In this document: positions 1 through 64,000 of the stretch, in pieces
How positions within the stretch are numbered: position 1 is the first letter of the stretch
Layout of the letters: each line of letters opens with the position of its first letter
Assembly (NCBI GenBank): GCA_051874735.1
Contig: JBJEGD010000026.1
Coordinates: forward strand, 91,452-155,451
DNA from: Candidatus Bruticola sp.
GTDB taxonomy: Bacteria; Vulcanimicrobiota; Xenobia; Xenobiales; Xenobiaceae
Direction: 5' to 3'
Length of the DNA stretch: 64,000 nt
Notes under the pieces: model-generated
The model's database searches: none
What the model was told of the DNA's origin: nothing
The model's input: the letters and a program-made list of their open reading frames with translations, nothing else
Program-made: the position numbers and the translations under genes

Positions 1-1068
1 TTGCCTTTAGAAATAGAGGATGCTGAAGTTGAGCCTAATCCTGCCACAGAAGAACAGCTCGCTGCTGCTAAAATGCTGATGGATCGTGAATCCCGTCAGC
101 TTCTAGAACAGATTAAAAATGCTGGTTCAATATTTTTGAATAAGATTGAGTGTCCTGATCGCGATCTGTTAGAAAGACGTATCCACAACTTCAAAGATTT
201 AGGGCTCTTAAGTATGGATTACGCGGTACTCTGCCACCGAACTGGTCAGCAGATCCTGCGTGTTGCTGACAAAGCAACTATCGACGAAAGCTCCCAGAAG
301 GCTTTCAAGTGCTTTATTTGCGGTAGTCAAATTTCTGATGAACTCATTGAAGAAGTTCTCGCTTGTACGGAATGTGGCGTTACTATGCTCAGTGACCGTA
401 CTTGGCTGCTCATTTTAGTAAGAGGTATTTTAGCTGAACTCGGGATCCCCAGCAGTGCTATGAAGATCTACCGCAGCAAAGAGCTCCCAGTTCAAATATT
501 CCTTTCTATAAATGGGTTGCGTTATCTTTTAGTCCTTTGCACTGAACCCATCACCTTAGATCAGGCTTATCTTATTGGCGCGCATTTAGCTGCCTACAAA
601 CTGGACAGTGCTATTATTATTTCTACGGAAAAAATTACTACTCTTATGCGTTCTCACTTGGAGCAGACCAGCCCCCGGGCTAAATTTGAGTTCTTGGATA
701 AGATGGAAGATCTCAGTGCCCATTTGCAGCGTATAATTATCGATCAGCAGCGCGATTTCTTGAGCAAGCAGTTGGAAGATATGGTTTCTCTTACCAAGGT
801 AGATATCTCTCCGTTAGTTTTGCAGCGCATGCTCCCTATTCCTGAAAATTTAAAGGATGTAACTGTTAGAGATGAACCTGCTGCTTCAGTTCATGCTGAG
901 GTAAGTGTTAGCGAAGCTATTAAAGTCAGCAAGCCTTCTTTAGGAAAAGCGGCTCTGTCTATTGAGCCTAAATCAGCTTTAAATGCTGAAACAGTCGTGG
1001 AAATCATTGAAGAAAGCGGCGCTCTGGAGATTCCTTCCAAAGGTTCTAAAAAGGGCAAAAAACATTAA
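1..1068 (+). CDS. hypothetical protein, 5'-partial (frame is open from base 1); zinc-ribbon-like four-Cys motif
   Basis: The frame is open from the window edge to TAA at 1066-1068. It contains CFICGSQ...CTECG (CxxC..CxxC). I recognise no family. Confidence 0.55.
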   Translation: MPLEIEDAEVEPNPATEEQLAAAKMLMDRESRQLLEQIKNAGSIFLNKIECPDRDLLERRIHNFKDLGLLSMDYAVLCHRTGQQILRVADKATIDESSQKAFKCFICGSQISDELIEEVLACTECGVTMLSDRTWLLILVRGILAELGIPSSAMKIYRSKELPVQIFLSINGLRYLLVLCTEPITLDQAYLIGAHLAAYKLDSAIIISTEKITTLMRSHLEQTSPRAKFEFLDKMEDLSAHLQRIIIDQQRDFLSKQLEDMVSLTKVDISPLVLQRMLPIPENLKDVTVRDEPAASVHAEVSVSEAIKVSKPSLGKAALSIEPKSALNAETVVEIIEESGALEIPSKGSKKGKKH

Positions 1069-1214
1069 TTTAGCTGATTTTATAACTTTAGTATAAACTA
1101 GTGGTGGGGGACTGCAGGGGCTCTTCGTTTGCATAGCATCGGTGGGTCCCTGTGCTTTTTATGGTTCGGTTGAGTTCGTTCTTTAGCAAATAATTATTTT
1201 TAGAGGTGAACTTT

Positions 1215-4200
1215 ATGAAAGCAGTGATTATGGCCGGCGGTGAAGGCACTCGTTTGCGTCCCTTAACAGTGAGTAGACCCAAACCGATGGTTCCTGTATG
1301 CAACCGTCCAGTTATGGAATATACTATAGACCTTTTAAAACGCTATGGTATAGAGACCGTAGTTGTAACCCTTCACTACAAAGCTGAAGATATTATTTCC
1401 TACTTTGGAGATGGAACCGATTTCGGCCTAAAAATTGTTTATTCTATTGAAACTTCTCCTATGGGAACAGCGGGAAGCGTCAAGCAAATTCAAGACATAG
1501 TCGGAGACGATACTTTTTTAGTTATCAGCGGTGATGGACTTACCGATATAGATTTGGGGCGAGCTGTGGCTTTTCATAAAGAGAAAAGAGCTACAGCTAC
1601 TTTAGTGCTGATGCGTGTCAATAATCCCCTTGAGTATGGGGTGGTTATTACAGATAAAAACAATGCTATTGAGCGTTTTTTAGAAAAGCCTTCTTGGGGC
1701 GAAGTTTTTTCCGATCAAGTTAATACTGGCATCTATATTTTAGAACCAGAAATTTTCAATTTAATGGAGAAAGGTCAAAGTTACGATTTCTCTCGTGACA
1801 TCTTTCCCAAGCTTTTAGAACAGAAAAAAGGGCTGTATGGTTATGTCGCCTCAGGTTATTGGTGTGATATAGGCGATATAGACCATTATGCTGCGGCTCA
1901 TCGAGACATGTTTGATGGCAAAGTTCTCCAAGAAATGGTGGGAACCCAAAGAGCAGACGGGGTATGGATTGGAGAAGGCACAAAAATAGATCCTACGGCT
2001 ATTTTAGAAGCGCCTCTGATGATTGGGCGCAACTGCCGTATAGGAGCTCATACTTACGTATCATCTTACACTTGTATTGGTGATAACTGCATTATTGAAG
2101 AAGATGTCAATCTGCAAAGGGATATTATCTTTAATAACGTTTTCATTGGCGGTAAAAGCAACTGTGTCGGTGCCATTATTTGTCGGCAGTGCACTATAAA
2201 ACCGGGCGTTAGTTTAAATGACAGTTCTGTTATCGGTGAAAATGTTTTTATCGGTCGCGGAGCCTCTGTAAGAAGTCAGATTTCTATTTGGCCTGATAAG
2301 AATATTCCTGATGGTTTAACTATTTCTGAAAATTTAGTGTGGGGTAAAAAGAATTCTGAAACGCTTTTCGGACGTGACAGTATCATCGGGCTAGGCAATT
2401 TAGAAATTACTCCTGAATTCGCCATGAAGCTAGGGGCCGCTTTTGGAACTTTGCTTCCTAAAGAGTCTACAGTAACCGTTTCCCGAGATTCTCGCCCTGT
2501 CAGCCGTTTAATAAATAGGGCTATTATCAGCGGTCTGAGTTCAGTCGGTGTAAATACGCTCGATTTGCGTTTGCTGCCTGCAGCAGTGAGCCGGTATTTG
2601 GTTAGTCGGACTAAATCAGTAGGAGGGATTCATACGCGCGTTTACCGCGATGAATCGCGTTTAGTAGAGATTGAATTTTTTGATGAATTGGGCATCAATA
2701 TCGATAAAATTCGTCAACGTAAGGTTGAGAACTCCTTTATTCGCCAGGATTTCCGCCGTACCGATGTAGATGAAGTCGGTATTATCAGCTACATGGATGC
2801 TAGTATAGACAAATATATAGAAGGCTTTATAAGTTGCTTAGATACTAGGAGTATCAAAAATGCCAATTTTAAAGTAGTAATCGATTACTCGTATGGAACC
2901 GCTTGTCAAGTTCTTCCTTTTATTCTAAATAAATTAGGAGTAGAAACTGTTTCTATAAATGCTTATGTCGATTACGACAAGGCTAGAGAAGCGCAGGCTA
3001 AGAAAGATGATGCCCTGCGTCAGCTGTCAAATATTGTCAAGCCAGTTGGGGCAGATTTGGGCATCATTATGGATGCAGATGCCGAACGTATCTATTTAGT
3101 GGACGAAGAAGGCTCCCCCATTAAAGGGACTAATCTGCTAGCTTTGCTTGCTTTAATGGTATTTAGGCATAGCAAGGATGCTTTAGTAGCTGTGCCAATC
3201 AGCGTCCCGGGAATTATGGAAAAATTGGCTCAGCAGCAGCATGGCAAAATTATACGTACTAAAACTGACTATCGTTCAATTATGCACAGTGCTTTTGTCA
3301 GTGAAGGGCGCATTGCGTTAGCTGGAACTTCTTCTGGCGCTTTTGTTTTCCCTAAATTCTCTCCTGGTTTCGATGCCATGTTCCTTTTGGCCGAAATGCT
3401 GGAAATGATGGCTTTTGATAAGCGCAAACTGTCTGAAATAGCTAAAGTTATACCTCCTCACTATTCTCTTTCCGGTAGTGTCGAATGTAACTGGTCAGAG
3501 AAAGCCAAAGTTATGCGCCTTCTAGTAGAGCGTTACCGTGATGAAAAGTTGGAACTCCTCGATGGAGTGCGCATCGATTTTGATGATGATTCATCTGTAT
3601 TGATGGTGCCTCATCCTTCATTGGCTAGAATTAATGTCTGGACAGATGCTTCTTCTAAAGAAAGGGCTAAAGCATTAATGGAGAGGGCTCGTTTTGTGAT
3701 TCCTCAGTTAGCTAATGCTGACGAGAATGCACTGTTGAAAGAGCGCAAAGAAGACGACAATCATAATTTAATTAGTCCTACTACCATTATTCCTGAAGAG
3801 CGTGCTTTCCATTTTTGGGTACCCGGACGTTATTTAGGCGTTCAAGTGCGTAGTTTGCGCAGTTTTATCGACGTGCTGCACTATATTGAGACGGCTTCGT
3901 TGGAATATCATATGGAACGCAACGATTTCGCCAACTGGCTCAGAACTGAGTTAGGAAGATACTTAGTGGCTCTCGATTTAGAACAGATAAGTAAAGCTCG
4001 CTACAAAGGAGAAGAACTGCGCTGCCATATTTTGGAATGTTTTGGCGAAGCAGCTTCTTCTGAGTCTAGTAATTCTGTTGAGCACAATGATGATTTTGAG
4101 GAAACTCACTTCAAAATTAACGAAGATCATCATAGTCAAGAAGTTGGCGGTATCAGGTTTATGTCTGATCATGTTGTAAATGATATCCAGAAGGGACACG

Positions 4201-4445
4201 ATAAAGGAGCGGTTGCAGATGCTGCTGACAGCAACGATCCTAATTTAGGTTCAGCTATAGTGGTAGAAGAAGCTTCGAAAACTAATTTAGCTAGTAAACT
4301 AAATGATGAAGAGTTTACAACTCATAAAGGCGATTTATTGTCTGAAAATCAAGACAGCCGCTCTAAAGCTAGTCCTGGAGCTTTGGAGACTGACGGAGGT
4401 CTGAAACTCGATAATTCTTTGTCTGGAGCTAAGGCTGAGCAATAA
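1215..4445 (+). CDS. sugar-phosphate nucleotidyltransferase / left-handed beta-helix / phosphomannomutase-like fusion with an about 250-aa extra C-terminal region
   Basis: ATG at 1215 lies 8 nt after AGAGG; the track start at 1206 is GTG. The N-terminus has the VIMAGGEGTRLRPLT (GGxGTRLxPLT) motif. Hexapeptide-like repeats span aa ~250-370. The PGM/PMM metal loop GIIMDADAERIYLVDEEG is present. No TASHNP phosphoserine loop is visible (GGIHTRVYRD sits in its place). Confidence 0.85.
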   Translation: MKAVIMAGGEGTRLRPLTVSRPKPMVPVCNRPVMEYTIDLLKRYGIETVVVTLHYKAEDIISYFGDGTDFGLKIVYSIETSPMGTAGSVKQIQDIVGDDTFLVISGDGLTDIDLGRAVAFHKEKRATATLVLMRVNNPLEYGVVITDKNNAIERFLEKPSWGEVFSDQVNTGIYILEPEIFNLMEKGQSYDFSRDIFPKLLEQKKGLYGYVASGYWCDIGDIDHYAAAHRDMFDGKVLQEMVGTQRADGVWIGEGTKIDPTAILEAPLMIGRNCRIGAHTYVSSYTCIGDNCIIEEDVNLQRDIIFNNVFIGGKSNCVGAIICRQCTIKPGVSLNDSSVIGENVFIGRGASVRSQISIWPDKNIPDGLTISENLVWGKKNSETLFGRDSIIGLGNLEITPEFAMKLGAAFGTLLPKESTVTVSRDSRPVSRLINRAIISGLSSVGVNTLDLRLLPAAVSRYLVSRTKSVGGIHTRVYRDESRLVEIEFFDELGINIDKIRQRKVENSFIRQDFRRTDVDEVGIISYMDASIDKYIEGFISCLDTRSIKNANFKVVIDYSYGTACQVLPFILNKLGVETVSINAYVDYDKAREAQAKKDDALRQLSNIVKPVGADLGIIMDADAERIYLVDEEGSPIKGTNLLALLALMVFRHSKDALVAVPISVPGIMEKLAQQQHGKIIRTKTDYRSIMHSAFVSEGRIALAGTSSGAFVFPKFSPGFDAMFLLAEMLEMMAFDKRKLSEIAKVIPPHYSLSGSVECNWSEKAKVMRLLVERYRDEKLELLDGVRIDFDDDSSVLMVPHPSLARINVWTDASSKERAKALMERARFVIPQLANADENALLKERKEDDNHNLISPTTIIPEERAFHFWVPGRYLGVQVRSLRSFIDVLHYIETASLEYHMERNDFANWLRTELGRYLVALDLEQISKARYKGEELRCHILECFGEAASSESSNSVEHNDDFEETHFKINEDHHSQEVGGIRFMSDHVVNDIQKGHDKGAVADAADSNDPNLGSAIVVEEASKTNLASKLNDEEFTTHKGDLLSENQDSRSKASPGALETDGGLKLDNSLSGAKAEQ

Positions 4446-4485
4446 TAGATCAAAAACTGTTAGAGAAGATTAAATTCTCTATCTA

Positions 4486-4537
4486 AGCTCTTCTTAGAAT
4501 TTTGGTAAAAGTTCTAACCGAGAAGAGCTCTTTTTTT
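4486..4537 (+). terminator. rho-independent terminator
   Basis: agctcttct (4486-4494) pairs with agaagagct (4521-4529) and is followed by c+T7. Confidence 0.75.
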
Positions 4538-4608
4538 ATCCTAGGGGGGAAATTGTTTCTTATAAAAGAAGCGCTAAAAAATTAAATTTTGAGGCGGGAG
4601 TACAGTCT

Positions 4609-5403
4609 ATGTCCTTTTGGGATGATTTGAGAAGTGAAGTCAGAGATCGCTATACTACGGGAGATATAAGTGTAGGTTTATTCAGTACTATAACTAGTTT
4701 CGGGGTCATGCCTTTACCAGTAGTACAGCCTACATTTTATATGGGTAGATGCTATATCCTTTGTTTCGATTACATGGATTACGTAGAAAAACTTTTGGCT
4801 TGTCAGGCTAAGCAGGAAAACGTTTTTCAACTTCTGCTTTATATAAAAGAGACTGCAGCTACCTTGGGCCGATGCGTTCATCACGCTGTTGGTCCTATAG
4901 AAGAGATTCTTTCTGCCATAGATGATATTTTTGATGAACGTATGCGCAAACTGGAAGAAACTTTAGCTGAATCAATTATTGAAGAGGCTGAAGAAGAAGC
5001 TGCTGATGAGCTTGAAAATGAAAGCAATTCTGACGATTACGATGAATTCAAAAGAGAGCGCACTCTTATGGCAGCTAGTCTTCAGGAAAAGTTTGAAGCG
5101 GTTGATATATCCTACACTGTAGCTGTGGAATTGTCTATGCGTTTAGCGGCTATGTATGACTGTTGTACGCGCTATGTTCGAGATTTAAGGGAACTCAATT
5201 CGTCTGAAGTTTTAGGTGAAGTCGTTATTTTTATGCGTACTTTTATAGATGTGCAGCATATACTCGATACGCAGATGCGTCAGCTTCTTTTGGAAGATGT
5301 CTTTATGGAAAGAAGCAACTTATTCTCCACAGGTTTAATGCCTTGGATTAGTCATTCTGTAGGTGAATTAGTCCATCAAATTAACGGATTAGAACATGAA
5401 TAA
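4609..5403 (+). CDS. hypothetical protein with an acidic central segment
   Basis: 264-aa ORF with an upstream GGCGGGAG. It has an EEAEEEAADELENESNSDDYDE acidic tract. No family recognised. Confidence 0.6.
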   Translation: MSFWDDLRSEVRDRYTTGDISVGLFSTITSFGVMPLPVVQPTFYMGRCYILCFDYMDYVEKLLACQAKQENVFQLLLYIKETAATLGRCVHHAVGPIEEILSAIDDIFDERMRKLEETLAESIIEEAEEEAADELENESNSDDYDEFKRERTLMAASLQEKFEAVDISYTVAVELSMRLAAMYDCCTRYVRDLRELNSSEVLGEVVIFMRTFIDVQHILDTQMRQLLLEDVFMERSNLFSTGLMPWISHSVGELVHQINGLEHE

Positions 5404-5421
5404 AAATTGGAGATGTGAACA

Positions 5422-6198
5422 ATGGCTGCCAATATTGTTGCCTTATTAACTGATTTCGGTTCTCAAGATTCGTATGCGGCCATTGTTAAAGGGGTTATTT
5501 GGAAAATAAATGCTGACATTAAGTTAATAGATATTACTCATAATGTTCCTTTAGGAAAAATAAACAGGGCCGCTTTTCTGTTGGAATCGTGTATTAATTG
5601 GTTCCCGGAAGGTACCGTCTTTTTAGCTGTAGTTGATCCCGGAGTCGGCAGCCAGCGCAAAGCGATAGCTATTCGCGGTGAAAAATATTTTTATGTAGGC
5701 CCTGACAATGGCATTTTCACTTTAGCCCTCAAACGCGATCCCTTAAGGATGGCTGTAGAAATTGCAGTTGGAGCAGATAAAAATAAGGAAATAAGCAACA
5801 CTTTCCATGGTCGCGATCTGTTCGCTCCAGCTGCAGCCAGATTAGCTCAGGGAGAAGATGTGCGAATGTTGGGATCTGAACTGAAAGAACTAGTTAAACT
5901 GAATATATCAAAGAATCGTTTATCAGATCAAATCGGTCAAGGAAGTATTCTTTGCATAGACAGCTTCGGGAACTTAATCACTTCTTTGTGTAACCTCGAG
6001 GTGCGCAAAAAAGTAGTTGCTGCTGTTGTCAAGGGGCACAGATTTCCTATGTGCAGAACTTATTCAGAGGTAAAAGAGGGTGAGGGGCTAGCCTATTGGG
6101 GGTCTTCGGATTACTGTGAACTGGCTGTTAACAAAGGTTCAGCTGCCGACTTAACCCAGGCTCAGGAAGGAGACTTAGTTTCCTTTGAGCTTATCTAA
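5422..6198 (+). CDS. SAM hydroxide adenosyltransferase / SAM hydrolase family (DUF62, fluorinase-chlorinase-like fold)
   Basis: Motifs LTDFGSQDSY, VVDPGVGS, GPDNGIF and FHGRDLFAPAAA are typical of the family. GGAGA RBS. Confidence 0.85.
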   Translation: MAANIVALLTDFGSQDSYAAIVKGVIWKINADIKLIDITHNVPLGKINRAAFLLESCINWFPEGTVFLAVVDPGVGSQRKAIAIRGEKYFYVGPDNGIFTLALKRDPLRMAVEIAVGADKNKEISNTFHGRDLFAPAAARLAQGEDVRMLGSELKELVKLNISKNRLSDQIGQGSILCIDSFGNLITSLCNLEVRKKVVAAVVKGHRFPMCRTYSEVKEGEGLAYWGSSDYCELAVNKGSAADLTQAQEGDLVSFELI

Positions 6199-6224
6199 AA
6201 AATTGCTTAAAAAAAGTTAAGCAA
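6197..6224 (-). terminator. hairpin terminator for the small minus-strand ORF
   Basis: ttgcttaa (6203-6210) pairs with ttaagcaa (6217-6224). On the minus strand the stem is followed by a T6 run. Confidence 0.5.
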
Positions 6225-6273
6225 AGCAGACCTTGAAAAAACGTATTTTTATTTAAAGTTGGCAATAGTAGTT

Positions 6274-6507
6274 TTAGAAGATCTGATATTGATTGTGTAC
6301 TTCCACATTGGTGAAGCGTTCTAAATAGTTAATCACAGTTATTAAAGCTATAATAGCAAAAACAATCCAGAAAAAAGGACTTTTAAAAATTTTTGCCCAT
6401 ATTCCGGGTTCAGATATAGTTTCTAGATTGTTGTTATCTGTTTTGACTGATTCTTGGGGCTGTTCTGTCATGAATAAGGCCTCATTTTCTAGGGATAGAA
6501 CAGCCAA
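6274..6507 (-). CDS. small single-pass membrane protein (hypothetical)
   Basis: 77-aa ORF with one clear TM segment (FFWIVFAIIALITVINYL) and a dedicated downstream hairpin. The start is uncertain (Met1 or Met13). Confidence 0.4.
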   Translation of the reverse strand: MAVLSLENEALFMTEQPQESVKTDNNNLETISEPGIWAKIFKSPFFWIVFAIIALITVINYLERFTNVEVHNQYQIF

Positions 6508-6605
6508 AACCTTCGTGTTAAGATGACAATTTGCCTTTTTTGAAACAGCTTTGTAAAGCCGCTGATGTTATTTTTTTCAGCTGGTTGACAGATAGGGGAA
6601 TTAAT

Positions 6606-8087
6606 ATGAATGCTGCTTATATTGAACGTCAGAGTCGAGCACCTATTTATGAAGCTTTAGAGGAATATATTCAAGAAGCGAATGTTCCTTTTCATATGCC
6701 TGGACATAGTCTGGGTAGAGGAGCTGATCCTTATTTGCAAAGTTTAATGGGAGCTAAGGCCTTAGCAGCAGATATCACTCAAGTGCTAGATATGGATGAT
6801 ATCCATCGTCCCTACAGCTACACTAAAAAAGCTCAAGAATTGGCAGCTGAATGTTTTGGAGCTGACAAAACTTGGTTTTTAGTGAATGGCTCTACTTGCG
6901 GTAATCAAGCTATGCTTTTGGCCTCTTTAAAAACTGGTCAGGAGGTTATTATGCCTCGCTGCGCTCACCGATCTCTGCAAGCTGGATTAGTTTTTTCTGG
7001 TGCGGTACCTCGTTATGTCTCTTCTCCGTACGATAAAGAAGCTGGGGTTAGTTTAGCAGTTGAATGCTCTGATATGGAGTACTTACAGCACAAATACCCT
7101 AATGTGATAGCTTGGGCTGTTACTAGTGTCACTCCTTATGGGGCCTGTGCTGATATCAACACTATAAGTACTGCAGCTCATAATCATGGACTGCCTCTTT
7201 TAGTCGATGAAGCTTGGGGCCCCCACTTCGGTTTTCATCCCGATTTGCCCCAGTCTGCTATTTCCCTGGGAGCAGACTGCTCAGTGCAGAGTGCTCATAA
7301 ACTTTTAGCCGCTCTTTCTCAGGCTTCTATGCTCCACATAAAAGGCAAAAGGCTCAATTATGAACGTTTTAACTTGACTTTGCGTATGCTGCAGAGCACT
7401 AGCCCCAACTATTTGCTTTTAGCTTCGTTAGATATTGCGCGCCGTCAGTTGGCTTTGCATGGCTATCAGGATTGGCAGAGAGCTTTAGATTCTGCTGAGA
7501 GAATACGTCAATTTGTGCGTCATACTGAGGGACTACAGCTTATGGAACAGGGAGCGGCTTTTAACTACGATAAAACCAGAATTGTAATTTCTGCTCTAGA
7601 TTTGGGTATAGATGGAGTCGAGTTAGAAAGAACGCTGCGTTATCGTTTTAAAATTCAGCCGGAAATGTCCGATATGCGCCAAATCGTTTTAGTTATTACG
7701 CCCGGACATACTTCTAAGGACTTAGATAAACTTGAAGCAGCTCTTAAAGAAATTGCCGAAGCTCCTCACGGCTGGGTTTCTGCTGAAGGGGTTAAAGCGC
7801 CACTGCGCAGAGCTGCTTCTTTAGACTTTCCTGGTTTTCCTGAACAGTTAATGAGTCCTCGTCAATCTTATTTTAGCTCTTCTAAATATGTGCCTTGGGA
7901 GCAAGCTTTAGGAGAGGTTTGCGCTGAATTGATCACTCCTTATCCGCCTGGTATTCCCTTAATATGTCCCGGGGAAAGAATTGAGCGTCCCCATTGGGAG
8001 TACTTAAAGGCTCTTAACAAGGCTGGAGTACCTATTGATGGGTTGAGTGATCTTTCTATGCATCAAGTTAGAGTTATAGTTGGATAA
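6606..8087 (+). CDS. Orn/Lys/Arg decarboxylase-family PLP enzyme (YaaO-like)
   Basis: ATG at 6606 follows AGGGGA; the track start at 6531 is TTG. It has an FHMPGHS N-terminal motif, the SAHK PLP-lysine motif and the C-terminal PYPPGIP motif. Confidence 0.85.
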   Translation: MNAAYIERQSRAPIYEALEEYIQEANVPFHMPGHSLGRGADPYLQSLMGAKALAADITQVLDMDDIHRPYSYTKKAQELAAECFGADKTWFLVNGSTCGNQAMLLASLKTGQEVIMPRCAHRSLQAGLVFSGAVPRYVSSPYDKEAGVSLAVECSDMEYLQHKYPNVIAWAVTSVTPYGACADINTISTAAHNHGLPLLVDEAWGPHFGFHPDLPQSAISLGADCSVQSAHKLLAALSQASMLHIKGKRLNYERFNLTLRMLQSTSPNYLLLASLDIARRQLALHGYQDWQRALDSAERIRQFVRHTEGLQLMEQGAAFNYDKTRIVISALDLGIDGVELERTLRYRFKIQPEMSDMRQIVLVITPGHTSKDLDKLEAALKEIAEAPHGWVSAEGVKAPLRRAASLDFPGFPEQLMSPRQSYFSSSKYVPWEQALGEVCAELITPYPPGIPLICPGERIERPHWEYLKALNKAGVPIDGLSDLSMHQVRVIVG

Positions 8088-8180
8088 AACTTTAGATTCT
8101 TTCTTTTTGGAGGAACAAAACTGCGGTTAATTAAAATACATCCTCATTTTTGGAACAGATAAGAGGTTCTTCTCTGCATT

Positions 8181-10010
8181 ATGAATACAGACTCATCTGG
8201 ACAGTTAGTTATCGCGTCCGATAATCTTGAAGAGCTGATGTGCGTTTTTCCCGTAGATTGGTGTGAAGGATATGCCAGTTTAGGGCGTCCAGCTGATGAT
8301 TTAATTGAATTTGTCGCTGATTTAGGGCGCCTTCCTATGGCACGTTTCCAAGATGAAATATGTACTATTAGCGATTATCCGGTGAGCTACGGCGATCTGG
8401 ATTATATCGCTTCTTATGTTTCTTCTTTCGGTTCCGATAATAGAGCCGGTATAGATGCTACCTTGCATCGCATTTCCGCTATCCGCAATAGAAAGGGAAG
8501 AATTGTAGGTATTACCGCTAGAGTGGGCCGAGCTGTTTACGGAGATGCTGACATTATAAAAGATGTTGTTAAAAGCGGTCGGAGTATTCTGCTGTTAGGA
8601 CAACCTGGCGTTGGTAAAACTACGGTTTTACGTGAAATTTCGCGTGTATTGGCGGATGAATTGCACAAAAGAGTGGTTATTGTTGACACTTCTAACGAAA
8701 TTGCTGGTGATGGTGATATTCCTCATCCGGGAGTTGGAGCGGCTAGGCGTATGCAGGTGGCTGATCCGATAGAACAGCATAAAATTATGATTGAAGCTGT
8801 CGAGAATCATACTCCTCAAGTTGTTGTCATAGACGAAATTGGTACCGAGGCTGAAACTTATGCTGCTAGGACAATTGCTGAGCGTGGAGTTATGTTGGTA
8901 GCTACGGCTCACGGTACTAAACTGGAAAATTTAATTCAAAATCCTTCTTTATGTGATTTAGTAGGTGGCATAGAATCTGTAACTCTCTCTGATGAGATTG
9001 CCTTTAAAAAAGGTGGGGGACACAAAGCTATTTTAGAGCGCAAAGCTCCGCCAACTTTTGAGGTAGTTATAGAGCTCAGAGATCGTCATACTTTTGCTAT
9101 TCACAAAAATGTGGCTGACTCTGTTGATGCTATTTTACGTGGAGCAGAAATAGCTCCAATAGTTAGAATGAGACATAGTTCTGAGGCCAAAGATAATACA
9201 GAAGATACACCATCAGTAGTGACATTTAAGAAAAAAAAGAATAAAAGTTTAGAAACAATGGGAGCGCAGTTAGCTCCTCAGAATGGAATAGAACTCCAGG
9301 TAAATGGTTCTGCTGTGAATATAGACAAGCCGAACAGCGTTTCAGTTTTAGCTAAATACGGTTCTTTAATTCCTAAAAATAGTGCATCTTCCCACCGGAA
9401 ACAGGAAAAAATGGCTGAACTCGCTGATTCGAGCAGCCTTAATGAAAGGTTCGCCTACTTGCGCCGCGATCGCTACACAGATGAAGAGGGCAATATATTA
9501 CTGGCCCAAAAAGAGGAGCGCAAACCTTGTGTAGGAACGAAGCCTAAGGTCAATATTTATCCTATTGGAGTAAGTCGCAACCGTTTAGAAAAGTTAATTG
9601 GACTCTTGGAGCTGCCTGCTCAAGTTGTACCTAGTTGGAAGTCTGCTAGCGTTGTTTTAGCCTTAGAATCTAGCCAGGAGAGTGATCCTCATCTCTTTAA
9701 GGCTATCAAAAATGCCGGACTTAAGGTCTGTCGTTTGGCTGAGAATACTTGGCCTAAAATTAAGTCTTTTCTCGATAACTATTTTGAAGATACTATTTTA
9801 AGCCCCGCTGAGTTGGCCCAACTTGAAGTTATGGAAGCTATCGAAGAGGTGCAAAAAACTGGCCGTCCCTATAATTTGTTGCCTCAAGAGCGCTCTTTAC
9901 GTCGTCTGCAGGGGCAGCTGGCCTCTGAAGCTGGTATACAATCAATTATTTATGGTACAGAGCCAGAATGTTATCTGCGTTTGCAGATGCATAAAGTTCA
10001 TTCAGTTTAA
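8181..10010 (+). CDS. Ycf45/SpoIIIAA-like AAA ATPase with a C-terminal R3H-like domain
   Basis: Walker A GQPGVGKTT and Walker B VVVIDEIGT. The C-terminus LLPQERSLRRLQ...GTEPECYLRL resembles R3H, with Gln at the His position. Confidence 0.8.
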   Translation: MNTDSSGQLVIASDNLEELMCVFPVDWCEGYASLGRPADDLIEFVADLGRLPMARFQDEICTISDYPVSYGDLDYIASYVSSFGSDNRAGIDATLHRISAIRNRKGRIVGITARVGRAVYGDADIIKDVVKSGRSILLLGQPGVGKTTVLREISRVLADELHKRVVIVDTSNEIAGDGDIPHPGVGAARRMQVADPIEQHKIMIEAVENHTPQVVVIDEIGTEAETYAARTIAERGVMLVATAHGTKLENLIQNPSLCDLVGGIESVTLSDEIAFKKGGGHKAILERKAPPTFEVVIELRDRHTFAIHKNVADSVDAILRGAEIAPIVRMRHSSEAKDNTEDTPSVVTFKKKKNKSLETMGAQLAPQNGIELQVNGSAVNIDKPNSVSVLAKYGSLIPKNSASSHRKQEKMAELADSSSLNERFAYLRRDRYTDEEGNILLAQKEERKPCVGTKPKVNIYPIGVSRNRLEKLIGLLELPAQVVPSWKSASVVLALESSQESDPHLFKAIKNAGLKVCRLAENTWPKIKSFLDNYFEDTILSPAELAQLEVMEAIEEVQKTGRPYNLLPQERSLRRLQGQLASEAGIQSIIYGTEPECYLRLQMHKVHSV

Positions 10011-10025
10011 TTTTAGGGTATAAAT

Positions 10026-10739
10026 ATGGATACAGCTAGTAGAAAAGGACTATTTATTACCTTAGAGGGGCCTGAGGGCGGTGGTAAAACCTCACAGGCT
10101 AATGCTCTAGCAGAGAAGCTGCGCCGTTATGGCTTGACAGTTTCTGTTACTCGTGAGCCTGGGGGAACCCCATTGGGCGATAAAATTCGCCAGCTGCTTA
10201 TTGATCCGGCTAATAAAGAAATGAAGCCCTTAACTGAGCTGTTACTTTTTGAAGCTTCTCGAGCTCAGCATGTTCAGGAGTTTATTAAGCCTAAGCTTAA
10301 TTCGGGAGAAATCGTTATTTGTGATCGTTTTTACGACTCTACAGTAGCTTATCAAGGGGCAAGAAATTTGCCTTTAGATACTGTCCATTACTTAAATAAT
10401 TTGGTAGCCGCTCAATGCTGCCCTGATTTTACTATTCTCCTCGATCTCGACTATGAAGTAGGTCGCTCTCGCTTAATGAAGCGTTATCGGCAAAATAGCG
10501 GAGCTGTAGATCGCATTGAGCGTGAAGAACAAGCTTTTTTTGAACGGTTGCGTCAAAATTATTTAGAGTTAGCTAGAGGAGGCTTACAGAAGGACGGATT
10601 AAGAGATAATTCCCTCAATCGTTGGCATATTGTAGATGCTTCTGTAAGCTTTTCTGAAGTTGCTGAGCAAGTTTGGAAGGCTGTTTGGCCGGTAGTGAAG
10701 TCTTGTATGGATAAATTATCTGCTGCAAAGAGGAGTTAA
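10026..10739 (+). CDS. tmk: thymidylate (dTMP) kinase
   Basis: FITLEGPEGGGKTSQ P-loop, CDRFYDSTVAYQG, and a typical length of 237 aa. Confidence 0.9.
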   Translation: MDTASRKGLFITLEGPEGGGKTSQANALAEKLRRYGLTVSVTREPGGTPLGDKIRQLLIDPANKEMKPLTELLLFEASRAQHVQEFIKPKLNSGEIVICDRFYDSTVAYQGARNLPLDTVHYLNNLVAAQCCPDFTILLDLDYEVGRSRLMKRYRQNSGAVDRIEREEQAFFERLRQNYLELARGGLQKDGLRDNSLNRWHIVDASVSFSEVAEQVWKAVWPVVKSCMDKLSAAKRS

Positions 10740-10740
10740 G

Positions 10741-11745
10741 GTGAAAATAATTGGCAGCGAAGTTATACTGGAACGCTTGGGCATTTTGGCTTTTGAGACT
10801 AAATTAGCTCCTAGTTATCTTTTTATAGGTCCTAAAGGAGTTGGTAAATTTTTATGCGCTCGTTGGTTCGCTGCAGCTGTACTTTGCCCCAATAAGAATA
10901 AGCTGGGCCCTTGTGGGCAGTGTTCTGTTTGTAAGAGAATCGAATCGGGTAATCATCCTGATATTAATATTTTGGCTAGCAGCGGTCGTTCTACTATCGG
11001 TATTGATGACATTCGGGAAGGCATAGTTTCAATGCAGACCTGCTCTTTTGAAGGAGGTTATCGCTTTTGGATTATTGACGAAGCTCAGCGGTTAACTGAA
11101 GAAGGTCAAAATGCTTTATTAAAAACCCTTGAAGAGCCCCCGCCTTCATTAGTTATTGTTTTAGTAGCTCAACTTGGTGGTTCTCTTTTAAATACTGTTA
11201 TGTCTCGCTGCCGCCGGTTCGATTTTAAAACTTTGCCCATCGTCTCTCTTCAGCAGGAACTTATAGTTCGAGGGGCCTCTCCAGATAAAGCCTTGGCTGC
11301 AGCTAAAATAAGCGAAGGCTCTTTAGGCGGAGCTTTAGAAATTTTGAGTGACAGCGTGCTTTGGGATTACAGGGTAGCTCTGTTGGAAATTTTAGCTTCA
11401 TTAGCTTCTGAAGAGCCAAGTTTATGGAAGGCAATTAGCGCTTCAATCACCTTAGAAAAGTTTTGTGGCGGTTCTTCAGCTAAAGACAAAGATCTTCTGT
11501 TAAAAACCTTTTCTATGGCCTCGTCATTTTATCGAGATTTGCTTTTGCTAAAAGTTGGAGCTCCCAGGCATATGCTTGTTAACGAAGATTATTTAGCCAT
11601 TCTTGAACAAGTATCTGAAAGTAGCAATGCTGCTAGCTTTAGAAAGGCTTTAGAGAGTATTAACCAGGCTAAGTCTCAAGCATTTCACAATGTTAATGTA
11701 AGGCTTTTACTGCAAAATCTGTGTTTATCCTTACAGCCAATGTAA
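10741..11745 (+). CDS. holB: DNA polymerase III subunit delta prime
   Basis: GTG start 8 nt after AGGAG and 2 nt after the tmk stop. It has GPKGVGKF, the zinc module CGQCSVCKRIESGNHPD, and IIDEAQRLT. Confidence 0.85.
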   Translation: MKIIGSEVILERLGILAFETKLAPSYLFIGPKGVGKFLCARWFAAAVLCPNKNKLGPCGQCSVCKRIESGNHPDINILASSGRSTIGIDDIREGIVSMQTCSFEGGYRFWIIDEAQRLTEEGQNALLKTLEEPPPSLVIVLVAQLGGSLLNTVMSRCRRFDFKTLPIVSLQQELIVRGASPDKALAAAKISEGSLGGALEILSDSVLWDYRVALLEILASLASEEPSLWKAISASITLEKFCGGSSAKDKDLLLKTFSMASSFYRDLLLLKVGAPRHMLVNEDYLAILEQVSESSNAASFRKALESINQAKSQAFHNVNVRLLLQNLCLSLQPM

Positions 11746-11773
11746 TTTTTCTTATCTTAGTAATTTACAGAAA

Positions 11774-11806
11774 AGAGCCCGCTTCAAAAACTTTGAAGCG
11801 GGCTCT
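11774..11806. terminator. bidirectional hairpin between convergent holB and the amylase gene
   Basis: agagcccgcttcaaa pairs with tttgaagcgggctct, a perfect 15-bp stem, with T-rich runs on both strands. Confidence 0.75.
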
Positions 11807-11901
11807 AGTTTTGAAGTCGTTTTGTATCGCTCTCAGCTAAGGTCTCTCGGTTACCGAAAACTACACAACCTTAGCTGACAACTTTATAATGCAACATTCA
11901 A

Positions 11902-13596
11902 TTACTTTTTGAATTGAATATTCCCATAGTCCTTTTCAGGAACCAGAACTCTTCCCTGCTTGTCCGCAGTGCCAATATTGAGGCAGTTGTCTTTGACTGT
12001 GAACTTGTCGCCAGTCAGGACGTCTACCATAACATCGCCATTGTGGATAGGACTGCCCTCACGCAGAGGAATGTTGCGGGTCTGGTGATTGTAGGAGTTA
12101 TTCAAAACTGTAATGCACTCCTGGCCTTCGTAGCGACGGCAGAAAGCGTAAACTTGGTCATCCTGCCACATCTCTTTTTGCTCACCGAATTGGAGGGCCG
12201 GCATAGCCGCACGGGTGCTGGTTAACTTTTGGAGGTGCTCGGTAATATGCGGGTTAGCACCAAACTCCATATCGCGACGGTTATCAGGATCACCTCCGCC
12301 GACCATGGCAGTTTCATCGCCGTAGTAAATGGAAGGAATACCGCGGCAAGTCATGATGAGATCCATACCCAGCTTAAGCTTATCATGGCCGCGGCTGTTG
12401 TTGGTGTTGTTCATGAAACGCTCGAAGTCATGGTTGTCTAAGAGAGTGACCATCTTGCTAGCATCGGGGTACTTGCTGTCCTCTGCAAAGCGTCTGCCAA
12501 GCTCTCTAGCACTGCCGTCTTTACCGATAGTATCACGGATTGTGTAATACAAAGGCATATCGAAGCAGCTGTCCATGCCGTCACGCTGGTAACCAGACAC
12601 CACGTTGGGATCGCCATGTAAAGCTTCACCCAAAATCATGAAGTCGTCGCCCATTTCTTTCTTTACATCGGCGCAGAACTTCTGCCAGAACTGGTGATCG
12701 ACATGCTTAATGGCGTCTAAACGAATACCATCAGCTCCGGTCTCTTTAGCCCACCACAGAGTATTGTCTAACAAATATTTGTAAACTTCAGGGTTACTCT
12801 GGTCAAGGTCGGGAAGACCGCAGACATCGCCGTTTTCGAGCTGCCAAGGATCATTCCAGTTACGGATGCCGCCGTTGTGGTGGAACCAATCTTTTTTACT
12901 AGGATCATTCAGCCAAGAATGGTTGGGAGAAACGTGGTTGAGCACGGTGTCCAAAACAACCTTCATGCCTTTTTCGTGAGCCTTAGAAACTAACTCTTTG
13001 GCGTCATCCATGGTACCCTGATGCTCATCTACTTTGTAGTGGTCAGTAATCCAGTAGCCGTGATAACCGGTACCTTCGTAGTTGCCCATTCTAATGGTGT
13101 CGGCGTTGTCGTACATAGGGGCGACCCAAAGACAAGTGGCGCCCAAATCTTTGATATAGTCTAATTTGTTGATAACACCGCGGAGATCGCCGCCATGGTA
13201 AGCGGTTGGGTTGTTCTTATCAACATTGAAGTTATTGCTGGGATCACCGTCGCAGAAGCGGTCAGTGAGGGGAAAATAAATTACCTGGGGGCCCCATTTC
13301 TCTTGCCAAGAACTCAAAGAGTTTGTGGTAACGGCAGAAGCACTAGCTGTCTCTTCGGTCTTAGCCGCAGTTGAGCAGAAAAGAGACTTCGGAATGAGTC
13401 CGGCCGAAGAATCAGACTTAGATTTCGTAAGAGTATCGGTGGGGAGGGCAGATACGCTCTCGGCCTCAGCGGCCTTGGCGGCAGGAACTGAAACGTTAGA
13501 TATAGGCTGATTGAAAACTTTAAAGTTATCAGACACGCCGGAAATCATGATAAAGCCTCCAAAAATAATTATAGATGTAAAAACTCTCTTAAGCAC
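11902..13596 (-). CDS. GH13 alpha-amylase family glycosidase with an N-terminal hydrophobic anchor and a Ser/Ala-rich linker
   Basis: GH13 regions DTVLNHV, GADGIRLDAIKHV, GEALHG and LLDNHDFERF. GTG start at 13596. An alternative ATG at 13548 follows GGAGG, so the start is ambiguous. Confidence 0.9.
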   Translation of the reverse strand: MLKRVFTSIIIFGGFIMISGVSDNFKVFNQPISNVSVPAAKAAEAESVSALPTDTLTKSKSDSSAGLIPKSLFCSTAAKTEETASASAVTTNSLSSWQEKWGPQVIYFPLTDRFCDGDPSNNFNVDKNNPTAYHGGDLRGVINKLDYIKDLGATCLWVAPMYDNADTIRMGNYEGTGYHGYWITDHYKVDEHQGTMDDAKELVSKAHEKGMKVVLDTVLNHVSPNHSWLNDPSKKDWFHHNGGIRNWNDPWQLENGDVCGLPDLDQSNPEVYKYLLDNTLWWAKETGADGIRLDAIKHVDHQFWQKFCADVKKEMGDDFMILGEALHGDPNVVSGYQRDGMDSCFDMPLYYTIRDTIGKDGSARELGRRFAEDSKYPDASKMVTLLDNHDFERFMNNTNNSRGHDKLKLGMDLIMTCRGIPSIYYGDETAMVGGGDPDNRRDMEFGANPHITEHLQKLTSTRAAMPALQFGEQKEMWQDDQVYAFCRRYEGQECITVLNNSYNHQTRNIPLREGSPIHNGDVMVDVLTGDKFTVKDNCLNIGTADKQGRVLVPEKDYGNIQFKK

Positions 13597-13809
13597 TCCG
13601 CTTTAGGAACACCTAATCCCAAACATTTGCAAAGAAGCCACAGTCTGAAATTAATATGTTGTTTTCTTGCAACTTCATTAACTTAGATTATACCTAATTA
13701 TCAAAAAAAAATGTTACCAGGAATTTAATTAACACCTAGAAAAAAACTAATTGTGCAGAGTAGAGCTTCTTTGCGCCCAGGTATTCGCATGTTTTCAGGA
13801 GTAAAGATT

Positions 13810-15834
13810 ATGAAATTACAGCCGCGTGTTTTTTTTAATATGGGAGCCATAGTTTTAGGAATTGCTTGTTTAACTTTGCCGGCTGTGGCCAACAGTGGTA
13901 CCCCAGAAAAGTTTTCTTCCAAGCATAATGCTATCGTCCGCCAAGTTAAGGGCAACCTTACCATAGAAGGAGTGCCGACAATCCCTGATTCTCTGATTGA
14001 ACGCTTGGCTCAGTACTCTAATGTGCGTTCCGCAGTAGTGGGTGATTGGGATCCCCAGGCTAAGGGCCTCTTAGTTTTTACCCGTTTTGGTCAAACTTCT
14101 CAAGTTCATCGTGTAGCTCGTCCGGGTTCTTTTCGCGAGCAGATTACTTTCTTTGATGAGCCTGTCAACAGTATAGCCGTCAATCCTGACAGTAAACGTA
14201 ACGAAATGGTAATGCTGAAAGATGTAGGCGGCAACGAAAATTATCAAATATTCTTGTGGAATTTTAGTGATGGCCGTTCTAAAATGCTCACTAATGGTAA
14301 GGCCAGATATGGCTCTGTAGTATGGAATGATGAAGGTACTAAAATAGCCTACCAGTCTACTGAACGTGATGGCGCTAATTGGGATATTTGGATTATGGAT
14401 CCTAAACATCCTGAACAAGCTAAAATGGTTTACAGCCCTGGAGGGTATTGGGGGGTATTAGATTGGTCTAAACAAGGCGATCGTTTGCTTCTTTATAAAT
14501 ATATTTCTATTACAGAATCGTCTATGGTGGTTCTCGATTTAAATAGCGGCAAGACTATACCTATTGGCATAGATGACGCTTCTCAACCTCCTTTTGCTTT
14601 AGGAGAGGTCGCTAAATTTTCTACCGACGGTAAGGGAGTGTTCTTTACTACAGATAGTGGCAGCGAATTTCAGCGTTTAGCTTATCAAGATCTGTCTACT
14701 AAAAAAATAAGTTACATGGCGAGAGATATCCAGGCTGATGTGATTGATATACAAATCAGCAAAGATGGCAGCTTGTTGGCTTTTGTTACTAATGAGGATG
14801 GTTTTTACAAAATTTATGTTATGAACTTAAATAAGGGAAACTGTAAATATCGCCGTTTAACTACTATACCTGAAGGTGTGGTTTACGGAATGAAATTTTC
14901 CCCTGACCGTCGTTTGGCTGTTAGCATCGGATCTGGTAATAGGCCTTGTGATACTTATACTGTTAACTTAGATCGAAAAGATGAGTGCTTGCGTTGGACT
15001 TTTAGTGAGGCCGGCGGTTTAGACACTTCTTCTTTTGCTGAACCTAAACTTTTACATTACCCTACTTTCGATAATGACGGGGACAAAGCACGTCAAATTC
15101 CCGCTTTTGTTTACATGCCTAAAAAAGCTGCCTCAGAGCCCTGTCCTGTACTTATTCAAATCCACGGAGGGCCAGAGAGTCAATATCAGCCTTATTTCAG
15201 TTCGTTTATTCAGTATTTAGTCAATGAAAAAGGTATAGCTGTTATCGCTCCCAATGTTCGGGGCTCTCATGGTTATGGCAAAACTTATGTGTCTTTAGAT
15301 AACGGATACAAGAGAGAAGATTCTGTTAAAGATATCGGTGCTCTCATTGATTGGATAAAAAAACAGCCTCAGTTCAATGGAAAGATCGCTGTTATGGGAG
15401 GTTCGTACGGCGGTTATATGACTTTAGCTTCCATGACTCATTACAGTCAGGATTTGAGTTGCGGCATAGACAACGTAGGTATTAGCAATTTTGTGACTTT
15501 CTTAGAGAATACTAATCCTAATCGCCAAGACTTGCGTCGTGTTGAATATGGTGATGAGCGAGATCCGGAAATGAGAGCTTTTATGGAAAAAATTGCTCCG
15601 GCTAATAATGCTGCCAAGATAACTAAACCTCTTTATGTGGTACAGGGATACAACGATCCGCGCGTTCCTGTTACTGAAGCAGAACAAATGGTTCGAGAAA
15701 TACGTCAGGCTGGCGGTTTAGTTTGGTATTGCTGTGCCGCTGATGAAGGACACGGATTCGCCAAAAAGAACAATCGCGATTATTACTGGCAGTCTGCAGT
15801 GCTTTTCTTAGAGAAATATTTGTTAGGTAAATAA
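13810..15834 (+). CDS. S9 prolyl oligopeptidase-family serine peptidase with an N-terminal beta-propeller
   Basis: ATG at 13810 follows AGGAG and gives a signal peptide (MKLQPRVFF...PAVA). It has the nucleophile elbow GGSYGGYM, then QGYNDPRV and DEGHGF of the catalytic triad. Confidence 0.85.
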   Translation: MKLQPRVFFNMGAIVLGIACLTLPAVANSGTPEKFSSKHNAIVRQVKGNLTIEGVPTIPDSLIERLAQYSNVRSAVVGDWDPQAKGLLVFTRFGQTSQVHRVARPGSFREQITFFDEPVNSIAVNPDSKRNEMVMLKDVGGNENYQIFLWNFSDGRSKMLTNGKARYGSVVWNDEGTKIAYQSTERDGANWDIWIMDPKHPEQAKMVYSPGGYWGVLDWSKQGDRLLLYKYISITESSMVVLDLNSGKTIPIGIDDASQPPFALGEVAKFSTDGKGVFFTTDSGSEFQRLAYQDLSTKKISYMARDIQADVIDIQISKDGSLLAFVTNEDGFYKIYVMNLNKGNCKYRRLTTIPEGVVYGMKFSPDRRLAVSIGSGNRPCDTYTVNLDRKDECLRWTFSEAGGLDTSSFAEPKLLHYPTFDNDGDKARQIPAFVYMPKKAASEPCPVLIQIHGGPESQYQPYFSSFIQYLVNEKGIAVIAPNVRGSHGYGKTYVSLDNGYKREDSVKDIGALIDWIKKQPQFNGKIAVMGGSYGGYMTLASMTHYSQDLSCGIDNVGISNFVTFLENTNPNRQDLRRVEYGDERDPEMRAFMEKIAPANNAAKITKPLYVVQGYNDPRVPVTEAEQMVREIRQAGGLVWYCCAADEGHGFAKKNNRDYYWQSAVLFLEKYLLGK

Positions 15835-15855
15835 ATTAACTTTATTAGTTATCTT

Positions 15856-15903
15856 AAAAATAAAGAGCTTCTCTACTATAAAGTAGCAAAGCTCTTTATT
15901 TTT
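15856..15903. terminator. bidirectional hairpin terminator
   Basis: aaaaataaagagc pairs with gctctttattttt, with an inner ctact/agtag stem, between convergent genes. Confidence 0.75.
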
Positions 15904-15961
15904 ATGGCGCGTAGATGGTAACTTTATATTGTACTGAGGTAAAAAAGCTTATGGCTTAAAA

Positions 15962-16285
15962 CTAGGGAGTACCAGGAAAACTGTCAACGAATTTAACAGT
16001 GAAGTCGGGGAAAGAGTCGACAAATTGAATTTTATAATCGGGGAAAGAGTCGACAAGCTGCCATTTCCCCGGGCCATCAGGAAAACTTTTAACTACTTTA
16101 ACTTTCAGATCGGGAAAAGAATTGTCTACTTTAACCTTATAATCGGGGAAAGAATTAACTATCTGAATTCTGCCGTATATTCCGCTAACAGGAACTTTCG
16201 GTTTTGCTTGTACATTGGTGGCTGCGCAGGCAAAGAGTATAATTAGCGTCAGTAAAGCTGCAGACAAGGAGATCTGCTTTCTCAT
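15962..16285 (-). CDS. small secreted protein made of six tandem SFPD repeats of about 11 aa
   Basis: Strong AGGAGG RBS and signal peptide MRKQISLSAALLTLIILFACAATNVQA. It is followed by IQIVNSFPDYK / VKVDNSFPDLK / VKVVKSFPDGPGK / WQLVDSFPDYK / IQFVDSFPDFT / VKFVDSFPGTP. Confidence 0.7.
   Translation of the reverse strand: MRKQISLSAALLTLIILFACAATNVQAKPKVPVSGIYGRIQIVNSFPDYKVKVDNSFPDLKVKVVKSFPDGPGKWQLVDSFPDYKIQFVDSFPDFTVKFVDSFPGTP
15965..16168 (-). repeat. 33-bp periodic in-frame coding repeat (SFPD units)
   Basis: cggggaaagagtcgaca recurs 33 bp apart (16008 and 16041). Degenerate copies lie near 16110 and 16143. Confidence 0.8.
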
Positions 16286-16406
16286 ATTGCACCTCCTGAA
16301 AATAGTTTTATTGACCTTTGCACTGAATTATTTCAGAGTCTACATGTTAATATCGTCTTTTCGTCTATTTTCCTTTGCACAAGTTATATAATACCCAAAT
16401 TTAATA

Positions 16407-16456
16407 AAGCCACAGTTTTATTGTACTAAAAATAGTACCTGTATAAACTGTGGCTT
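16407..16456 (-). terminator. hairpin terminator after the EEP gene
   Basis: aagccacagttt pairs with aaactgtggctt, with an inner gtacta/tagtac stem. A T-rich tail follows on the minus strand. Confidence 0.7.
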
Positions 16457-16483
16457 CATTTCACTCTATATGCCAGTAAAACG

Positions 16484-17380
16484 TTAGCCTCTAATATTAA
16501 ATTCGGAAGTAATCATGAGATGGTCTGAGGCTGTGGAAGATACCCAGCGAGTGTCTGTAGTATCGGATTGCGTATAACGATGGACTTGAGAGCTCACCAA
16601 GCGGTTGGACATAGATTTCGGGAAAATCATGTGATCGAACTGCTCGGGAGCAAAACCATTACTCTTTTTGGGATTGGCGGGCCAAGTGTTGCGCTCTGCA
16701 TCGGGTTTGCCTGCTAAACTGTCGACCCATTCTTCGCGCCCTCCGCCTGGATTCAAGACTGCTTGGACGGAAGCGTCGTCAGTGTTGTCGTTGAAGTCGC
16801 CGGTAAGCACGAAGAGACGGCCGGGGAATTCTTTCATTTCCGCTTCAGCAATGTCGCGCATAGCGCGCCCTTCGCTCAGGCGTTTCGTATCGGCGCTCAC
16901 ATGACCGGGAGCAGAGGGTCTTCTAGATTTTGAATGGGTAGTATATAAGCTGAGATCGGCGCTCTGGTTGCCATCGACATCTATATCGACGCGGAGCAAG
17001 TCGCGGCTGAATTTAGTGTCGCCGCTGCCGTCGGCTAGAGGGAAGGTTACGTCTTTATGGGAGACAACCTCAGTAAAGGGATATTTAGAGATTACTGCTA
17101 CGTTTACGCCGCGTCCGTCGTTGCCGGGAACGTGAGCTACGTATTTATAATTTTTGCTAAGCCCGCGAGTTTCGAGGAATTCATCTAAGGTTTCTTTAGA
17201 TGTACACTCTTGTAAGGCTACTACGTCGGCGTCAGCTCTTCTAATATTTTCGGCCAAAGCGTCTAAAGAACGCTCGCTCTTCACTGGAGTGCGGCCACCG
17301 CCAGCCCTTTGCACGTCGCGATCAGCAAACATGTTTTTTACATTGTAAGTACCTATGGTTACAGACGTTTTGCCTATCAT
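16484..17380 (-). CDS. endonuclease/exonuclease/phosphatase (EEP) family protein
   Basis: It has an N-terminal YNVKNMF, VVALQE, a late GDFND and a C-terminal SDHLMI, the usual EEP catalytic blocks. GC content is markedly higher than its neighbours. Confidence 0.8.
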   Translation of the reverse strand: MIGKTSVTIGTYNVKNMFADRDVQRAGGGRTPVKSERSLDALAENIRRADADVVALQECTSKETLDEFLETRGLSKNYKYVAHVPGNDGRGVNVAVISKYPFTEVVSHKDVTFPLADGSGDTKFSRDLLRVDIDVDGNQSADLSLYTTHSKSRRPSAPGHVSADTKRLSEGRAMRDIAEAEMKEFPGRLFVLTGDFNDNTDDASVQAVLNPGGGREEWVDSLAGKPDAERNTWPANPKKSNGFAPEQFDHMIFPKSMSNRLVSSQVHRYTQSDTTDTRWVSSTASDHLMITSEFNIRG

Positions 17381-17464
17381 ATTATTTAAACCCCGCTGGA
17401 TAAACTTTCTTTATACCGCTGTACTTTTAATACAGAAGTAGAATTAAGAATATAAGTTCCTCCC

Positions 17465-17608
17465 GCCGCATCTTTTTTAAGAAAATGACGATCCAAAAGC
17501 ATTTGTCTACTTCTGTTGGCTGTAAACCAACACAAGCAGCTGATACTTGCGACTCACAACCAAAAATTTTCTTTAACGGCGGACTATAAAACTAGAAAAA
17601 GATGCGGC
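17465..17608. repeat. 13-bp perfect inverted repeat enclosing 118 nt
   Basis: gccgcatcttttt (17465-17477) and aaaaagatgcggc (17596-17608). An inner hairpin gttgg..ccaac lies at about 17514-17530. Confidence 0.8.
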
Positions 17609-17614
17609 AGTCCA

Positions 17615-17634
17615 GCTTAGGCGTCAGCCTAAGC
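17615..17634 (-). terminator. 8-bp stem, 4-nt loop hairpin downstream of the SGNH gene
   Basis: gcttaggc gtca gcctaagc. The T-run on the minus strand begins about 15 nt after the stem, so function as a terminator is uncertain. Confidence 0.45.
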
Positions 17635-17718
17635 AGCTTTCTGCACACTATTATAAAGATTATACGTATAATTAACTACAAACAAAACTTTTGTGTAAGT
17701 GATTTAATGTATTTTTTG

Positions 17719-18912
17719 TTAATTTTCTAATATATCATTTTTAATCAGAGCTTCTTCTACTATTTTAGCCATAAAACGATGGCCTTCTGGAGTGAAATGT
17801 ACAGAATCTGCAAAAAGGCGGTCGTATTGCTGAGGTGGCAGAGACGCAAAAATTTGTGGAGCATCTATTATCATTATGTTGTATTCGGCAGCTAGGCGGC
17901 GCAAAGCTTCATGATAAAGAGGTAACTGAGAGCTATTAGCTATATGGCGATTAGTAGGTTCTAGAAGGAGAACTAGTTGGAATCCGTCTTCTTGGCTCAG
18001 TTTATAAAAATTTTTTATATTTTCGATAAACTCAGATAAGGGCACACGTTCAGTGGCGTTAACATCGCCACTTCGGCGGCTGTACATACTGCGGCTGTGC
18101 AGGCGCAGACTAAGGCTGCGTACTAGGATACATATTCGGCTGCGATATATCCAGGAGCGCAGATAATGAATCCACTTGTTGTCCGTAATTACTGAACGGT
18201 CAGTGGAAAAAGCTTCATTGGCATCGTGATAGCCAAAGGCTTCTATAACCATATCGGGTTTGTAAGGGGCTATGTCCGATTTGTAGAGCATCAGTCCCTG
18301 CCATGAGGAATAACCGGAAATAGCTCCATCAATTACTTCTATGTGGCGATGGCCATTGGCTTGGGCTTGTCGTCTGTTTAAATTATTCTGCAGTACTTTT
18401 GGGTAACAGTGTTTGGGGGCATATTGATGGCGGAAGGCAGAAATAGCCTGAGAATCGCCTAAAACGGTAATACGGAAGGTATTGCTATTTTTATGGCGCG
18501 GGTGTTCCTGATCAAAAATGCCGCTTATAGAAGTCCGCGAAGTACCGACCATATTAGTTCTGCGTCCGCGTTCATTGGCTGTCGCTTCTGGATTAGCTTT
18601 CCAAAAGGTGAGGGGATCGGGAATAAATAATTTAGAGGGACTGTAGTAAGGCAAGTGAAGCATAGCTTCGAAAATAACAAAGAATAGAAATGTAACAAGC
18701 AGATTACGCTTGAACAGAGAAAGCCTTGCCCAGCCTGAATATTTTTGGGCCACTACTTGACTTAGTTTGCATAGTAGGGCAGCAATAGTAAAACCCAATA
18801 GAAGGCTGGCTATAATTTGATTATCTAGCAGTCTGGGAATATTGCCTATAAGATATTGAGAACTTAGGGCCGTTTCTCCGCCGCTTACTATGTAAAATGC
18901 AGTATCTTCCAT
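17719..18912 (-). CDS. membrane-anchored SGNH/GDSL-family hydrolase
   Basis: Two N-terminal TM segments, block I ITVLGDSQA and block V DSVHFTPEGH. Confidence 0.75.
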   Translation of the reverse strand: MEDTAFYIVSGGETALSSQYLIGNIPRLLDNQIIASLLLGFTIAALLCKLSQVVAQKYSGWARLSLFKRNLLVTFLFFVIFEAMLHLPYYSPSKLFIPDPLTFWKANPEATANERGRRTNMVGTSRTSISGIFDQEHPRHKNSNTFRITVLGDSQAISAFRHQYAPKHCYPKVLQNNLNRRQAQANGHRHIEVIDGAISGYSSWQGLMLYKSDIAPYKPDMVIEAFGYHDANEAFSTDRSVITDNKWIHYLRSWIYRSRICILVRSLSLRLHSRSMYSRRSGDVNATERVPLSEFIENIKNFYKLSQEDGFQLVLLLEPTNRHIANSSQLPLYHEALRRLAAEYNIMIIDAPQIFASLPPQQYDRLFADSVHFTPEGHRFMAKIVEEALIKNDILEN

Positions 18913-18957
18913 GTGCCGTTAACTAGTGACTGAGTGTTTTTTATGTTGTTAGAAAAC

Positions 18958-21507
18958 TTATAACTCCGATAGGGGAGTATGTAGCAGTCGGCTGTAATAA
19001 CTGATGATTTTTTTAGTCTGTTCTCGATTTTCATTTAAAAGTTCTATACGGAAGGAAACTACTCCGGATCTGCCCAGCATAGGTAGTAGTTTTTGCCTCT
19101 GTTTGGGAGTCTGATCGAAGATTGTATTGCGGCAGTAGCAGTCTGTGCGCACTAAATGTGAATATTGCATACGATCTATTATATAAAGATCTTTTTTCAG
19201 GCAAGGTTGGCCGCAGCTTTTAGAGTCTGAGCCTGAACTAAGCAAGTTGGCGTAAAGACAATGACGGGAGTGAAAAACTGGTAAATGTCTATATAGGGTA
19301 AATACTAAACGCTCTGTGGGTGACATAGATGGGGGATAATTGGAGGCTAATTTTTTTAGGCCACCGAGCAAAACTGTCAGCTTTTGTTCGTCTAGATCGT
19401 CGCATGGTGTCAAAGTGTCTAGGCCTAGTCTGAGTAAAGTATCAAAAGTTAAAGAATTAACTGCATTAAATGAAAAATCGCCGTGCAGAGCGGGAATTTT
19501 TTTGCCCTGGAGCCGCAAGTTTATACAATATTGCAGACTGCCTAAATTTCGCAGGAGCAAAGCCTCTGGATTAAATTTTAACAGCTTATCTAGAATTGAA
19601 ATTTCACCTTGTTTTTGAATGCGTGGAGCAGCTAAGCACAAGGGCAGAGCAGAAGAAGTAGAACGAATAGCTTGGATCATTAATTCAAGTTTTTCGGGGC
19701 GGAAAGCTTCCAATTCCAGAGAAGTGCATCCCATTTCTAGTGCTGTTTCTGTTTGTTCTAAGGTGCGGCACAGCACATTTAAGCAATTTTTAGTTTGAAT
19801 TGCTTGGCGTCCCTGCGGATCGGGTAGAATAAAAGAAGAACGGTTATCTGCTTGAGGTAGCGTATTTTTTTTCTGCTTCAGATACTCAATTATAGAAGCA
19901 GTCAAAGTGCGGCGCATTGGTTTTAATTCTGATAAAGGTAGGAACAGTCCCGGAGCCAAAGACTCTGCCTGGACATTTTCCAAATGCAAGGGGGTATTGC
20001 TGAGGTCTGCAAATTTTTCAGCTATGGAAGTTGCTGTTAAAGCGTTTTTTTGGGCTTTGCTTAATATATTGTGGCTGCATACTGTAAATTCTTGTTCTAT
20101 TCCACTTACTGAGGCTCTGATCTGTAAGGGGTTGTTTAAAGAACCGCTAATAGTCAAATTTAAAGACAGTCTGCCCCGGCGCGGTTCATGCATAGATTGA
20201 CTGATGCGTTTGACCGTCGCAGGGGAGCTAGTAACGTAAACTAAATCGCCAATATGTACTTTAGATAGATCGGGACCTGGTTTGCTGAAGCCTAGAATAG
20301 CTTCTCCTGCATGGGATGAACAAGAGAAAATCGGTCCCCCTTGTACTTCTTCTGCTGAATTTTTTTTAGCTAGATCGGAAAGAAATAGCACGCCCATGCC
20401 GTTTTGCAGTATTATGGGGGCTGCTTCTATAGATCGTCGATCGCGCTCGCATGATGACAATTTTACTCTTATTTTGTAGCCGTTTTTAGCTATTACAGTA
20501 CCTAGCAGTTGCCCTCTGTGTTTAGGATATCCTTTTTGGGTGAAAGTTTGATGATTTACTGAACTTAAGAAGCCAGGAGTAAATCCTCGGGAAAATGTAA
20601 CATTTAAATCACTTATGTTGCGGCGAAGTTCCAATATTTGGGCCTCTTCCGGATTGCGGAAGTTCCCTGCCGTATCAAAGTGAGCATCGACCCATGAGCG
20701 CATTGTTTTTACGGCCATGTAAACATAGGCAGCTCCCTTCAGTCTCCCTTCTATTTTAAGCGAACTTACCTGAGCTTTAATCAGCTCGTTTACTTTATTA
20801 AAACCTGCTAAATCACAGGGACTGAGCAAATGAGAGGGGGCAGAAAGTTTGATGAGACCAGAGCTAAAATCGAGTTTTTGTCCATGTGGCAGAGCTGCCC
20901 AACGAAAAGGTAGGCGGCAGGGCTGAGCACATTGTCCTCTATTAGCTGAACGTCCGCCCCAAGTTAAACTGGCTAAACATTGGCCGCTGAAGGAGACGCA
21001 TAAAGCTCCTAGGGCAAATACTTCTAATTCGCAGTCAGTATCTTTTTTTATAGAAGCTATATCGTTTGAACTAAGCTCTCTGGCGACAACAACCCTTTGA
21101 AATCCCAGATTTTTAGCTAAAGAAACTCCGCAGCTGTCGCTTATAGTCATTTGAGTGCTGGCATGGAGACGCACTGAAGGGGCCAGTTGACTAGCTAGTC
21201 GAGCCACTCCTAAATCTTGAACGATTAGGGCATCTACTTGGCATTTTTCAATTTCACGCAGAATATTTTCCAGTTTAGACAGCTCATCTTCAAATACTAG
21301 AGTGTTTAAAGTTATATAAGCTTTAGCTCCGGAATGGTGAATTTCATCTATAGTTTGTTGTAGTGTGGAAAGAGTAAAGTTTTGGGCTCTGGCTCTGGCA
21401 TTAAAACCTTCAGAAAGACCAAAATAAACTGCGTCTGCCCCAGCCTGTAAGGCTGCCTGCAAAACTTGATAATCGCCCACAGGGGCTAAAACTTCTGGCT
21501 TGAACAT
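18958..21507 (-). CDS. U32-family peptidase-like protein (long form, 849 aa)
   Basis: The N-terminus MFKPEVLAPVGDYQVLQAALQAGADAVYFGL and the E..SRELS-type core are typical of U32. It carries a long C-terminal extension. Confidence 0.85.
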   Translation of the reverse strand: MFKPEVLAPVGDYQVLQAALQAGADAVYFGLSEGFNARARAQNFTLSTLQQTIDEIHHSGAKAYITLNTLVFEDELSKLENILREIEKCQVDALIVQDLGVARLASQLAPSVRLHASTQMTISDSCGVSLAKNLGFQRVVVARELSSNDIASIKKDTDCELEVFALGALCVSFSGQCLASLTWGGRSANRGQCAQPCRLPFRWAALPHGQKLDFSSGLIKLSAPSHLLSPCDLAGFNKVNELIKAQVSSLKIEGRLKGAAYVYMAVKTMRSWVDAHFDTAGNFRNPEEAQILELRRNISDLNVTFSRGFTPGFLSSVNHQTFTQKGYPKHRGQLLGTVIAKNGYKIRVKLSSCERDRRSIEAAPIILQNGMGVLFLSDLAKKNSAEEVQGGPIFSCSSHAGEAILGFSKPGPDLSKVHIGDLVYVTSSPATVKRISQSMHEPRRGRLSLNLTISGSLNNPLQIRASVSGIEQEFTVCSHNILSKAQKNALTATSIAEKFADLSNTPLHLENVQAESLAPGLFLPLSELKPMRRTLTASIIEYLKQKKNTLPQADNRSSFILPDPQGRQAIQTKNCLNVLCRTLEQTETALEMGCTSLELEAFRPEKLELMIQAIRSTSSALPLCLAAPRIQKQGEISILDKLLKFNPEALLLRNLGSLQYCINLRLQGKKIPALHGDFSFNAVNSLTFDTLLRLGLDTLTPCDDLDEQKLTVLLGGLKKLASNYPPSMSPTERLVFTLYRHLPVFHSRHCLYANLLSSGSDSKSCGQPCLKKDLYIIDRMQYSHLVRTDCYCRNTIFDQTPKQRQKLLPMLGRSGVVSFRIELLNENREQTKKIISYYSRLLHTPLSEL

Positions 21508-21542
21508 AAAAATTTTTCCTAAAATTAATGCTGACGAAAATA

Positions 21543-22298
21543 TTAAAACTGAAAAGAATTAGGAGTGCCCTGCCAATTTATTAAAAATGCCTGTAAAGAG
21601 TCTGGATGGAAGTTCAAGGCCAAAGATAAGCACATGTTTGGTATAAAGAAAGAGCTCTTTAAGTACAAGCAGCTAGGGGAGGGAAGAGGGCCTGAGCGAA
21701 CGTTGACGGGGAGTTGGTGCAGAACTTCGAAGCTGTCAAGGCGAGTGCGCAAACCTGTCCCCCACATTTTTAAGCAAGCTTCTTTACGGGTCCATAAATA
21801 GGCAAATTCTTGTCTTTGCTTAAGCTCGTTGCGGTAAGCTGACAAGTGTTGCCATTCCTTTACGCTGAAAAAACGCTCAGCTAGAGCAAGCATCGGATGT
21901 GAAGGAATTTCTTCTAAATCGATGCCTAACTCTACCCTAGCAGCGGTATCGGAAGAGTCTGCTGCTGCTAAAACCGCCCAATTACCTGAATGGCTGAAGT
22001 TAAAAGGAATTCGCTTAGGAAATGAAAGTTGCGGTTTGCCTAATTCTGAAGCTGTAAAGACCAACTTGGCTGCTTCTTTATAAAGTTCAGCTGAGCCTTC
22101 AGTTAAACTTTTGTTCATTATTTGGGCTAAAAAAAAGCGCAGTCCTAAATGGGACAACACAAAGCGGCGCCTGAGATGGGGAAAAATCAGCTTATTGGCA
22201 CGCTGAAGCTCCTCTCGGCTGAGCAGAATATTGCAGCGTGATTCTAGCTCAGCCGGAAAACTGCATAAATTAAAGCAGATTATTTTTACCGTAGTCAA
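21543..22298 (-). CDS. 4'-phosphopantetheinyl transferase (Sfp type)
   Basis: FNFSHSGNWAVLA, GIDLEE and WTRKEACLKMWGTG motifs. TTG start 9 nt after the fabI stop. Confidence 0.8.
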   Translation of the reverse strand: MTTVKIICFNLCSFPAELESRCNILLSREELQRANKLIFPHLRRRFVLSHLGLRFFLAQIMNKSLTEGSAELYKEAAKLVFTASELGKPQLSFPKRIPFNFSHSGNWAVLAAADSSDTAARVELGIDLEEIPSHPMLALAERFFSVKEWQHLSAYRNELKQRQEFAYLWTRKEACLKMWGTGLRTRLDSFEVLHQLPVNVRSGPLPSPSCLYLKSSFFIPNMCLSLALNFHPDSLQAFLINWQGTPNSFQF

Positions 22299-22307
22299 AG
22301 AATTCGT

Positions 22308-23069
22308 TTACATTCCCACTATATTGTAGCCGCAGTCTACGTGCAGAACTTCACCCGTAATAGCCGAAGAGGCTTGGGACAGTAAGAATACAGCACTTTG
22401 ACCTACTTCAGAAGCACTAACGCAACGTTTTAAAGGAGAACGCTCGCTGGTAATATGGAGCATATCAGTAAAACCGTGTATGCCTCTGGCGGAAAGAGTT
22501 TTTATAGCTCCAGCTGAAATAGCATTAACTCTAATATTTTGTGGCCCTAAATCGGCAGCCAAATAGCGCACTGAAGATTCTAAAGCCGACTTAGCTACTC
22601 CCATAACATTGTAATTTTTTACAACTTTCTCTGCCCCAAAGTAACTTAAAGATACAATGCTGCCACCTTCTGTCATCAAAGGAGCTGCTCTGCGGGCTAA
22701 GGCTACTAGTGAGTAGACACTTGTTTCCATGGCTGTGATGAAACCGGCGCGTGAAGTATCAACAAAGCGCCCCATTAAATCTTCGCCTTTGGCAAAGGCT
22801 ACAGAGTGAACTACAAAATCGAGTTTGCCCCATTTACTTTCAATTTCTTGGAAAAGAGCGTCTAAACTATCCTCATTGTTGACGTCGCAGGGTAGGATAT
22901 AATCAGCTTTTAAACTTTCAGCTAAAGGACGCATGCGTTTCTCAATGGCAGCATTGAGATAAGTGAAACCTAACTCTGCTCCCTGTTTAGACGCTGCTTC
23001 GGCAATACCCCAAGCTATGGAATTGGCATTGGCTAAGCCTACTATTAAACCGCGTTTACCTTGCAGCAT
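22308..23069 (-). CDS. fabI: enoyl-ACP reductase (NADH)
   Basis: GKRGLIVGLANANSIAWGIA, SYFGAEKVVKNYNVMGVAKSALE (Tyr/Lys) and INAISAGAIKTLSA. AAGGAG RBS. Confidence 0.9.
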   Translation of the reverse strand: MLQGKRGLIVGLANANSIAWGIAEAASKQGAELGFTYLNAAIEKRMRPLAESLKADYILPCDVNNEDSLDALFQEIESKWGKLDFVVHSVAFAKGEDLMGRFVDTSRAGFITAMETSVYSLVALARRAAPLMTEGGSIVSLSYFGAEKVVKNYNVMGVAKSALESSVRYLAADLGPQNIRVNAISAGAIKTLSARGIHGFTDMLHITSERSPLKRCVSASEVGQSAVFLLSQASSAITGEVLHVDCGYNIVGM

Positions 23070-23196
23070 TTGTTCCTTCTCCTTAAATAAGTTTGGCTTA
23101 CAAATTGTAGCAAAATTTTTTCCTCACCCTTCAATTTTATAATTTGTCTATCCTTCAGATGGACGTTCCTTTTTAGGGTATAGGCCTTTTTCCATA

Positions 23197-23227
23197 ATAA
23201 AAAAAGAGCCCCCCTTCAGGGGAGCTC
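23197..23227 (-). terminator. rho-independent terminator of small-protein gene A
   Basis: gagcccccc ttca ggggagctc, followed on the minus strand by T9. Confidence 0.7.
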
Positions 23228-23253
23228 CCTATTAGTTAGCCGCTAACTACAGA

Positions 23254-23526
23254 CTAGCTGCGAATGTACTCATCCCACTTGCCAAACATCTTGTCCTGGG
23301 TTTTGGCGCGGTTCACAGTTACATCCTGCTGGATCTCGAAGATCTTAGTCTGGGTGTCCTGGAGGATTTTCCAGCGTTCCATCTGCTGCTTCTGAGCATC
23401 GGCCTGCATCTGGGTGTAAATAGTTTGCGCCTGCTGAAGGTCACTGGCAGTCATTTGAGCTGCGGACGCTGCGGCTGCGAAACCGCCACCACCTAAAAAG
23501 TTACTTATACCACCGAAAATACCCAT
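23254..23526 (-). CDS. 90-aa Gly-rich N-terminus / Gln-rich helical protein, paralogue A
   Basis: ATG at 23526 lies 8 nt after GGAGG; the track start at 23541 lies inside the RBS. Residues 17-90 are identical to paralogue B. Confidence 0.75.
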   Translation of the reverse strand: MGIFGGISNFLGGGGFAAAASAAQMTASDLQQAQTIYTQMQADAQKQQMERWKILQDTQTKIFEIQQDVTVNRAKTQDKMFGKWDEYIRS

Positions 23527-23730
23527 TGTACTTACCTCCATAAGGTAAAATTTTTTTTCTTGCCCCTAGTATCACGTGTACAATTAAAAAAGTAAAGACT
23601 TCTTATAGAAAAAATAATTTTTTTATATATTTGATAAAAATATTAAAACAATAGATAAATATCAGATTAAGAAGCAGAAACAGCTAAGTCCACGTCTTTG
23701 CTGATGCCTGGCAAATTTCATTTAAATATA

Positions 23731-23765
23731 AAATGTGCTCCCGTCCTAAGGGCGGGAGCACATTT
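23731..23765. terminator. strong hairpin terminator after paralogue B (T-runs on both strands)
   Basis: aaatgtgctcccg pairs with cgggagcacattt, a 13-bp stem. Confidence 0.75.
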
Positions 23766-23798
23766 TTTCAGTTATTCTTAAACGTTTGAAAGATCAAA

Positions 23799-24071
23799 CT
23801 AACTGCGGATGTACTCATCCCACTTGCCGAACATCTTGTCCTGGGTTTTAGCGCGGTTAACGGTCACATCTTGTTGAATTTCGAAAATCTTAGTCTGGGT
23901 GTCCTGGAGGATTTTCCAGCGTTCCATCTGCTGCTTCTGGGCGTCGGCCTGCATCTGGGTGTAAATAGTCTGGGCTTGCTGAAGATCACTGGCTGTCATT
24001 TGAGCTGCAGACGCTGCGGCAGCATAGCCTCCTCCGCTGAACATACTGGTTAAATTGCTTAGAATACTCAT
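23799..24071 (-). CDS. 90-aa Gly-rich N-terminus / Gln-rich helical protein, paralogue B
   Basis: The ATG lies 10 nt after GGAGG. It has its own terminator. Confidence 0.75.
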   Translation of the reverse strand: MSILSNLTSMFSGGGYAAAASAAQMTASDLQQAQTIYTQMQADAQKQQMERWKILQDTQTKIFEIQQDVTVNRAKTQDKMFGKWDEYIRS

Positions 24072-24204
24072 ATTTTATTTACCTCCATAGGAGAAAAAAA
24101 TTTATTTATTTGATAATATTATCAGCTTATTTTTATCTGTAGTAAATGGATATTTATTTAAGGATAATAAAGCAAAACTAATGAATTCATTAATATAAAC
24201 AAGC

Positions 24205-24247
24205 AAAGAAAAACTGCCCCCAAACTTCGTTAAGGAGAGAGGGCAGT
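24205..24247 (-). terminator. terminator of paralogue C
   Basis: actgccc pairs with gggcagt around a partly paired loop. On the minus strand the stem is followed by ttttcttt. Confidence 0.6.
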
Positions 24248-24328
24248 CTATCTTAGATTTATCCTATATGGTAGAGATAAATTTTACGCTTAAACCTAGA
24301 AGCGATTCTGTCAGTTAGTTCCTTTTGA

Positions 24329-24601
24329 CTAGCTGCGGATGTATTCATCCCATTTACTGAACATTTGGTCCTGGGTTTTAGCGCGGTTAACGGTAACATC
24401 TTGTTGAATTTCGAAAATCTTAGTCTGGGTGTCCTGAAGAATCTGCCAGCGTTCCATCTGCTGTTTCTGGGCGTCAGCCTGCATCTGGGTGTAAATAGTT
24501 TGGGCTTGCTGAAGGTCACTGGCTGTCATTTGAGCTGCAGACGCTGCGGAAGCATAGCCTCCTCCGCTGAACATACTGGTTAAATTGCTAAGAATACTCA
24601 T
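24329..24601 (-). CDS. 90-aa Gly-rich N-terminus / Gln-rich helical protein, paralogue C
   Basis: ATG at 24601 lies 8 nt after GGAGG. It has 4 amino-acid differences from B over the region I aligned (codons 2-75 counting back from the stop). Confidence 0.75.
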   Translation of the reverse strand: MSILSNLTSMFSGGGYASAASAAQMTASDLQQAQTIYTQMQADAQKQQMERWQILQDTQTKIFEIQQDVTVNRAKTQDQMFSKWDEYIRS

Positions 24602-24853
24602 AGTGTTTGCCTCCATTAATAAGAGTTTCAGAGCTTTCTCTTATTGAAATTATCAGGGCAACAAAATAGCGCGTAAATATAGAAAGAATAGAGTTAAATA
24701 AGGTACAAGTTAGAGATAATTAAAAAATTAAAAACAAATTTAAAAAGACTGTTTTTAGTATAAAATCTATAAAAATATTGTAAACAAGAGATTAAATTAA
24801 AGGTTAATAATTTAGTTAAAAAGAGCGTAATTTGAAACTAGTGACCATTATTT

Positions 24854-26269
24854 TCATACATCGTTATTTTTTATTTCAAAACAGGCTAAGCGTCCATCTT
24901 TGCTGATTATATAAAGGTTATTGCCGCCTATAACTAGAGGACAGAAGGGAACGAAAGGAAGCTGATATTCTTTTTTTATACGTCCAGTTTCAGCATCTAA
25001 AACCAGCAGAGCCTTTTGTTCAGTTGCTGCTAAAACATTGCCGTTCCAATATAAAGCTGGAGAGGCCGGCGTTCCCGGTATTTTGCAGCTCCAAAGCAGA
25101 CGGCCGCTTAGAGAAGACAGAGATATTATTCTGCTATCTTTTTTTACTACAAAACAGCGCGGTTTCTTGAAATCGAAACTGGGAGCGCCGATAAAATATC
25201 CTTCAGAATTAACTTGGTAAATGTTATTATTGGGCAGCGATGACTTCCAGATTAACTTAGCGTGCAAATAGTTTTTGCCACTATCTGTAGAATTTAATGC
25301 ATAGCAGAAAACGGTTCCGTCCATGGCTGTAAAATACAGTAAATCTTTGATGAGGCGAACGGGACTGCGGAATTCCATATTACTTTTGCCGATAGTTTGC
25401 TGATAGACTTTTTCTGTATTTTGCAGATCTACGATCCATAATTGGCCGTCTAAAGTAACGGCGCATAATAATTCCTTTTGGTAAGTGCATATAACTGTTG
25501 GGGTGCTAACAAAAAGTTTGTTTTGCAGGCTACCGCATTTGAGCAAATTCCAGTTGGGTTTTGCTCCTTGGTCGTCAACTTGGGTGATTATGCCGTCTCC
25601 GGATAAGCAGACGATACCGTTTTTGCTAAAACAAGGTGAACTATAGGCTAATCTGGGCAAAGAACCCAAATTCAGCCGCAGTAGCTGATTTTTAAAACGT
25701 CTGTATTCAGCTTTGCGTTTTGCGTTGGATAAAGCAGCAGCTATGCCTGTTTCTCCTGTATGTTCAGTTTTTTTCTTATTAAAATCAATCAGATGATCAT
25801 ATGGAAAAGGTAATATCCAAGAATTTACTTCCCCACTAATAGCTTTTAATCTCACAATAGAACAATCTTTAGTAGTCAAAGTGAGGGTATTGTCAGAAAA
25901 AAGAGGTGGAGCTGCTGCAGGGGCTGGTAACTGAAAGTTCCACAATAATAAGCCGCTAGCTGTATCGTAGGAAGATACACGTTTGGTAAACGCAGAGCCT
26001 ACGCAAAGCATCTGGTTATTTACTCGCATCCAGTTAGGAACTGCTTGAAAATTAGCTTCCCAAAGTGGCACAGAGGTTATATAAAATTTACCATAAGCAG
26101 AGTTAATGTTTGGCTTGTCTGCCTTATCACCTTCTGAACTTGCTGATGAAGTTTTAACTGCAGAATCAGGCTCATCTGTAATCGGTGCTGCTTGCAGAGG
26201 AATCTGACATAAGTATAGAGATGCCAGCAGCGGAAATATATGTAAATAACTAGGCTTGGTAAACATCAT
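24854..26269 (-). CDS. PQQ-like beta-propeller repeat protein (BamB-like), secreted
   Basis: Recurrent propeller-like motifs (SGLLLWNFQLP, LSGRLLWSCKIPG, VLDAETGRIKKEYQLP). Starting at Met20 gives a signal peptide (MMFTKPSYLHIFPLLASLYLCQIPLQA). The gene is divergent from bamA. The start is uncertain (26326 or 26269). Confidence 0.6.
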   Translation of the reverse strand: MMFTKPSYLHIFPLLASLYLCQIPLQAAPITDEPDSAVKTSSASSEGDKADKPNINSAYGKFYITSVPLWEANFQAVPNWMRVNNQMLCVGSAFTKRVSSYDTASGLLLWNFQLPAPAAAPPLFSDNTLTLTTKDCSIVRLKAISGEVNSWILPFPYDHLIDFNKKKTEHTGETGIAAALSNAKRKAEYRRFKNQLLRLNLGSLPRLAYSSPCFSKNGIVCLSGDGIITQVDDQGAKPNWNLLKCGSLQNKLFVSTPTVICTYQKELLCAVTLDGQLWIVDLQNTEKVYQQTIGKSNMEFRSPVRLIKDLLYFTAMDGTVFCYALNSTDSGKNYLHAKLIWKSSLPNNNIYQVNSEGYFIGAPSFDFKKPRCFVVKKDSRIISLSSLSGRLLWSCKIPGTPASPALYWNGNVLAATEQKALLVLDAETGRIKKEYQLPFVPFCPLVIGGNNLYIISKDGRLACFEIKNNDV

Positions 26270-26339
26270 CTGCTTGTTGGGTTCTTTCTGTTCCAGCCTG
26301 ATCCTTGCTGAAGGGCAATTTCGCATGTTAACTACTGTA

Positions 26340-26886
26340 GTAAATCAAGACGCAAACTGTATACTCTCTTGTGTTTGTTTTTGAATTTGCTTTAATTTTT
26401 TCTATGAAGGATAGGCCTAGAGGGTAGCGAAAAAGGGCGGGATTTTCTGCAGAGCTGTGCTTTTTAGGGGCTACTCTGCTGTATGCAGCTGCGTCCGCTG
26501 TTTTGAGACAGCAGAGGCAATTTACAAGGAAGCAGGTTCATTTGTCTATCTTCTGGCTGAGCAAGGGGAAGGGTTGTTTGCAGAAAAAATCTGCTTTAGG
26601 CGGGTGGTATAAGGGGGGACATTCACTGCAGAAACGCTGGCGGTGCCGCGACTAAATGCAAACAATGTGCGCGCAGATGATGCACCATAAAATGACAAAC
26701 GGCACAGGCTATAAGATATGGTTAGCGTGTGAAGCTACCCGCTAGTTTTTGTCTCCATTGCAGATACATTTGTTGCGATAGTTGAAAAATATTAAATATA
26801 GAGAATGTTAGTAGGTTTGTGCCTTCAGCGCCGTTAAGCTCCAGCTTGAGGCGGCAGCCGCACTTCGTTTTTATTGGAGGAATTAA
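26340..26886. other. long ORF-poor, relatively GC-rich region upstream of bamA
   Basis: About 550 nt without a credible ORF. Roughly 50% GC between about 26400 and 26720, whereas other spacers are strongly AT-rich. It contains several local hairpins (for example ctctgctgt 26472-26480 with acagcagag 26508-26516). Confidence 0.5.
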
Positions 26887-29800
26887 ATGAGGAATGCACT
26901 CGGACATGTCTTGTCAGCAGCAGTGCTTGTAGGTAGTTTTGGGGCTTCAGTTCCTGCCTTTGCAGATAGTCCATCCGGAAATGCTGCGGTCAATACTGCT
27001 GAGCCTTTACCGGCTGCAGTAAATATGGGATTCAGCTTGGAAGCCGATTCTGCGGCTGCTCCCTACGTACATGGTTCTCAGACATCCTCTTTAACTAGTC
27101 AGACTGACAGTTGCGAGTACGTTCAGCCGCATATAATTCAGTTGGTAGCGACTGATAAAGGAGACACTGAGCTGGTTGATTCTGCGGCGATTGCTAGCGG
27201 TGCGGCAAACAGTAGCTGTTCGACTAGTGAACTTAGCACTTCAGAGAAAGATGCTACAGTTTCAACGTCTTCGGCTGTTTCTGCAGATGAGAGCAAAACT
27301 ATAAAAACAAAAACTAAGAGCTCAACTTCCGAACTAAAAAAAAGTAAAGCTAGGCTAAATAAGAGCAGAGCTGCGCGGCGTAAGAATAAAGTTAATTCTA
27401 CCGCCTTGGGAAAGCATTCTAGCCCTGAAAAGGTTGAATCTGCTGTTGCTAATTCTGATAATGGTGCGGTGGCAATAGATAGCAGCGAACCCATAAAAAG
27501 TAAGACTGAGTTTTCCGCTGAACTGTCAGATAAAACGGATCATGTTCAGACTTCCTCCAGCAGTGAACCTGCTGTCGAGGCTAAAGCCGCTTCTTCTGTT
27601 GAGCAAGAGTCTGTGCCAGTATCTACGTACTCCGCCAGCAAAAACAACGGTGATAACGTTTCTTCCGCTCTTGAAGAGAATAGCGCTGCTGCAGAACAAA
27701 AAGTTGCTCCTGCCGCCGATGAAACAAAAAGCCAGGTGGCAGATGAGGGTACGAAAAAGGCTGCAGCTTCGATCTCTCCTATTTTTAGCGGTACGGTTGA
27801 GGCTATAACTGATTCATCTTTGCGTATTTTCGGTATAGGTGCCAATGGTGAACCGCTTAGCCTCGATTTTATTGTCGATGCTAATAGTCAGATGGCTGAG
27901 GGGATAAAAATAGGCGACAGTTTATCTGTTTATTATGAAGTTTCTGAAAGCGGTGGTTTCAGAGTAACTTCGGCTAGGTATCTATCAGGTGAAGCTCCCA
28001 AGAATGTTTTCCCCGGAGATATCCCTTCTGAACTGCTCGACAATAATGATGTAACTGCAAAAGACGAGACTGATACTACCAACGAAGCGGATATACCTAA
28101 GGTCGTCAGTATTGAGGTTGAGGGCAATAAAACCGTTTCTTCAGAGGAAATACTGCAGATTATTTCCACCCGTATCGGTGACCCTTTGTTAGAACCGCGT
28201 ATCCGCCGCGATATGCAGGCTATCTACGACAGTGGATATTACACTGATGTACGTTTAGATACACGCTACACTTCAGATGGCGTCCGTGTGATCTTCCGGG
28301 TTTTGGAAAATCCTGTAGTTGATGAAATAGCTATCGAGGGTAATAGCGTAGTCCCTAGCGAAAAGCTTCGCTCTCTTATGCAACTTGAAACGGGTAAAGT
28401 GCTCAATACTCGTACTTTGCAAAATGATCTACAATCAATCAACAAATATTACAACGAAGATTTAGGCTATACTATTAGTCCTTCCCACGTTACCAAACTC
28501 GATTTTAATAGCGGTAAACTTACGTTTACCTTAGTTGATGGCATTGTAGTTAAAGAAGTTAAGGTTGAGGGGGTTACCGTTTTCCCTCAAGACCAGATCG
28601 CTTCTATGATCACGCTCAAGCCGGGCGATCTGTTTAATCGTAATACTCTGCGCGATGATACAGAAAAAATTTCTGCTCTCTACGATGAAAAACAGTACAT
28701 ATTAGATACTATTAAACCTTCGGTTGATGTCGAAACTGGTGTAGTTACGGTCAGTGTTGTTGAAGCCGTACTTCAGGAAATTAAGCTGGCTTGGACTGGC
28801 ACTAGTGCTACTAAGCACCGTACCAAAGACGACACTGTGCTGCGCAATATCCGTACTAAGCCTGGCGAGGTGATGCGTCGCGATCGCATACAAAAAGATT
28901 TGGAACGTCTTAATAACTTAGGTCTTTTCAAAAAAGTAGAGCCTGAGGTCGAGCCGGGATCTGCGCCAGGTCAAGCCGTTTTAGTTTTAAATATTGAAGA
29001 ACAGAAAACTGGTTTAGCTACGGTCGGTGTCGGTTATGCTGGAGGCGGATCGGGAGCTGTTCGCCCTGGTATAACTGGAGCGATTTCTTATTCTGAGCGC
29101 AACTTATTCGGAGAAGGTAAGCAGTTTTCCATAAACTTGCAGCGAGGTGCTCAGATCGGTGCGTATAGTATTTCTTATTACGATCCAGCCATTAACTCTG
29201 CTCAAGATTCTATTGGCGTATCTGCTTACTATAACAGCGTAGACGACTTGGAACAGCAGGTGACCGGAGCTGATTATGGCACTTACGCTTATTACGATCA
29301 GGAAGTGTACGGCGCCACTGTTACTTACGGCCATCCTTTCTCCGATGACCTTCGCGGTTTTGTCACTTTGCGTCATGAAACTATAAATTTAACTATGTCT
29401 GGTAAATCTCTGTATGTACCAGTTGGCTTGGGTAAAGGTGATTTGAACGCTATTGGTTTGTCTACTTTATATGACACTCGCGATGACGTCTTCAGCCCTC
29501 ACAAAGGTAGTTATGCTAATGTGGCCCTTACTTTTGCTGGTTTTGGGGGAGACTATAGTTACAATAAATTTGTTGTAGAAGGACGCCACTATGTGCCCTT
29601 AACTAAGCGATCTACTTTGGCTTTGCGCGGTATGTACGGAACTGTGGGCAATGGGGCTCCCGCGTCTGAATATTTTTATGCTGGCGGTACTGACACTTTG
29701 CGTGGCTATCAAGATAACTCAATGTTCGGAAACAAAGTTGTCCTTCTGAATGCTGAATACCGTTTCCCCATTGGAAATATTAAGATGCTCAGCGGCGCTG

Positions 29801-29979
29801 TGTTTGTTGACGCCGGCAATGCCTGGATCTCCGGCTACAAGTCGAGTGAACTGTATACCGATGCTGGTGTTGGTCTGCGCATAGTATTTCCTAACCTCGG
29901 TTTGGGTGTTATTCGTATCGATTATGCTTTCGGCAAAGATGGATCCCGCTCCAGTATAGGTATAGGTCAGTCATTCTAG
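26887..29979 (+). CDS. bamA: outer membrane protein assembly factor BamA (Omp85) with an about 400-aa low-complexity N-terminal extension
   Basis: GGAGG RBS and a signal peptide. POTRA-like units begin IEVEGNKTV, IAIEGNSVV, VKVEGVTVF and IKLAWTG. The C-terminal barrel has RGY, VFVDAGNAW and a terminal GIGQSF (C-terminal Phe). Confidence 0.9.
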   Translation: MRNALGHVLSAAVLVGSFGASVPAFADSPSGNAAVNTAEPLPAAVNMGFSLEADSAAAPYVHGSQTSSLTSQTDSCEYVQPHIIQLVATDKGDTELVDSAAIASGAANSSCSTSELSTSEKDATVSTSSAVSADESKTIKTKTKSSTSELKKSKARLNKSRAARRKNKVNSTALGKHSSPEKVESAVANSDNGAVAIDSSEPIKSKTEFSAELSDKTDHVQTSSSSEPAVEAKAASSVEQESVPVSTYSASKNNGDNVSSALEENSAAAEQKVAPAADETKSQVADEGTKKAAASISPIFSGTVEAITDSSLRIFGIGANGEPLSLDFIVDANSQMAEGIKIGDSLSVYYEVSESGGFRVTSARYLSGEAPKNVFPGDIPSELLDNNDVTAKDETDTTNEADIPKVVSIEVEGNKTVSSEEILQIISTRIGDPLLEPRIRRDMQAIYDSGYYTDVRLDTRYTSDGVRVIFRVLENPVVDEIAIEGNSVVPSEKLRSLMQLETGKVLNTRTLQNDLQSINKYYNEDLGYTISPSHVTKLDFNSGKLTFTLVDGIVVKEVKVEGVTVFPQDQIASMITLKPGDLFNRNTLRDDTEKISALYDEKQYILDTIKPSVDVETGVVTVSVVEAVLQEIKLAWTGTSATKHRTKDDTVLRNIRTKPGEVMRRDRIQKDLERLNNLGLFKKVEPEVEPGSAPGQAVLVLNIEEQKTGLATVGVGYAGGGSGAVRPGITGAISYSERNLFGEGKQFSINLQRGAQIGAYSISYYDPAINSAQDSIGVSAYYNSVDDLEQQVTGADYGTYAYYDQEVYGATVTYGHPFSDDLRGFVTLRHETINLTMSGKSLYVPVGLGKGDLNAIGLSTLYDTRDDVFSPHKGSYANVALTFAGFGGDYSYNKFVVEGRHYVPLTKRSTLALRGMYGTVGNGAPASEYFYAGGTDTLRGYQDNSMFGNKVVLLNAEYRFPIGNIKMLSGAVFVDAGNAWISGYKSSELYTDAGVGLRIVFPNLGLGVIRIDYAFGKDGSRSSIGIGQSF

Positions 29980-30175
29980 TTGCTAGGGAGCTACGCTTAT
30001 AGAGCATTCGAAAAAGTTGAGCGGGTGGGCATCTCTAATAGTTGTAGCTCTCTTTTGGGGGGAATTTACGAAAACGTGAAATGCCGCGTTCTGCCGACAT
30101 TTTTTTTGGGTAAAAATGAGCGGCGCAGTTGCTATTTATAGTTTGTTGGAACCCTTAAAGGAGGTTCAAGTTTAA

Positions 30176-31171
30176 ATGTCTGAAGTCAATTTGAGTAAAT
30201 CTGCTGACAACACTGCAGATGAAGCTGTTAGTGAGTCAGCTACTCCTTCTGGCGGAAACAAGAAAATTGTTGGCGTAGTTGTTGCTGTAGCTGTTTTAAT
30301 AATTATCGGTATTGGAACTTGGATGTTCCTCAGTCCTAGCGGTATGATGTCTTCTCCTGCTAAAAAAGTAGGCTGTATAGACGCTTCAGCTATTTATGCT
30401 CTCGATGAGTTTAAAAACGCTGAAAAGCAGATCGCTGATTTTGCTGAAGCTAAAAACAAAGAATTTGAAAAAGCTGTCAGTGAAAAAAATGGAAAAGAAG
30501 GTTCTGAGACTGAGCTCCAGCTGCTTTATAACAAGCTTCAAGGTGAAGTTGAGGTTAACCGTAACAAAATTATTCTTCCTTTGAATAATCGTGTCTCTGC
30601 AGCTATCGCTTCCGTATCTGCTGGAAAAGGGCTTAATGTAGTCCTGGATAAGCGCGTAGTCGTATGTGGAGTTCCCGATATCACTGAAGATGTAAAAAAA
30701 CTTTTTCAACAAAAAGGCGAGCTGAAAGTTCCTTCTGAGGAAGATACTAGCGATTCTCCGGTGGCTTATTTCGATCAGGGAATAGTTCGCAAATTGAAAG
30801 TGTTCGGTGAAGTTGATATCCGCTTGAGTCAAGCCCGCGCTGACATGATGCGTGAGTATGAGAAAAAAGCTCCCAGTCTTTCAGCTTCAGAGCGTGAGGC
30901 CCTGCAGCGTGAGATGTCCGCTCGTTTTGAGGCTATTAGTCAGCAACAGTATGCTCCTCTCTATCAGAAGGTCAATAATTCTGTAAATAAAGTTGCCAAA
31001 GATTTAGGCATTTCGCTGGTACTGAACAAACAGACTGTGATGTACGGCGGGCGCAATATTACTGATGAAGTTATTGATACTTTTAATGCTAGTCTGAACA
31101 CAGATTCATCTTCTGCTGAAGCTGCAGACAGCAAAGCTGCAGACTCTAAGAATACTGAAGCTGCTAAGTAA
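30176..31171 (+). CDS. membrane-anchored protein with two Skp/OmpH-like halves
   Basis: AAGGAGG RBS and TM segment IVGVVVAVAVLIIIGIGTWMFL. There are two units, each ending with ...GLNVVLDKRVVVCGVPDITEDV or ...GISLVLNKQTVMYGGRNITDEVI, the typical OmpH C-terminal pattern. Confidence 0.65.
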   Translation: MSEVNLSKSADNTADEAVSESATPSGGNKKIVGVVVAVAVLIIIGIGTWMFLSPSGMMSSPAKKVGCIDASAIYALDEFKNAEKQIADFAEAKNKEFEKAVSEKNGKEGSETELQLLYNKLQGEVEVNRNKIILPLNNRVSAAIASVSAGKGLNVVLDKRVVVCGVPDITEDVKKLFQQKGELKVPSEEDTSDSPVAYFDQGIVRKLKVFGEVDIRLSQARADMMREYEKKAPSLSASEREALQREMSARFEAISQQQYAPLYQKVNNSVNKVAKDLGISLVLNKQTVMYGGRNITDEVIDTFNASLNTDSSSAEAADSKAADSKNTEAAK

Positions 31172-31184
31172 TTGAGGTGTTTTT

Positions 31185-32624
31185 ATGCAGTTTTTTTCTG
31201 TCCCTAAATTCAAAAGTACAGGCGTATGGCTGGGGGTCGGCAGCATTCTAGTCGGCGCCGCTGTGGCTGTTCAAGTAGGCTTAGCTGAGGTTGCCTGTGC
31301 TGAAGGGACTGAGCCGAAAAAATCTGCTGCTCTTGATAAGGCTGATGATAAGTTCACTGAGTTAGCTGTAGTTGACTTCGATAAGCTGTTGAAAGATCGT
31401 CCCGATTATGAGCGCATCAATCAACTCGATGAACAGATTCGTTTACTGCAACAGGAACTAGATTTTTTGCCTTTAGCTGACCACAGGCGTAAAGTAGATT
31501 CTGGACGTAAACGTATGGAACGCGAGGTTGAAAAGGCTCGCAATGAACTTCAAGCTGAGTCTGAGCGTATTGGACGGGAATTGAAAAATTTTCGCAATGC
31601 ACTTTCTTCTCAGCTTGAACGGGAAAGTAAAGCTCTCAATGAACATTACCAAAATGTTTTACGTCAGCGTATTGCCGCTCTGACTCCCAAAGCTCAGCCG
31701 CAGGTTCCTGAAGATGTTCGCAAGCGTATGGATAGTTTCCTTAGCGATTTGGCTGGAGTGCGTCAGCAGCGACTCTCTGCTAAGCGTTTAGAACTTGAGC
31801 GCCTTATGCAGAATAATTTGGAAAGTGCCAGAGCTTCCATGGATGAGCGCTTAGCAGCCTACGACAATTCTCTTATGGAAGAGAATCAAGCGCAGCGCGT
31901 TAATCTTCAGCTTCAGTTGCAAACGGCAGCTAATGCTGAAGAAGAGTCGTCCATTCAAGATAAGCTGAGTGCTTTGAGTGATGAAGAAACGGCTAAAAAA
32001 GCGGCCAAACGCGATGAACTTAGTGCTGAGTATCAAGCGCTTGAAGCTTCAGAGAGAGCTAATGTTAACTCAAAAATGAAAGCTTTTGAAGATTCTTTAG
32101 ATAAGGAAACTTCTGCTAAAGCGGCTGCTGAACGGGAACGTCTCTTAAAGACGGTGTCAGTTCCTTCTCCCCAGGCTAACAAAGCTGATATTGAGGCCCA
32201 GATCGAAAAGATTAAGGCGACTATCAACGCTGAAATGGAAGCGAAGAAGGCTTCCATGACGGCGGCCATGCAGCAAAAGGCTGAGGAAGCCCAGCGCAAT
32301 ATGGAAAAAAAGCAGGCTGAACTAGAAAAGCGTCTCATGGCCACTCAGAAGCAGCTTGAAGCGATGGTTAAAAATTCCCAAAATGATGTCAGCGATGAAA
32401 CTCGCAAAAAGATGGATGACATTAAGGCCAAGATAGAAGATCTGCAGAAACAGCGCACTGAATTGCACGATTCCATGGCGGCTGATCTGCGCAAGGTTAT
32501 CAGTAAGATAGCTGCAGAGCAGGAAGGGCAGCCTTCTGTAATAGGAACTTATGTAATGAATATTGACTGTTTGGATCTTACCGACAAGACTATGATCGCT
32601 TTGGAGAAAGAGGACCAGCATTAG
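31185..32624 (+). CDS. 479-aa coiled-coil protein with Skp/OmpH-like termini
   Basis: N-terminal hydrophobic segment. An OmpH-like start (LAVVDFDKLLKDRPDYERI) and end (VIGTYVMNIDCLDLTDKTM) are separated by about 380 aa of heptad-rich E/K/Q/A sequence. Confidence 0.55.
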   Translation: MQFFSVPKFKSTGVWLGVGSILVGAAVAVQVGLAEVACAEGTEPKKSAALDKADDKFTELAVVDFDKLLKDRPDYERINQLDEQIRLLQQELDFLPLADHRRKVDSGRKRMEREVEKARNELQAESERIGRELKNFRNALSSQLERESKALNEHYQNVLRQRIAALTPKAQPQVPEDVRKRMDSFLSDLAGVRQQRLSAKRLELERLMQNNLESARASMDERLAAYDNSLMEENQAQRVNLQLQLQTAANAEEESSIQDKLSALSDEETAKKAAKRDELSAEYQALEASERANVNSKMKAFEDSLDKETSAKAAAERERLLKTVSVPSPQANKADIEAQIEKIKATINAEMEAKKASMTAAMQQKAEEAQRNMEKKQAELEKRLMATQKQLEAMVKNSQNDVSDETRKKMDDIKAKIEDLQKQRTELHDSMAADLRKVISKIAAEQEGQPSVIGTYVMNIDCLDLTDKTMIALEKEDQH

Positions 32625-32633
32625 GAGGTCGCA

Positions 32634-33194
32634 GTGAAGAGAATTTTTTGGTGCGGAGCAGTTTGTGCGTTACTCACTGTCGGTGTTTTGTTGGCGTCAG
32701 GATGCAATACCCAGAATCAAAAAGCTATTATTCGCACTGGAACTATAAATAGCACTGTGGTGCTTCAGCAGGATGACAAGTATCAAGAATTATCGCGTCA
32801 GTACTTCGCTGAGCGCGTTAAAGCCAGTCAAGAAGTGCAGCGAATCGTCAAAGAAAATTCTGATGCCAACGGTGTTGTGAGTGATAAGTCTATTTATGAT
32901 AAGCTTATGAAAATTCAGAACGATGTAGAATCGAAGTGGCAGAAACGCACCGCCGACTATATAGATGCTAAAATGAAGAGTATGGAAGAAGCTGCTCAGA
33001 AGGTTGCAGTGGACAGCAAGCTCGATATCATTTTAATCGATTCCGATGATGTACCTACTGTAGAGTATGGCGGCCACGACGTTACAGCTAATGTTCTAGC
33101 TGCTATGCCCGGGTTCGCTGGCAAGTCTGAAGCTGAAAGTACTAGTGCTGAGACTGCAGCTGATTCTAAGCAGCCTGTGAATAACAGCAAATAG
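32634..33194 (+). CDS. Skp/OmpH-like lipoprotein
   Basis: GTG follows AGGAGG. Lipobox LLASGC. It has a coiled-coil middle and an LDIILIDSDDVPTVEYGGHDVTANVL end. Confidence 0.6.
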   Translation: MKRIFWCGAVCALLTVGVLLASGCNTQNQKAIIRTGTINSTVVLQQDDKYQELSRQYFAERVKASQEVQRIVKENSDANGVVSDKSIYDKLMKIQNDVESKWQKRTADYIDAKMKSMEEAAQKVAVDSKLDIILIDSDDVPTVEYGGHDVTANVLAAMPGFAGKSEAESTSAETAADSKQPVNNSK

Positions 33195-33214
33195 AAATGC
33201 GGAGGATAAACAGG

Positions 33215-33688
33215 TTGAAGCATTCAAAGTTTATTAACTGTTTGATTTTAACGGCTGTAGGCGCCGCTCTGCTGCTGTCAGGGGGAGGATGCGCTAAGCG
33301 TTCACTTAAAGTAGGGGTGGTTAATACTGAGAGAATTATCAGGGAAAATCCCAAGTACATGGAATTGAATGTGGTTTTGTCTGATGAGCGGAACAAGTTG
33401 TTCTCGCAAATTCCCAGTAATGTCAACAGCATGTCTGGAGCACAAAAGAAAGCTTTGCAGGAAAAATTAGCTAAAGAGGCTGCTGAGCGTTCCAGTAAAT
33501 TTGACAAGCTTTACAATGAAAGCATGAAAAGCCTGCGTGAAGATATAAAAAAACAGGCTTCAGAAGTTGCTAAAGATAAAAATATCGACTTAGTGGTAGT
33601 TAATACCATAAATTATCCAGTAGTGCTTTATACCAGCGGCGATAATGTCACTTTAGATATTCTTCTCAAAATGGACGGAGCAAAATAA
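33215..33688 (+). CDS. Skp/OmpH-family lipoprotein
   Basis: TTG at 33215 lies 9 nt after GGAGG; the track ATG at 33197 has no RBS. Lipobox LLLSGGGC. It has KVGVVNTERIIRENPKY ... KNIDLVVVNTINYPVVLYTSGDNVTLDIL, a classical OmpH pattern. Confidence 0.75.
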   Translation: MKHSKFINCLILTAVGAALLLSGGGCAKRSLKVGVVNTERIIRENPKYMELNVVLSDERNKLFSQIPSNVNSMSGAQKKALQEKLAKEAAERSSKFDKLYNESMKSLREDIKKQASEVAKDKNIDLVVVNTINYPVVLYTSGDNVTLDILLKMDGAK

Positions 33689-34402
33689 ATGGAACAGGGA
33701 CTCATACATACTAGCGCTTGTATTGATGTCTTCGCCTCTCTTGGAGAGGGATGCCGAGTCGGAGCTATGGCTGTTATTGAAAGTGGAGCCCAAATTGGCT
33801 GCGGAGCTGAAATCGGTCCTAAAGTTTATATCGGACGCAACGTTTCTATCGGTGAAAGAGCTGTTATAAAGTGCGGTGCTGTTATTATGGATGGCGTTGT
33901 TGTTGGCAGAGAAGCGGTAGTCGAGTCGGGGGCTGTTTTGGGAATGGATGGCTTTGGATATGTTTTTGACGGACAAAGCCATCGTAAAATTCAGCAAATA
34001 GGCAATGTTGTCATTGGGCAGGGAGCGAAAATTGGCGCTTGTTCCTGTATAGACAGGGCCGCTTCTGCTTCAACGGTCGTTGGCGATCATACTGAAATAG
34101 GTCATATGGTGATGGTCGGTCATAACAGCAAGATTGGCAGCGGGTGTCGCATTGGTGATCAGAGCGGTTTAACTGGTTCCTCTCTGGTCGGTAACGATTG
34201 TATCATCGGCTCTCAGTGTGGTATAGGTGTGCGTGTTGAACTTGGCGATGGCTGTGTGTTGCTAGATCGAGCCACGGCTATGCGCAAATATGAGCCTGGG
34301 CAGGTTCTGGCCGGACATCCAGGACGACCGGTGGCGGAGGTTCGCCGTGCAGAAGCGGCTTTTAATTTGCTGCCTAAACTTTTAAAAGATTATATTGAGT
34401 AG
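33689..34402 (+). CDS. lpxD: UDP-3-O-acylglucosamine N-acyltransferase, short form (LbH plus C-terminal helix only)
   Basis: It aligns without gaps to the E. coli LpxD catalytic region: IDRAASASTVVGDHTEIGHMVMVGHNSKIG...LTGSS versus [30 protein letters not shown]...MAGSL. The His of the HN motif is present. At 237 aa it has no room for the about 100-aa N-terminal domain, because the upstream gene ends at 33688. Confidence 0.75.
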   Translation: MEQGLIHTSACIDVFASLGEGCRVGAMAVIESGAQIGCGAEIGPKVYIGRNVSIGERAVIKCGAVIMDGVVVGREAVVESGAVLGMDGFGYVFDGQSHRKIQQIGNVVIGQGAKIGACSCIDRAASASTVVGDHTEIGHMVMVGHNSKIGSGCRIGDQSGLTGSSLVGNDCIIGSQCGIGVRVELGDGCVLLDRATAMRKYEPGQVLAGHPGRPVAEVRRAEAAFNLLPKLLKDYIE

Positions 34403-34406
34403 TTCG

Positions 34407-34448
34407 TACCGGTCTTGGGGGCGGTTTTCTAGTCGGGAAGACCGGTAG
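34407..34448 (+). terminator. hairpin after short lpxD (weak T tail)
   Basis: taccggtctt pairs with aagaccggta, a 10-bp stem with a 22-nt loop. Confidence 0.45.
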
Positions 34449-34613
34449 ATCTTGTTGTTAGGGCAGATTCGGAGCAACTCATTTCCATTTTATCAATATT
34501 TATGTCAAGGCGCCTCAATTAGTCTGCAGTTTTGAAATTTGCAGCAGCACAGTTTAGGGCGCTATTTTTCTGTGTAACGCAGAGAGCGATGAATCTGTCG
34601 GAGTTGGGTTTTT

Positions 34614-36458
34614 ATGAGAAAATATAATTTATGGGCCTTAATTTTGGCTTTTGTAGTCTTTTATTCCGCTGCTCTGTCATCTGCCTGGGCTGCTGATGTA
34701 ATGCTGGGAGGCCAGGTTATCTTTCGTATAAATGATGAGGATCAAGCAAAAAAAATATCCCAAAAAATTGAAGCTATGTTGCAGAGGGGGGCTTCTTCGT
34801 CTTCAATTAAAGTCGTACGTAAAGATATTGCTGTAGCCTCGGAGGGGCAAGATAAGCAAGATAAAGATGAAGGTAGCAAGGGAGGGGCTAAAGCGAAAAA
34901 ATCTGTTTATAAAATATTTTGGGGAAGTGAATTAGTCATTGAAGTGAATGACGAAATTGCCAAGCAGAATGCTTCTTCTCCAGAAGCTTTAGCTAATTTA
35001 TGGGCCTCCAATATGCGCAATGTCGTCGATATTGGCCTGTTGAATGTTGATGTTGCTAGAGTCGTTTTACCTATAGAGGCTGATAAGGTTATTTACGCTT
35101 CTGGTTTGGCAACCGGTCCTTTGAGTGCTGAAGAGACTTCAGGTATCGTTGATATTGATATCGATCAGGAAAACGGCCTTATTAAGATAAAAGGGCGCAG
35201 GGTTGGAAAGTCGTCTATCGTTATTAGCAAAGGGGTTGCCTCCGTTTCCGTTTTTGTGCAGGTGAAAGATTGGGCCGGCAAACTTCCTCAGACGGTTAAT
35301 GTTGAAGTAACTGGCAATCCTGCACAGATTGATGACGTTTCCCAGGCGGTTATGCTTTCCATAGCGGCTAATACTTTCGTTCAGCCAGGCTGCAGTGTTT
35401 ATGTTGATGATTCCAACTTTAAACCGATTCCGGTGAGTAAAGGCGACAGTATGCGCTTAAGCGTGCCTGTGGGTATAAATGCTTCGGAAGATTATTTTGC
35501 GCTTCGCGGCAATGTTAATGTTGTAGTTAGCAATATAGAAGCTCCTGTAGTTGAGCAGAATCTGCTTCTAGTCAGCAATCGGCCGGAGCGTGTCAGCACA
35601 GATGGAGTATTAATGAAGTATAACTTCAAGAGACGTGAGCCCAGTCGTCTTATGTTCTCCCATCTTAATGCTTCCGAAAAGAATCGTTATTTGTGGATAA
35701 ATTTAGCTAATTTAAATGACGAACCGATAAAGATTGTTATCAGTCGCACTTCTGCTGGACCTGAGCGCAGCGAAATTTATGTCGGCCAAACGGCTGCCAA
35801 GCGCTTTTTAGAAAATTTGGCCAGTCGTTCCGGCTATATCATTACTCTTCCGCCCAATTCTGCTTTAGAGCTCTGTTCTTATGTGATGCGTCCTGAAGCT
35901 TTGGTAAGTGGATTTATAAATTTCCAAATTTTGGAAGGTACTAGCGCGACCGTTGAAGTGCGCAGTTCATTAAATCCTAATGCTAACGATGGACGTCCTC
36001 TGCCAGAAATAGGGGCCCCTTTTAATCCTTTCAAAATACATCCTCACGGAGTTTTTGCTCAGCCTTATTTTGAAAATGAAGGTGAATTTGTTATAGGTGG
36101 CAGTCCTTTAACTTTTCGTTATGGTGAGAGTCCTTGGCTGATTGATTTTGAAACTGGGCTGCCCAACACTGGCAATTTCGGGGTTTTGTATAAATCTTTG
36201 GTAGAATTAAAAAATCCTACTAAGCGTACAAAAACTGTGGGACTTTACTTTACGCCTTTGTCCGGCCCTGGCGGTGCTAACTTCCTGATAGGCAATTCTG
36301 TTTATCAGGCAGTTTTCCGCAAAAAAGGTGATGAAGTACTTGTAGCTAAAATCGAACTCTCGCCAGAGTCTAGCAGTATAATTGAAATTGTCACTTTACC
36401 TGAGGCGACTTCCTGTTATCCTGCCCAGTATGAATTGCGTGAACTGGACGGGCGCTGA
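34614..36458 (+). CDS. secreted 614-aa protein of unknown function
   Basis: Signal peptide MRKYNLWALILAFVVFYSAALSSAWA. It has its own terminator. No family recognised. Confidence 0.7.
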   Translation: MRKYNLWALILAFVVFYSAALSSAWAADVMLGGQVIFRINDEDQAKKISQKIEAMLQRGASSSSIKVVRKDIAVASEGQDKQDKDEGSKGGAKAKKSVYKIFWGSELVIEVNDEIAKQNASSPEALANLWASNMRNVVDIGLLNVDVARVVLPIEADKVIYASGLATGPLSAEETSGIVDIDIDQENGLIKIKGRRVGKSSIVISKGVASVSVFVQVKDWAGKLPQTVNVEVTGNPAQIDDVSQAVMLSIAANTFVQPGCSVYVDDSNFKPIPVSKGDSMRLSVPVGINASEDYFALRGNVNVVVSNIEAPVVEQNLLLVSNRPERVSTDGVLMKYNFKRREPSRLMFSHLNASEKNRYLWINLANLNDEPIKIVISRTSAGPERSEIYVGQTAAKRFLENLASRSGYIITLPPNSALELCSYVMRPEALVSGFINFQILEGTSATVEVRSSLNPNANDGRPLPEIGAPFNPFKIHPHGVFAQPYFENEGEFVIGGSPLTFRYGESPWLIDFETGLPNTGNFGVLYKSLVELKNPTKRTKTVGLYFTPLSGPGGANFLIGNSVYQAVFRKKGDEVLVAKIELSPESSSIIEIVTLPEATSCYPAQYELRELDGR

Positions 36459-36493
36459 CATTTTATGAAGATTATATAAAAATAATATCTAAA

Positions 36494-36531
36494 GCCCGTT
36501 CTGCCGTTGAGGCGGCTCACGGGTTTTTTTT
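36494..36531 (+). terminator. rho-independent terminator
   Basis: gcccgt..(gccg/cggc inner stem)..acgggt followed by T8. Confidence 0.8.
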
Positions 36532-36660
36532 GATATAAATTATGGCGTCAGCATGCTTCTCTAGTGCGATGGAACGATAAATATGGAGGAATAGCGGAGA
36601 AAATATAAAAAAGCGCCGTAGCTTTTTTTCTTTATTTTTTATTAAATTCGGAGTATTTTC

Positions 36661-37500
36661 ATGTGCAGAGCGCAGCGTACTTTGGCGAAAGAAGTTTCCT
36701 TCGAAGGAGTAGGGATTCATACTGGGAGAGCGAGTCACCTAACTATTAAGCCGGCTCCTGTCGATCACGGTCTCGTTTTTCTTAGTTCTGGAGAGTATAT
36801 CCCTGCTACCTATGAGTACGTTATTTCTACAAAGCGCTCTACAACGATTGGTAAGGGACAGGTCGCGGTAAATACTATCGAGCATTTAATGGCCGCTTTT
36901 GGAGGTCTTTCTGTGGATAATGCTCTTATAGAGATAGAAGGGCCGGAAGTTCCTATTTTAGACGGTTCTGCTTTGCCTTTTTGTCAGGCTATGGAAGAAG
37001 CAGGTATAGTTAATATCAAAGGCAGTGAAGTAGAAGATTATTATCTGAGCGAGCCCATTTTTGCTGCAGAAGGGGACAGTTTAGTTTTGGCTATGCCCGA
37101 TTCCCAATATAATCTTGAAGGAGCTGTCAGCTACAACAGTCCTCAAGTAGGTATTCAGCGATATCGTTACTGCGGATATGACAACTTTGTGACTCATATA
37201 GCTCCTGCTCGTACTTTTGGTTTTTGGTCTGAGGTAAAAACTCTCTTAGAAAACGGATTAGGGCAAGGTGGCGATCTGTCTAATGCTTTAATTTATGATC
37301 GTCCTGGTTTTAATGCTGCAGAAAATCAGCGTTTTGTCAATGAACCGGTGCGTCACAAAATTTTAGATTTAGCTGGTGATATTTGTCTGTTAGGTCGTCC
37401 GCTGTGTGCTTTTGTTTTGGCCGTTCGGGCTGGTCATAAATTGCATGTAGAATTCGTTCGCAAAATCGCTGAGGAGATGAAAAAAAATGCTGAATACTAA
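36661..37500 (+). CDS. lpxC: UDP-3-O-acyl-GlcNAc deacetylase
   Basis: RTLAKEVSFEGVGIHTG, TIEHLMAA, EVPILDGSA and HKILDLAGD motifs. Confidence 0.9.
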   Translation: MCRAQRTLAKEVSFEGVGIHTGRASHLTIKPAPVDHGLVFLSSGEYIPATYEYVISTKRSTTIGKGQVAVNTIEHLMAAFGGLSVDNALIEIEGPEVPILDGSALPFCQAMEEAGIVNIKGSEVEDYYLSEPIFAAEGDSLVLAMPDSQYNLEGAVSYNSPQVGIQRYRYCGYDNFVTHIAPARTFGFWSEVKTLLENGLGQGGDLSNALIYDRPGFNAAENQRFVNEPVRHKILDLAGDICLLGRPLCAFVLAVRAGHKLHVEFVRKIAEEMKKNAEY

Positions 37501-37912
37501 AGATATATTGCACAGGATTAATTACAAAAGTCCTCTTTTTTTTGTTGATATTGTTAACGAGTTAGAGTTTCCTAAAATCTCTGGTTATAAAAATGTGACT
37601 ATGAGCGAGCCCCATTTCGCTGGACATTTCCCAGGCAAACCCATTATGCCTGGAGTACTACAAATGGAAGCTTTGGTACAGATTTGCCGACTTCTCTATA
37701 TAGGGAATGAAGAGGCTCCTATTAAAGTAAAAGAGCTCGATTTAGTTGGAGTTAAAAAATTTAAGTTTAGAACTCCTGTTGTTCCAGGAGATCGCCTCGA
37801 TCTTTATGCTGAAGAAATTGAGCGTAACAACGAAAATATAGTGCTATCTGTTAAAGCTTGCGTTGGAGATAATGTCGCTTGTGAAGGAATACTTTCTTTC
37901 AGTTGGCAATAA
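37487..37912 (+). CDS. fabZ: 3-hydroxyacyl-ACP dehydratase
   Basis: HFPGKPIMPGVLQMEAL motif. It overlaps lpxC by 14 nt. GAGGAG RBS. Confidence 0.9.
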   Translation: MLNTKDILHRINYKSPLFFVDIVNELEFPKISGYKNVTMSEPHFAGHFPGKPIMPGVLQMEALVQICRLLYIGNEEAPIKVKELDLVGVKKFKFRTPVVPGDRLDLYAEEIERNNENIVLSVKACVGDNVACEGILSFSWQ

Positions 37913-38028
37913 AAGGCGAACGCACGACCGTTTGCGGCTAGCTGTAGGAAATTTGCCATATACAGACGAAATTATAAACCGTTTTGTGTTCGCTTTTGCA
38001 TAGAGACAAAAATTGGAGGATAAGCATT

Positions 38029-38967
38029 ATGAAGCCGATTAAAGTTGGCGTGGTCGGCATTGGTAGTATGGGGAAAAACCATGCTCGAGTGTGCGCCGAA
38101 CTACCTCAAATTGAACTTACAGGCATGGTGGATCTCGATGAAGCCAGAGTCGCCCCTTTAGCTCAGCAGTACGGCACACAGTATTATAAAGATTATAAGA
38201 GTCTCTATGGCAAAATCGACGCTGTAGTTATTGTTGCACCTACACCGCTTCACTATCAAATCGCTCAAGATTTTTTGGAACAGGGCGTTCATGTCTTGGT
38301 AGAAAAGCCCATTACTGTAGAGGTAAGCGAGGCTAAACGGTTAGTGACTTCCGCTAAGGAAAAAAATCTTGTTCTGCAGGTAGGTCATTTGGAGCGTTTC
38401 AATCCAGCCGTAATAAAGCTTAAGCAGATGGTGAGCAAACCTGTGTTAATAGAATGCCACCGCCTTTCTGGGCCTACTACTCGCAGTCTCGATGTCGGTA
38501 TTATTTGGGATTTAATGATCCACGATTTTGATATACTTCTCAGTTTATATAAATCTCCAGTAGCCGAAATCCATGCTATGGGGACTTCTATCTATTCTAA
38601 ATTTGAAGATGTAGCTCACGTGCAAATGCGGTTTGAATGTGGGGCTGTAGCCAGTTTGGTAGCTAGTCGCAATTCCGGAGAAAGGAAGCGCAGTCTCAAA
38701 ATTACTGAAGATACCGGACGAGTTTTGTCTCTCGATTTTATTAACCAAACTTTAGTTATTTCTCGTCCTGGCCCCGATGGGCGTCCCCTAGATTTGGAGC
38801 CAGTTCACATCGAGAAAGAGGAACCTCTACGTTTGGAACTCAGCAATTTTGCAGATTGTGTGATTAATCACAAGGAACCTGTTGTATCCGGTGAGGATGG
38901 CAAGCGAGCTTTGGAATTAGCTGTTCACGTTTTGGAGAATATGCAAAAAATTACGCTTTCTAAGTAA
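38029..38967 (+). CDS. Gfo/Idh/MocA-family NAD(P)-dependent oxidoreductase (GnnA-like position)
   Basis: ATG at 38029 follows GGAGG. Rossmann N-terminus IKVGVVGIGSMGKNHA and an EKP motif (LVEKPIT). It lies between fabZ and lpxA. Confidence 0.85.
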   Translation: MKPIKVGVVGIGSMGKNHARVCAELPQIELTGMVDLDEARVAPLAQQYGTQYYKDYKSLYGKIDAVVIVAPTPLHYQIAQDFLEQGVHVLVEKPITVEVSEAKRLVTSAKEKNLVLQVGHLERFNPAVIKLKQMVSKPVLIECHRLSGPTTRSLDVGIIWDLMIHDFDILLSLYKSPVAEIHAMGTSIYSKFEDVAHVQMRFECGAVASLVASRNSGERKRSLKITEDTGRVLSLDFINQTLVISRPGPDGRPLDLEPVHIEKEEPLRLELSNFADCVINHKEPVVSGEDGKRALELAVHVLENMQKITLSK

Positions 38968-39017
38968 AGCAGCAATAAAAATTTTTCCGCTTAAAGTACA
39001 GAGAGGAGAGCCAAGAG

Positions 39018-39827
39018 GTGATTCATTCCAGCGCTATAGTACATCCCGGGGCACGCATCGGTGAGGGAGTAGAAATCGGACCTTTTTCTATTATCGGAGA
39101 AAATGTAGAAATTGGAGACGGAACTAAAATTATGTCTTCTGTCGTCATAGATGGATGGACAACTATAGGCAAAAATAACAAAATTTATCCGGGTGTATCT
39201 ATTGGTCTGGCACCTCAGGATTTCAGTTATAAAGGGCAGCGTTCATTTGTAACTATTGGTGATAATAATGAGTTCCGTGAATATGTGACTATTCATAGGG
39301 CTGCCGATGAAGATGGTATTACTTCTGTGGGTAGCGGCAATCTGCTTATGGCGAATGTACACATCGCTCATAACTGCCATATTGGTAGTCAAATTACTAT
39401 GGCTAATTATGCTGGTTTGGCTGGTCATACTGTAGTAGAAGATCAGGCGGTATTAGGTGGGCTTGTAGGTATCCATCAGCACACCCGCATCGGTCGTTTG
39501 TGTATGGTAGGCGGATGCTCCAAGATAAATAAAGATTTGCCGCCCTTCAGTATTGTCGATGGTAATCCTTGTCGTCTCTTTGGTATGAATTTCCGAGGCA
39601 TGCGGCGCCGTGACATTTCTAAGGAAAGTCGTTTAGCTGTTCATAAAGCTATCAATATTTTGGGCAGTTGTGGACTGACCTTAGACGCCGCTATAGAACG
39701 CATAGACAGTGAGTTGGAGCATACCCCTGAAATTGAACATTTCCTGACTTTCCTGCGCGGTGATTCTCATATGGGAGTTCTCAATAAAGCCGGCAACGTA
39801 GGGGCGAGAGCTCACAGTAACGCTTAA
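39018..39827 (+). CDS. lpxA: acyl-ACP:UDP-GlcNAc O-acyltransferase
   Basis: GTG follows AGAGG. It has an IHSSAIVHPGARIGEGVEIGPFSIIG hexapeptide start, a catalytic-region HIAHNCHIG and a C-terminal helical domain. Confidence 0.9.
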   Translation: MIHSSAIVHPGARIGEGVEIGPFSIIGENVEIGDGTKIMSSVVIDGWTTIGKNNKIYPGVSIGLAPQDFSYKGQRSFVTIGDNNEFREYVTIHRAADEDGITSVGSGNLLMANVHIAHNCHIGSQITMANYAGLAGHTVVEDQAVLGGLVGIHQHTRIGRLCMVGGCSKINKDLPPFSIVDGNPCRLFGMNFRGMRRRDISKESRLAVHKAINILGSCGLTLDAAIERIDSELEHTPEIEHFLTFLRGDSHMGVLNKAGNVGARAHSNA

Positions 39828-39838
39828 TTGGTGCAGCT

Positions 39839-42286
39839 TTGACTGAAAATAGTCAGCAACAATCATCTGCTTATCCTCAGTTGACGGTTGCGATAATCGC
39901 CATAGAGCCTTCTGCCGATCTTCATGGAAGCAATTTGGCTAGGGCTCTTTTGGCGATTAATCCGCATCTAAAACTGGTCGGCGTAGGCGGATCGCATATG
40001 GCCGCGTCGGGAGTCAGTCTGTGGTTAAGGACCACAGACATGGCAGTTATTGGTCCCGGCGGGGCTATTGCTCGTTTGCCTAAATATATATGTTACTATT
40101 TGTACGTGCGCAGGCATTTGCTTAAGGAACATCCTCACCTCAGCATTTTAATAGACTGCCCCGCCGTTAACATGCGTTATGCTGGTCTTTTGACTCGCTA
40201 TGGCTATCATTCTGTTTATTACTTTCCCCCTTCTGCCTGGACAACCAGCGAAGTGCGTCTTAGACAGATTTTTAGCCGCACAGATAGGGTAATTTGTACC
40301 TTCTTGAGCAATGCCGAAAATTATCGCCGTCTGGGTATGGATGTAGATTTCTTCGGCCATCCTCTTATCGATATGCCCGAGTTAGGAATTTCTGCAGAAG
40401 AAGCTAAAAACAAGTTGGGGCTGGTAGGCGAAAATATTTTGGCTTTACTTCCGGGCAGTCGTGCTTCAGAAATAAAGTATCTATTGCCGATTTTTTTAGA
40501 AATAGTTGCTAAGTTGCATCAAGAAATAGAAAATTTGCAGGTACTTGTACCTTGTGCAACTCAGGCGCTTCGCAGGCAAATAGTTGCCTATATGGGGGAT
40601 AGGTTCCCTTATGTGCGTGTTTTAAATGGGCAGTCTCGTTTAGCCCTTTTAGCTTGTCGAGCAGCGTTGATGAGCTCTGGCACAGCTAGCCTGGAAGCTG
40701 CGATATTAGGCGCCCCAATGGTTCTGTCTTATAAACTTTGTCCCTTCGATGCTGTTATAGGTAAGTTCCTGATTTGGAGTGGTTTATTAAAAATTGAGCA
40801 TATCGGGTTGCCCAGTTTGGTCGCTGGACATCGCATTGTTCCAGAGTTTGTTCAAGATGAAGTTTCACCTGAAAATATTATCCCTCATTTGCGCAATTTT
40901 ATGCGAGATACTCCTGAGCGGTGCCAAATAAAACAAGATCTTTTAGATATGAGGAAGTCCATGGGCGCTCCTGGAGTAATTACCAAGATAGCCTCTTCTT
41001 TATATAGTCGCATTGAGAGCAGTGCTGCTGAAAGGATGGCTGAACCTTTCGACATTGTTATAACATCTAATTCTCCTGGAGAGGTGTCCACGTGGGTGCG
41101 ACGCACTGTTGCTCAGTTGGAGGTTAAAAACAAAGGGCAGTTTAGAGTTATAGTAGCGTTAGTTCCATGTCCTTATGCTTCCGGAGCTGAAGCTGAAGTC
41201 GCCGCTTCTCTGCCAGGCGTTTCCATTGTTCTGACGCCTAGTCAGACTGTGCGTTTAATGTGCGGCATGTTCAACGATTTTGAGCTGCGTAAAAAGGGAG
41301 TAGTAGTATTTTTAGGCGGTGATCTTATTCACGCTAAAATTTTGGCTTGGCGTTTAAAATATCGCTCTATAGCCTATGCAGCTAGATACAACAGGCTAAT
41401 CTACTATTTTGATAAAGTCGCTGCTTCAGATATTTCACTGGCCTCTGAATTATTAGAAGCTGGAGTTAATGAAGTTGTTAATATAGGTAATTTAAGTATT
41501 GATGGGGTTATTTCTGAAGTTGATAGGGAAGCAGCTGATAAAGTATCCCGTAGAACTGGCTTGAAGATTGGCATTTTCCCAGGATCGCGTTTTCTGCATA
41601 CTAAGATCGCTCTAGGAGTGTTTTTGCGTGTAGCTGCTCTAATAAAAACGCGTCACCCTGAGGTTGAATTTGTCCTTTCTGTATCGCCTTTTCTTTCCCC
41701 AGCTCGGCTGGAATCGGCACTTTGTAATCCTTTTAGTTTGGGGCTTCCGGTAGCTAAGGGTAAATTGCTCAGTGCTGATCGCATTGCAGTTGAGTGTATG
41801 TATGAAGATGAACAGGCTGCAGGACGCAGTTTTGAAGTTGAAGTTTTGTGGGGCCATCCTTATCAAGCTATTGCAGAAATAGATATGGCACTTACCATTC
41901 CGGGAACGAATACTGGAGAGTTGGGGTGTTGCGGCAAACCTATGGTAGTAGGACTTTCTGCTGATGCTTCCCTGCCCAGAGGAGGTTTGGGCGGCTTATT
42001 TGAAAGGATGCCAGTTTTATCAAAACTTAAGAGTTATTTGCGCTTGCGTTCTTATGCGCGTCACGGTTTCGCTGCGATCCCTAACCGTATTGCTTCTAGA
42101 GCTATCGTTCCTGAAGTTTTAGTAAAAAAAGATACGTCTGTGCTGGCCCAGCCTATTTTAGAGTGGATTGAAACTCCTGAGAAGTACGCCCGTGTTTCCC
42201 AAGATTTAAAAGACACTATGAGAACGACAGAGGGAGCGGGCAAGCGCATGGCTGAGTTGATCCTGGGTTTGGTTGATTCTAAATAA
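39839..42286 (+). CDS. lpxB: lipid-A-disaccharide synthase fused to a second LpxB-related GT-B module
   Basis: TTG start. Residues about 15-395 look like LpxB (IEPSADLHG..., YYFPPSAW, FFGHPLID, LLPGSRASE, GTASLEAAILGAPMV). Residues about 400-815 form a second module (ITSNSPGEVS, IFPGSRFLH, PGTNTGELGCCGKPMVV). Confidence 0.8.
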   Translation: MTENSQQQSSAYPQLTVAIIAIEPSADLHGSNLARALLAINPHLKLVGVGGSHMAASGVSLWLRTTDMAVIGPGGAIARLPKYICYYLYVRRHLLKEHPHLSILIDCPAVNMRYAGLLTRYGYHSVYYFPPSAWTTSEVRLRQIFSRTDRVICTFLSNAENYRRLGMDVDFFGHPLIDMPELGISAEEAKNKLGLVGENILALLPGSRASEIKYLLPIFLEIVAKLHQEIENLQVLVPCATQALRRQIVAYMGDRFPYVRVLNGQSRLALLACRAALMSSGTASLEAAILGAPMVLSYKLCPFDAVIGKFLIWSGLLKIEHIGLPSLVAGHRIVPEFVQDEVSPENIIPHLRNFMRDTPERCQIKQDLLDMRKSMGAPGVITKIASSLYSRIESSAAERMAEPFDIVITSNSPGEVSTWVRRTVAQLEVKNKGQFRVIVALVPCPYASGAEAEVAASLPGVSIVLTPSQTVRLMCGMFNDFELRKKGVVVFLGGDLIHAKILAWRLKYRSIAYAARYNRLIYYFDKVAASDISLASELLEAGVNEVVNIGNLSIDGVISEVDREAADKVSRRTGLKIGIFPGSRFLHTKIALGVFLRVAALIKTRHPEVEFVLSVSPFLSPARLESALCNPFSLGLPVAKGKLLSADRIAVECMYEDEQAAGRSFEVEVLWGHPYQAIAEIDMALTIPGTNTGELGCCGKPMVVGLSADASLPRGGLGGLFERMPVLSKLKSYLRLRSYARHGFAAIPNRIASRAIVPEVLVKKDTSVLAQPILEWIETPEKYARVSQDLKDTMRTTEGAGKRMAELILGLVDSK

Positions 42287-42287
42287 T

Positions 42288-42941
42288 ATGAAAATTCCTA
42301 ATGAAAATTGCCAAAATATTGCTACTCCTTTTATTTTCAAGTGGCGAGGCTTGATTATGGCAGTAGTGACGGCTATCATACTGGCTGCTGCCAAGCCAAC
42401 TTTAGTTACCTGCTGCTGGGGAATTGGCTTTGTACTTTTAGGAGAGCTGTTGCGTTCATGGGCTTTGGGCTGGACTGGAGAACATACACGTAGTCAGGAA
42501 TTAATGGCGTCTTTTTTAGTTACTGGCGGTCCTTATAAATACATACGCAATCCACTGTACTTAGGCAATATTTTAAACGGATTTGGGGTTATGGTTGCTG
42601 CTTCTGGAGCTATGTCGTATTTGGGAACGGCTGCTTTGTGGGCTTTTGGTCTTCTATCTCTTTATATGGTTTATGCTTCATGTATAATCGCTGAAGAAGC
42701 TTTCTTGGCTATGCGTTTTGGTGATCTCTTCTTCCGCTACAGAGCAGTTACGCCGACCATTGTACCGCGTTGGGGAGATTATCTCGATTTTATAAGCAGT
42801 TTTTTCAATTTCTCTTCCTGTACAGATGTTCAATATGAAGGGAGAGGCTTCTTCTCTTGGCAATCTTTAAAATTTGAATATAGTACTTGGGGATGGATAA
42901 TTGCTGTTTGGTCTTGTTTATTTATAAAAGCTTTCATGTAA
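42288..42941 (+). CDS. ICMT/Ste14-like membrane methyltransferase family protein
   Basis: The ATG at 42288 begins immediately after the lpxB stop. The protein is multi-TM and has GPYKYIRNPLYLGNIL, the family signature. Confidence 0.7.
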   Translation: MKIPNENCQNIATPFIFKWRGLIMAVVTAIILAAAKPTLVTCCWGIGFVLLGELLRSWALGWTGEHTRSQELMASFLVTGGPYKYIRNPLYLGNILNGFGVMVAASGAMSYLGTAALWAFGLLSLYMVYASCIIAEEAFLAMRFGDLFFRYRAVTPTIVPRWGDYLDFISSFFNFSSCTDVQYEGRGFFSWQSLKFEYSTWGWIIAVWSCLFIKAFM

Positions 42942-42949
42942 AAACATTT

Positions 42950-42985
42950 AGTGCTTATCCCCTGCCTTAGGCTGGGATAAGCACT
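42950..42985. terminator. hairpin between convergent operons
   Basis: agtgcttatccc pairs with gggataagcact, a 12-bp stem with an inner gcc/ggc. T-runs are weak. Confidence 0.65.
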
Positions 42986-43026
42986 TGACCAGGCTATGTT
43001 ATATGCTGCTATTCTCTAGTTAATAG

Positions 43027-44202
43027 TTAAGGCCGCATGGAAATCTCGGTTAAAATTTGAGCCATGCGGGCTGCTCCTCCGGGAGGGCCTAGTCTCTCTT
43101 GGCCGATAGATCCGCGCCGTTGCCGATCAGCTTTGTCTTGCATTAGGCGACATAGAGTTTCGATTATATCGGGATCGTAATCTTCACAAACAATAAGAGC
43201 CTCACCGAGCAGCCCCTTTTGTCTGGCCCTATACCACTTTAAACGAGTCTCTCCGCCTGGTTCATAAGCAACAACAGGAATACCGTGACCAGCCGCTTGT
43301 TCATGTGCTGTGCCCGCCAATCCTAGAGCGACTTGACTGTATTTTAGTACATCAGCTAGATGGCCTTTGATAAGAAAGAACTGAACTTGATACTCCGCCT
43401 TGTTGTCTGCAAGTTTAAGTTCGCTCCAACCCGGATAAGGTGCTTCGTTCATAACAAAACCCGGACAGGCCTGTGCTAACTTTGAGGTATCAATAGATGG
43501 AGCTACGGCAATAAAGGCACAAATTTTCTTATTTAAGCGTTGAGACAGCTGGCAACTTATTTCTAAAAGGCGAGGCAGTACCCTGTAAGTAGCTTGTCTG
43601 CTGCCGGGAAAGAGAGCTAGGCCTATTTCTTTGCTGCTGTCTAGACTGAAGTCCAGTTCTTGAGGAACCAAACCATCCATCATAGCATTACCTACCCAGA
43701 TAGCTTTAACTCCTTTTTGACGCAGACTGGCAGCTGTAGGTTCATCTCGGACAATAGAGCGAACTTTGAAAGTTCTCAGAACCCAAGCTTCTAGAGCTGA
43801 GTAAGGATGATGATAGTCAGATTTAGCCGTGCCAATGAAGGTTATTGGGCGTATACCAGATAGGGCAGCTAGAATAACTGGCCAAAGATCGCCGACAGCG
43901 GCAATGTGATTGAAACGGTGACGATTTGAGCGCAGCCAAAACAGCTGTTTTAAAGTTAAATAGGCTAAGCCGCCGCCAAGATCTTTCCAAAAATTACGCC
44001 AATCTTCTTGAATAAGGCCGCCGCTGGGCATGTCGCTGACAGGGCCGTTTATGGGAGCTATTCCTTTGTACGCTGAGCCTTCTCCAACCAAAGGTAAAGC
44101 TTCTATATCGATTGATTTAGGCAGCTCCTTAATTATCTGGGCAGCTATGGAATCTTCACCGGCTCCGTTAGATACAAGTAAAAGGCGTTGAGGGGCGGGC
44201 AT
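43027..44202 (-). CDS. LpxB-related GT-B glycosyltransferase (lipid-A-disaccharide synthase-related type)
   Basis: ATG at 44202 follows AAGGAGAG. It has LLLVSNGAGEDSIAAQII, LFPGSRQAT and GLAGTAHEQAAGHGIPVV, the same architecture as the second module of the lpxB fusion. Confidence 0.7.
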   Translation of the reverse strand: MPAPQRLLLVSNGAGEDSIAAQIIKELPKSIDIEALPLVGEGSAYKGIAPINGPVSDMPSGGLIQEDWRNFWKDLGGGLAYLTLKQLFWLRSNRHRFNHIAAVGDLWPVILAALSGIRPITFIGTAKSDYHHPYSALEAWVLRTFKVRSIVRDEPTAASLRQKGVKAIWVGNAMMDGLVPQELDFSLDSSKEIGLALFPGSRQATYRVLPRLLEISCQLSQRLNKKICAFIAVAPSIDTSKLAQACPGFVMNEAPYPGWSELKLADNKAEYQVQFFLIKGHLADVLKYSQVALGLAGTAHEQAAGHGIPVVAYEPGGETRLKWYRARQKGLLGEALIVCEDYDPDIIETLCRLMQDKADRQRRGSIGQERLGPPGGAARMAQILTEISMRP

Positions 44203-44234
44203 AATCTCTCCTTTTAAGTTTTTTAGCAGCAAAT

Positions 44235-45080
44235 TTAAGCTAAACTTATCAACTTACAGTGACTTAGCTGTGGATTATCCATATTGTATTCAATTTCATT
44301 TATATGTTTGGCGAATGCACCAGTTTGTACAATAAAAGAACCATTAACTTGACAAGGTGAGTCCAGTTGGGTATGGGTATGGCCTCCTAAAATCCAGGTG
44401 CCTGGCGGCGTATTAACCGCCAATTGCTGATCTCGGTCAAAACCTATGTGACTGATGATAACTAAATTAGTTCTTAGACCTAATTTAGCTGAGCAGCGAT
44501 CAGCTATCTGAGGCAAAGTTGTCTCTGCTTTGAAAAAACGAAAACCAAATATTTTTTCCCATATGGCATTATGAGGGTATTGCACCGGCATGGCTGATAA
44601 AATCAGCAAGGCACAATTTGAGCTCCAAGAGCTGTTAAAAAGCGCCAGACCGGGAATCCAGCGCTCTGAGGATAGTTCTTGCCAGGCCGAGGAGTTACGC
44701 CAGTTAGCAGAACTGCAGTCTATTATTGGTATATCTTGAATTTGCTCGACAAATTCGCGCTGAGTTAAATGACCACTAAGACGTATATCAGACAAATTAG
44801 TACAGATAAGCGGAAAAGAACGCTGTCTAGCTCTTTTGTCTAGAATACGCCTTTGATAATTGAACTCTCGATTGCCCATAGCCATGGCTGCGCAGCCGAC
44901 AGAACTCATTTTATCTAAGTTTGGTTCAAAGTTTTTCCATACTGTGTTAGAACCGATTAGAGCGTCGCCGCTGTCAAAATAAAGGGCTTGACCTGCGGCT
45001 ATAGAGGCCTGGGCCTGGCTTTTGAGCCAAGCCAAAGCCTCGCTGCGTCCGTGCATATCGTTGGTATGATAAATAATCAT
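44235..45080 (-). CDS. UshA-type calcineurin-like metallophosphoesterase (N-domain only, 281 aa)
   Basis: Motifs YHTNDMHGR, DSGDALIGS, GNREF, ISHIG and GGHTH. Arg replaces the usual His of the GNHE motif. Confidence 0.8.
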   Translation of the reverse strand: MIIYHTNDMHGRSEALAWLKSQAQASIAAGQALYFDSGDALIGSNTVWKNFEPNLDKMSSVGCAAMAMGNREFNYQRRILDKRARQRSFPLICTNLSDIRLSGHLTQREFVEQIQDIPIIDCSSANWRNSSAWQELSSERWIPGLALFNSSWSSNCALLILSAMPVQYPHNAIWEKIFGFRFFKAETTLPQIADRCSAKLGLRTNLVIISHIGFDRDQQLAVNTPPGTWILGGHTHTQLDSPCQVNGSFIVQTGAFAKHINEIEYNMDNPQLSHCKLISLA

Positions 45081-45105
45081 GCAACTTAGAGATGACTTAT
45101 AACAA

Positions 45106-45678
45106 TCAATTTTTGCTTCGCTGGGAAACTTTTGAGCTTCTTTCCTGAGCTACTTCGGTATAGACTTGACGGTAGCGATCTATTCCTATATATCTACAAA
45201 TTACTATACCGTAACCTATTATCCAACCGACTCCAGCTAGAGAAGCACCACCCAAACATACCCCTAATATTAAACCAATGCATCCGAAAATTAAACTGTT
45301 TAGCATAGGCTTAGAATCTAGTGATATTGAGTAACCTAAAGAAAGCCCAATAATAGCTCCCACTAGTCCGTAGTAACTACCTTTGCCTATATCTGCAGCC
45401 GTGGTTGCAATAGCCAAACTCGCTTTAGCTGCCTGCACAAGTGAATATTCAGACTGGCCAGCATCGATAATGGAGTTCGCTCCCCACAAGAATCCCATCA
45501 TCAGTCCCATGCCGGCGAAGCAGAGGCAGTACAAAGTCCTCTGTTGTTTGGTAAGAAAAGTTACAGACTGTTCTGTATTACTAGTCTTATTCGCGGTAGA
45601 CGATGAATTTTTTTTATCTTGCTTAGCGTTTTTCTTTTCTTTTTTTTTGCTGTCTTTGAGAGACGCCGGATCACTCAT
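45106..45678 (-). CDS. membrane protein with a Lys-rich N-terminus and Gly-zipper TM segments
   Basis: It has KKKEKKNAKQDKKNSS followed by about 4 Gly/Ala-rich hydrophobic segments. It overlaps the upstream gene by 8 nt. Confidence 0.6.
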   Translation of the reverse strand: MSDPASLKDSKKKEKKNAKQDKKNSSSTANKTSNTEQSVTFLTKQQRTLYCLCFAGMGLMMGFLWGANSIIDAGQSEYSLVQAAKASLAIATTAADIGKGSYYGLVGAIIGLSLGYSISLDSKPMLNSLIFGCIGLILGVCLGGASLAGVGWIIGYGIVICRYIGIDRYRQVYTEVAQERSSKVSQRSKN

Positions 45679-46654
45679 GTTTTTTATCTTTGTCCTTCAG
45701 AGATAATTTTGCCAATTTTTTTATTTGCTCCCATTTTTTTAAAGGAAGCTGACGCATCGCAATTTGGCGCATCGATACTTTATGTGCTTGAACGGGATCG
45801 CCGGACCACACTGACTGACCGGCTGGAATATCTTTATCCACGCCCGATCTAGCTGCTACTGTGGCAAAATCGCCGATATGACGCCCTTCTTTTACCAAGC
45901 ATTGGCCGGCGGCTATGGATAATTTTCCAATATAAGCTCTCTCCTGCAGACAGTTTTGAGAAATAATTATAGCCATAGGCTCTATAATAGATTCTTTGTT
46001 AATGCAGGCTAAATTGTCTATGCGCACTCCTTGATGAATAAGTGCTTTCCTGCCTATAAAGCAGCGAGCACCTATTTCAATATCACTTCCCAAAGAAGCT
46101 TCATCTTCGATAATGGTTAGCGGCCCTACTAAACTTGAACCTTCCAATTTTACTTTTTTCCCTAAAGAAACTCCGGGCATCAATTTAGTGTCAGCTCCTA
46201 CAAAGCTGTCGCTATCTATGCTGACATGAGCTTGAATTTGGCAGTTATCGCCAATGGTTACTCCATCTGCTATAACGGCAAAGGGGCCTATATAGGCTGT
46301 AGGAGATATGTTGGCAGAATCGCTTATGCAAGCACTTTCGTGTATCCCCGGCTTAAAGCGAAAAGGAGGATAATACAAATCGAGGAGCTTAGCATAGGCT
46401 ACTCGAGAATTTTTCACTAATATAGCCGGAATATTTGTTTGTATTTTTTCGGGTATAATTACTGCAGCAAAGCCGAGGTGCACTGCTTCTTGTAGTGAAC
46501 TTTCGTCTTCAGCGAAAGTAATTGCCGAGTTTAGATTGTGACTTAAAGCTGCGTCCATACCTGTGACTTCTTTTATAACCAGAGAAGCACTTTCCGGTAT
46601 GTTCAGACGACCTTCAAGATAATCGGCCAGCTCTTTTAAGTTCTTTACCACCAT
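45671..46654 (-). CDS. LpxD-like acyltransferase paralogue (full-length architecture, catalytic His position is Lys)
   Basis: The N-terminus is like the LpxD uridine-binding domain (LKELADYLEGRL...ITFAEDESSLQEA...AVIIPE). It has LbH repeats. The region IDNLACINKESII aligns to E. coli IDNQCQIAHNVVI. Confidence 0.75.
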   Translation of the reverse strand: MVVKNLKELADYLEGRLNIPESASLVIKEVTGMDAALSHNLNSAITFAEDESSLQEAVHLGFAAVIIPEKIQTNIPAILVKNSRVAYAKLLDLYYPPFRFKPGIHESACISDSANISPTAYIGPFAVIADGVTIGDNCQIQAHVSIDSDSFVGADTKLMPGVSLGKKVKLEGSSLVGPLTIIEDEASLGSDIEIGARCFIGRKALIHQGVRIDNLACINKESIIEPMAIIISQNCLQERAYIGKLSIAAGQCLVKEGRHIGDFATVAARSGVDKDIPAGQSVWSGDPVQAHKVSMRQIAMRQLPLKKWEQIKKLAKLSLKDKDKKHE

Positions 46655-47964
46655 AATTCAGGATAATCACTCCAAGTTTCTGCCGGATCTATATCCGCTT
46701 CTTCTAATGTTAGACTGCGTACAGCCAAGGGAACGCACATGGTACGCCCGTTCAAAACTGATTCATAACCTAAACCTATCAAGTCTGCTCCCAAGAGATC
46801 GGTGTAGTTAGCCCTGACAATAAACTGGGGCACTCGGCAAATAGGGCGGCCGTGGTGCAGCAAGAAAGCTGTCTCGCATCGCCTAGCAAACTGTCCCTCT
46901 TTTTTCAGGTGACTAGGAAGAGGAGTCAACCTGTCCAATAAAATGCCAAAGTCTGTCTTAGCGCATAATTCGCCTAAAGAATAGTCTCCGCCTTTGAGAA
47001 TTAAATTAGAATGACCAGGTTTAGGTGGCTGTCCCCAAGGACGCACTGCCGAACCGTTAGGTACAACTCCGCAGGCTCTCGCTGTGCTTAAATCGTAAAT
47101 GCCGCCTACTAGTTCGCCTTGGCGTATTAGTGGTAGTGATGTTTTAGTAATTCCTTCACCGTCAAAAGGTACACTGCCAAAGCCTCTGGGTAAAGACGCA
47201 TCATCCGTTATATTTATGCAAGGGGACAGCCACGGAGAATTTTTGGGTAAAGATTTAAAAAGCGGTGCATCAGCATAAAGCATTTCTTTGGCGAAATCTT
47301 CGAGTAATTTACCGCAGGCGCTCGATGTAAATACGCCAGGAATCGTATTGCTATCTGGCCAGGCCATCTCTGTGGAATGTACGGAACGCCAGGTTAACCT
47401 GCAGAGCATTTCTGCAGGAGAATGCTGAGCAGAAGTACTGTAGATGGCGTCTCCCACAGGTATACCGTCGTTGGAGTTTAAAGTTAGCAGATGTAGAATG
47501 CGGCTGGCACAGCGCTCTCCGCTTCTAGTTGTGATTTTTAACGTATGCTGCAATAACCTGGCACTAAGAGAAAAACGCCTGTTGGGCAACAAAGAAGGAA
47601 GCATAAAATCAAGCCCTTGAATTAAGGCTTTAAAATGCATAATTGAATCTTCGAGTTGTTGCGAAGTTTCAGAGATGTTGGAAACTGAGGTAGGAGAAAT
47701 TAAGCCCTTTTGTGAGAATGAACCGCGCTTGCCGTTGGCCGCACTTTGGGCAGCTTTCTGTAGTAAATCGCTAATGGAAAATTCTCCCTCAGACCAAACA
47801 TAACCAAGACGTCCGTCTATATTTATTCTGAGCCCTAGTCCGGGTTTAAATATACGCTGATCAGGCTGAGCTAAGTTGACTTCTGTATAAACTTCTTCGG
47901 AAACTTCAGCATCTCTGGCCATACCGAGTGCTTTGACCAGCAGTTGATTTGCATAACTGGCCAT
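46645..47964 (-). CDS. TldD/PmbA-fold protein (PmbA-like, no HExxxH)
   Basis: The GSVPFDGEGITKTSLPLIRQGELVGGIYDL block is typical of the family. No HExxxH motif is present anywhere. Confidence 0.8.
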   Translation of the reverse strand: MASYANQLLVKALGMARDAEVSEEVYTEVNLAQPDQRIFKPGLGLRINIDGRLGYVWSEGEFSISDLLQKAAQSAANGKRGSFSQKGLISPTSVSNISETSQQLEDSIMHFKALIQGLDFMLPSLLPNRRFSLSARLLQHTLKITTRSGERCASRILHLLTLNSNDGIPVGDAIYSTSAQHSPAEMLCRLTWRSVHSTEMAWPDSNTIPGVFTSSACGKLLEDFAKEMLYADAPLFKSLPKNSPWLSPCINITDDASLPRGFGSVPFDGEGITKTSLPLIRQGELVGGIYDLSTARACGVVPNGSAVRPWGQPPKPGHSNLILKGGDYSLGELCAKTDFGILLDRLTPLPSHLKKEGQFARRCETAFLLHHGRPICRVPQFIVRANYTDLLGADLIGLGYESVLNGRTMCVPLAVRSLTLEEADIDPAETWSDYPELWW

Positions 47965-47966
47965 AG

Positions 47967-48614
47967 TTATTCTTTATTTCCCAAAATCAGTATATTATAG
48001 GGCAGTACTTCCATATCTGATAGAAGTTTTTGATAATTTGGTTCGCATATAGACGTGCTGTTTTCATTAGGAAGCTTAAGCAACCAAAGTTGCTCCACAG
48101 AGTCAACTTGACTAACTTCGGCGCCATTAATAGCTGCCCACTGTCTGGCTACTCTTCGGCTGTTTTGAGCATCCAGATATAAGAAGCAGTATTGTAGGTT
48201 CTGTTTTGTAACTATTTTTACGAAACTTTCTAATCCGGAAGCAGAGTCCTGAGCAGAAGCTCCCCGCAAATCTAGACATGGAGTTCCTTTAAATACAGAA
48301 GCTTGAGAATGAGTTAATTTTGTTAATAGATCTGATTTCAGATGTTTTGAACTTTGAGAATGATTTTGGGAGGCTTCAGGAAGAGTGCTGTAATTATTTA
48401 AAACAACCTCAGCTTGAGGATCTAAATAGCGTCTTAAGGTGCCCTGCAGTCCTTTAACTAGAAAGGCCGTTGGCAATCCGGGAGCAAAGCGCTCCAGACT
48501 GACATTTAATCTATTTAATTCTTTATCGAAACTAAAGCTTGTGAAACGTACCCCCTCATCATTAAAAGTTTTAGTCAATTTATTTAAAATTTCCTCAGGG
48601 GTATACTTATCCAT
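47967..48614 (-). CDS. hypothetical protein (first gene of the operon)
   Basis: 215-aa ORF with an AAAGGA RBS. It ends 2 nt before the next start. No family recognised. Confidence 0.6.
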   Translation of the reverse strand: MDKYTPEEILNKLTKTFNDEGVRFTSFSFDKELNRLNVSLERFAPGLPTAFLVKGLQGTLRRYLDPQAEVVLNNYSTLPEASQNHSQSSKHLKSDLLTKLTHSQASVFKGTPCLDLRGASAQDSASGLESFVKIVTKQNLQYCFLYLDAQNSRRVARQWAAINGAEVSQVDSVEQLWLLKLPNENSTSICEPNYQKLLSDMEVLPYNILILGNKE

Positions 48615-48699
48615 TTCATGTTTCCTTTATTAAATTTAGTTTTAGCTGCTGATTAAGTATGTTGGACTTAAACTTAACAGTATTAACATTATAAATAAG

Positions 48700-48754
48700 G
48701 CGCCGTTCAGTCTTGAATCTCTTCTTTCAAGGAGGAGATTAATCTGCACGGCGC
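48700..48754 (-). terminator. long imperfect hairpin after the Pro-rich/TPR gene
   Basis: gcgccgt pairs with acggcgc on the outside, with inner cag/ctg and gaatctc/gagatt pairs. A T-rich tail follows on the minus strand. Confidence 0.55.
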
Positions 48755-48827
48755 TTCTGAGTAATTATAATGATAAACACGAAAACGGCCGACAGCAACA
48801 ACGGCAATTTCGGCGGCGCAGGACTAT

Positions 48828-50597
48828 TTAGAAAACGGCTGTACCTGGATCTGTTTTAGCTTGCTGGTAAAAATCTTGCCAGAGTTTTTTCTCATTGTTC
48901 ATGCGTTCAACGCTGACATTTTTACTCTTAATTTTTGCGACTATGTCTTGCCGACTGCGTTCTACTTCTTTGAAACGACCTGGTTTCCAAGCGTACTCGT
49001 CAAGATTGTATATATCGCGGTTGCGGTACTCTCCCACTTTATAAAGGACAGCGTAATTTTTTTCCATGTAGTACAAAGTTTCAAACGAAAAAGGATTAAG
49101 TTTGTTAGCTTTTTCGAAACACTGAGCTGCATCGTAGAAATAACTCTCTACAGGACGGTTTTTATCCTGAGCTTTATCGCCTTTGCGTAAGCGCTCGTAT
49201 CGGTATATACCCGCCCTTAAGTAACTTTGCCCTTGATTAAATTTAAATGAGGAATAAGTCCAGAAGCCAAGAGCGACAGCTATGATTAAAGGTCCTATCA
49301 CCAGAGCGAAGATGCTAGCTGCTTTATATGTGGCGGTGGAGTCTCCTTTGTCTTTGGGGGCATTACCGGACACAATGCGCTCTCTGGCAGCATAAAAATC
49401 TTGTTCTATAGTTTCTTTAGTTTTGGAAGCTAAAGCCCTTATTTTAGCTTCGTATCGGTTAGAAGCCATGATTTTTGTGCATATATCGGAGGCCGCTTCT
49501 AAAAAACCAGAGTGACCGATCTCTTCAGCCATTAACAGCCAATCCTCAGGATCGCTGCTGGTAATTTCGTGAATAACTTCACCTGGGCGAATGGAATCAT
49601 CTAGTTCCAACGCTTTGGAAAAATGGACTGCTGCTCTTTCTGGTTCGCCTATGGCCATAGAACATAGGCCTAAGCCATAGTGAGCATCAATATTATTAGG
49701 GAAGCGTTTCAGACTATTCTGAATATCAAAGTGCAGCTCTGAGAATTTTCCTTTGTCGAAAAGCTCAAGCTGTTCTTCCGTAAAAATATTGGCGATTTTG
49801 CGGGAAGTTACTGGAATTTTAGGAGTTGTCGACTGAGAGTTTTGCTCAGCTTCGACCTTTACTACATTTTGGGATACCGAAGGAGTTGCGGGCGGTACCG
49901 TAGGCTGCGAAGATAGCTGTGCTGACCTTTCTGTTGGTATATTCGCAGAGGTTGGGGCTGTCTGAGGATATCCCGGCTGCATAGGTCTGGGCTGGGGCGG
50001 TCTGCCTCCCGGTGTACCTGCGAGCACGGGAGCAGACTGAGGGTATCCCGTCTGCATAGGTCTGGGCTGGGGCGGTCTGCCTCCCGGTGTACCTGCGAGC
50101 ACGGGAGCAGACTGAGGGTATCCCGTCTGCATAGGTCTGGGCTGAGGCGGTCTGCCTCCTGGTGTACCTGCGGGCATGGGAGCAGACTGAGGATATCCCG
50201 TATGCGTAGGTCTGGGCTGAGGCGGTCTTCCTCCTGGTGTACCTGCGGGCATAGGAGCAGACTGAGGATATCCCGTCTGCATAGGTCTGGGCTGAGGCGG
50301 TCTTCCTCCTGGTGTACCTGCAGGCATGGGAGCAGACTGAGGATATCCCGTCTGCATAGGTCTGGGCTGAGGTAGTCTTCCTCCTGGCGTATTTAAAGGC
50401 ATGGGAGCAGACTGAGGGTGTCCCGGATGCATGGGGCTAGGCTGGGGGGGACGGGGAGTATAGCTTTGCCTTGATGAATACGGTTGAGATGTACTGGGAA
50501 TTGCAGTTTGAGCACTGAAATTATCCGCAGGAGTACCCTGGCTATCCTGCTGGTCTTGTAGTGTTAAATTGCTGCGCGGAGGCATTTGCATGCTCAC
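48828..50597 (-). CDS. single-pass membrane protein with an N-terminal Pro/Gln-rich tandem repeat, a TPR-like segment, a TM segment and a C-terminal domain
   Basis: GTG start follows AAGGA. It has six or more units of PMQTGYPQSAPMPAGTPGGRPPQPR, a TPR-like AHYGLGLCSMAIGEPERAAVHFSKALELD and TM segment IFALVIGPLIIAVALGFWTY. Confidence 0.75.
   Translation of the reverse strand: MSMQMPPRSNLTLQDQQDSQGTPADNFSAQTAIPSTSQPYSSRQSYTPRPPQPSPMHPGHPQSAPMPLNTPGGRLPQPRPMQTGYPQSAPMPAGTPGGRPPQPRPMQTGYPQSAPMPAGTPGGRPPQPRPTHTGYPQSAPMPAGTPGGRPPQPRPMQTGYPQSAPVLAGTPGGRPPQPRPMQTGYPQSAPVLAGTPGGRPPQPRPMQPGYPQTAPTSANIPTERSAQLSSQPTVPPATPSVSQNVVKVEAEQNSQSTTPKIPVTSRKIANIFTEEQLELFDKGKFSELHFDIQNSLKRFPNNIDAHYGLGLCSMAIGEPERAAVHFSKALELDDSIRPGEVIHEITSSDPEDWLLMAEEIGHSGFLEAASDICTKIMASNRYEAKIRALASKTKETIEQDFYAARERIVSGNAPKDKGDSTATYKAASIFALVIGPLIIAVALGFWTYSSFKFNQGQSYLRAGIYRYERLRKGDKAQDKNRPVESYFYDAAQCFEKANKLNPFSFETLYYMEKNYAVLYKVGEYRNRDIYNLDEYAWKPGRFKEVERSRQDIVAKIKSKNVSVERMNNEKKLWQDFYQQAKTDPGTAVF
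49981..50430 (-). repeat. 75-bp head-to-tail coding tandem repeat, six copies plus degenerate flanks
   Basis: Units begin (a/g)taggtctgggct at 49981, 50056, 50131, 50206, 50281 and 50356. The first two units are identical by eye, and partial copies sit at both ends. Confidence 0.9.
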
Positions 50598-51026
50598 TTG
50601 AGTACATCCTTTTCGAAACTATTAAAAGACTGCGTCTCTGATATAGTCTTCACGCAGCAGCACGAAAGGTCTAGAGCGAAAACCTCTGATTAAAGCGTTT
50701 TTATAAACCGCTTTTTTATATAACAGAGTTACATCCTTCTTCGTTTTTATTGTGTTCGGTGTAGCTATCTATTGACGGAATATCAAGTTCACCGAATGCT
50801 GACTGCTGCATTAGACAAGCCTACTTATATTTGACGAAAATGGCTTATAACCTTTTATCTATCAACTTGCACAACAGTCAGCTTATTTAATTTGTTTCAT
50901 ATTTTTATTGTTAGCAACTAAAAAATATTAATAACAATTCAATGTCTTAAATGGCAAGGAAAAGAAAAGTTTGCCTGATATTATATAAAATTATGCAGTT
51001 TATTAAGGTTGCAGCGGAGGCATTAT

Positions 51027-51728
51027 ATGATTTCTCCTAGTGGCAGGCTTTTGTGTCTGTTAGCCGTTATGTCTGTTTTATATGGATGCGGAGAAAATAT
51101 TGAGAAAAAAAGCGGTACGGATACTGTGCCCACTGATAAGTCTGTTGCTTCATCCGTTGATCAGAATACAAATTTGAAAACAAAAGAAGAGACAACAGGC
51201 GGTGTGGTTGGCCGTTCTGTTAGCTCTGACAGCAAGGTAAAATCGTTTGAAGACGGGGCTGTAAAAGCAGATCAAGAAGCCGAGATAAAAGAAGATAGGC
51301 AGGGAGTTAATGCTATATCTCTCTCTGCTAAAGGAGATTCTCCTTGGAGTTTAACGGCCAACCGTATTGTTTACGATGATTCAACGAAAAAGGCCAGAGC
51401 TTCAAACATAACTTGGAACTTGCTTGATAAAAATGGAAAGTCTTCTCTAGAGCTTAAAGGTGACGCCGCTGTGGTAAATTTAGAGACGCAAGGGTTGGCC
51501 TTTGAAGGGCCTGTTCATGCCATTGGTCCCAAGGGAGAAAATATTACCTGCACTAAGCTTATTTGGGACAGTAAAACAAGGAAGCTGCGCGGATCTCATG
51601 GAGTTAAAGTTATCAGAGAAAGTTCTGTTATGACTGGAGATAATATGGTGGCGTCTCCCGATCTGAAACAAATTGAAGTTGAGGGTAATGTACGCATTCA
51701 CTTTAATTCAAGTTTGGAATCGAATTAG
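51027..51728 (+). CDS. LptC/LptA (OstA-fold) family lipoprotein
   Basis: ATG at 51027 lies 6 nt after GGAGG. Lipobox VLYGC. The C-terminal beta-jellyroll-like pattern (LELKGDAAVVNL...FEGPVHA...TGDNMVASPDLKQIEVEGNVRIHF) sits directly upstream of lptB. Confidence 0.6.
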   Translation: MISPSGRLLCLLAVMSVLYGCGENIEKKSGTDTVPTDKSVASSVDQNTNLKTKEETTGGVVGRSVSSDSKVKSFEDGAVKADQEAEIKEDRQGVNAISLSAKGDSPWSLTANRIVYDDSTKKARASNITWNLLDKNGKSSLELKGDAAVVNLETQGLAFEGPVHAIGPKGENITCTKLIWDSKTRKLRGSHGVKVIRESSVMTGDNMVASPDLKQIEVEGNVRIHFNSSLESN

Positions 51729-51752
51729 ATCGACAAGGCGAGAGGGCAAAGA

Positions 51753-52538
51753 ATGGCTATCAAGGCTGAAGGTCTAGTCAAAATATATAAAGACCGCCGT
51801 GTTGTAGACGGAGTTAATTTTGAAGTTGGTCCAGGAGAAGTGGTTGGCCTTTTGGGGGCTAACGGAGCTGGTAAAACTACAACTTTTTATATGGTAGTGG
51901 GGCTTATACGTCCTGATGGAGGAAAAATTTTTCTTAACGGTAGCGATGTTACCTCTTTGCCCATGCATATAAGAGCCAGGATGGGTATAGGGTATCTACC
52001 TCAAGAAGCTTCTGCATTTCGCAAACTTACTGTAGAAGATAATCTGCGCCTTTTATGGCAAATTAATGGAGTACCTCCTAAGGAACAGGCTGAGCGTTTA
52101 GAAAAGCTGCTGGATGAGTACCAGCTGCATAAAGTCCGCCACAGTCGAGCTATAGAACTTTCCGGAGGTGAACGTCGACGTCTAGAAATAGCCAGATCGT
52201 TGGCCATTAAACCTCAATACCTCCTTTTAGATGAACCTTTCTCTGGTGTCGATCCTATAGCGGTAGCTTCTATTCAAAAAATTATTCGCAGTGTAAAAGC
52301 TCAGGGGCTGGGAGTTTTAATTACTGACCACAATGTAAGAGAAACTTTAGCCATTACCGACAGAGCGTATATTATTCGTGAAGGCAGGATATTAGTATCT
52401 GGTAGCGCTGTGGAGCTGGCTAATAATTCTGATGCGCGCAAGTACTATTTGGGAGAAGCTTACCGGACCGGATTTGAAAATGAGCAGACAGCTGCAGAAG
52501 TGGATAAAGCCATAATAGAAGAGAAGGCTGGAAGGTAA
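51753..52538 (+). CDS. lptB: LPS export ABC transporter ATP-binding protein
   Basis: Walker A GANGAGKTTTFY, signature LSGGERRRLEIARSL, Walker B LLLDEPFSGVDP and ITDHNVRETL. Confidence 0.9.
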   Translation: MAIKAEGLVKIYKDRRVVDGVNFEVGPGEVVGLLGANGAGKTTTFYMVVGLIRPDGGKIFLNGSDVTSLPMHIRARMGIGYLPQEASAFRKLTVEDNLRLLWQINGVPPKEQAERLEKLLDEYQLHKVRHSRAIELSGGERRRLEIARSLAIKPQYLLLDEPFSGVDPIAVASIQKIIRSVKAQGLGVLITDHNVRETLAITDRAYIIREGRILVSGSAVELANNSDARKYYLGEAYRTGFENEQTAAEVDKAIIEEKAGR

Positions 52539-52647
52539 AAAGAATAAACAGCTAAGAGCATCTGCTGCTTAGTTAATCTTAACAAGTAGAACTCTGATTT
52601 ATAGTCGGCTGGAAAATCCGGATTAGAAGGCAAGTAGACAGGTATTT

Positions 52648-53778
52648 ATGAAAATTCTCGATCGTTACATAATGGCGGAGATGGCCAGTCCGTTTTTATT
52701 TGGGGTTTGCGCCTTTACTTTGCTATTTTTTTCTGCTGAAACACTGATGGGCGTTGCCAAGATGATTTTAGAGTCTCAGGCTGGTGTAGGCATGGTCATT
52801 AAGTATCTTTTTAATCGCTTGCCTTATGTGCTGATCATGACTTTCCCTATGTCTGCACTGCTTTCTGCTCTTATGGCGTATGGCCGTCTTTCCGGAGATA
52901 GTGAGGTTATTGCCCTGAAAGCCGGAGGCGTTGGATTCTTTCGCATATTTTTGCCAGGTTTTTTCTTCTGTTTTTTCATATCTATGATATCATTAGCTAT
53001 TAACCAGTATTGGGTTCCGCCGGCTACTAAACAGGCTTACAACATGGTTATGAAGCTGGAGGCTCCAGACCAAATTGAACGGGCTTTAATTACATCTCCG
53101 CGTTTGCTTTCTAATGGAGACGAACAACTTGTATATGCTCATGTACTTAATGTGGGTGAGCAAACTATGAAGGGCGTTTATGTTCACTTCTTCCGCAATA
53201 ATAATCGTTTGCGCGAAATGTATGCCAAAGAGGCGCGTTGGAATGCAAAACTTCAAGTTTGGGAAGTTTTAGATATTGAAGCTCGTGATTTTAATCCTGT
53301 TACTGGCGAAGAGCGGTATGCTGTAAAAGGACAAACTGGTTGGACCGCTCTAGATAAGGGCGACTCTCCAGCCAGTCCGGATTTATTGGCTCAGCGCAAA
53401 CTTCGTCCGGAAGAAATGACCGCTCAAGAGCTATCAGCTTATCTTAATTCTTTACCTCCTATAGAAAAAACTAATCCGGAGGAGTACCGCAAACGCAATA
53501 AATATAAGGTTATGTATCATCAGAAGATATCTTTACCTATGAGCTGTTTAGTGTTCGGGGCTTTTGCTATTCCCTTAGGGCTGCGTCCGCAGAGAACTAG
53601 CACCTCCATTGGTTTCGGCCTTTCGTTGTTTTTTATTCTGCTCTATTATGTCTTTATGACTATCGGTATGATGCTGGGAGAAAACGGCACTGCTGCTCCA
53701 TGGCTGGCAGCTTGGCTTCCTAACATCATTTTTGCTGTAGTAGGGGTAAGTTTTGTAGCCGACGCCTCAAGAAAATAA
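52648..53778 (+). CDS. LptF/LptG (YjgP/YjgQ) family permease
   Basis: MKILDRYI start, six predicted TM segments with a large periplasmic loop, and a typical length. Confidence 0.85.
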   Translation: MKILDRYIMAEMASPFLFGVCAFTLLFFSAETLMGVAKMILESQAGVGMVIKYLFNRLPYVLIMTFPMSALLSALMAYGRLSGDSEVIALKAGGVGFFRIFLPGFFFCFFISMISLAINQYWVPPATKQAYNMVMKLEAPDQIERALITSPRLLSNGDEQLVYAHVLNVGEQTMKGVYVHFFRNNNRLREMYAKEARWNAKLQVWEVLDIEARDFNPVTGEERYAVKGQTGWTALDKGDSPASPDLLAQRKLRPEEMTAQELSAYLNSLPPIEKTNPEEYRKRNKYKVMYHQKISLPMSCLVFGAFAIPLGLRPQRTSTSIGFGLSLFFILLYYVFMTIGMMLGENGTAAPWLAAWLPNIIFAVVGVSFVADASRK

Positions 53779-53971
53779 GCTTGTGATGTCCAATAGCTAA
53801 ACTGTAAAAAATTATAGAAATATTTTATGTAAAAACGTTATATATTATGTAGTAACGTACAGGTATTCAAAGCCATTATAGGTTCGTTATTTTGTTTCTT
53901 ATATGTGGGCGGGAGAGGCTTTATAGGTAGGAGCAGCGCAGACAGTGGACTTTTTTTCTTGGCAAACCGTC

Positions 53972-54949
53972 ATGAGAATTGCCTTCGTATATGCTTTAGT
54001 TTCGGCTGTAGCTGCTGGCATCGCCTATCTAGCCAATCAGTTGGGAAGGCATATAGGCAAGCGCAAGATGAGTATTCTTCATTTGCGTCCTCGCCATACT
54101 TCTATTTTAATAACCACAGTTACTGGCGTAGCTATAGCTCTTATAACTCTCACTGTATTTGCCTGCCTCTCAGAACCGGTGCGCAGTTTCCTTATTGGTT
54201 TGGAAAAGTTGCGTGCTGAAGAAACTAAGCTGAGACAGAGCGTTCTGTCTTTACAGAAAACATTAGCAGAAGGCAGCTTTGTTTGGCGTATAGATGAGCC
54301 TATTGTTCATATGACTATTCCTGGAGGTTTGCCCTATGAACGCACGCGTGCAGCTGTAACCAGCCTTTTGGCTGAAGCTAATGTGCGCACTATAATGCGG
54401 AATAACTCTATCGCCGCAGAAAAAGGTGATAAGCCGATCCCAGTAAGCGATGTCCTTATTGATTACGATCCTGAACAAGTGGAAGATATAATTAGTTCCA
54501 TATCTAGTGAGCAAGGTTTTATAGGCTTGAGAGTTTTGGCTTCGCAGAATAGTCTGTACGCTCATAAAGCTCCACTTCGTTTGGAATCTTGGAAAGTTCG
54601 TAAAGTTTTTTCTGAGGGTGAAATAGTTTCGAAAAGAGAAATGGACACTCAGCAGGCTGGTTTGGAATTTCTAAAATTTATTGAAGACACCAGGCAAAAA
54701 GCGATATCTAAGGGAATGCGTCCGATTGACGGTGAATTAGGAGGCGAACTTAACAATGATGACTTTGAGCGGCTGCAAAAAGATATAAGCCGGGAAAAAG
54801 GTAGATTCGAAGTGGTAGCTGTAGCTAATCGTGATCTTTACGAAACCAGTAGCCTGGATGTACGGGTGGAAGTGCATAGTTTGGAACTGCCATCCGATTC
54901 TAAGTCATCTAACGGATTTGATAGCAGCGGAGAGGAAGCTTATTATTGA
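53972..54949 (+). CDS. DUF3084-like membrane-anchored coiled-coil protein
   Basis: ATG at 53972. It has an N-terminal TM segment, then GRHIGKRKMSILHLRPRHTS, a second TM segment and a coiled coil. As I remember it, this pattern belongs to a cyanobacteria-associated family. Confidence 0.65.
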   Translation: MRIAFVYALVSAVAAGIAYLANQLGRHIGKRKMSILHLRPRHTSILITTVTGVAIALITLTVFACLSEPVRSFLIGLEKLRAEETKLRQSVLSLQKTLAEGSFVWRIDEPIVHMTIPGGLPYERTRAAVTSLLAEANVRTIMRNNSIAAEKGDKPIPVSDVLIDYDPEQVEDIISSISSEQGFIGLRVLASQNSLYAHKAPLRLESWKVRKVFSEGEIVSKREMDTQQAGLEFLKFIEDTRQKAISKGMRPIDGELGGELNNDDFERLQKDISREKGRFEVVAVANRDLYETSSLDVRVEVHSLELPSDSKSSNGFDSSGEEAYY

Positions 54950-55347
54950 TAGTCTTATCTGTAGATCCGGGCAGCAAAAAATGTGGAATAGCTGTTGTGT
55001 CTTCTCGTGATGGGGTACTTGAACATACAGTAGTGGCTGTAGGAGCACTGAGTGAATCTTGTGCCGAATTGGGTACCCGTTACCAGTTCGATCATATCAT
55101 TGTTGGTGGTAGTACTGGTTCGTCTAATACTGTATCGGTTTTAAAGCAGACATTAAAATGTAATGTCTCTGTGGTTAATGAAGCTCACTCCACAGAAAGG
55201 GCTAAGTTGCGCTATTTTGAAGATCATCCTCCTAAAGGGCTGTGGCGTTTGATACCTTTGAGCCTGCAGGTTCCTTCCGGACTTTACGACGACTACGCGG
55301 CTATAGTTCTAGCCGAAGATTTTATCGCTTCTAATGGCGCTGGTTGA
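54946..55347 (+). CDS. RNase H-fold nuclease (YqgF/RuvX-like resolvase-type)
   Basis: TTG start follows GGAGAGGA and overlaps the upstream stop by 4 nt. The N-terminus IVLSVDPGSKKCGIAVV is typical of the fold. Confidence 0.5.
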   Translation: MIVLSVDPGSKKCGIAVVSSRDGVLEHTVVAVGALSESCAELGTRYQFDHIIVGGSTGSSNTVSVLKQTLKCNVSVVNEAHSTERAKLRYFEDHPPKGLWRLIPLSLQVPSGLYDDYAAIVLAEDFIASNGAG

Positions 55348-55413
55348 TATCTTATTTTAGAACAAAAAACGAATTGAAACTTTTCGCTTGCGGAGAGGGC
55401 GGAGTTTTTTTTA

Positions 55414-57486
55414 GTGTACAGAGGTGCTAAAGTGCATTTTAAAGAGAAAAATACGGGGTACAGTTTCTCATTTGGTTCAAAGTTTGGCAGAAGAGTGGCG
55501 TTTTTTTGTTCTCTTTTAGCCTTAGGAGGGACAGCGCAGGCTCAATCTGTCAATCCTTCCATTGATAATACCGCTAGTCCAAATTTTTATCGTCAACAAT
55601 CGGCGGTTTACGAGAAATGTGATGAACTTTTGGCCTCTGCTGAACAGCCGGAAATACAGTTGCGTGTTAATAAGAAAAACACACCTGCCGCTGTGGGAAC
55701 CCCTGAATACAATTATCAGCTGGCTAAGAAGTATTACGATGAAAAAGTTTATTATAAAGCTATTAAATTCTTTACTCAGGCGGCCGAAGGCGGTCATATT
55801 GAAGCACAGAGTTTCTTAGGAAGATGCTATTATGAAGGCAGTGGGGTTGAACGCGATTACTATAAAGCTGCAGAATGGCTTTCTAAAGCTGCCGATCAAG
55901 ATGAACACCTTGCTCAGTACTACATGGGTATGTGCTACGAAAGTGGTTTAGGGGTAGAACAAAGTTTCGATTCTGCAGTTAGTTATTATGAGAGAGCGGC
56001 GTTCGGCGGTGTCCCTGAAGCTCAAAATGCTTTGGGGCGCTACTATTACTTTGGCCGGTGGGTAGATCGCGATTATCATCAGGCTGCTGAGTGGTTTTTG
56101 AGAGCTGCAAATCAGAAGCTTCCCAATGCCATGTATAATTTAGGGGTTTGCTACGATTTAGGGCAGGGAGTAGAAAAAGACCCGCAAAAAGCTGTCGATC
56201 TTTATTTTAGAGCAGCCAACGCTGGTGAGGCCAGTGCGCAGTGCAATTTGGGCATGTGCTATAGCTCCGGATCGGGCGTAGAGAAAAATTTAAATAAGGC
56301 TTTTTTATGGTATCAGCGAGCAGCCGCTAGTGGCAATATTAAGGCTCAAAATAATTTGGGAGTATGCTACAAAAACGGTGAAGGCGTGCAGCGTAATCCG
56401 CGCGAAGCTGCCCGCCTTTTTATAGCTGCTGCTGATCAAGGTTTGGCTGGAGCTCAATATAATGCTGGTTGGTCTTATTTAAATGGTTTCGGCGTCGGAC
56501 GCGATTACAAAAAGGCTTTTGAGTATTTCTCGAATGCTGCAGCTCAAAATTATCCTAAAGCTCAGCTTCAATTAGCTAACCTTTATTATAAAGGTTGCGG
56601 TACTGAACAAGATTATACTGAGGCTGTTCGGTGGTATACTATGGCTGCTAATCACGGTATACCCTCTGCTAAGTACTATTTAGCACGTTGCTATGCTCTA
56701 GGTCAGGGTGGGACCAAAGATTTAGGTAAGGCTGTTGAATTTTACACTGAAGCTGCTGAGGGAGGCGATGGGGAAGCGCAAACTCAGTTGGGACTCTGCT
56801 ACAGAAACGGCATTGTCGTATCCCAGGATTACGCTGAAGCTGCCAAATTGTTTGAGAAAGCTGCTGCCCAAAATATACCTGAAGCTCAGGCTTATTTGGG
56901 AGTAGCCTATCTTTTGGGAGAAGGTATTCAAGCCGATTATCAAGAGGCTTATAAACTTTTATCTAAAGCGGCTGACAGAGGAAATGCTTTAGCCGACTAT
57001 GCGTTGGGTTGCATGTTCTATGAAGGGTTGGGAGTGCAGAAAAACTTTAGTAGAAGCATAAGTCATTGGAACAATGTGGCTCGCAGCGGTTATGCAGAAG
57101 CACAAAATAATTTAGGATACTGCTACTATTACGGACGGGCAAGCGAACAGAACGAGCAAAAGGCCCTGAAGTGGTGGCGTCGGGCAGCTGATCAAGGCTG
57201 GGCTAATGCTGAAAATGCCTTAGGTGTGGCTTATTTTACTGGAATAGTAGTAAACGTAAATTATCCGATTGCTCAGGAGTGGTTTAAAAAAGCGGCAGAG
57301 CACGGCGATCCTGAGGGAGAGAAGAATTTCGCCATAATGCAGGGGGCCGATTTAGAGACGATGCCTACATTGACAGATCTTGTAAATCTGAAGTTCGATT
57401 ATAGGCCTGCTTCCGAAATCGAAAAGTTTATTAAGACATATGAGGAACGGGTGAAAACAACGGAACAGACTGGAGAATCAAGTTAA
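55414..57486 (+). CDS. secreted Sel1 (SLR) repeat protein, about 15 or more repeats
   Basis: Signal peptide. The recurrent pattern A..WY.KAA.QG...AQ..LG.CY..G.GV..D runs throughout. Confidence 0.85.
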   Translation: MYRGAKVHFKEKNTGYSFSFGSKFGRRVAFFCSLLALGGTAQAQSVNPSIDNTASPNFYRQQSAVYEKCDELLASAEQPEIQLRVNKKNTPAAVGTPEYNYQLAKKYYDEKVYYKAIKFFTQAAEGGHIEAQSFLGRCYYEGSGVERDYYKAAEWLSKAADQDEHLAQYYMGMCYESGLGVEQSFDSAVSYYERAAFGGVPEAQNALGRYYYFGRWVDRDYHQAAEWFLRAANQKLPNAMYNLGVCYDLGQGVEKDPQKAVDLYFRAANAGEASAQCNLGMCYSSGSGVEKNLNKAFLWYQRAAASGNIKAQNNLGVCYKNGEGVQRNPREAARLFIAAADQGLAGAQYNAGWSYLNGFGVGRDYKKAFEYFSNAAAQNYPKAQLQLANLYYKGCGTEQDYTEAVRWYTMAANHGIPSAKYYLARCYALGQGGTKDLGKAVEFYTEAAEGGDGEAQTQLGLCYRNGIVVSQDYAEAAKLFEKAAAQNIPEAQAYLGVAYLLGEGIQADYQEAYKLLSKAADRGNALADYALGCMFYEGLGVQKNFSRSISHWNNVARSGYAEAQNNLGYCYYYGRASEQNEQKALKWWRRAADQGWANAENALGVAYFTGIVVNVNYPIAQEWFKKAAEHGDPEGEKNFAIMQGADLETMPTLTDLVNLKFDYRPASEIEKFIKTYEERVKTTEQTGESS

Positions 57487-57491
57487 AATTC

Positions 57492-58064
57492 ATGGAACAC
57501 GACTTAAGTTTATCTGAATTTGAAAAGATGCGTTTAGGATTGGTTTACGATCCCTACGATGCCGATTTATTGCGCCGTCGTCAGCGTGCTCTCAGCTTAA
57601 CTGAGCGTTTCAATGCGCTATCTCCTTTCAGCAGCAAAGATAGAGAGTTGATAGCTGCTGAGCTGTTTTCATCTATAGGAACGGAAACGTGTATTATGCC
57701 TCACTTCCATTGTGATTACGGAGAAAACATATGTTTAGGAAGCCGGTGCTATATTAATTACAATTGTGTTATGCTGGACTGTGCACCGATTTCCATAGGT
57801 GACAGTGTACTGATAGGCCCCGGGTGTGGATTGTATACGGCTGCTCATCCTTTAGAAAGCGAGTTGCGCCTTCAGGGAATTGAAACTGCTAGAGGCATCA
57901 GTATCGGCAATGGTGTGTGGCTGGGAGGAAACGTCACAGTGCTGCCTGGGGTGTCTATTGGAGAGTATTCTGTAATCGGCGCCGGGAGTGTGGTTACTAA
58001 AGATATCCCGCCTCATAGTTTAGCTTACGGAAATCCGTGTCGGGTGGTGAAAAATATACCTTAG
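57492..58064 (+). CDS. maa: maltose/galactoside-type sugar O-acetyltransferase
   Basis: N-terminal EFEKMRLGLVYDPYDADLLRRRQRA, hexapeptide repeats and GNPCRVVKNI at the end. Confidence 0.85.
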   Translation: MEHDLSLSEFEKMRLGLVYDPYDADLLRRRQRALSLTERFNALSPFSSKDRELIAAELFSSIGTETCIMPHFHCDYGENICLGSRCYINYNCVMLDCAPISIGDSVLIGPGCGLYTAAHPLESELRLQGIETARGISIGNGVWLGGNVTVLPGVSIGEYSVIGAGSVVTKDIPPHSLAYGNPCRVVKNIP

Positions 58065-58102
58065 CCCGTCCTTACACTACATTTTGTATATATATTTACT
58101 AA

Positions 58103-58137
58103 AGCCGCATTGTGTAATATGCGGCTCAATTTTTTTG
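58103..58137 (+). terminator. rho-independent terminator
   Basis: agccgcat pairs with atgcggct, then caa+T7. Confidence 0.75.
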
Positions 58138-58158
58138 TTTGAGAGAATGTAATTTATT

Positions 58159-58869
58159 ATGCTGGTTGGTTCAATTACAAATGCTATTTCCGTTATTGTA
58201 GGATCCACCTTGGGATTGCTTTTTAGTAGAGGTATACCTAAACATTTTAATAAAACTATTATGGGCGGATTGGGATTATGTTTGCTATACATAGGTATAA
58301 GCGGTTTAAGTTCAGGTAAACAGCCTCTGCTTATTATTATGTCCGTAGTTTTGGGAACTTTGACAGGGGAGGCTTTGCGTTTAAATGCACGATTAGAAAA
58401 GCTAGGAACTTTAATCGGACGTAAATTTGCTAAAAGCAGCGGGGAAGGGCGCAATTTCTCTCAAGGATTCATATCCGCTTCTTTATTTTATTGTATAGGA
58501 TCGATGGCTTTTATGGGGGCCCTGCAGGACGGATTATGCGGCGATCATAAAATACTGTTCGCAAAATCGGCTATCGACGTTACTTCTTCTGTATTTTTTG
58601 CTTCTAGTATGGGAGCGGGAGTGGCTTTATCTGCCTTGCCTATTTTTCTGGTTGAGGGAGGAATCGCTGCCGGCGCAAGATTGGCAGCTCCATTTTTAAC
58701 CACTGCAGCTATCGGAGAATTAAATTGTGTAGGATCGGTAATAGTGATCGGTATAGGGTTAAATATGCTAGATATTACTAAGCTAAAGATGGCTAACTAC
58801 ATTCCCGCTGTGTTTTTTCCATTTGTACTGATGCCTATTTTCAATTATGTTTCTACTCTGTTCCAATAA
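58159..58869 (+). CDS. DUF554-family membrane protein
   Basis: MLVGSITNAISVIVGSTLGLLF start and a multi-TM, Gly-rich profile typical of the family. Confidence 0.8.
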   Translation: MLVGSITNAISVIVGSTLGLLFSRGIPKHFNKTIMGGLGLCLLYIGISGLSSGKQPLLIIMSVVLGTLTGEALRLNARLEKLGTLIGRKFAKSSGEGRNFSQGFISASLFYCIGSMAFMGALQDGLCGDHKILFAKSAIDVTSSVFFASSMGAGVALSALPIFLVEGGIAAGARLAAPFLTTAAIGELNCVGSVIVIGIGLNMLDITKLKMANYIPAVFFPFVLMPIFNYVSTLFQ

Positions 58870-59079
58870 AAAAGGGAAGGAACTAAAATCCTTTTTTTTT
58901 GATTAGTTTTCCTTCTTTAGGTTGACTTCTGACTGGACTGTGGTGATAATTGAAGCAAGGAATTAGAAGGGTTGGCGGAACTCAATCGAGTGTTGAAGCC
59001 AACTCGGAGGTGGCTGCGCTGCTTAGTGAGTCGCTGTAAGGGTGGCGTTGGCTTAAGTCTTCAGATGGTTGAGGGTCAG

Positions 59080-60177
59080 ATGATTTCACAGCAAGTTAAT
59101 AATGGTATTAGTATTCAGTCCCTGCAGAGTGGGCAGGTTTCTTTCCAGGGAAAAACTGGAGTAACTCAGGCTTTGTCCGGTATCAGCAAGGGGTTGGTAG
59201 GTGCAGAGTCTGCATCAGCTTCTACCGGATCTAATTCCAGCGCCAGTTTAGAGGCCACAAGTAGTGTATCTAACTTGCTTGGAGTGAATTCTTCCGATAC
59301 GGCTTCTTCTACTGACAACATAACTAGAGCTAATGAGAACAGGCAGGCTAACAGTTTTAATCCGTTAGATCCAGAAGGCAATGCCAATCGTGATATCGAC
59401 GGTAGTTTCAGCGGTATTTCCGACTATTCTAGAGATTGGTTAGAGAGCGTGTTCAGCGTCTATCGCGATGAAAACAGCGGCCAGTCAGTAGCGCTTCAGA
59501 ATTATTTAAACAGTTGCAACAGCGTTTTGAGCGATTTCGTGCCTACGAAGGTCGATCTGTTCTCCCAGCAGTATCAGAATTTGACTGGTATCAAACCTGG
59601 AAACGGCTTCGATCCTAGTGTTTCGTCGCAGAGTTGTCCTATGTGTGGAAGCTCCTTATCTAATTCTAAGCCCGGTTCGGTAGCCTACTTCCAGTCTACC
59701 GCTCCCACTTTTAGCAATGTAGAAATGTTTTTACCTCCTGCGGGTAGTTTCGGCTCTAAGAATATCGTGAATGGCGATTTGGATGTTTTTGGAGCTAATT
59801 CTATCGCTTATGAGGGGTTGGCTTCCCTCTATCAGAACAGTTTTACTAATATAAATAATCAAAGTGGCGGCGTATCAGAAAGCATTCCTGGTTTCGATGC
59901 ATCTGCTTATATGCAGCAGATTCAAGATATGTACGGTGAGGGGTATACCTCTATGGCCTCCGATTATATGGAGGCTTGCGGTTTGAGCAGTATTTCAACT
60001 GACGACATCAACGCTTATATGCAAGAGGTTCGAACTGCAGCTATGTCTACTAGTCAGCTGGTTGAGAAGTATAATGCTCAGATGACCGACGGTATACTTT
60101 CCGACTCTGAGCTGCAGGCCATGTATGAAAAGGCTGTTTCCGCCAACGGTGTCTTTGCTAGTTCGTTCTTAGCCTAG
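59080..60177 (+). CDS. Ser/Asn/Gln-rich hypothetical protein
   Basis: I chose the ATG at 59080, which lies 4 nt after GAGGG. The track start at 58972 is TTG with a basic, Cys-containing leader. There is no signal peptide and no recognised family. Confidence 0.55.
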   Translation: MISQQVNNGISIQSLQSGQVSFQGKTGVTQALSGISKGLVGAESASASTGSNSSASLEATSSVSNLLGVNSSDTASSTDNITRANENRQANSFNPLDPEGNANRDIDGSFSGISDYSRDWLESVFSVYRDENSGQSVALQNYLNSCNSVLSDFVPTKVDLFSQQYQNLTGIKPGNGFDPSVSSQSCPMCGSSLSNSKPGSVAYFQSTAPTFSNVEMFLPPAGSFGSKNIVNGDLDVFGANSIAYEGLASLYQNSFTNINNQSGGVSESIPGFDASAYMQQIQDMYGEGYTSMASDYMEACGLSSISTDDINAYMQEVRTAAMSTSQLVEKYNAQMTDGILSDSELQAMYEKAVSANGVFASSFLA

Positions 60178-60219
60178 TTTATTGTAATATTAACTCTGAG
60201 CATAGTTCAGATTCATGAT

Positions 60220-60271
60220 GGCCCGTCTAACCACTAGGCAGTATTCACCTACAAAAGACGGGCCGTTTTTT
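60220..60271 (+). terminator. rho-independent terminator
   Basis: ggcccgtct pairs with agacgggcc, then g+T6. Confidence 0.7.
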
Positions 60272-60286
60272 GTGCTCTGCCAAAAT

Positions 60287-60967
60287 TTATTGGTTGTTAT
60301 TGGGAGATTCAAATTTTAAGCAGCACATAAGGCGTCCGCAGGCTCCAGATACTTTACCCGGCGCAAGAGGCATCTTTTGATTTTTAGCCATTTTTATTGA
60401 GACTGAAGAAAAATCGCGCAGCCAGGATGAACAGCACAAACGACGACAGCATACCCCGCGTCCCCCTACTAAAATAGCCCTGTCTCGCGGACCTATCTGG
60501 CGCAATTCGACTCTTTTTTTTAATCGGGCTGCTAAATCATGGACTAAAACTCGGAAATCTATCCTTTGCTCTGCGTAAAATTCTATAATTATGCGAGTTC
60601 CGTCTAAGGTAATGTAAGCAGATAAAATATTCATAGGCAGATTGTGGTAAATAACTCTAGCTTTAATAATTTTTAAAGCCTGAGCTGCCTGCAGTTCTTG
60701 TTCTTTAGCTAAAACTATGTTTTCTTTGGAAGCTGCTCCAATTATGAGGCTGGGAGTGCTATGTTTATTTGTGTTGCTCAGTGTTTCTACTTTATTGGGC
60801 GAACTGTTAGCATAAACTGGCGGAGCAGCAGAAATTGTGCCTAGTTCTTTACCACGAGCACTTTCTGTGACAACTTTTTGATTTGGTTGGTAATCAGCCC
60901 CATCTATAGCTTCGAAAAAAGTCGGAGCTTTTATGGCAGGTAAAATAACTTCATAATATTTTTTCAT
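60287..60967 (-). CDS. ricT: PSP1-domain protein (YaaT/RicT-like)
   Basis: GGRGVCCRRLCCSSWLRDFSSVSIKMAKNQKMPLAPGKVSGACGRLMCCLKFE matches the conserved Cys-rich PSP1 core. Confidence 0.8.
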   Translation of the reverse strand: MKKYYEVILPAIKAPTFFEAIDGADYQPNQKVVTESARGKELGTISAAPPVYANSSPNKVETLSNTNKHSTPSLIIGAASKENIVLAKEQELQAAQALKIIKARVIYHNLPMNILSAYITLDGTRIIIEFYAEQRIDFRVLVHDLAARLKKRVELRQIGPRDRAILVGGRGVCCRRLCCSSWLRDFSSVSIKMAKNQKMPLAPGKVSGACGRLMCCLKFESPNNNQ

Positions 60968-61211
60968 AGTCAGAACTTTCGTTAAGCTTCTTATTAATTT
61001 CTGCTGTCAGCCGACAGGGGCGGTGACTAAAAATAATATATTCACTTTTTTAAGTTACAGCTAATTATATTATACAATTCTTCCGTTTTCGTGTTTCAGG
61101 TAGCCGCTGATAGTTAAAGTTTTTGCCTTAGGGCAGGGCCGCAGGGAGAGTAAGCTAGAACTATAAGCGCTGCTGAAAAATTGTTAGTATATTTGACGGA
61201 GGTTATATTTT

Positions 61212-63185
61212 ATGAGCAAGTATGCTACTTACGCTGCTATTGCTTTGGTTTTAGCTTTAGGAACTCCCTGCTTTTCTGCTCCCGATACTTCCAGTCGTGC
61301 GAAAAAAGTTGGCCAGATTAGCACTGATGCTTTTGTGCCCGATTCCAATATGTCCCGCAATCAAATTCCCGATCGTTACAAATGGAATTTGTCCGCTCTT
61401 TTTAAAAATGAGGCTGATTTTGAGGAGGCCTTAATAAAAACTAAAGAGGGAATAGAGTCTATAGCTTCTTATCGCGGTAAGCTGAGCAACAGCGATGCTC
61501 TATATAGCTGTATGCAAGCCTATTTCGATACGCGTCGTCTAGCCAATAGCGTAACTTTATATAGCAATTTGCGTTTAACTACCGATTTGCGCAACGCTCA
61601 GCTGCAGGATATGGATGCTAGAGCCCAGGCGGTGATGCGCAGTTTTATGGCTAATACAGCTTTTATTCGCGATGAACTTCTGAAAATAGATGATAAAGTA
61701 ATTAAACAGGCCGTAGCTGATCATGCTTCTATGCAGGAATTTCTTCCTTGGATTCAAGGAGTACGCCGTCGTCAGGCTCACATTCTTTCTCCTGAAGAAG
61801 AGCGCATTCTCTCCTTAGCTGGGGATAACCAACTGGCTGAAATTGACTTAAATGAACTTCCTTCTGATTTCGAAAAAGCTTTTCAATCGCTTTATTCCGA
61901 TATAAAGCTTCCGGTTATTCAAGATGAAAATGGCCAAGATGTACAGCTAACCTTTTCTAATTACGGTAAGTACAGAGCTAGTAAAGATCGCCGAGTTCGC
62001 CAGGATACTGTTGAAAAGTTCTTTGCCGCTCTCAATGATTATCGCAATACTTTTGCGTCTCTTATGTCCGGTCAGGTTCGCTTCTCATCCTTCTTGGCTC
62101 AGTCCCGCGGTTACGATTCTGCTTTGCAGGCTTACTTAGATAAAGATAACATCCCGGAGCAAGTTTACCGCAATGTTGTGGATACCGTCAAAAATAATAC
62201 AGAACCGCTGCATCGTTATATAGCACTGCGCAAGAAGGTTATGGGACTTCAGGACATACATCTTTACGATCTTTACACTCCCTTAGTTCCGACTGTGAGT
62301 CGCGATATCTCCTACGAAGAAGCCTGTCAGATTATTCCAAAAGCTTTGGCTCCTCTAGGTGAAGAGTATGTAAAATCGCTTACTTATGGTCTCGATTTGA
62401 AAAATGGTTGGGTTGACGTCTATCCTCATGCTGATAAAGACAGCGGGGCCAGCTGCGCCAGTATTTACGGCTGTCATCCTTTTGTAAAGCTCAACTACAT
62501 GAATTCTTTTAATGATATGTCTACGGTGGCCCATGAGTTCGGCCACGCTATGCACAGTAATCTTAACTACGCTAAGCAGAATTATAGTAATTCCGGATAC
62601 GTGCCATTTGTAGCGGAAGTAGCTTCTACTTGCAATGAAAAGTTCTTATCCGATTATCTTATAGCCAATGCTAAAGATGATGCTGAGCGTCTTTATTTGA
62701 TCAATGAAATGCTCGATGCTATCAGGTCTACAATTTATCGCCAGGCTTTGTTCGCCGATTTTGAAATGCGTATCCACGAAGCTAGTGAAAAAGGACAGAC
62801 TCTGACGGCTGACTTCCTCAATAAAACTTATGCTGATTTAATTCGGGAGTATTATGGGCCGGAGTTCACTATCGATGCTAATGACGGCATTGAGTGGGCT
62901 TACATTCCTCATCTTTATTACAAATTCTATGTATTCTCTTATGCTGCCGGTATGTCAAGTGGCATTGCTATTGCTGACAGGGTACATAATGAGGGGGCTC
63001 CTGCTCGCCAGGCTTACTTAGATATGCTCTCTAGTAGTTCTTCTACTCCTCCAGTTGAAATATTGAAGATAGCTGGTGTCGATCTCACTAAACCTGATGC
63101 TGTGAAATCAGCTGCCCAATTAATGGATAAACTTTTAGATGAGATGGAAGCTATTTTAATTAAGCAACATAAAATTGAAAAATAA
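61212..63185 (+). CDS. pepF: M3B oligoendopeptidase F family, secreted
   Basis: GGAGG RBS, signal peptide and zinc site HEFGHAMH with a downstream E (FVAEVAS). Confidence 0.9.
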   Translation: MSKYATYAAIALVLALGTPCFSAPDTSSRAKKVGQISTDAFVPDSNMSRNQIPDRYKWNLSALFKNEADFEEALIKTKEGIESIASYRGKLSNSDALYSCMQAYFDTRRLANSVTLYSNLRLTTDLRNAQLQDMDARAQAVMRSFMANTAFIRDELLKIDDKVIKQAVADHASMQEFLPWIQGVRRRQAHILSPEEERILSLAGDNQLAEIDLNELPSDFEKAFQSLYSDIKLPVIQDENGQDVQLTFSNYGKYRASKDRRVRQDTVEKFFAALNDYRNTFASLMSGQVRFSSFLAQSRGYDSALQAYLDKDNIPEQVYRNVVDTVKNNTEPLHRYIALRKKVMGLQDIHLYDLYTPLVPTVSRDISYEEACQIIPKALAPLGEEYVKSLTYGLDLKNGWVDVYPHADKDSGASCASIYGCHPFVKLNYMNSFNDMSTVAHEFGHAMHSNLNYAKQNYSNSGYVPFVAEVASTCNEKFLSDYLIANAKDDAERLYLINEMLDAIRSTIYRQALFADFEMRIHEASEKGQTLTADFLNKTYADLIREYYGPEFTIDANDGIEWAYIPHLYYKFYVFSYAAGMSSGIAIADRVHNEGAPARQAYLDMLSSSSSTPPVEILKIAGVDLTKPDAVKSAAQLMDKLLDEMEAILIKQHKIEK

Positions 63186-63210
63186 GTTTCTTTTTAGAAA
63201 TTTTTAAAGC

Positions 63211-63247
63211 ATAAACGGCTAGCTCGGCGGGCTAGCCGTTTATTTTG
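63211..63247. terminator. bidirectional hairpin terminator
   Basis: ataaacggctagc pairs with gctagccgtttat, a 13-bp stem, between convergent genes. Confidence 0.75.
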
Positions 63248-63311
63248 ATTTTAGGTAGAGCTGACCATCAGCAGAAAGAAGATCGAGCACCGTTGAGAGG
63301 CGACTTAAGAT

Positions 63312-64000
63312 TCATTTTGGCGAAGACGTCGCTCCGACTTTAAACTGATACAAACGATTGTTAAGTTCAAAACTTTTACTTTTAGGATTGTAGCTTTCGC
63401 GTCCGATTTCTCCCAAATTCGGAGCGTAGTAGGCTCTATAGGAACCGTCCGTCAGTTTACCCTTTTCTCTGCCGAAATAAGTTACGCGCAAGCAGTCGCT
63501 GTAAGAACCCGCTGCTGTGTTTACATCGTAAAGATCAGAATCTACTTGATACCACCGGTTTTCAAACATATATGGAGTATCCAAAGAGGAGAGAGGAGGA
63601 ATTTGTACTGTCAAGTTGATGCCTTCTTGACCTTTATACAAGCGCATGTAGGCCTGACTTTCAGCATCAATAAAATCTATGCCCTGCATTCCTTCTTTGT
63701 CGGGAGTAATGAGACGCTCAGGATCGTTGGGATCGGCCGCTGCATCATGACGTTTCCAATTGCACTTTACATGGGCGAAGGGGATGATATGCTCGTAGTT
63801 ATAGAAAATAAAGCATTGAGATATATTCTCTTTTTTTAAGTTTTCAGGAACTGCAGTCGTGAAAGTTTTTGAGGCGATATTGGGAGCTGCTAAGTATAAA
63901 CCTATGTCAGGCTTAGGCGGAGTTTTGTCTAAAGAAGGACGATTAGTTTTTTCGTAAGCAGCTAATACGGTACGCGGATAAAAATCTTTAGTTTGAGGAT
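63312..64000 (-). CDS. hypothetical protein, 5'-partial (frame is open to the window end)
   Basis: I translated the minus strand by hand from 64000 and found no stop in this frame (..PQTKDFYPRTVLAAYEKTNRPSLDKTPPKPDIGLYL...HVKCNWKRHDAAADPNDPERLITPDKEGMQGIDF..). The track entry 63312..63689 is therefore a truncated view of a longer gene. Confidence 0.6.
   Translation of the reverse strand, partial: PQTKDFYPRTVLAAYEKTNRPSLDKTPPKPDIGLYLAAPNIASKTFTTAVPENLKKENISQCFIFYNYEHIIPFAHVKCNWKRHDAAADPNDPERLITPDKEGMQGIDFIDAESQAYMRLYKGQEGINLTVQIPPLSSLDTPYMFENRWYQVDSDLYDVNTAAGSYSDCLRVTYFGREKGKLTDGSYRAYYAPNLGEIGRESYNPKSKSFELNNRLYQFKVGATSSPK

What the first reader, a model, noticed from the sequence alone, without database searches (positions are those of the whole stretch)
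38029..38967. Gfo/Idh/MocA oxidoreductase wedged between fabZ and lpxA: possible GnnA, implying GlcN3N-based lipid A
Seen: a Rossmann-type oxidoreductase (GVVGIGSMGKNHA, EKP) is embedded in the lpxC-fabZ-X-lpxA-lpxB run with short spacers. Established: in Acidithiobacillus ferrooxidans and Leptospira, GnnA (an oxidoreductase of this family encoded next to lpxA) and the aminotransferase GnnB convert UDP-GlcNAc to UDP-GlcNAc3N. This yields lipid A with four amide-linked acyl chains. Inference: this organism may do the same. No GnnB-like aminotransferase is in the window.
Basis: partly seen in the sequence, partly recalled or inferred. Interest (0 to 1): 0.5.

Follow-up and report, generated by a model that had tools for sequence, protein, structure and literature searches.

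The report
GnnA-type dehydrogenase in lipid A operon
The gene between fabZ and lpxA in this gut-associated Eremiobacterota genome (Candidatus Bruticola) is a well-conserved relative of GnnA, the enzyme that starts conversion of UDP-GlcNAc into the 3-amino sugar used for all-amide-linked lipid A. This is a sensible but unsurprising new member of a known pathway, and its partner aminotransferase has not yet been located in this genome.

Summary
Window 38029..38967 (+) is a 312-aa Gfo/Idh/MocA gene with a strong ribosome-binding site, inside an lpxC-fabZ-X-lpxA-lpxB run.

Evidence that it is a GnnA orthologue:
- Its best solved relative by sequence and by predicted fold is A. ferrooxidans GnnA (7bvj/7bvk). 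Sequence score is 167 bits against 83 for the next entry. Fold match is TM 0.90-0.93 against about 0.8.
- Its best NCBIfam model is the archaeal UDP-GlcNAc 3-dehydrogenase, which is also the best model for authentic GnnA.
- It keeps 51 of 52 clade-signature positions.
- It falls in one clade with GnnA and with many homologues that sit next to a DegT aminotransferase and lpx genes.
- It is under purifying selection as strong as lpxA (dN/dS 0.022).

The source is a Candidatus Bruticola MAG (Vulcanimicrobiota/Eremiobacterota, class Xenobia). In syntenic clusters of this phylum, the fabZ-lpxA slot holds DegT+Gfo in 3 genomes, DegT alone in 4 or more, or Gfo alone (this clade).

No DegT gene lies in the 64-kb window, and I could not show one elsewhere in this genome. 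GnnA identity is therefore well supported. GlcN3N-based lipid A remains a reasonable inference. I rate it a new member of a known kind, of moderate-to-low interest.

The parts
38029..38967 (+). gnnA-like gene: 312-aa Gfo/Idh/MocA protein, predicted NAD-dependent UDP-GlcNAc 3''-dehydrogenase
   Evidence: ORF and RBS. Pfam. Best PDB hit 7bvj/7bvk GnnA at 167 bits. Foldseek TM 0.90-0.93 to GnnA. NF040723 at 275 bits. 51 of 52 clade-signature residues. dN/dS 0.022.
38015..38019 (+). GGAGG ribosome-binding site, 9 nt upstream of the ATG
   Evidence: Read directly from the sequence.
36661..37500 (+). lpxC (UDP-3-O-acyl-GlcNAc deacetylase)
   Evidence: TIGR00325 at 225 bits, above its cut-off; PF03331.
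37487..37912 (+). fabZ (3-hydroxyacyl-ACP dehydratase)
   Evidence: NF000582 at 113.7 bits, at its cut-off; PF07977.
39018..39827 (+). lpxA, the acyltransferase that would use UDP-GlcNAc3N and/or UDP-GlcNAc
   Evidence: NF003657 at 333 bits and TIGR01852 at 309 bits, both above cut-off. Best PDB hit is E. coli LpxA at 227 bits; Leptospira LpxA scores 182 bits.
39839..42286 (+). lpxB, 815 aa: a LpxB domain (residues 15-383) fused to a second, divergent LpxB-like domain
   Evidence: TIGR00215 at 249 bits. The C-terminal half has a weak PF02684 match. The two halves are separate genes in L005, L094 and L098.
42273..42941 (+). ICMT/PEMT-family membrane methyltransferase overlapping the end of lpxB; a possible lipid A modifier
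   Evidence: PF04191 and PF04140. The best NCBIfam model is Leptospira LmtA, but weakly (42.7 bits against a cut-off of 325). In L086 the domain is fused to a LpxB-like protein.
33689..34402 (+). Short lpxD (237 aa) lacking the N-terminal uridine-binding domain
   Evidence: NF002060 at 207 bits, aligned to profile positions 103-332 only. There is no PF04613 match.
34614..36458 (+). Conserved 614-aa protein of unknown function between lpxD and lpxC
   Evidence: No Pfam or NCBIfam match. A homologue occupies the same position in all Eremiobacterota-type loci.
43027..44232 (-). LpxB-related protein (TIGR03492 family)
   Evidence: TIGR03492 at 274 bits, above its cut-off.
44235..45080 (-). Metallophosphoesterase paired with the LpxB-related gene; candidate UDP-2,3-diacylglucosamine hydrolase analogue (inference)
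   Evidence: Weak UshA/SoxB-type matches. The homologue is called PF00149 Metallophos and keeps the same pairing in L085, L086, L094, L097 and L098.
45671..46654 (-). Second LpxD-like gene (327 aa) that retains the N-terminal half of LpxD
   Evidence: NF002060 at 164 bits (below its cut-off), aligned to profile positions 5-178.

Best explanation
The gene encodes an orthologue of GnnA, an NAD-dependent Gfo/Idh/MocA dehydrogenase that oxidises the 3''-hydroxyl of UDP-GlcNAc to a ketone.

Proposed pathway:
1. GnnA makes UDP-3-keto-GlcNAc.
2. A PLP-dependent DegT-family aminotransferase (GnnB), encoded outside this window, converts it to UDP-GlcNAc3N.
3. The flanking LpxA, LpxC, LpxD and LpxB enzymes turn that sugar nucleotide into lipid A whose backbone contains 2,3-diamino-2,3-dideoxyglucose, with amide-linked primary acyl chains.

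The gene is probably co-transcribed with lpxC-fabZ-lpxA-lpxB, so that the precursor is supplied together with the acyltransferases.

Shown: family membership, closest relationship to characterised GnnA, conserved linkage to lpx genes and, in sister genomes, to a DegT gene, and strong purifying selection.

Inferred: the catalytic activity, co-transcription, the existence of GnnB in this genome, and the lipid A composition.
For: Similarity to characterised GnnA:
- Sequence: the best PDB hit is 7bvj/7bvk at E 7e-48 and 167 bits over residues 4-301. The next entry scores 83 bits. 7bvj is A. ferrooxidans GnnA (description).
- Fold: the AF2 model has pLDDT 92.4. Its five best Foldseek matches are all GnnA chains, at E about 1e-34, TM 0.90-0.93 and rmsd 1.6-2.1 A. 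The next match has E 2e-26 and TM 0.81/0.76.
- Family models: the best NCBIfam model is the archaeal UDP-GlcNAc 3-dehydrogenase NF040723 (275 bits), with IolG next at 136 bits. Authentic GnnA shows the same ranking, at 163 and 100 bits.
- Tree: in an NJ tree the protein sits with Eremiobacterota and Armatimonadota homologues, including DegT-adjacent L085. That group is sister to the clade holding GnnA. Paralogues lie far outside.
- Signature residues: 51 of the 52 positions that are at least 95% conserved in 84 clade members are kept. These include the EKP Lys93 and the D161-x3-H165 motif.

Genomic context:
- Of 76 non-Bruticola homologue loci, 21 have a DegT gene immediately downstream of the homologue. 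At least 30 show lpxA-lpxI-homologue, often followed by lpxB.
- In syntenic Eremiobacterota-type clusters, the same fabZ-lpxA slot holds DegT+Gfo in L085, L094 and L097 (Ca. Xenobiia bacterium LiM19).

Selection: between two Bruticola MAGs, dN/dS is 0.022 for this gene (122 nucleotide differences, 7 amino-acid differences), against 0.021 for lpxA.
Against: - No DegT/GnnB gene lies in the 64-kb window or within 10 kb in the other Gfo-only relatives.
- Two large protein searches seeded with Eremiobacterota slot DegTs listed no protein named Candidatus Bruticola among the best 120. The lowest listed hits were about 50-52% identical to the query.
- None of the 30 clusters I opened contained such a protein.
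- The score on NF040723 is below that model's equivalog cut-off of 450 bits. The model is built for Archaea.
- LpxA is closer to E. coli LpxA than to the UDP-GlcNAc3N-selective Leptospira enzyme, although this is not diagnostic.
- Identity to characterised GnnA is only about 35%.
- No biochemical or lipid A data exist for this phylum in the library I could search.
Confidence: 0.7

Rival explanations
1. The protein is a UDP-GlcNAc (or UDP-GlcNAcA) 3-dehydrogenase whose product feeds a different glycan rather than lipid A. Candidates are a di-N-acetylated sugar for an O-antigen, capsule or S-layer glycan, as with WbpB/WlbA in Pseudomonas and Bordetella or the archaeal MMP0352-type enzyme.
For: The best NCBIfam model is the archaeal UDP-GlcNAc 3-dehydrogenase, which serves glycan synthesis (the role of that enzyme is from my own knowledge). 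The same chemistry serves several pathways. The window also carries sugar-nucleotide genes, such as the NTP-transferase/PGM fusion at 1206-4445.
Against: The gene is embedded in lpxC-fabZ-X-lpxA-lpxB with 116- and 50-nt spacers. Homologues are linked to lpxA, lpxI and lpxB across many phyla. Nothing nearby encodes the acetyltransferase, 6-dehydrogenase or epimerase of the WbpA/B/D/E/I pathway. A solved WlbA-type entry, 3q2k (identification from memory), scores only 36 bits against 167 for GnnA.
Confidence: 0.1
2. The Gfo-only lineage (Bruticola and its 61-63% relatives) has lost GnnB. The conserved dehydrogenase then does something else with a 3-keto sugar nucleotide, or pairs with an aminotransferase outside the DegT family.
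For: DegT is absent from the slot and from 10 kb on either side in all six Gfo-only genomes. No Bruticola-named DegT appeared in the searches. Strong purifying selection shows that the enzyme is used.
Against: The mirror-image arrangement, DegT alone in the slot, is at least as common in the phylum. Separation of the two genes is therefore routine, and neither gene makes sense alone. My searches could only see the best 120 hits of a very large family, so absence of evidence is weak. No use for UDP-3-keto-GlcNAc as an end product is known.
Confidence: 0.12
3. The protein is a generic Gfo/Idh/MocA sugar or inositol dehydrogenase that sits in the lipid A cluster by chance.
For: The deposited annotation is only 'Gfo/Idh/MocA family oxidoreductase'. 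The IolG model gives a sub-threshold hit of 136 bits against a cut-off of 355.
Against: The gap to GnnA is large in sequence and in fold. The position is conserved in the lipid A cluster from 98% down to about 40% identity and across phyla. The clade signature is retained.
Confidence: 0.03

Closest known systems
GnnA of Acidithiobacillus ferrooxidans (UDP-N-acetylglucosamine 3-dehydrogenase; PDB 7bvj/7bvk; Sweet et al. 2004 and Manissorn et al. 2020, cited in PMC8036547 and PMC9636410)
   Same: It has the same fold and length, and GnnA is the best sequence and structure match. The EKP and D-x3-H motifs and most clade-signature residues are shared. Both are genomically linked to lipid A genes. 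In several relatives an adjacent DegT (GnnB-type) gene is present.
   Different: Identity is only about 35%. The gene lies between fabZ and lpxA, whereas the proteobacterial, Geobacter, Acidobacteriota and other lpx-linked loci I fetched place it downstream of lpxA (lpxA-gnnA-degT-lpxB or lpxA-lpxI-gnnA-lpxB). No adjacent aminotransferase is present. The host is a gut-associated member of Vulcanimicrobiota/Eremiobacterota, for which I found no lipid A chemistry.
Archaeal UDP-N-acetylglucosamine 3-dehydrogenase (NCBIfam NF040723)
   Same: It is the best-scoring curated family model, aligned end to end (protein residues 4-305 against profile positions 1-301 of 302). The predicted chemistry is the same.
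   Different: The score of 275 bits is below the equivalog cut-off of 450. The archaeal enzymes serve glycan rather than lipid A synthesis (own knowledge). The context here is the lpx operon.
WbpB/WlbA (UDP-GlcNAcA 3-dehydrogenases of the di-N-acetyl-mannosaminuronic acid pathway)
   Same: Same superfamily, and oxidation at C3'' of a UDP-2-acetamido sugar followed by a DegT-type transamination (own knowledge).
   Different: The relationship is much more distant: about 36 bits to 3q2k, which I recall as B. pertussis WlbA. The substrate is the uronic acid. These enzymes recycle NADH with 2-oxoglutarate. None of the accompanying Wbp genes is present here.
Campylobacter jejuni GnnA/GnnB (Cj0504c/Cj0505c)
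   Same: The same two-enzyme route to GlcN3N in lipid A. Inactivation raises TLR4 activation and sensitivity to antimicrobial peptides (PMC8036547). This is a plausible functional parallel for a gut organism.
   Different: I did not compare the sequences directly. The genes are not in the lpx operon there (own knowledge).

Membership tests
GnnA (UDP-GlcNAc 3-dehydrogenase of the GlcN3N lipid A pathway) | Two-domain Gfo/Idh/MocA fold with an N-terminal Rossmann NAD-binding motif and the EKP motif | tested here: met
   PF01408 at E 4e-31, plus the C-terminal domain models. GVVGIGSMG and VEKPIT are present in the sequence. The AF2 model has pLDDT 92.4.
GnnA (UDP-GlcNAc 3-dehydrogenase of the GlcN3N lipid A pathway) | Closer to characterised GnnA than to any other characterised Gfo/Idh/MocA enzyme | tested here: met
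   phmmer gives 167 bits to 7bvj against 83 bits for the next entry. The Foldseek top five are all GnnA chains, TM 0.90-0.93. The NJ tree places it in the GnnA clade, away from paralogues. Its NCBIfam ranking matches that of authentic GnnA.
GnnA (UDP-GlcNAc 3-dehydrogenase of the GlcN3N lipid A pathway) | Retention of clade-conserved (putative catalytic and substrate-binding) residues | tested here: met
   51 of 52 positions that are at least 95% conserved in 84 clade members are kept, including K93, R123, D161, H165 and R214. The one difference is I for V at position 158. I could not retrieve the residue roles from the GnnA structure paper.
GnnA (UDP-GlcNAc 3-dehydrogenase of the GlcN3N lipid A pathway) | Genomic association with lipid A biosynthesis genes | tested here: met
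   lpxC-fabZ-X-lpxA-lpxB in the window. Homologues lie next to lpxA, lpxI or lpxB in most fetched loci.
GnnA (UDP-GlcNAc 3-dehydrogenase of the GlcN3N lipid A pathway) | A partner GnnB (DegT-family aminotransferase) in the same genome | tested here: inconclusive
   None in the window. None named Bruticola in two top-120 lists or in 30 opened clusters. DegT is present in the same slot in L085, L094 and L097. The rest of the MAG could not be read with these tools.
GnnA (UDP-GlcNAc 3-dehydrogenase of the GlcN3N lipid A pathway) | NAD-dependent oxidation of UDP-GlcNAc at C3'' | not testable with these tools
   Requires an enzyme assay.
GnnA (UDP-GlcNAc 3-dehydrogenase of the GlcN3N lipid A pathway) | The organism's lipid A contains 2,3-diamino-2,3-dideoxyglucose | not testable with these tools
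   The organism is an uncultured MAG. I found no lipid A chemistry for this phylum in the paper library.
Archaeal UDP-GlcNAc 3-dehydrogenase (NF040723 equivalog) | Score at or above the curated cut-off of 450 bits | tested here: not met
   275 bits. Authentic bacterial GnnA also fails this cut-off, at 163 bits.
Inositol 2-dehydrogenase IolG (TIGR04380) | Score at or above the curated cut-off of 355 bits | tested here: not met
   136 bits.
WbpB/WlbA UDP-GlcNAcA 3-dehydrogenase | Close similarity to solved WlbA/WbpB and co-location with wbpA/D/E/I-type genes | tested here: not met
   3q2k (WlbA by my recollection) scores only 36 bits. No such neighbours appear in the Pfam scans of the window.

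The most novel reading that the evidence does not exclude
Bruticola and its 61-63% relatives, the Gfo-only clade of Eremiobacterota, lack a canonical GnnB. Even so, they keep this dehydrogenase in the lipid A operon under constraint as strong as lpxA. If that is right, the 3-keto sugar nucleotide is handled by a non-DegT aminotransferase or feeds an undescribed lipid A backbone modification. A milder version is that this gut commensal of the Terrabacteria makes a Leptospira-like lipid A, with a GlcN3N backbone and a methylated phosphate. This would use the ICMT/LmtA-like gene that overlaps lpxB.
Probability: 0.1. Interest if true: 0.6.

Novelty: new member of a known kind. Interest (0 to 1): 0.33.

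Why it matters
Lipid A built on GlcN3N carries amide- instead of ester-linked primary acyl chains. In Campylobacter this lowers TLR4 activation and raises resistance to cationic peptides (PMC8036547). Predicting this chemistry for Xenobia, a gut-associated and uncultured branch of Eremiobacterota, would refine expectations about how these commensals are sensed by their hosts.

It would also give a specific function to a gene that public annotation calls only 'Gfo/Idh/MocA family oxidoreductase'.

The survey further shows that GnnA-type genes embedded in lpx clusters are widespread. They occur in Acidobacteriota, Aminicenantes, Desulfobacterota, Nitrospirota, Methylococcaceae, Geobacter, Verrucomicrobiota, Armatimonadota and Eremiobacterota. 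GlcN3N lipid A may therefore be commoner than the handful of chemically characterised cases suggests. None of this overturns current understanding.

Tried and rejected
1. Locating GnnB in the Bruticola genome failed.
- Pfam scans of all window ORFs of 150 aa or more, and tblastn with DegT queries, found nothing.
- Two of the three allowed large protein searches were seeded with Eremiobacterota slot DegTs. They returned no Bruticola-named hit.
- Three cluster look-ups covering 30 clusters also returned none. They did reveal the Xenobiia LiM19 DegT.
- I tried to extend beyond the window ends. One edge protein was not on record. The other lay on a 6-kb Logan contig with no DegT.

2. LpxA selectivity could not be read from sequence. 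The window LpxA is nearer E. coli LpxA (227 bits) than Leptospira LpxA (182 bits). I judged this uninformative. As far as I recall, selectivity in Leptospira LpxA rests on backbone geometry, and E. coli and A. ferrooxidans LpxA accept UDP-GlcNAc3N. I could not retrieve Robins et al. 2009 or Sweet et al. 2004.

3. The regiochemistry of the slot DegT could not be settled from PDB similarity. The top hits are perosamine synthetases, with QdtB and WbpE close behind.

4. I rejected the idea that the gene is a decaying relic left after gnnB was lost, because dN/dS is 0.022.

5. Promoter and terminator scans were no better than shuffled sequence. They were used only to note that no terminator-like site lies in the two spacers.

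Full report
**What is there**

Window 38029..38967 (+) is a clean 312-aa ORF. It starts at an ATG that lies 9 nt after a GGAGG motif (38015-38019).

Pfam finds the Gfo/Idh/MocA N-terminal Rossmann domain (E 4e-31) and the C-terminal domains.

The neighbours on the same strand were identified with NCBIfam and Pfam:
- lpxC, 36661-37500
- fabZ, 37487-37912, overlapping lpxC by 14 nt
- the Gfo gene, after a 116-nt spacer
- lpxA, 39018-39827, after a 50-nt spacer
- lpxB, 39839-42286, after an 11-nt spacer

Upstream lie bamA, four Skp/OmpH-like genes, a short lpxD and a conserved 614-aa gene of unknown function. No terminator-like site falls in the two spacers around the gene.

**Source organism**

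The identical protein is deposited from a MAG named Candidatus Bruticola sp.. This genus belongs to the phylum Vulcanimicrobiota (Eremiobacterota), class Xenobia. Identical copies occur in four Logan assemblies. A second Bruticola MAG (L008) is 98% identical in this protein.

**Is it GnnA?**

- Sequence. Against all PDB sequences the best hit is 7bvj/7bvk, at E 7e-48 and 167 bits over residues 4-301. The next entry scores 83 bits. Foldseek's description and two papers identify 7bvj as UDP-GlcNAc 3-dehydrogenase GnnA of A. ferrooxidans.
- Fold. An AlphaFold2 model built from 15 homologues has mean pLDDT 92.4. Its five best PDB matches are all GnnA chains, with E about 1e-34, TM 0.90-0.93 and rmsd 1.6-2.1 A. 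The next match has E 2e-26 and TM about 0.8.
- Curated families. The best NCBIfam model is the archaeal UDP-GlcNAc 3-dehydrogenase NF040723. It scores 275 bits end to end, which is below its cut-off of 450. IolG is next at 136 bits. As a control, authentic GnnA gives the same ranking, at 163 and 100 bits. So do homologues from Methylomicrobium, a Leptospiraceae MAG and an Eremiobacterota MAG.
- Tree. An NJ tree of 84 clade members with two paralogues as outgroup puts the window protein in an Eremiobacterota/Armatimonadota group. That group is sister to the group holding GnnA. The paralogues sit on a long branch outside. The tree has no bootstrap support values.
- Conserved residues. 52 positions are at least 95% conserved in the clade. 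The window protein has 51 of them, including K93 of the EKP motif and D161-x3-H165. These are the usual catalytic motifs of the superfamily, by my own knowledge.
- Identity to GnnA is about 35%.

**Context elsewhere**

One scan of 185,579 species genomes found at least 592 relatives, and I kept the best 80 loci.

- 21 of the 76 loci outside Bruticola carry a DegT-family aminotransferase immediately downstream of the homologue. A typical order is lpxA-gnnA-degT-lpxB, seen in Methylococcaceae, Geobacter and Nitrospirota.
- At least 30 loci show fabZ-lpxA-lpxI-gnnA, often followed by lpxB. These are from Acidobacteriota, Aminicenantes, Desulfobacterota and Verrucomicrobiota.

The clade as a whole is therefore tied both to lipid A genes and to a GnnB-type partner.

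**The slot in Eremiobacterota**

The whole cluster is syntenic across the phylum and its neighbours: bamA, skp genes, lpxD, the unknown ~600-aa gene, lpxC, fabZ, the slot, lpxA. What sits between fabZ and lpxA varies.

| Slot content | Loci |
|---|---|
| DegT followed by Gfo | L085; L094 (labelled Chloroflexi); L097 (Candidatus Xenobiia bacterium LiM19, the class of Bruticola) |
| DegT alone | L087-L089; L090-L092; L095; L096 |
| Gfo alone | the window; L008; L005-L007; L098; Armatimonadota L086 |

Neither enzyme is useful without the other, so the mirror-image single-gene arrangements argue that the missing partner is simply encoded elsewhere. The Gfo-only state is shared by Bruticola and all its nearest relatives (61-63% identity). 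The gene has thus been kept for a long time.

Between the two Bruticola MAGs it has 122 nucleotide differences but only 7 amino-acid differences. That gives dN/dS 0.022, compared with 0.021 for lpxA and 0.036 for lpxC. It is not a relic.

**What I could not show**

GnnB in this genome remains undemonstrated.
- No DegT gene or remnant is in the 64-kb window.
- Two searches of the 5.8-billion-protein collection, seeded with slot DegTs, listed no Bruticola-named protein among the best 120. The lowest listed hits were about 50-52% identical to the query.
- None of the 30 clusters I opened contained one.

The DegT family is very large at about 50-55% identity. Bruticola's other cluster proteins are only 50-55% identical to those of the seed genomes. 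A genuine orthologue could therefore lie just below what I could see. This test is inconclusive rather than negative.

LpxA similarity gives no verdict either. The window LpxA scores 227 bits to E. coli LpxA and 182 bits to Leptospira LpxA. As I recall the literature, which I could not retrieve, substrate selectivity is not encoded in a simple residue signature.

**Mechanism proposed**

1. GnnA oxidises UDP-GlcNAc at C3'' using NAD+.
2. A GnnB encoded elsewhere transaminates the ketone to give UDP-GlcNAc3N.
3. LpxA N-acylates position 3.
4. LpxC, LpxD and LpxB continue the pathway as usual.

The product would be lipid A with GlcN3N in one or both backbone positions. The chemistry and pathway are established for A. 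ferrooxidans and C. jejuni (PMC8036547, PMC3342949). Applying them here is inference from orthology, synteny and selection.

I put 0.85 on the enzyme being a UDP-GlcNAc 3-dehydrogenase. I put about 0.7 on the full statement, including the lipid A destination.

**Rivals**

- The same chemistry feeding another glycan (0.1). The operon context argues against this.
- True loss of GnnB, with a new role or a new partner for the enzyme (0.12). This is not excluded.
- An unrelated sugar dehydrogenase (0.03). The GnnA-specific similarity and the conserved linkage contradict this.

**Novelty and verdict**

This is a new member of a known kind: a GnnA orthologue in a phylum where lipid A has not been studied. 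Its position in the lpx operon, between fabZ and lpxA, appeared only in the Eremiobacterota-type and Armatimonadota-type loci among those I fetched. It is currently annotated only generically.

A specialist would find it plausible and unsurprising. Its value lies in predicting GlcN3N lipid A for gut Xenobia, and in showing how widespread lpx-linked gnnA genes are. Interest is about 0.33.

Noticed in passing
window 42273-42941 (+): An ICMT/PEMT-family membrane methyltransferase overlaps the end of lpxB by 14 nt. Its best NCBIfam model is Leptospira LmtA, the lipid A 1-phosphate methyltransferase, but only weakly (42.7 bits against a cut-off of 325). In Armatimonadota L086 the PEMT domain is fused to a LpxB-like protein. 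It follows the second LpxB-like gene in L094 and L098. It may be a lipid A modification gene.
   Followed up: partly
window 39839-42286 (+) and 43027-44232 (-): There are three LpxB-like modules. The 815-aa lpxB product is a bona fide LpxB domain fused to a second, divergent LpxB-like domain. The two halves are separate genes in L005, L094 and L098. A TIGR03492 'LpxB-related' gene lies on the opposite strand.
   Followed up: partly
window 33689-34402 (+) and 45671-46654 (-): The operon lpxD is short (237 aa) and lacks the N-terminal uridine-binding domain. It aligns only to profile positions 103-332. A second LpxD-like gene of 327 aa on the minus strand matches the N-terminal half, profile positions 5-178. 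Relatives with DegT in the slot have a single full-length lpxD with PF04613.
   Followed up: partly
window 44235-45080 (-), with 43027-44232 (-): A metallophosphoesterase is always paired with the LpxB-related gene in Eremiobacterota-type clusters (L085, L086, L094, L097, L098). No LpxH or LpxI was found in the window. It may be the UDP-2,3-diacylglucosamine hydrolase analogue.
   Followed up: no
window 34614-36458 (+): A 614-aa protein with a hydrophobic N-terminus has no Pfam or NCBIfam match. A homologue of 561-684 aa sits between lpxD and lpxC in every Eremiobacterota-type cluster I examined.
   Followed up: no
L085, L094, L097; L087-L092, L095, L096; window, L005-L008, L086, L098: The fabZ-lpxA slot of this phylum's outer-membrane cluster holds DegT+Gfo, DegT alone or Gfo alone in different lineages. 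This is repeated splitting of a two-gene pathway.
   Followed up: partly
L005, L006 (CAYRFU01, CAZVVF01) and L094 (JAMCWD01): MAGs labelled 'uncultured Burkholderiales' and 'Chloroflexi bacterium' carry the Eremiobacterota-type cluster in full synteny with the window. Their taxonomic labels are probably wrong.
   Followed up: no
L078 8816-10972: In a Leptospiraceae MAG the GnnA homologue follows hrcA, dnaK and dnaJ, and has neither lpxA nor DegT within the locus.
   Followed up: partly
window 26887-29979 (+): BamA is 1030 aa long. It has a roughly 400-residue Ser/Ala/Glu-rich N-terminal extension ahead of the POTRA domains. Relatives range from 709 to 957 aa.
   Followed up: no
window 1206-4445 (+): A 1079-aa fusion combines a sugar-1-phosphate nucleotidyltransferase, a left-handed beta-helix and a phosphoglucomutase/phosphomannomutase. 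It also has a weak DUF5752 tail.
   Followed up: no

What the first reader, a model, noticed from the sequence alone, without database searches (positions are those of the whole stretch)
42288..42941. ICMT/Ste14-like methyltransferase immediately after lpxB: possible lipid A phosphate methyltransferase (LmtA-like)
Seen: a multi-TM protein with the GPYKYIRNPLYLGNIL signature starts immediately after the lpxB stop, so the two genes are probably co-transcribed. Established: Leptospira interrogans LmtA, a Ste14p-like membrane methyltransferase, methylates the 1-phosphate of lipid A. Inference: together with the GnnA-like gene, the locus hints at a Leptospira-style modified lipid A.
Basis: partly seen in the sequence, partly recalled or inferred. 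Interest (0 to 1): 0.5.

Follow-up and report, generated by a model that had tools for sequence, protein, structure and literature searches.

The report
Lipid A-linked LmtA-like membrane methyltransferase
A small membrane methyltransferase gene sits directly after the lipid A disaccharide synthase gene of an uncultured gut bacterium (Candidatus Bruticola); in relatives it is always next to, or fused with, an undescribed copy of that synthase, so it probably methylates the membrane anchor of lipopolysaccharide, a modification known so far only from Leptospira.

Summary
ORF 42288-42941 (+) encodes a 217-aa, five-helix ICMT/PEMT-family protein. It starts 1 nt after the stop of an 815-aa "lpxB" and is under purifying selection (dN/dS about 0.1).

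- **Family:** its best NCBIfam model is Leptospira LmtA, but at 43 bits against a cutoff of 325, so it is not an LmtA orthologue. It belongs to a wider LmtA-like subfamily.
- **True partner:** the conserved neighbour is not LpxB proper. It is the extra C-terminal half of the 815-aa protein ("LpxB_C"), an unannotated GT19/LpxB paralogue.
- **Linkage:** the methyltransferase gene directly follows LpxB_C in Xenobia, in other Eremiobacterota and in an unrelated genomic context. In at least 13 protein clusters the two are fused into one polypeptide.
- **Specificity:** 35 linked sequences form one clade. 78 more distant ICMT-family loci have no LpxA/B/C/D-type gene nearby.
- **Catalytic residues:** the SAM-binding motifs and the anion-binding Arg (R56, equivalent to ICMT R173) are invariant.

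Best reading: a lipid A-dedicated SAM-dependent O-methyltransferase acting at the cytoplasmic face, most plausibly on the 1-phosphate. The target atom is inferred, not shown. Novelty: a new variant of a known kind.

The parts
42288..42941 (+). LmtA-like ICMT/PEMT-family membrane methyltransferase, 217 aa. Motifs: F15-I-F-K-W-R20-G21; G52-E53-x-x-R56; G64-E-H-T-R68; G81-P-Y-x-x-x-R87-N-P-L-Y91-x-G93; E136-E137-x-F-L-x-x-x-F144-G145-x-x-x-x-x-Y151; C-terminal TM helix 191-216.
39839..41008 (+). N-terminal half of the 815-aa ORF: bona fide LpxB (lipid A disaccharide synthase).
   Evidence: Pfam LpxB 249.7 bits over residues 17-358; TIGR00215 248.6 bits against a cutoff of 190.
41009..42286 (+). 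C-terminal half of the 815-aa ORF ('LpxB_C'): a divergent GT19/LpxB paralogue matching no Pfam or NCBIfam model at or above its cutoff. It is the conserved partner of the methyltransferase. It keeps the LpxB-type PGSR and PGTNTxE nucleotide-binding motifs.
   Evidence: The boundary is approximate, taken from the BLAST and HMM coordinates.
42950..42985 (.). 12-bp-stem hairpin in the 85-nt gap between the convergent methyltransferase and TIGR03492 genes. Possible bidirectional terminator, but it has no U-tract.
   Evidence: MFE -27.5 kcal/mol for the 95-nt stretch 42936-43030, z = -2.6. It was not picked up by the consensus terminator scan.
43027..44232 (-). TIGR03492 'lipid-A-disaccharide synthase-related protein', the third GT19-like paralogue of the locus.
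   Evidence: 273.7 bits against a cutoff of 219. Conserved near the module in relatives.
44235..45080 (-). UshA/SoxB-like metallophosphoesterase, 281 aa. Candidate functional analogue of LpxH/LpxG (UDP-2,3-diacylglucosamine hydrolase); this is an inference.
   Evidence: In other Eremiobacterota and in the fusion-bearing clusters it lies directly downstream of the methyltransferase.
45106..45678 (-). 190-aa membrane protein of unknown function, conserved in the cluster in Xenobia-type loci.
45671..46654 (-). LpxD-like N-acyltransferase, 327 aa.
   Evidence: PRK00892 163.7 bits, below the cutoff of 207.
36661..39827 (+). lpxC (36661-37500), fabZ (37487-37912), GnnA-like UDP-GlcNAc 3-dehydrogenase (ORF 37984-38967; the true start is probably near 38029, since orthologues are 312 aa), and lpxA (39018-39827). 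These lie upstream on the same strand as lpxB and the methyltransferase.
33689..34402 (+). Short (237 aa) LpxD-like hexapeptide acyltransferase lacking the N-terminal LpxD domain. It opens the lpxD-(DUF3370-like)-lpxC-fabZ-...-lpxB arrangement.
   Evidence: PRK00892 207 bits, model positions 103-332.

Best explanation
The gene encodes a five-helix inner-membrane SAM-dependent O-methyltransferase of the ICMT superfamily. It belongs to an LmtA-like subfamily and is dedicated to lipid A biosynthesis.

It works as one unit with LpxB and an LpxB paralogue (LpxB_C). In Bruticola, LpxB and LpxB_C are fused and the methyltransferase is translated from the next cistron. In other lineages LpxB_C and the methyltransferase are a single polypeptide.

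Proposed mechanism:
- The N-terminus and both SAM-binding motifs (GPYxxxRNPLYxG and EExFLxxxFGxxxxxY) face the cytoplasm.
- An invariant Arg (R56, equivalent to ICMT R173), perhaps with the clade-specific R20 and R68, positions an anionic oxygen of the lipid substrate at the membrane-cytoplasm interface.
- The most likely substrate is the 1-phosphate of the lipid A disaccharide just made by LpxB/LpxB_C. Methylation would give a phosphomethyl diester, as LmtA does in Leptospira, before export.

Shown here: fold and family, conserved catalytic residues, purifying selection, clade-specific gene linkage and gene fusion. Inferred: topology, catalytic activity, the acceptor molecule and the acceptor atom.
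For: Family and fold:
- Pfam PEMT and ICMT score above their gathering thresholds.
- The family profile hits ICMT 5v7p at E 1e-9 and 4a2n at E 5e-7, with GE..R, R(H/N)PxY and EE..L...FG..Y aligned.

Catalytic residues:
- R56, G81-P82-Y83, R87-N88-P89-L90-Y91, E136-E137, G145 and Y151 are at least 89% conserved in 36 clade members.
- R56 aligns with ICMT R173, one of the two Arg residues that bind the substrate carboxylate (PMC8358657, citing Diver 2018).

LmtA affinity:
- TIGR04571 is the best NCBIfam model for the window protein and for all 10 other clade members tested, at 33-67 bits. It beats isopcys_mtase by 3-36 bits.
- In relatives the alignment covers model positions about 51-202, including the extra C-terminal helix.
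- Three generic ICMT-family proteins (P0019, P0082, L021) score higher on isopcys_mtase than on LmtA, and two (P0018, L039) score about equally, with LmtA ahead by 0.4 and 3.3 bits.

Linkage to lipid A genes:
- The gene lies immediately downstream of LpxB_C in Xenobia loci at 42-80% identity, even where downstream synteny is broken.
- The same holds in other Eremiobacterota, where LpxB_C is a separate gene.
- It also holds in an unrelated dapB/asd/rpsU context.
- 28 of 69 evaluable metagenomic LpxB_C loci show it.

Fusions:
- LpxB_C::methyltransferase fusions of 580-638 aa occur in at least 13 clusters.
- One sits between lpxB and the metallophosphoesterase in a full lpx cluster.

Specificity:
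- 35 linked sequences form a clade of 36 in an NJ tree of 111.
- 78 more distant loci have no LpxA/B/C/D-type gene within 10 kb. Three have looser LPS links: LptF/G in L016, a GnnA-like gene in L018, and an LpxB_C-like gene 9 kb away in L039.

Topology: the fusion puts the N-terminus on the side of the cytoplasmic GT-B domain, and K+R counts are 9 cytoplasmic against 0 periplasmic.
Against: - The LmtA model score is far below its cutoff (43 against 325), and for the window protein only the generic core aligns.
- No real LmtA sequence could be obtained, so no direct alignment or joint phylogeny was made.
- Nothing here identifies the acceptor atom.
- ICMT R246, the second carboxylate-binding Arg, aligns with C132, so the substrate pocket differs from ICMT in an unknown way.
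- The cluster resembles the cyanobacterial/Dictyoglomi 'four-enzyme' lpxD-lpxC-fabZ-lpxA-lpxB type, whose LPS is reported to lack phosphate (PMC3087551). If the 1-phosphate is removed in these organisms, there is no target.
- The tight coupling is to a second glycosyltransferase rather than to LpxB. This may mean the methyl acceptor is whatever that enzyme adds.
- The Foldseek PDB search gave no significant hit.
Confidence: 0.5

Rival explanations
1. The enzyme belongs to the lipid A/LPS pathway but methylates a different acceptor. In this reading the LpxB_C glycosyltransferase adds a residue to the lipid A disaccharide, for example a uronic or other acidic sugar, in a lineage without LpxK or WaaA in the cluster. 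The ICMT-like enzyme then methyl-esterifies that residue's carboxylate (ICMT-type chemistry) or O-methylates it.
For: - The conserved and fused partner is LpxB_C, not LpxB.
- LpxB_C keeps the GT19 UDP-binding motifs PGSR and PGTNTxE, so it is probably an active transferase (residues from PMC5785501).
- ICMT proper methylates a carboxylate held by the Arg that is conserved here (PMC8358657).
- No LpxK or WaaA Pfam hit was found in any cluster inspected.
Against: - The closest curated model is the phosphate methyltransferase LmtA, not ICMT.
- The second carboxylate-binding Arg of ICMT is absent.
- The donor and acceptor of LpxB_C are unknown.
- 40 of 69 LpxB_C-family loci have no methyltransferase, so the LpxB_C product does not generally require methylation.
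Confidence: 0.2
2. The protein is a phospholipid-type methyltransferase (PEMT-like N-methylation, or methylation of another membrane lipid). It is co-regulated with outer-membrane biogenesis but does not act on lipid A.
For: Pfam PEMT is nominally the top Pfam hit (28 bits). The family is very large and functionally diverse: 25,537 hits at E < 1e-3.
Against: - The fusion to, and strict adjacency with, an LpxB paralogue inside lpx operons is hard to explain this way.
- The linked sequences are a distinct clade.
- No phospholipid-synthesis genes are in the neighbourhood.
Confidence: 0.08
3. The ICMT-like domain is mainly a membrane anchor or scaffold. It tethers the peripheral LpxB/LpxB_C glycosyltransferases to the inner membrane or hands product to the exporter, and methyl transfer is dispensable or lost.
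For: - In fusions the TM domain sits at the C-terminus of a soluble GT-B domain.
- In the other branch of the LpxB_C family, the gene slot after LpxB_C is occupied by an MsbA-type ABC exporter, another membrane protein.
Against: The SAM-binding and catalytic motif residues are invariant or nearly so across the clade, and dN/dS is about 0.1. That is not expected of a mere anchor.
Confidence: 0.07
4. This is an ordinary housekeeping ICMT-family protein whose position after lpxB is a lineage-specific accident.
For: Most ICMT-family genes are unlinked to lpx genes: 78 of 80 genome loci. One clade member, P0031/L098, lies in a polysaccharide cluster instead.
Against: Adjacency survives rearrangement, different genomic contexts and identity down to about 35-40%. 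Independent gene fusions also exist.
Confidence: 0.03

Closest known systems
LmtA of Leptospira interrogans (NCBIfam TIGR04571, lipid A Kdo2 1-phosphate O-methyltransferase; Hinckley et al. 2005, cited in PMC4402001)
   Same: - ICMT/Ste14-superfamily polytopic inner-membrane protein.
- It is the best-scoring curated model for the whole clade.
- In relatives the alignment extends beyond the generic core: to the N-terminal FxFKxR motif in the nearest outgroups (model positions 11-12 onward) and to an extra C-terminal helix (to about position 200).
- Association with the lipid A pathway and with a GnnA-type UDP-GlcNAc 3-dehydrogenase.
   Different: - Scores are 33-67 bits in the clade (43 for the window protein) against a cutoff of 325, so it is not an orthologue.
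- Different phylum (Vulcanimicrobiota/Eremiobacterota).
- Genetically hard-wired to an LpxB paralogue, adjacent or fused. I know of no such arrangement for LmtA; that rests on my own knowledge and was not tested.
- The Xenobia proteins carry an insertion of about 30-50 aa before the last helix.
- Substrate unverified.
Isoprenylcysteine carboxyl methyltransferase (Ma-ICMT 4A2N; Tribolium ICMT 5V7P/5VG9; Pfam PF04140; NCBIfam NF040696)
   Same: - SAM-binding motifs.
- The Arg equivalent to R173.
- Predicted active site at the cytoplasmic leaflet.
   Different: - NF040696 scores 29.9 bits against a cutoff of 160.
- The R246 equivalent is Cys.
- RNP replaces RHP.
- Clade-specific N-terminal motif and loop residues.
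- The genomic context is lipid A synthesis, not protein prenylation.
LpxB, lipid A disaccharide synthase (GT19; E. coli structure 5W8S): the closest known relative of the partner domain LpxB_C
   Same: The LpxB_C profile hits 5w8s at E 3.9e-15. The PGSR (P198-R201) and T277...E281 equivalents are invariant (PMC5785501). It lies beside lpxB in lpx clusters.
   Different: - Only 20-24% identical to the LpxB in the same protein or cluster.
- Below the cutoffs of TIGR00215 and TIGR03492.
- It coexists with a bona fide LpxB, so it is a paralogue of unknown reaction.
- It occurs fused either to LpxB (Xenobia) or to the methyltransferase.
[quoted passage not shown] 2010, PMC3087551)
   Same: Same gene order in the window. 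No LpxH, LpxK or WaaA was detected in the cluster. Cyanobacteria-associated families are nearby: TIGR03492, DUF3084, and a weak DUF3370 hit.
   Different: The window cluster additionally carries GnnA-like, LpxB_C, the LmtA-like methyltransferase and a UshA-like phosphoesterase.

Membership tests
ICMT/PEMT superfamily (Pfam PF04140 / PF04191) | Profile score above the Pfam gathering threshold | tested here: met
   PEMT 28.0 bits (GA 25) and ICMT 26.4 bits (GA 24), a narrow margin. The family profile A1 against PDB ICMT sequences gives E 1.1e-9.
ICMT/PEMT superfamily (Pfam PF04140 / PF04191) | Polytopic helical fold of Ma-ICMT/ICMT | tested here: met
   [not shown]
ICMT/PEMT superfamily (Pfam PF04140 / PF04191) | Cofactor-binding motifs R-H-P-x-Y ... 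E-E-x-x-L-x-x-x-F-G-x-x-Y | tested here: met
   R87-N88-P89-L90-Y91 (N replaces H, as in the whole bacterial RNPLY group) and E136-E137...F144-G145...Y151. These are invariant or at least 89% conserved in the clade.
ICMT/PEMT superfamily (Pfam PF04140 / PF04191) | SAM-dependent methyl transfer | not testable with these tools
   Needs biochemistry.
LmtA (TIGR04571, lipid A Kdo2 1-phosphate O-methyltransferase) | Score at or above the curated cutoff (325 bits) | tested here: not met
   Window protein 43 bits. Clade members score 33-67 bits; the nearest outgroups reach up to 93 bits.
LmtA (TIGR04571, lipid A Kdo2 1-phosphate O-methyltransferase) | LmtA is the closest characterised family, scoring better than the ICMT and MddA models | tested here: met
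   LmtA beats isopcys_mtase by 3-36 bits in all 11 clade members tested. It does not in three of five generic ICMT-family controls (P0019, P0082, L021); in the other two (P0018, L039) LmtA is ahead by only 0.4 and 3.3 bits.
LmtA (TIGR04571, lipid A Kdo2 1-phosphate O-methyltransferase) | Shared architecture beyond the core (N-terminal segment, extra C-terminal TM helix) | tested here: inconclusive
   The window protein aligns only to model positions 55-171 of 252. Relatives P0017, P0020, P0033 and P0329 align to about 51-202, and the outgroups L016 and L022 to 11-204. No LmtA sequence was available for direct alignment.
LmtA (TIGR04571, lipid A Kdo2 1-phosphate O-methyltransferase) | Methylates the 1-phosphate of (Kdo2-)lipid A | not testable with these tools
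   Needs lipid A mass spectrometry and an enzyme assay.
Eukaryote/archaeal-type ICMT (NF040696 isopcys_mtase) | Curated score cutoff and both carboxylate-binding arginines (R173, R246 in Tribolium ICMT) | tested here: not met
   29.9 bits against a cutoff of 160. The R173 equivalent R56 is present, but the R246 position aligns with C132 (PMC8358657).
Leptospira-style GlcN3N lipid A pathway (GnnA + GnnB) | Both the UDP-GlcNAc 3-dehydrogenase (GnnA) and the transaminase (GnnB, DegT family) are present | tested here: inconclusive
   GnnA-like is present (NF040723, 275 bits against a cutoff of 450). No DegT-type gene was found in the 64-kb window. A DegT gene lies between fabZ and gnnA in the related clusters L099 and L121.
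GT19 / LpxB (for the partner domain LpxB_C) | TIGR00215 or Pfam LpxB above cutoff, plus the LpxB active-site motifs | tested here: inconclusive
   TIGR00215 scores 26 bits against a cutoff of 190, so it is not LpxB proper. The profile hits E. coli LpxB at E 3.9e-15, with PGSR and T...E conserved. It is a paralogue, not an orthologue.

The most novel reading that the evidence does not exclude
The LpxB paralogue (LpxB_C) and the LmtA-like methyltransferase may form a previously unrecognised two-enzyme module, sometimes a single bifunctional protein. Together with TIGR03492 and a UshA-like phosphoesterase, it would complete lipid A in 'four-enzyme-pathway' diderms (Eremiobacterota and MAGs labelled Armatimonadota) that lack LpxK and WaaA in their clusters. 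The product would be a lipid A head group not yet described, for example an extra sugar plus a methyl-phosphate or methyl-ester. If so, lipid A methylation would be an ancient, operon-encoded biosynthetic step rather than a Leptospira-specific late modification.
Probability: 0.25. Interest if true: 0.75.

Novelty: new variant of a known kind. Interest (0 to 1): 0.58.

Why it matters
A methylated lipid A phosphate has been described only in Leptospira, where it accompanies poor recognition by human TLR4 (PMC10248169). A related enzyme hard-wired into the lipid A operon of a gut-associated Eremiobacterota lineage would have three consequences:

1. It would extend this chemistry to a second, very distant phylum.
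2. It would predict a low-charge and possibly weakly immunostimulatory LPS in a member of animal gut microbiota.
3. It would give a functional handle on two unannotated LpxB paralogue families (LpxB_C and TIGR03492). These families sit in the lipid A clusters of lineages whose pathway beyond LpxB is unknown.

The fusion proteins offer a direct experimental entry point, because one construct carries both activities.

Tried and rejected
- **Single-sequence phmmer against PDB:** only spurious picornavirus VP3 hits at E > 0.2. The family profile was needed to reach ICMT.
- **afdb50 fold search** (hoped to reach an AlphaFold model of LmtA): the library was not available.
- **LmtA primary paper** (PubMed 15994324, PMC2655238): not held. 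No LmtA sequence could be obtained, so the comparison stayed at the level of HMM scores.
- **Genome-contig scan:** the back-translated patterns were too Xenobia-specific. Only 2 of 80 loci were true clade members; the other 78 served as an unlinked control.
- **Promoter and terminator consensus scans:** no more sites than in shuffled sequence, so uninformative for operon structure.
- **Frameshifted triple fusion in Bruticola:** rejected. All Xenobia orthologues keep separate ORFs with gaps of 0-3 nt and the same MKIP start.
- **Literature:** searches for LpxB paralogues, TIGR03492 or Eremiobacterota lipid A found nothing relevant.
Full report
**1. Observation**

ORF 42288-42941 (+) exists exactly as described. 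It starts with ATG at 42288, encodes 217 codons and ends with TAA at 42939-42941. The upstream 815-aa ORF annotated here as lpxB ends with TAA at 42284-42286. The two cistrons are therefore separated by a single nucleotide and lie in different frames.

The quoted GPYKYIRNPLYLGNIL motif is residues 81-96. The 42288 start, rather than the in-frame Met24, is supported in two ways: orthologues begin MKIP..., and an invariant F-x-F-K-W-R-G motif lies upstream of Met24.

The gene is real:
- Pfam PEMT (28.0 bits) and ICMT (26.4 bits) are both just above their gathering thresholds.
- An identical protein is annotated in a Candidatus Bruticola MAG. That genus belongs to Vulcanimicrobiota/Eremiobacterota, class Xenobia.
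- dN/dS against orthologues is 0.10-0.15.

**2. What the protein is**

An AF2 model built on 18 homologues has pLDDT 77 and pTM 0.73. It shows five long helices plus short cytoplasmic ones.

- Foldseek against the PDB found nothing.
- A profile of the family hits the ICMT sequences 5v7p (E 1e-9) and 4a2n (E 5e-7).

The printed alignment gives these equivalences:
- G52-E53-x-x-R56 = ICMT G169-E170-x-x-R173
- R87-N88-P89-x-Y91 = RHPxY
- E136-E137 = E250-E251

R173 is one of the two arginines that hold the substrate carboxylate in ICMT (PMC8358657, citing Diver et al. 2018). The other, R246, aligns with C132 here.

The exhaustive HMM search shows the superfamily is huge: 25,537 representatives at E < 1e-3. 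Only 69 representatives reach E < 1e-30.

**3. Relation to LmtA**

The best NCBIfam model is TIGR04571 (LmtA_Leptospira). It scores only 43 bits against a cutoff of 325, over model positions 55-171 of 252. By NCBI's criterion this is not an LmtA orthologue.

As a control I scored other family members.

| Group | LmtA model score | LmtA against isopcys_mtase |
|---|---|---|
| All 11 clade members tested | 33-67 bits | LmtA higher by 3-36 bits |
| Nearest outgroups (L022, L016, L017, L018, L020, L023) | 55-93 bits | LmtA higher |
| Generic ICMT-family proteins (P0018, P0019, P0082, L021, L039) | 29-37 bits | isopcys higher in three (P0019, P0082, L021); about equal in two (P0018, L039) |

- In several clade members the alignment reaches model position about 200, which covers the extra C-terminal helix.
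- The nearest outgroups share the N-terminal FxFKxR motif. L022 and L016 align from model position 11-12.
- The generic proteins align on the core only.

So the window protein belongs to a wider LmtA-like subfamily. The Xenobia branch is its most divergent part, with an insertion before the last helix.

I could not obtain an actual LmtA sequence. The paper is not held and afdb50 was unavailable. The comparison therefore rests on HMM scores alone.

**4. The neighbourhood, and the real partner**

The window carries an outer-membrane biogenesis supercluster:
- **+ strand, upstream:** BamA, Skp (two copies), a short LpxD-like gene, a 614-aa protein with a weak DUF3370 hit, lpxC, fabZ, a GnnA-like gene, lpxA, the 815-aa lpxB and the methyltransferase.
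- **- strand, convergent:** TIGR03492, a UshA-like metallophosphoesterase, a 190-aa membrane protein, an LpxD-like gene and PmbA/TldD.
- **+ strand, further downstream:** LptC, LptB, LptF/G and DUF3084.

Only residues 17-358 of the 815-aa protein match LpxB. The C-terminal 425 aa ("LpxB_C") has no Pfam hit and only sub-threshold NCBIfam hits to lpxB and TIGR03492. A profile of its family hits E. coli LpxB at E 3.9e-15. The LpxB nucleotide-binding motifs PGSR and T...E are invariant (residue roles from PMC5785501).

**5. Conservation of the linkage**

- **Xenobia-type loci.** The methyltransferase is 42-80% identical and follows the fused LpxB-LpxB_C at gaps of 0-3 nt. The exception is L011, whose called start is 67 nt downstream. 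The adjacency holds even where the downstream genes have been replaced.
- **Other Eremiobacterota (L012, L094, L095).** LpxB is a normal 378-aa protein. LpxB_C is a separate 418-422-aa gene placed after lpxD. The methyltransferase (190-192 aa) again follows LpxB_C, and the metallophosphoesterase and TIGR03492 come next.
- **P0033's lineage.** An LpxB_C-like gene (32% identity, E 1e-59, against E 3e-11 to LpxB proper) and the methyltransferase form a pair with a 1-nt gap. The context is unrelated (dapB-asd-lysC upstream, rpsU-ybeY-dgkA downstream).
- **Fusions.** The exhaustive HMM search and the LpxB_C homologue search revealed single polypeptides of 580-638 aa with LpxB_C at the N-terminus and the methyltransferase at the C-terminus. 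At least 13 clusters show this: P0143/P0333, P0154, P0162, P0301, P0302, P0304, P0305, P0308, P0329, P0330, P0335, P0367 and P0382.
- **Context of two fusions.** P0329 lies in skp-lpxD-X-lpxC-fabZ-DegT(GnnB)-GnnA-lpxA-lpxB-[fusion]-metallophosphoesterase. P0382 follows a 699-aa LpxB.
- **By Rosetta-stone logic,** LpxB-LpxB_C (fused in Xenobia) and LpxB_C-methyltransferase (fused elsewhere) tie all three activities together.

**6. Specificity controls**

- A scan of species-representative genomes returned 78 more distant ICMT-family loci at 38% identity or less. They come mostly from Acidobacteriota. None has an LpxA/B/C/D-type gene within 10 kb.
- Three of those loci are loosely LPS-linked. 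In Poribacteria L016 the gene follows LptF-LptG. In Calditrichaeota L018 it follows a GnnA-like gene. In L039 an LpxB_C-like gene lies 9 kb away.
- From the partner's side, a metagenome scan with the LpxB_C profile gave 69 evaluable loci. In 28 the methyltransferase lies within 200 nt downstream, in one it is 2.1 kb away, and 40 lack it. In 24 of those 40 an MsbA-type ABC exporter (ABC_membrane + ABC_tran, 588-590 aa) occupies that position, often followed by TIGR03492.
- In an NJ tree of 111 unique ICMT-family sequences, the 35 LpxB_C-linked ones form a clade of 36. The single intruder, P0031/L098, lies in a polysaccharide cluster.
- Residues invariant in the clade but rare outside it include F17, R20, G21, E53, G61, R68, T79 and F144. 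The SAM-motif residues and R56 are shared with the whole family.

**7. Mechanistic reading**

- **Shown:** ICMT fold and family; intact cofactor motifs and the anion-binding Arg; purifying selection; clade-specific adjacency and fusion with a GT19 paralogue inside lipid A operons.
- **Topology (inferred).** In the fusions the cytoplasmic GT-B domain is joined directly to the FxFKWRG motif, so the N-terminus is cytoplasmic. With five TM helices, both SAM motifs then fall in cytoplasmic loops. This fits the K+R count of 9 in cytoplasmic loops against 0 in periplasmic loops and the known cytosolic-leaflet active site of ICMT.
- **Acceptor (inferred).** The enzyme would act on a lipid A intermediate at the cytoplasmic face, before export. 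The only anionic group that the LpxB product is known to carry is the 1-phosphate, and the nearest characterised relative methylates exactly that group. 1-phosphate O-methylation is therefore the most economical hypothesis (confidence about 0.5).
- **Main rival (about 0.2).** LpxB_C adds a residue and the methyltransferase modifies that residue.
- **Lower-ranked rivals.** A PEMT-like role, a purely structural role, or an accidental neighbour. The evidence against each is given in the rival entries.
- **Caution.** The cluster has the gene order of the cyanobacterial/Dictyoglomi 'four-enzyme' pathway, whose LPS reportedly lacks Kdo and phosphate (PMC3087551). No LpxK, WaaA or GnnB was found in the 64-kb window among the ORFs scanned.

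**8. Comparison with known systems, and novelty**

[quoted passage not shown] Literature searches found nothing on LpxB paralogues, TIGR03492 or Eremiobacterota lipid A. NCBI labels the protein only 'methyltransferase family protein'.

I therefore classify it as a new variant of a known kind. It is an LmtA-like ICMT-family enzyme, but from a distinct clade, and it is built into the core lipid A operon and coupled or fused to an undescribed LpxB paralogue.

**Verdict**

- Interest is 0.58. It is limited by the absence of any biochemical evidence. It is raised by the fusion proteins, which make the hypothesis directly testable.

Noticed in passing
window 39839-42286 (+): The 815-aa 'LpxB' is a fusion of a bona fide LpxB (residues about 1-390) with a divergent GT19 paralogue (residues about 391-815) that matches no Pfam model. 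In other Eremiobacterota the two halves are separate genes. [quoted passage not shown]
   Followed up: yes
L129, L133, L139-L146, L150-L154, L160-L179 (for example L153 9818-12899 and L145 9986-12996): In a second branch of the LpxB_C family, at about 28-36% identity, no methyltransferase is present. The gene immediately downstream is instead an MsbA-type ABC half-transporter (ABC_membrane + ABC_tran, 588-590 aa), often followed by a TIGR03492-like gene. This suggests that LpxB_C and TIGR03492 act at the lipid A completion/export interface in many lineages.
   Followed up: partly
window 43027-45080 (-): A TIGR03492 'lipid-A-disaccharide synthase-related' gene and a UshA/SoxB-like metallophosphoesterase travel with the module in all cluster types. 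The phosphoesterase is a plausible non-orthologous replacement of LpxH/LpxI/LpxG; no such gene was otherwise seen in the cluster.
   Followed up: partly
window 33689-34402 (+) and 45671-46654 (-): There are two LpxD-like acyltransferases. One is a 237-aa version that lacks the N-terminal LpxD domain (it aligns to model positions 103-332). The other is a 327-aa version that scores below the LpxD cutoffs. Related clusters also carry a second LpxA-like gene (L094 11484-12284).
   Followed up: no
window 26887-36458 and 51009-54949: Outer-membrane biogenesis genes (BamA, two Skp/OmpH, LptC, LptB, LptF/G) flank the lpx genes in one supercluster. Families otherwise typical of cyanobacteria accompany them: DUF3084, and a 614-aa protein with a weak DUF3370 hit that is conserved at the head of the lpx operon in all relatives.
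   Followed up: partly
L016 7504-10555 (Candidatus Poribacteria chromosome) and L018 16-1430 (Calditrichaeota): LmtA-like proteins outside the LpxB_C-linked clade also show LPS links. In Poribacteria the gene follows LptF-LptG by 124 nt, and it scores 76 bits on the LmtA model over positions 11-198. In a Calditrichaeota contig it directly follows a GnnA-like oxidoreductase.
   Followed up: partly
L099 5903-7991; L121 6468-8505: In clusters that carry the LpxB_C::methyltransferase fusion, a DegT-family aminotransferase (GnnB candidate) lies between fabZ and the GnnA-like gene. The Bruticola window has GnnA-like but no DegT gene within its 64 kb.
   Followed up: partly
window 1206-4445 (+): A 1079-aa protein combines NTP_transferase, hexapeptide-repeat and phosphoglucomutase/phosphomannomutase domains. 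This is a GlmU/GlmM-like fusion that could supply UDP-GlcNAc. The same gene lies upstream of the lpx cluster in L007.
   Followed up: no
window 55414-57486 (+): A 690-aa protein with 13 Sel1 repeats (413 bits) lies downstream of the Lpt genes.
   Followed up: no

Follow-up and report, generated by a model that had tools for sequence, protein, structure and literature searches.

Gene content and organization of the locus

The window, a stretch of 64,000 nucleotides, comes from the gut Vulcanimicrobiota genome Candidatus Bruticola (Vulcanimicrobiota, class Xenobia). Its plus strand carries bamA, three skp genes, a truncated lpxD, lpxC, fabZ, gnnA, lpxA, an lpxB::lpxB2 fusion and an lmtA-like gene. 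Next to these lipid A genes lies a unit of six minus-strand ORFs, all co-directional (43027–48614), and then lptC, lptB and lptFG. The features considered here are as follows.

33689–34402, plus strand: truncated LpxD, 237 amino acids, beta-helix and C-terminal helices (positions 103–332 of the 345 in the LpxD model)
36661–39827, plus strand: canonical early lipid A genes lpxC, fabZ, gnnA-like (UDP-GlcNAc 3-dehydrogenase) and lpxA, assigned by profile matches
39839–42286, plus strand: fusion of a canonical LpxB with a further GT19-like domain, LpxB2 (TIGR00215, 248.6 bits, cut-off 190.25, residues 15–383)
42273–42941, plus strand: PEMT/ICMT-family membrane methyltransferase, LmtA-like (PF04191 and PF04140)
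42950–42985, minus strand: strong hairpin, by folding energy, with a T-rich tract after it, where the GT401 and methyltransferase genes converge
43027–44232, minus strand: GT401, a TIGR03492 glycosyltransferase and distant LpxB paralog (GT19-like), 401 amino acids from a TTG (273.7 bits, cut-off 219.2)
44235–45080, minus strand: MPE, a cytoplasmic single-domain UshA-type binuclear metallophosphoesterase, 281 amino acids (UshA N-domain profile and GNRE motif)
45106–45678, minus strand: Mem, a small integral membrane protein, 190 amino acids, with a Lys-rich cytoplasmic N terminus (hydrophobic segments)
45671–46654, minus strand: LpxD-like paralog, 327 amino acids, with the uridine-binding N-domain and the Asp-Asn of "IDN" kept
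46645–47964, minus strand: PmbA/TldE-like protein, 439 amino acids (PF19289, E = 1.8e-29)
47967–48614, minus strand: x215, cytoplasmic, 215 amino acids, two small alpha/beta domains, confined to the Xenobia clade
48700–48754, minus strand: hairpin, by folding energy, between a TPR gene and x215, then TTATTTATAAT

Counted from x215, the first four junctions are +2, −10, −8 and +25 nt, two of them therefore overlapping, by 10 and 8 nt. The last, between MPE and GT401, is +2 nt if GT401 starts at the TTG and +32 nt if it starts at the ATG of codon 11 (44202), which is the likely start and the one used in the NCBI call (P0070, 391 amino acids). The arrangement and junctions given in the original prediction were thus borne out, including the +32, and the six genes would be read as a single transcript. 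Both hairpins were exactly where predicted, and in neither case did any of 200 shuffles fold as well. The hairpin at 42950–42985 (−24.9 kcal/mol, z = −3.95) is a probable bidirectional terminator; the one at 48700–48754 (−22.7 kcal/mol, z = −4.25) is probably the terminator of the TPR gene, lying upstream of the promoter of the six-gene unit. Locus L012 has a different hairpin at the place equivalent to the former, and L012, L014, L016, L017 and L022 have hairpins analogous to the latter with different sequences. Where the unit begins differs from genome to genome: L018–L020 have no such hairpin, and their TPR gene lies only 7–59 nt from the x215 gene.

The plus-strand assignments are supported by matches above the curated cut-offs for LpxC (TIGR00325, 224.8 bits vs. 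187.25), FabZ (NF000582, 113.7 vs. 113) and LpxA (TIGR01852, 308.8 vs. 231), and by NF040723 for the GnnA-like dehydrogenase (E = 9.5e-82). The methyltransferase matched the LmtA model TIGR04571 with E = 5.5e-11 and 42.7 bits, far below the cut-off of 325. The LpxB half of the fusion keeps the residues at E. coli D98, W126, S200, R201, T277 and E281. No match to LpxH, LpxI, LpxG, LpxK or WaaA models was detected among ORFs of at least 120 amino acids in the 64-kb window, and the region holds no second LpxA or LpxC.

Conservation of the six-gene unit

The six genes occur in the same order in at least 10 further contigs, with phosphoesterase identities of 42–79%, and each gene has conserved homologs; the six genes are therefore real. 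The neighborhood check proposed with the original prediction thus found the genes co-conserved in relatives, but only Mem, MPE and GT401 form a widely kept core. Two lineages have kept the PmbA-like protein, and x215 is limited to the gut Xenobia clade. In approximately 30 more distant loci, the genes lie on one strand in the order skp, short lpxD, x614, lpxC, fabZ, (gnnB), gnnA, lpxA, lpxB, lpxB2, PEMT, (Mem), MPE, GT401, (Rce1-like), and MPE is the only phosphoesterase of the cluster. The methyltransferase gene in such single-strand relatives sits between LpxB2 and Mem-MPE, and LpxB and LpxB2 are separate adjacent genes outside Xenobia; the LpxB2 half of the fusion is 41% identical to a separate 387-amino acid gene product of L003. 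LpxB or LpxB2 was present in 40 of 72 MPE-bearing loci, and in 33 of the 72 the MPE gene was followed directly by GT401. Two metagenomic proteins, P0104 (640 amino acids) and P0218 (650 amino acids), are MPE::GT401 fusions.

As predicted, the PmbA-like protein has the PmbA/TldD fold (top PDB match 1vl4, PmbA-related, E = 1.3e-8), and the HExxxH metalloprotease motif is absent from it and from 14 orthologs; 109 positions are invariant across the 15 sequences. In Xenobia, as in the four UBP9-type loci L024, L025, L027 and L028, its gene precedes the LpxD-like gene and runs in the same direction. Mem also fits its predicted description as a Lys-rich, Gly-zipper membrane protein: 11 of its first 45 residues are K/R, and it has at least two transmembrane segments and repeated small-xxx-small motifs. 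Profile searches assigned it to no family. In most Vulcanimicrobiota-type loci, a membrane ORF of 110–225 amino acids, homologous or analogous to Mem, directly adjoins the 5′ end of the MPE gene, with a 1-nt overlap in L003; Mem is a probable membrane anchor or partner of MPE.

These patterns bear on whether the six genes are mere neighbors with no shared function, the LpxD-like and PmbA-like proteins being relics, whether decaying or regulatory, and the operon-like spacing of the genes a coincidence. The clade restriction of x215 and the lack of a known lipid link for the PmbA-like protein would fit such an account, which we nevertheless consider very improbable: the gene order persists down to 42% phosphoesterase identity, two of the junctions overlap, and the PmbA-like and LpxD-like proteins share many invariant positions over deep lineages. 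The residue losses in the two LpxD paralogs are, moreover, reciprocal rather than random.

Residue retention in the two LpxD-family proteins

The minus-strand LpxD-like protein fell below the cut-offs of both NCBIfam LpxD models (163.7 vs. 207 and 143.6 vs. 242.5), with mainly its N-terminal half matched. It reads "IDNLACINKE" where Acinetobacter baumannii LpxD has "IDNLVQIAHN", so the predicted Lys at the catalytic His position is present here; it is not a conserved feature, with K, R, D, E, N, A, P and Q all found there among 20 orthologs. The catalytic His, oxyanion Gly and pyrophosphate His are lost. In C. trachomatis numbering, D240 and N241 were retained in 20/20 orthologs and F43 in 18/20, whereas H247, G265, Q244 and H284 were each found in none. 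The truncated plus-strand LpxD, which aligns with E. coli LpxD residues 101–318 and has GHN opposite AHN, shows the opposite pattern: the catalytic His is kept, but the N-terminal uridine-binding domain is absent and D232 (E. coli numbering) is lost. All 13 of its orthologs retain H247 and G265, have Gly in place of D240 and lack the N-domain.

The LpxD active site combines H247, Q244, Q248, H284 and the oxyanion Gly of one chain with N-domain residues and D240 of the adjacent chain (PMC6286764). In the residue census, the first set alone survives in the short LpxD and the second alone in the LpxD-like protein; both are present in six canonical full-length LpxDs of related loci. Because each paralog keeps exactly one protomer's active-site residues, this reciprocal degeneration suggests an obligate heteromer. 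The LpxD-like protein would be a non-catalytic, substrate-binding protomer that supplies the uridine-binding N-domain and the Asp reading the acyl 3-hydroxyl; the truncated LpxD would be the catalytic protomer, supplying the catalytic His, oxyanion Gly and pyrophosphate His, and a complete active site would exist only at the interface of the two proteins. The left-handed beta-helix and C-terminal helices are shared with the LpxD homotrimers of E. coli and C. trachomatis, whose active sites likewise lie between adjacent protomers, but here the contributions of the two neighboring chains are divided, one being found only in the truncated paralog and the other only in the LpxD-like protein. We found no description of a heteromeric arrangement for LpxD in the literature examined. 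Counting against it, six short-LpxD loci (L021, L034, L039, L048, L050 and L069) have no LpxD-like gene within their 10-kb flanks, and by analogy with LpxA, which works without the N-domain, the short LpxD alone might suffice.

The same residues bear on the proposal, part of the original prediction, that the six genes form a parallel pathway to a different acylated amino-sugar glycolipid, with its own acyltransferase, pyrophosphatase and glycosyltransferase. Three GT19-like proteins (LpxB, LpxB2 and GT401) and two LpxD-family proteins in one region could be read in this way, as could the separate opposite-strand unit of Xenobia. We regard the proposal as improbable: the catalytic residues missing from the LpxD-like protein in all 20 orthologs leave it with no independent acyl transfer by the known mechanism, the lack of a second LpxA or LpxC argues against a parallel pathway, and in most relatives Mem, MPE and GT401 lie on one strand inside a single lipid A cluster. 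The suggested "unusual split form" of lipid A synthesis is apt for LpxD, but the three predicted counterparts do not amount to a separate, divergent set of enzymes for successive reactions. A canonical LpxB adjoins the unit, together with LpxA, LpxC, FabZ and a His-containing LpxD.

The metallophosphoesterase, the glycosyltransferases and lipid A assembly

The bond hydrolyzed by UshA, which acts on UDP-sugars, is of the same type as that broken in the LpxH step. The prediction of a UshA-type metallophosphoesterase with a GNR motif was confirmed by the match of MPE to the UshA N-domain profile (E = 2.3e-30) and by its GNRE, which is invariant, as is every dinuclear metal ligand. Among proteins matching the MPE family profile, GNRE occurs in 55 of 69 short single-domain proteins and GNH[ED] in the long 5′-nucleotidases. 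MPE is cytoplasmic because it has no signal peptide and catalytic motif I begins at residue 5. Its closest solved relatives are 5′-nucleotidase-family enzymes, UshA among them, and the NCBIfam search returned only UshA-, SoxB- and nucleotidase-type models. It differs from these enzymes in size (235–281 amino acids for the family vs. about 550), in lacking the signal peptide and the C-terminal substrate-binding domain (PF02872), and in having Arg for the catalytic His of GNHE.

A His-to-Arg change in the GNH block has been described "only in LpxH" (Opiyo et al., 2010; PMC3087551), in which R80 binds the lipid X phosphate and mutation to Ala lowers activity 7000-fold (PMC6286764). The likeness to LpxH extends to a calcineurin-like dinuclear metallophosphoesterase that is cytoplasmic, probably membrane associated, encoded in a lipid A context and proposed to catalyze the same reaction. 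We see in MPE a candidate pyrophosphatase for UDP-2,3-diacylglucosamine (or GlcN3N), functionally analogous to LpxH/LpxI/LpxG, and the phosphoesterase as a counterpart of the LpxH step, as originally predicted, is credible from its GNRE, metal ligands and context. The small membrane protein would tether MPE to the inner membrane, where it may hydrolyze the pyrophosphate bond in UDP-2,3-diacyl-GlcN (or GlcN3N), releasing UMP and providing the neighboring LpxB with lipid X, with the invariant Arg of GNRE in the role of LpxH R80 in binding the sugar 1-phosphate.

LpxI, from Alphaproteobacteria and others, has an unrelated fold and directs attack on the beta-phosphate. Like the proposed MPE, LpxI and LpxG are non-orthologous substitutes for LpxH, and lpxI was found through its position among lpxA, lpxD and lpxB in lpxH-less genomes (PMC6286764). 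LpxG of Chlamydia, a phosphoesterase of the calcineurin-like type, carries a transmembrane helix at its own N terminus (PMC6286764), whereas the membrane segment associated with MPE is a separate gene product. A 2025 review gives LpxH, LpxI and LpxG as the only enzymes for the lipid X-forming step (PMC12444477); MPE is the strongest candidate for a fourth.

If the genome encodes a canonical LpxH or LpxI outside the window, that enzyme could instead form lipid X, leaving the clustered MPE to hydrolyze UDP-sugars, UDP or UMP and tune precursor flux like UshA, or to trim a phosphate or pyrophosphate of a lipid A intermediate before methylation or glycosylation. MPE belongs to the 5′-nucleotidase/UshA branch, outside the LpxH family, and shows no evident lipid-binding cap, and the absence of LpxH and LpxI applies to the 64-kb window. 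In Armatimonadota, the MPE homolog directly follows kdsD and kdsC (TIGR00393, 319 bits, and TIGR01670, 157 bits, both above cut-off); this is again an LPS context, but one of Kdo and glycosyltransferase genes rather than lpxB. We nonetheless judge this alternative unlikely, although it is the strongest of those weighed here: MPE is cytoplasmic and lacks the C-terminal nucleotide-binding domain needed by 5′-nucleotidases, its invariant Arg is a change reported for LpxH only, two proteins join it to a GT19 paralog in one chain, and it is the sole phosphoesterase of a compact cluster otherwise missing exactly that step.

The last gene of the unit was correctly described as LpxB related: by its curated cut-off, GT401 is a member of TIGR03492 ("lipid-A-disaccharide synthase-related protein"), with a Pfam LpxB score (21.1 bits) below the 22.6 cut-off and no PDB sequence match. 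The PGSR motif (E. coli S200 and R201) and T277 are conserved and W126 is not; GT401 is probably UDP dependent. Like LpxB2, it would be a UDP-dependent GT19 paralog whose probable role is to attach another sugar to lipid X or the disaccharide. The literature searched contained no mention of TIGR03492, and its function is not described.

Assignment of the unit to lipid A synthesis is supported by the adjoining canonical genes. On balance we favor, with modest confidence, a Xenobia-specific inverted distal lipid A cluster in which a heteromeric LpxD, MPE at the LpxH step and transfer by GT401 complete the ordinary pathway rather than a duplicate or parallel one, because canonical lpxC, fabZ, lpxA and lpxB and the His-containing truncated lpxD directly precede the unit on the opposite strand. 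The PmbA-like protein, linked to the LpxD-like subunit, and x215 would be non-enzymatic accessory proteins; that both are left without a mechanism counts against this explanation. A GnnA-like dehydrogenase and a distantly LmtA-like methyltransferase recall the lipid A genes of Leptospira (GlcN3N via GnnA/GnnB and 1-phosphate methylation by LmtA), and GnnB is present in L005 and L043; the LmtA match here is far below cut-off.

For the TIGR03492 family, the constant pairing and occasional fusion with a GNRE phosphoesterase is new. The enzyme type proposed for the LpxH step appears to be previously undescribed, and the split of LpxD residues between two paralogs implies a heteromer with fewer active sites.

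Gene content of the lipid A region

The window is an envelope-biogenesis region, and its features in and around the six-gene unit are as follows.

Features of the lipid A region (window positions, strand, and product)
26887-29979: BamA
30176-31171, 32634-33194, and 33197-33688, plus: three ORFs matching OmpH/Skp, between bamA and lpxD
33689-34402, plus: short LpxD, 237 aa, matching positions 103-332 of the 345-position model
34614-36458, plus: secreted 614-aa protein, between lpxD and lpxC
37984-38967, plus: GnnA-like UDP-GlcNAc 3-dehydrogenase, between fabZ and lpxA
39839-42286, plus: 815-aa fusion of LpxB and LpxB2 (a second GT19-like domain), the first half being LpxB (TIGR00215, 248.6 bits versus 190.25)
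42273-42941, plus: PEMT/ICMT-family membrane methyltransferase, weakly matching LmtA (lipid A 1-phosphate methyltransferase)
43027-44232, minus: GT401, a 401-aa LpxB paralog above the curated TIGR03492 cut-off
44235-45080, minus: MPE, a 281-aa UshA-type phosphoesterase with a GNR motif
45106-45678, minus: Mem, a 190-aa membrane protein with a Lys-rich N terminus and small-xxx-small motifs
45671-46654, minus: LpxD-like protein, 327 aa
46645-47964, minus: PmbA-like protein, 439 aa (PF19289)
47967-48614, minus: 215-aa protein

The short LpxD and the 614-aa protein are followed by LpxC, FabZ, the GnnA-like dehydrogenase, LpxA, the 815-aa LpxB fusion, and the PEMT/ICMT-type methyltransferase, and beyond the six opposite-strand genes are a TPR protein, LptC, LptB, and LptF/G. 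An uncharacterized 479-aa protein separates the first OmpH/Skp ORF from the second. Among window ORFs of at least 120 aa (64 kb), no match was found to LpxH, LpxI, LpxG, LpxK, or WaaA. The surrounding gene content places the six genes inside the genome's one lipid A/LPS region, beside the canonical early enzymes, and lipid A synthesis is the process to which the unit belongs. The original prediction had read the unit either as the missing half of lipid A synthesis in an unusual split form or as a parallel pathway for a different glycolipid. The first reading is partly supported, in that the unit carries unusual versions of LpxD-associated, LpxH-equivalent, and LpxB-related functions, and the parallel pathway is unlikely. 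The unit is not the complete missing half, given that a canonical LpxB and a His-containing LpxD adjoin it; the six genes complement, rather than replace, their canonical neighbors.

The 614-aa protein has a clear signal peptide and belongs to no family besides a faint DUF3370 match; nearly all related lipid A clusters have it at the equivalent place, at 30-67% identity, and it may be a periplasmic or outer-membrane component tied to the lipid A genes. The GnnA-like gene suggests a GlcN3N-type lipid A backbone, and its partner aminotransferase, GnnB, is adjacent in two related loci (L005 and L043; L numbers denote phosphoesterase-bearing loci fetched from other genomes) and absent from this window. 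The methyltransferase is a constant cluster member, sited between LpxB2 and MPE in the related loci; if it methylates the 1-phosphate, this would be compatible with a route through lipid X. Elsewhere in the window, a 1079-aa ORF (1206-4445, plus) joins a sugar-1-phosphate nucleotidyltransferase (residues 5-336) to a phosphoglucosamine-mutase-like domain (386-829) and may provide a nucleotide amino-sugar by a fused route. One segment of a 609-aa protein (8181-10010, plus) resembles the SpoIIIAA ATPase at a score below the cut-off (E = 3.7e-22); the host is a diderm outside the Firmicutes.

The six minus-strand ORFs were recovered where they had been predicted, with the predicted junctions of +2, -10, -8, and +25 nt; the fifth junction, +2 nt from the TTG start, is +32 nt when GT401 is started from the ATG at codon 11, which is also the start of the 391-aa NCBI product (P0070). 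The two hairpins said to bracket the unit are real and fold far better than shuffled sequence, at -24.9 kcal/mol (z = -3.95) for 42950-42985 and -22.7 kcal/mol (z = -4.25) for 48700-48754. Promoter and terminator consensus scans gave results not above shuffle expectation, and Rfam and tRNA scans of the window gave no match. Upstream of the six genes lies a 589-aa protein (48828-50597, minus) with TPR repeats and a single transmembrane segment (residues 427-445), in which 6.4 tandem copies of a 75-nt unit (49962-50444) encode a Pro-rich 25-aa repeat. This TPR gene precedes the 215-aa gene in all Xenobia loci, with a gap of just 7-59 nt in L018-L020, and may belong to the unit.

All of the earlier protein-level remarks were reproduced: a PmbA/TldD domain without HExxxH, Lys opposite the LpxD catalytic His, the Lys-rich and small-xxx-small character of Mem, GNR in MPE, and the LpxB relationship of GT401. 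The PmbA-like protein scores 102.9 bits against PF19289 (cut-off 22, E = 1.8e-29) and matches the PmbA_TldD C-terminal domain. The HExxxH zinc site of TldD-type proteases is absent from all 15 orthologs, and no TldD partner gene adjoins the PmbA-like gene in the window or the fetched loci; 109 positions are nonetheless invariant in 15 sequences, which include the UBP9-type lineage. The 215-aa protein has 16 homologs in 5.8 billion proteins, both named ones from Candidatus Bruticola, and its gene is confined to the Xenobia-type arrangement among the fetched loci. It is predicted to form two small alpha/beta domains with generic structural neighbors (Smr, NifU-C, and TusA), and a Pfam search of this protein and Mem at E <= 1 returned only noise. 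The PmbA-like and 215-aa proteins are predicted to be cytoplasmic, junctions of +2 and -10 nt place their genes hard against each other and the LpxD-like gene, and they are probably non-enzymatic partners.

Conservation of the gene cluster across genomes

Exact-protein look-ups were combined with a phosphoesterase-alignment scan of 185,579 species genomes, yielding 73 loci, and the window proteins were mapped onto every locus by BLAST. MPE of the window is 100% identical to a protein from a MAG named Candidatus Bruticola sp., a genus of the class Xenobia in Vulcanimicrobiota. The gene-neighborhood check proposed for the unit was positive. The full six-gene order recurs in at least 10 other gut-derived contigs, with the TPR gene before it and the lpt genes and an inverted lpxB-to-lpxC block flanking it, while identity of MPE across these contigs runs from 79% down to 42%. 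Approximately 30 further loci, labeled Vulcanimicrobiota or UBP9, unclassified, or evidently wrongly labeled, carry the whole cluster on one strand in the order skp, short lpxD, 614-aa gene, lpxC, fabZ, (gnnB), gnnA, lpxA, lpxB, lpxB2, PEMT, (small membrane protein), MPE, TIGR03492, (Rce1-like); an LpxD-like gene often comes next, on the opposite strand. Four UBP9-type loci have a PmbA-like gene 0.6-2.8 kb upstream of the LpxD-like gene and on its strand; the ~600-aa and ~550-aa genes beside it there have no family match. Several loci (L025, L028, L032, L034, L035, L037, L046, and L049) carry the Vulcanimicrobiota-type cluster under records labeled Burkholderiales, Bacillota, Synergistia, or Melainabacteria, and these odd labels are probably binning or classification errors.

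LpxB or LpxB2 is present in 40 of 72 MPE loci, a TIGR03492 gene lies immediately downstream of MPE in 33 of 72, and MPE-TIGR03492 fusions occur in two proteins from metagenomes, P0104 (640 aa) and P0218 (650 aa). Armatimonadota and neighboring candidate phyla have an MPE homolog of 24-30% identity, usually with two genes just before it that, in L053, score above the cut-offs for KdsD/KpsF and KdsC; downstream are membrane glycosyltransferase-like proteins and a GT2. The conserved Armatimonadota run (L051-L080, e.g., L053 8414-14743) comprises kdsD, kdsC, the GNRE-bearing MPE, a 620-680-aa multi-pass membrane protein with a weak LIC_10190-family match, a ~430-aa membrane protein, and the GT2. 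The genome scan used exact family-specific peptide patterns, which are able to miss divergent members, and gave no locus with a Cyanobacteria label apart from L046, which is labeled Candidatus Melainabacteria and has the Vulcanimicrobiota-type cluster.

The phosphoesterase and the glycosyltransferases

To our knowledge, the lipid X-forming step is the sole Raetz-pathway step known to have unrelated enzymes (LpxH, LpxI, and LpxG). UshA hydrolyzes UDP-sugars by cutting their pyrophosphate, and LpxH acts on this bond too. MPE contains the N-terminal metallophosphoesterase domain of the UshA/5'-nucleotidase family but stops after it, at 281 aa, and the C-terminal 5'-nucleotidase substrate-binding domain is absent; PF02872 was confined to distant hits 459-480 aa long. 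MPE lacks a signal peptide, has its catalytic motif I starting at residue 5, and does not share the secreted or periplasmic location of UshA-type proteins. A 26-member family alignment shows full or near-full invariance of the dinuclear metal ligands D8, H10, D39, N70, H211, H234, and H236. LpxH-family enzymes bind the acyl chains with a helical cap insertion; in the MPE alignment, an insertion of ~35 aa after the GNRE block is present in the Xenobia proteins and missing from other members. The predicted model has the metallophosphoesterase fold, with the calcineurin-like fold and metal ligands of the LpxH family. Beyond superfamily motifs, no sequence or profile homology to LpxH was detectable, and membership of the LpxH family was ruled out by sequence and fold.

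The catalytic His of the UshA-type GNHE motif is replaced in MPE, giving GNRE, and G69-N70-R71-E72 is invariant in all 26 aligned sequences. When 1.84 billion cluster representatives were searched with the family profile and motifs were counted in the hits, these split cleanly, with GNRE in 55 of 69 short single-domain hits and GNH[ED] in long 5'-nucleotidases. The third-block His of the metallophosphoesterase signature was reported to be replaced by Arg "only in LpxH" (Opiyo et al. 2010, PMC3087551), and LpxH R80 binds the 1-phosphate of lipid X, its Ala mutant losing 7000-fold activity (PMC6286764). MPE would be a UshA-derived enzyme that converged on the Arg of LpxH and catalyzes the lipid X-forming step, and Mem would anchor it at the membrane. 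LpxG takes its membrane role through its own transmembrane helix, whereas here that role would fall to a separate upstream protein, Mem. A 2025 review (PMC12444477) lists LpxH, LpxI, and LpxG as the sole enzymes for this step. We found no description of a fourth lipid X-forming hydrolase in the literature, including papers naming the three together, and nothing at gene level on the LPS genes of Eremiobacterota.

Each cluster encodes three GT19-type proteins, TIGR03492 included; the Xenobia LpxB is a fusion of LpxB and LpxB2, which are adjacent separate genes in other Vulcanimicrobiota. GT401 scores 273.7 bits against TIGR03492 (cut-off 219.2), residues 18-396 covering profile positions 1-394 of 396. 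It falls below the LpxB (GT19, TIGR00215/PF02684) cut-offs, with 21.1 bits versus 22.6 for Pfam LpxB and no TIGR00215 match, and a PDB sequence search gave no hit, with no LpxB match at E <= 1. The three proteins were aligned with E. coli LpxB, whose numbering is used here and in which S200 and R201 bind the UDP pyrophosphate and W126 lies in the acyl-chain groove (PMC6286764). T277 and E281 are also counted among its UDP-binding residues, and D98 is catalytic. The PGSR motif (S200 and R201) and T277 are common to all three, but the exact D98 and E281 positions and W126 are kept solely in LpxB; in GT401, the acidic residues sit one position away (VGD; E-Q) and W126 is absent. From this alignment we infer that disaccharide synthesis would fall to LpxB. 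The TIGR03492 protein and LpxB2 would be UDP-dependent transferases that add other sugars to lipid X or the disaccharide, and no part of the model is less certain than this. No LpxK- or WaaA-type genes were found in the cluster, and these two proteins might stand in for decoration of that type. No mention of TIGR03492 was found in the literature.

The two LpxD proteins and the proposed heteromer

The loci supplied 13 short LpxDs, 20 LpxD-like proteins, and 6 full-length LpxDs of the canonical type, which were aligned to C. trachomatis LpxD, with its numbering and with residue roles and chain assignments from PMC6286764. There, chain A contributes H247 (catalytic), Q244, G265 (oxyanion; E. coli G257), and H284 (pyrophosphate-binding), and chain B contributes the uridine-binding N-domain with F43, together with D240-N241 (PMC6286764). 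In an alignment covering residues 101-318 of E. coli LpxD, the window's short LpxD has GHN where the E. coli protein has AHN and so keeps H239; it scores 193.6 bits versus a cut-off of 242.5 and 207.0 versus 207. The LpxD-like protein scores 143.6 bits against LpxD (TIGR01853), below the cut-off of 242.5, and 23.6 bits against the N-terminal uridine-binding domain PF04613, below 30.8; this domain is recorded for its L003 and L007 orthologs.

Losses in the two proteins are reciprocal. Short LpxDs keep the chain-A set (H247 and G265 in 13/13, Q244 in 8/13, and H284 in 7/13), lack the N-domain throughout (13/13), and have Gly in place of D240 (13/13). LpxD-like proteins keep the chain-B set (F43 in 18/20, D240 and N241 in 20/20) and have none of the four chain-A residues (each 0/20). 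All chain-A and chain-B residues examined are kept in the six canonical LpxDs. At the His position, the window's LpxD-like protein has Lys; His is found there in 0/20 orthologs, the residues seen being K, R, D, E, N, A, P, or Q. A role for Lys as a substitute catalytic base was rejected, the position being variable with Lys in 3/20; the Lys to which the original prediction drew attention is not functional, because it is one of eight residues found there.

Reciprocal, chain-by-chain losses make an obligate heteromer the simplest reading, and a complete LpxD site would form only at the interface of the short LpxD and the LpxD-like protein. Six loci with a short LpxD have no LpxD-like gene within 10 kb, which is a weakness of the heteromer reading, and the short LpxD could conceivably act alone. 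In a separate lineage (L042, L044, L047, and L049), a full-length His-containing LpxD is inserted between lpxB and lpxB2, in L049 additional to an LpxD at the usual position, and each of these loci has two tandem TIGR03492 genes.

A joint interpretation can be advanced tentatively, at somewhat less than even confidence. It holds that MPE represents a fourth UDP-2,3-diacylglucosamine pyrophosphatase family, UshA/5'-nucleotidase-derived with a convergent GNR, non-orthologous to LpxH, LpxI, and LpxG, and serving Vulcanimicrobiota, Armatimonadota, and neighboring candidate phyla. It also holds that LpxD is obligately heteromeric, with a composite active site divided between a truncated catalytic protomer and a full-length, substrate-binding, non-catalytic protomer.

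The cultured relative Vulcanimicrobium alpinus is a Gram-negative organism with abundant 3-hydroxy fatty acids (PMC9758169). Many, not all, bacteria without lpxH have lpxI (Opiyo et al. 2010, PMC3087551). A fourth enzyme, if true, would close the lpxH/lpxI gap in two or more phyla of diderms on the Terrabacteria side. Its proposed signature, a short cytoplasmic UshA-like domain with GNRE beside lpxB, TIGR03492, or kdsC, would improve pathway annotation in metagenomes, and the enzyme would exemplify a convergent His-to-Arg switch. A heteromeric LpxD, if true, would clearly exemplify the division of one active site among subunits that arose by duplication, and "LpxD present" or "LpxD absent" calls from single hits would be unsafe.
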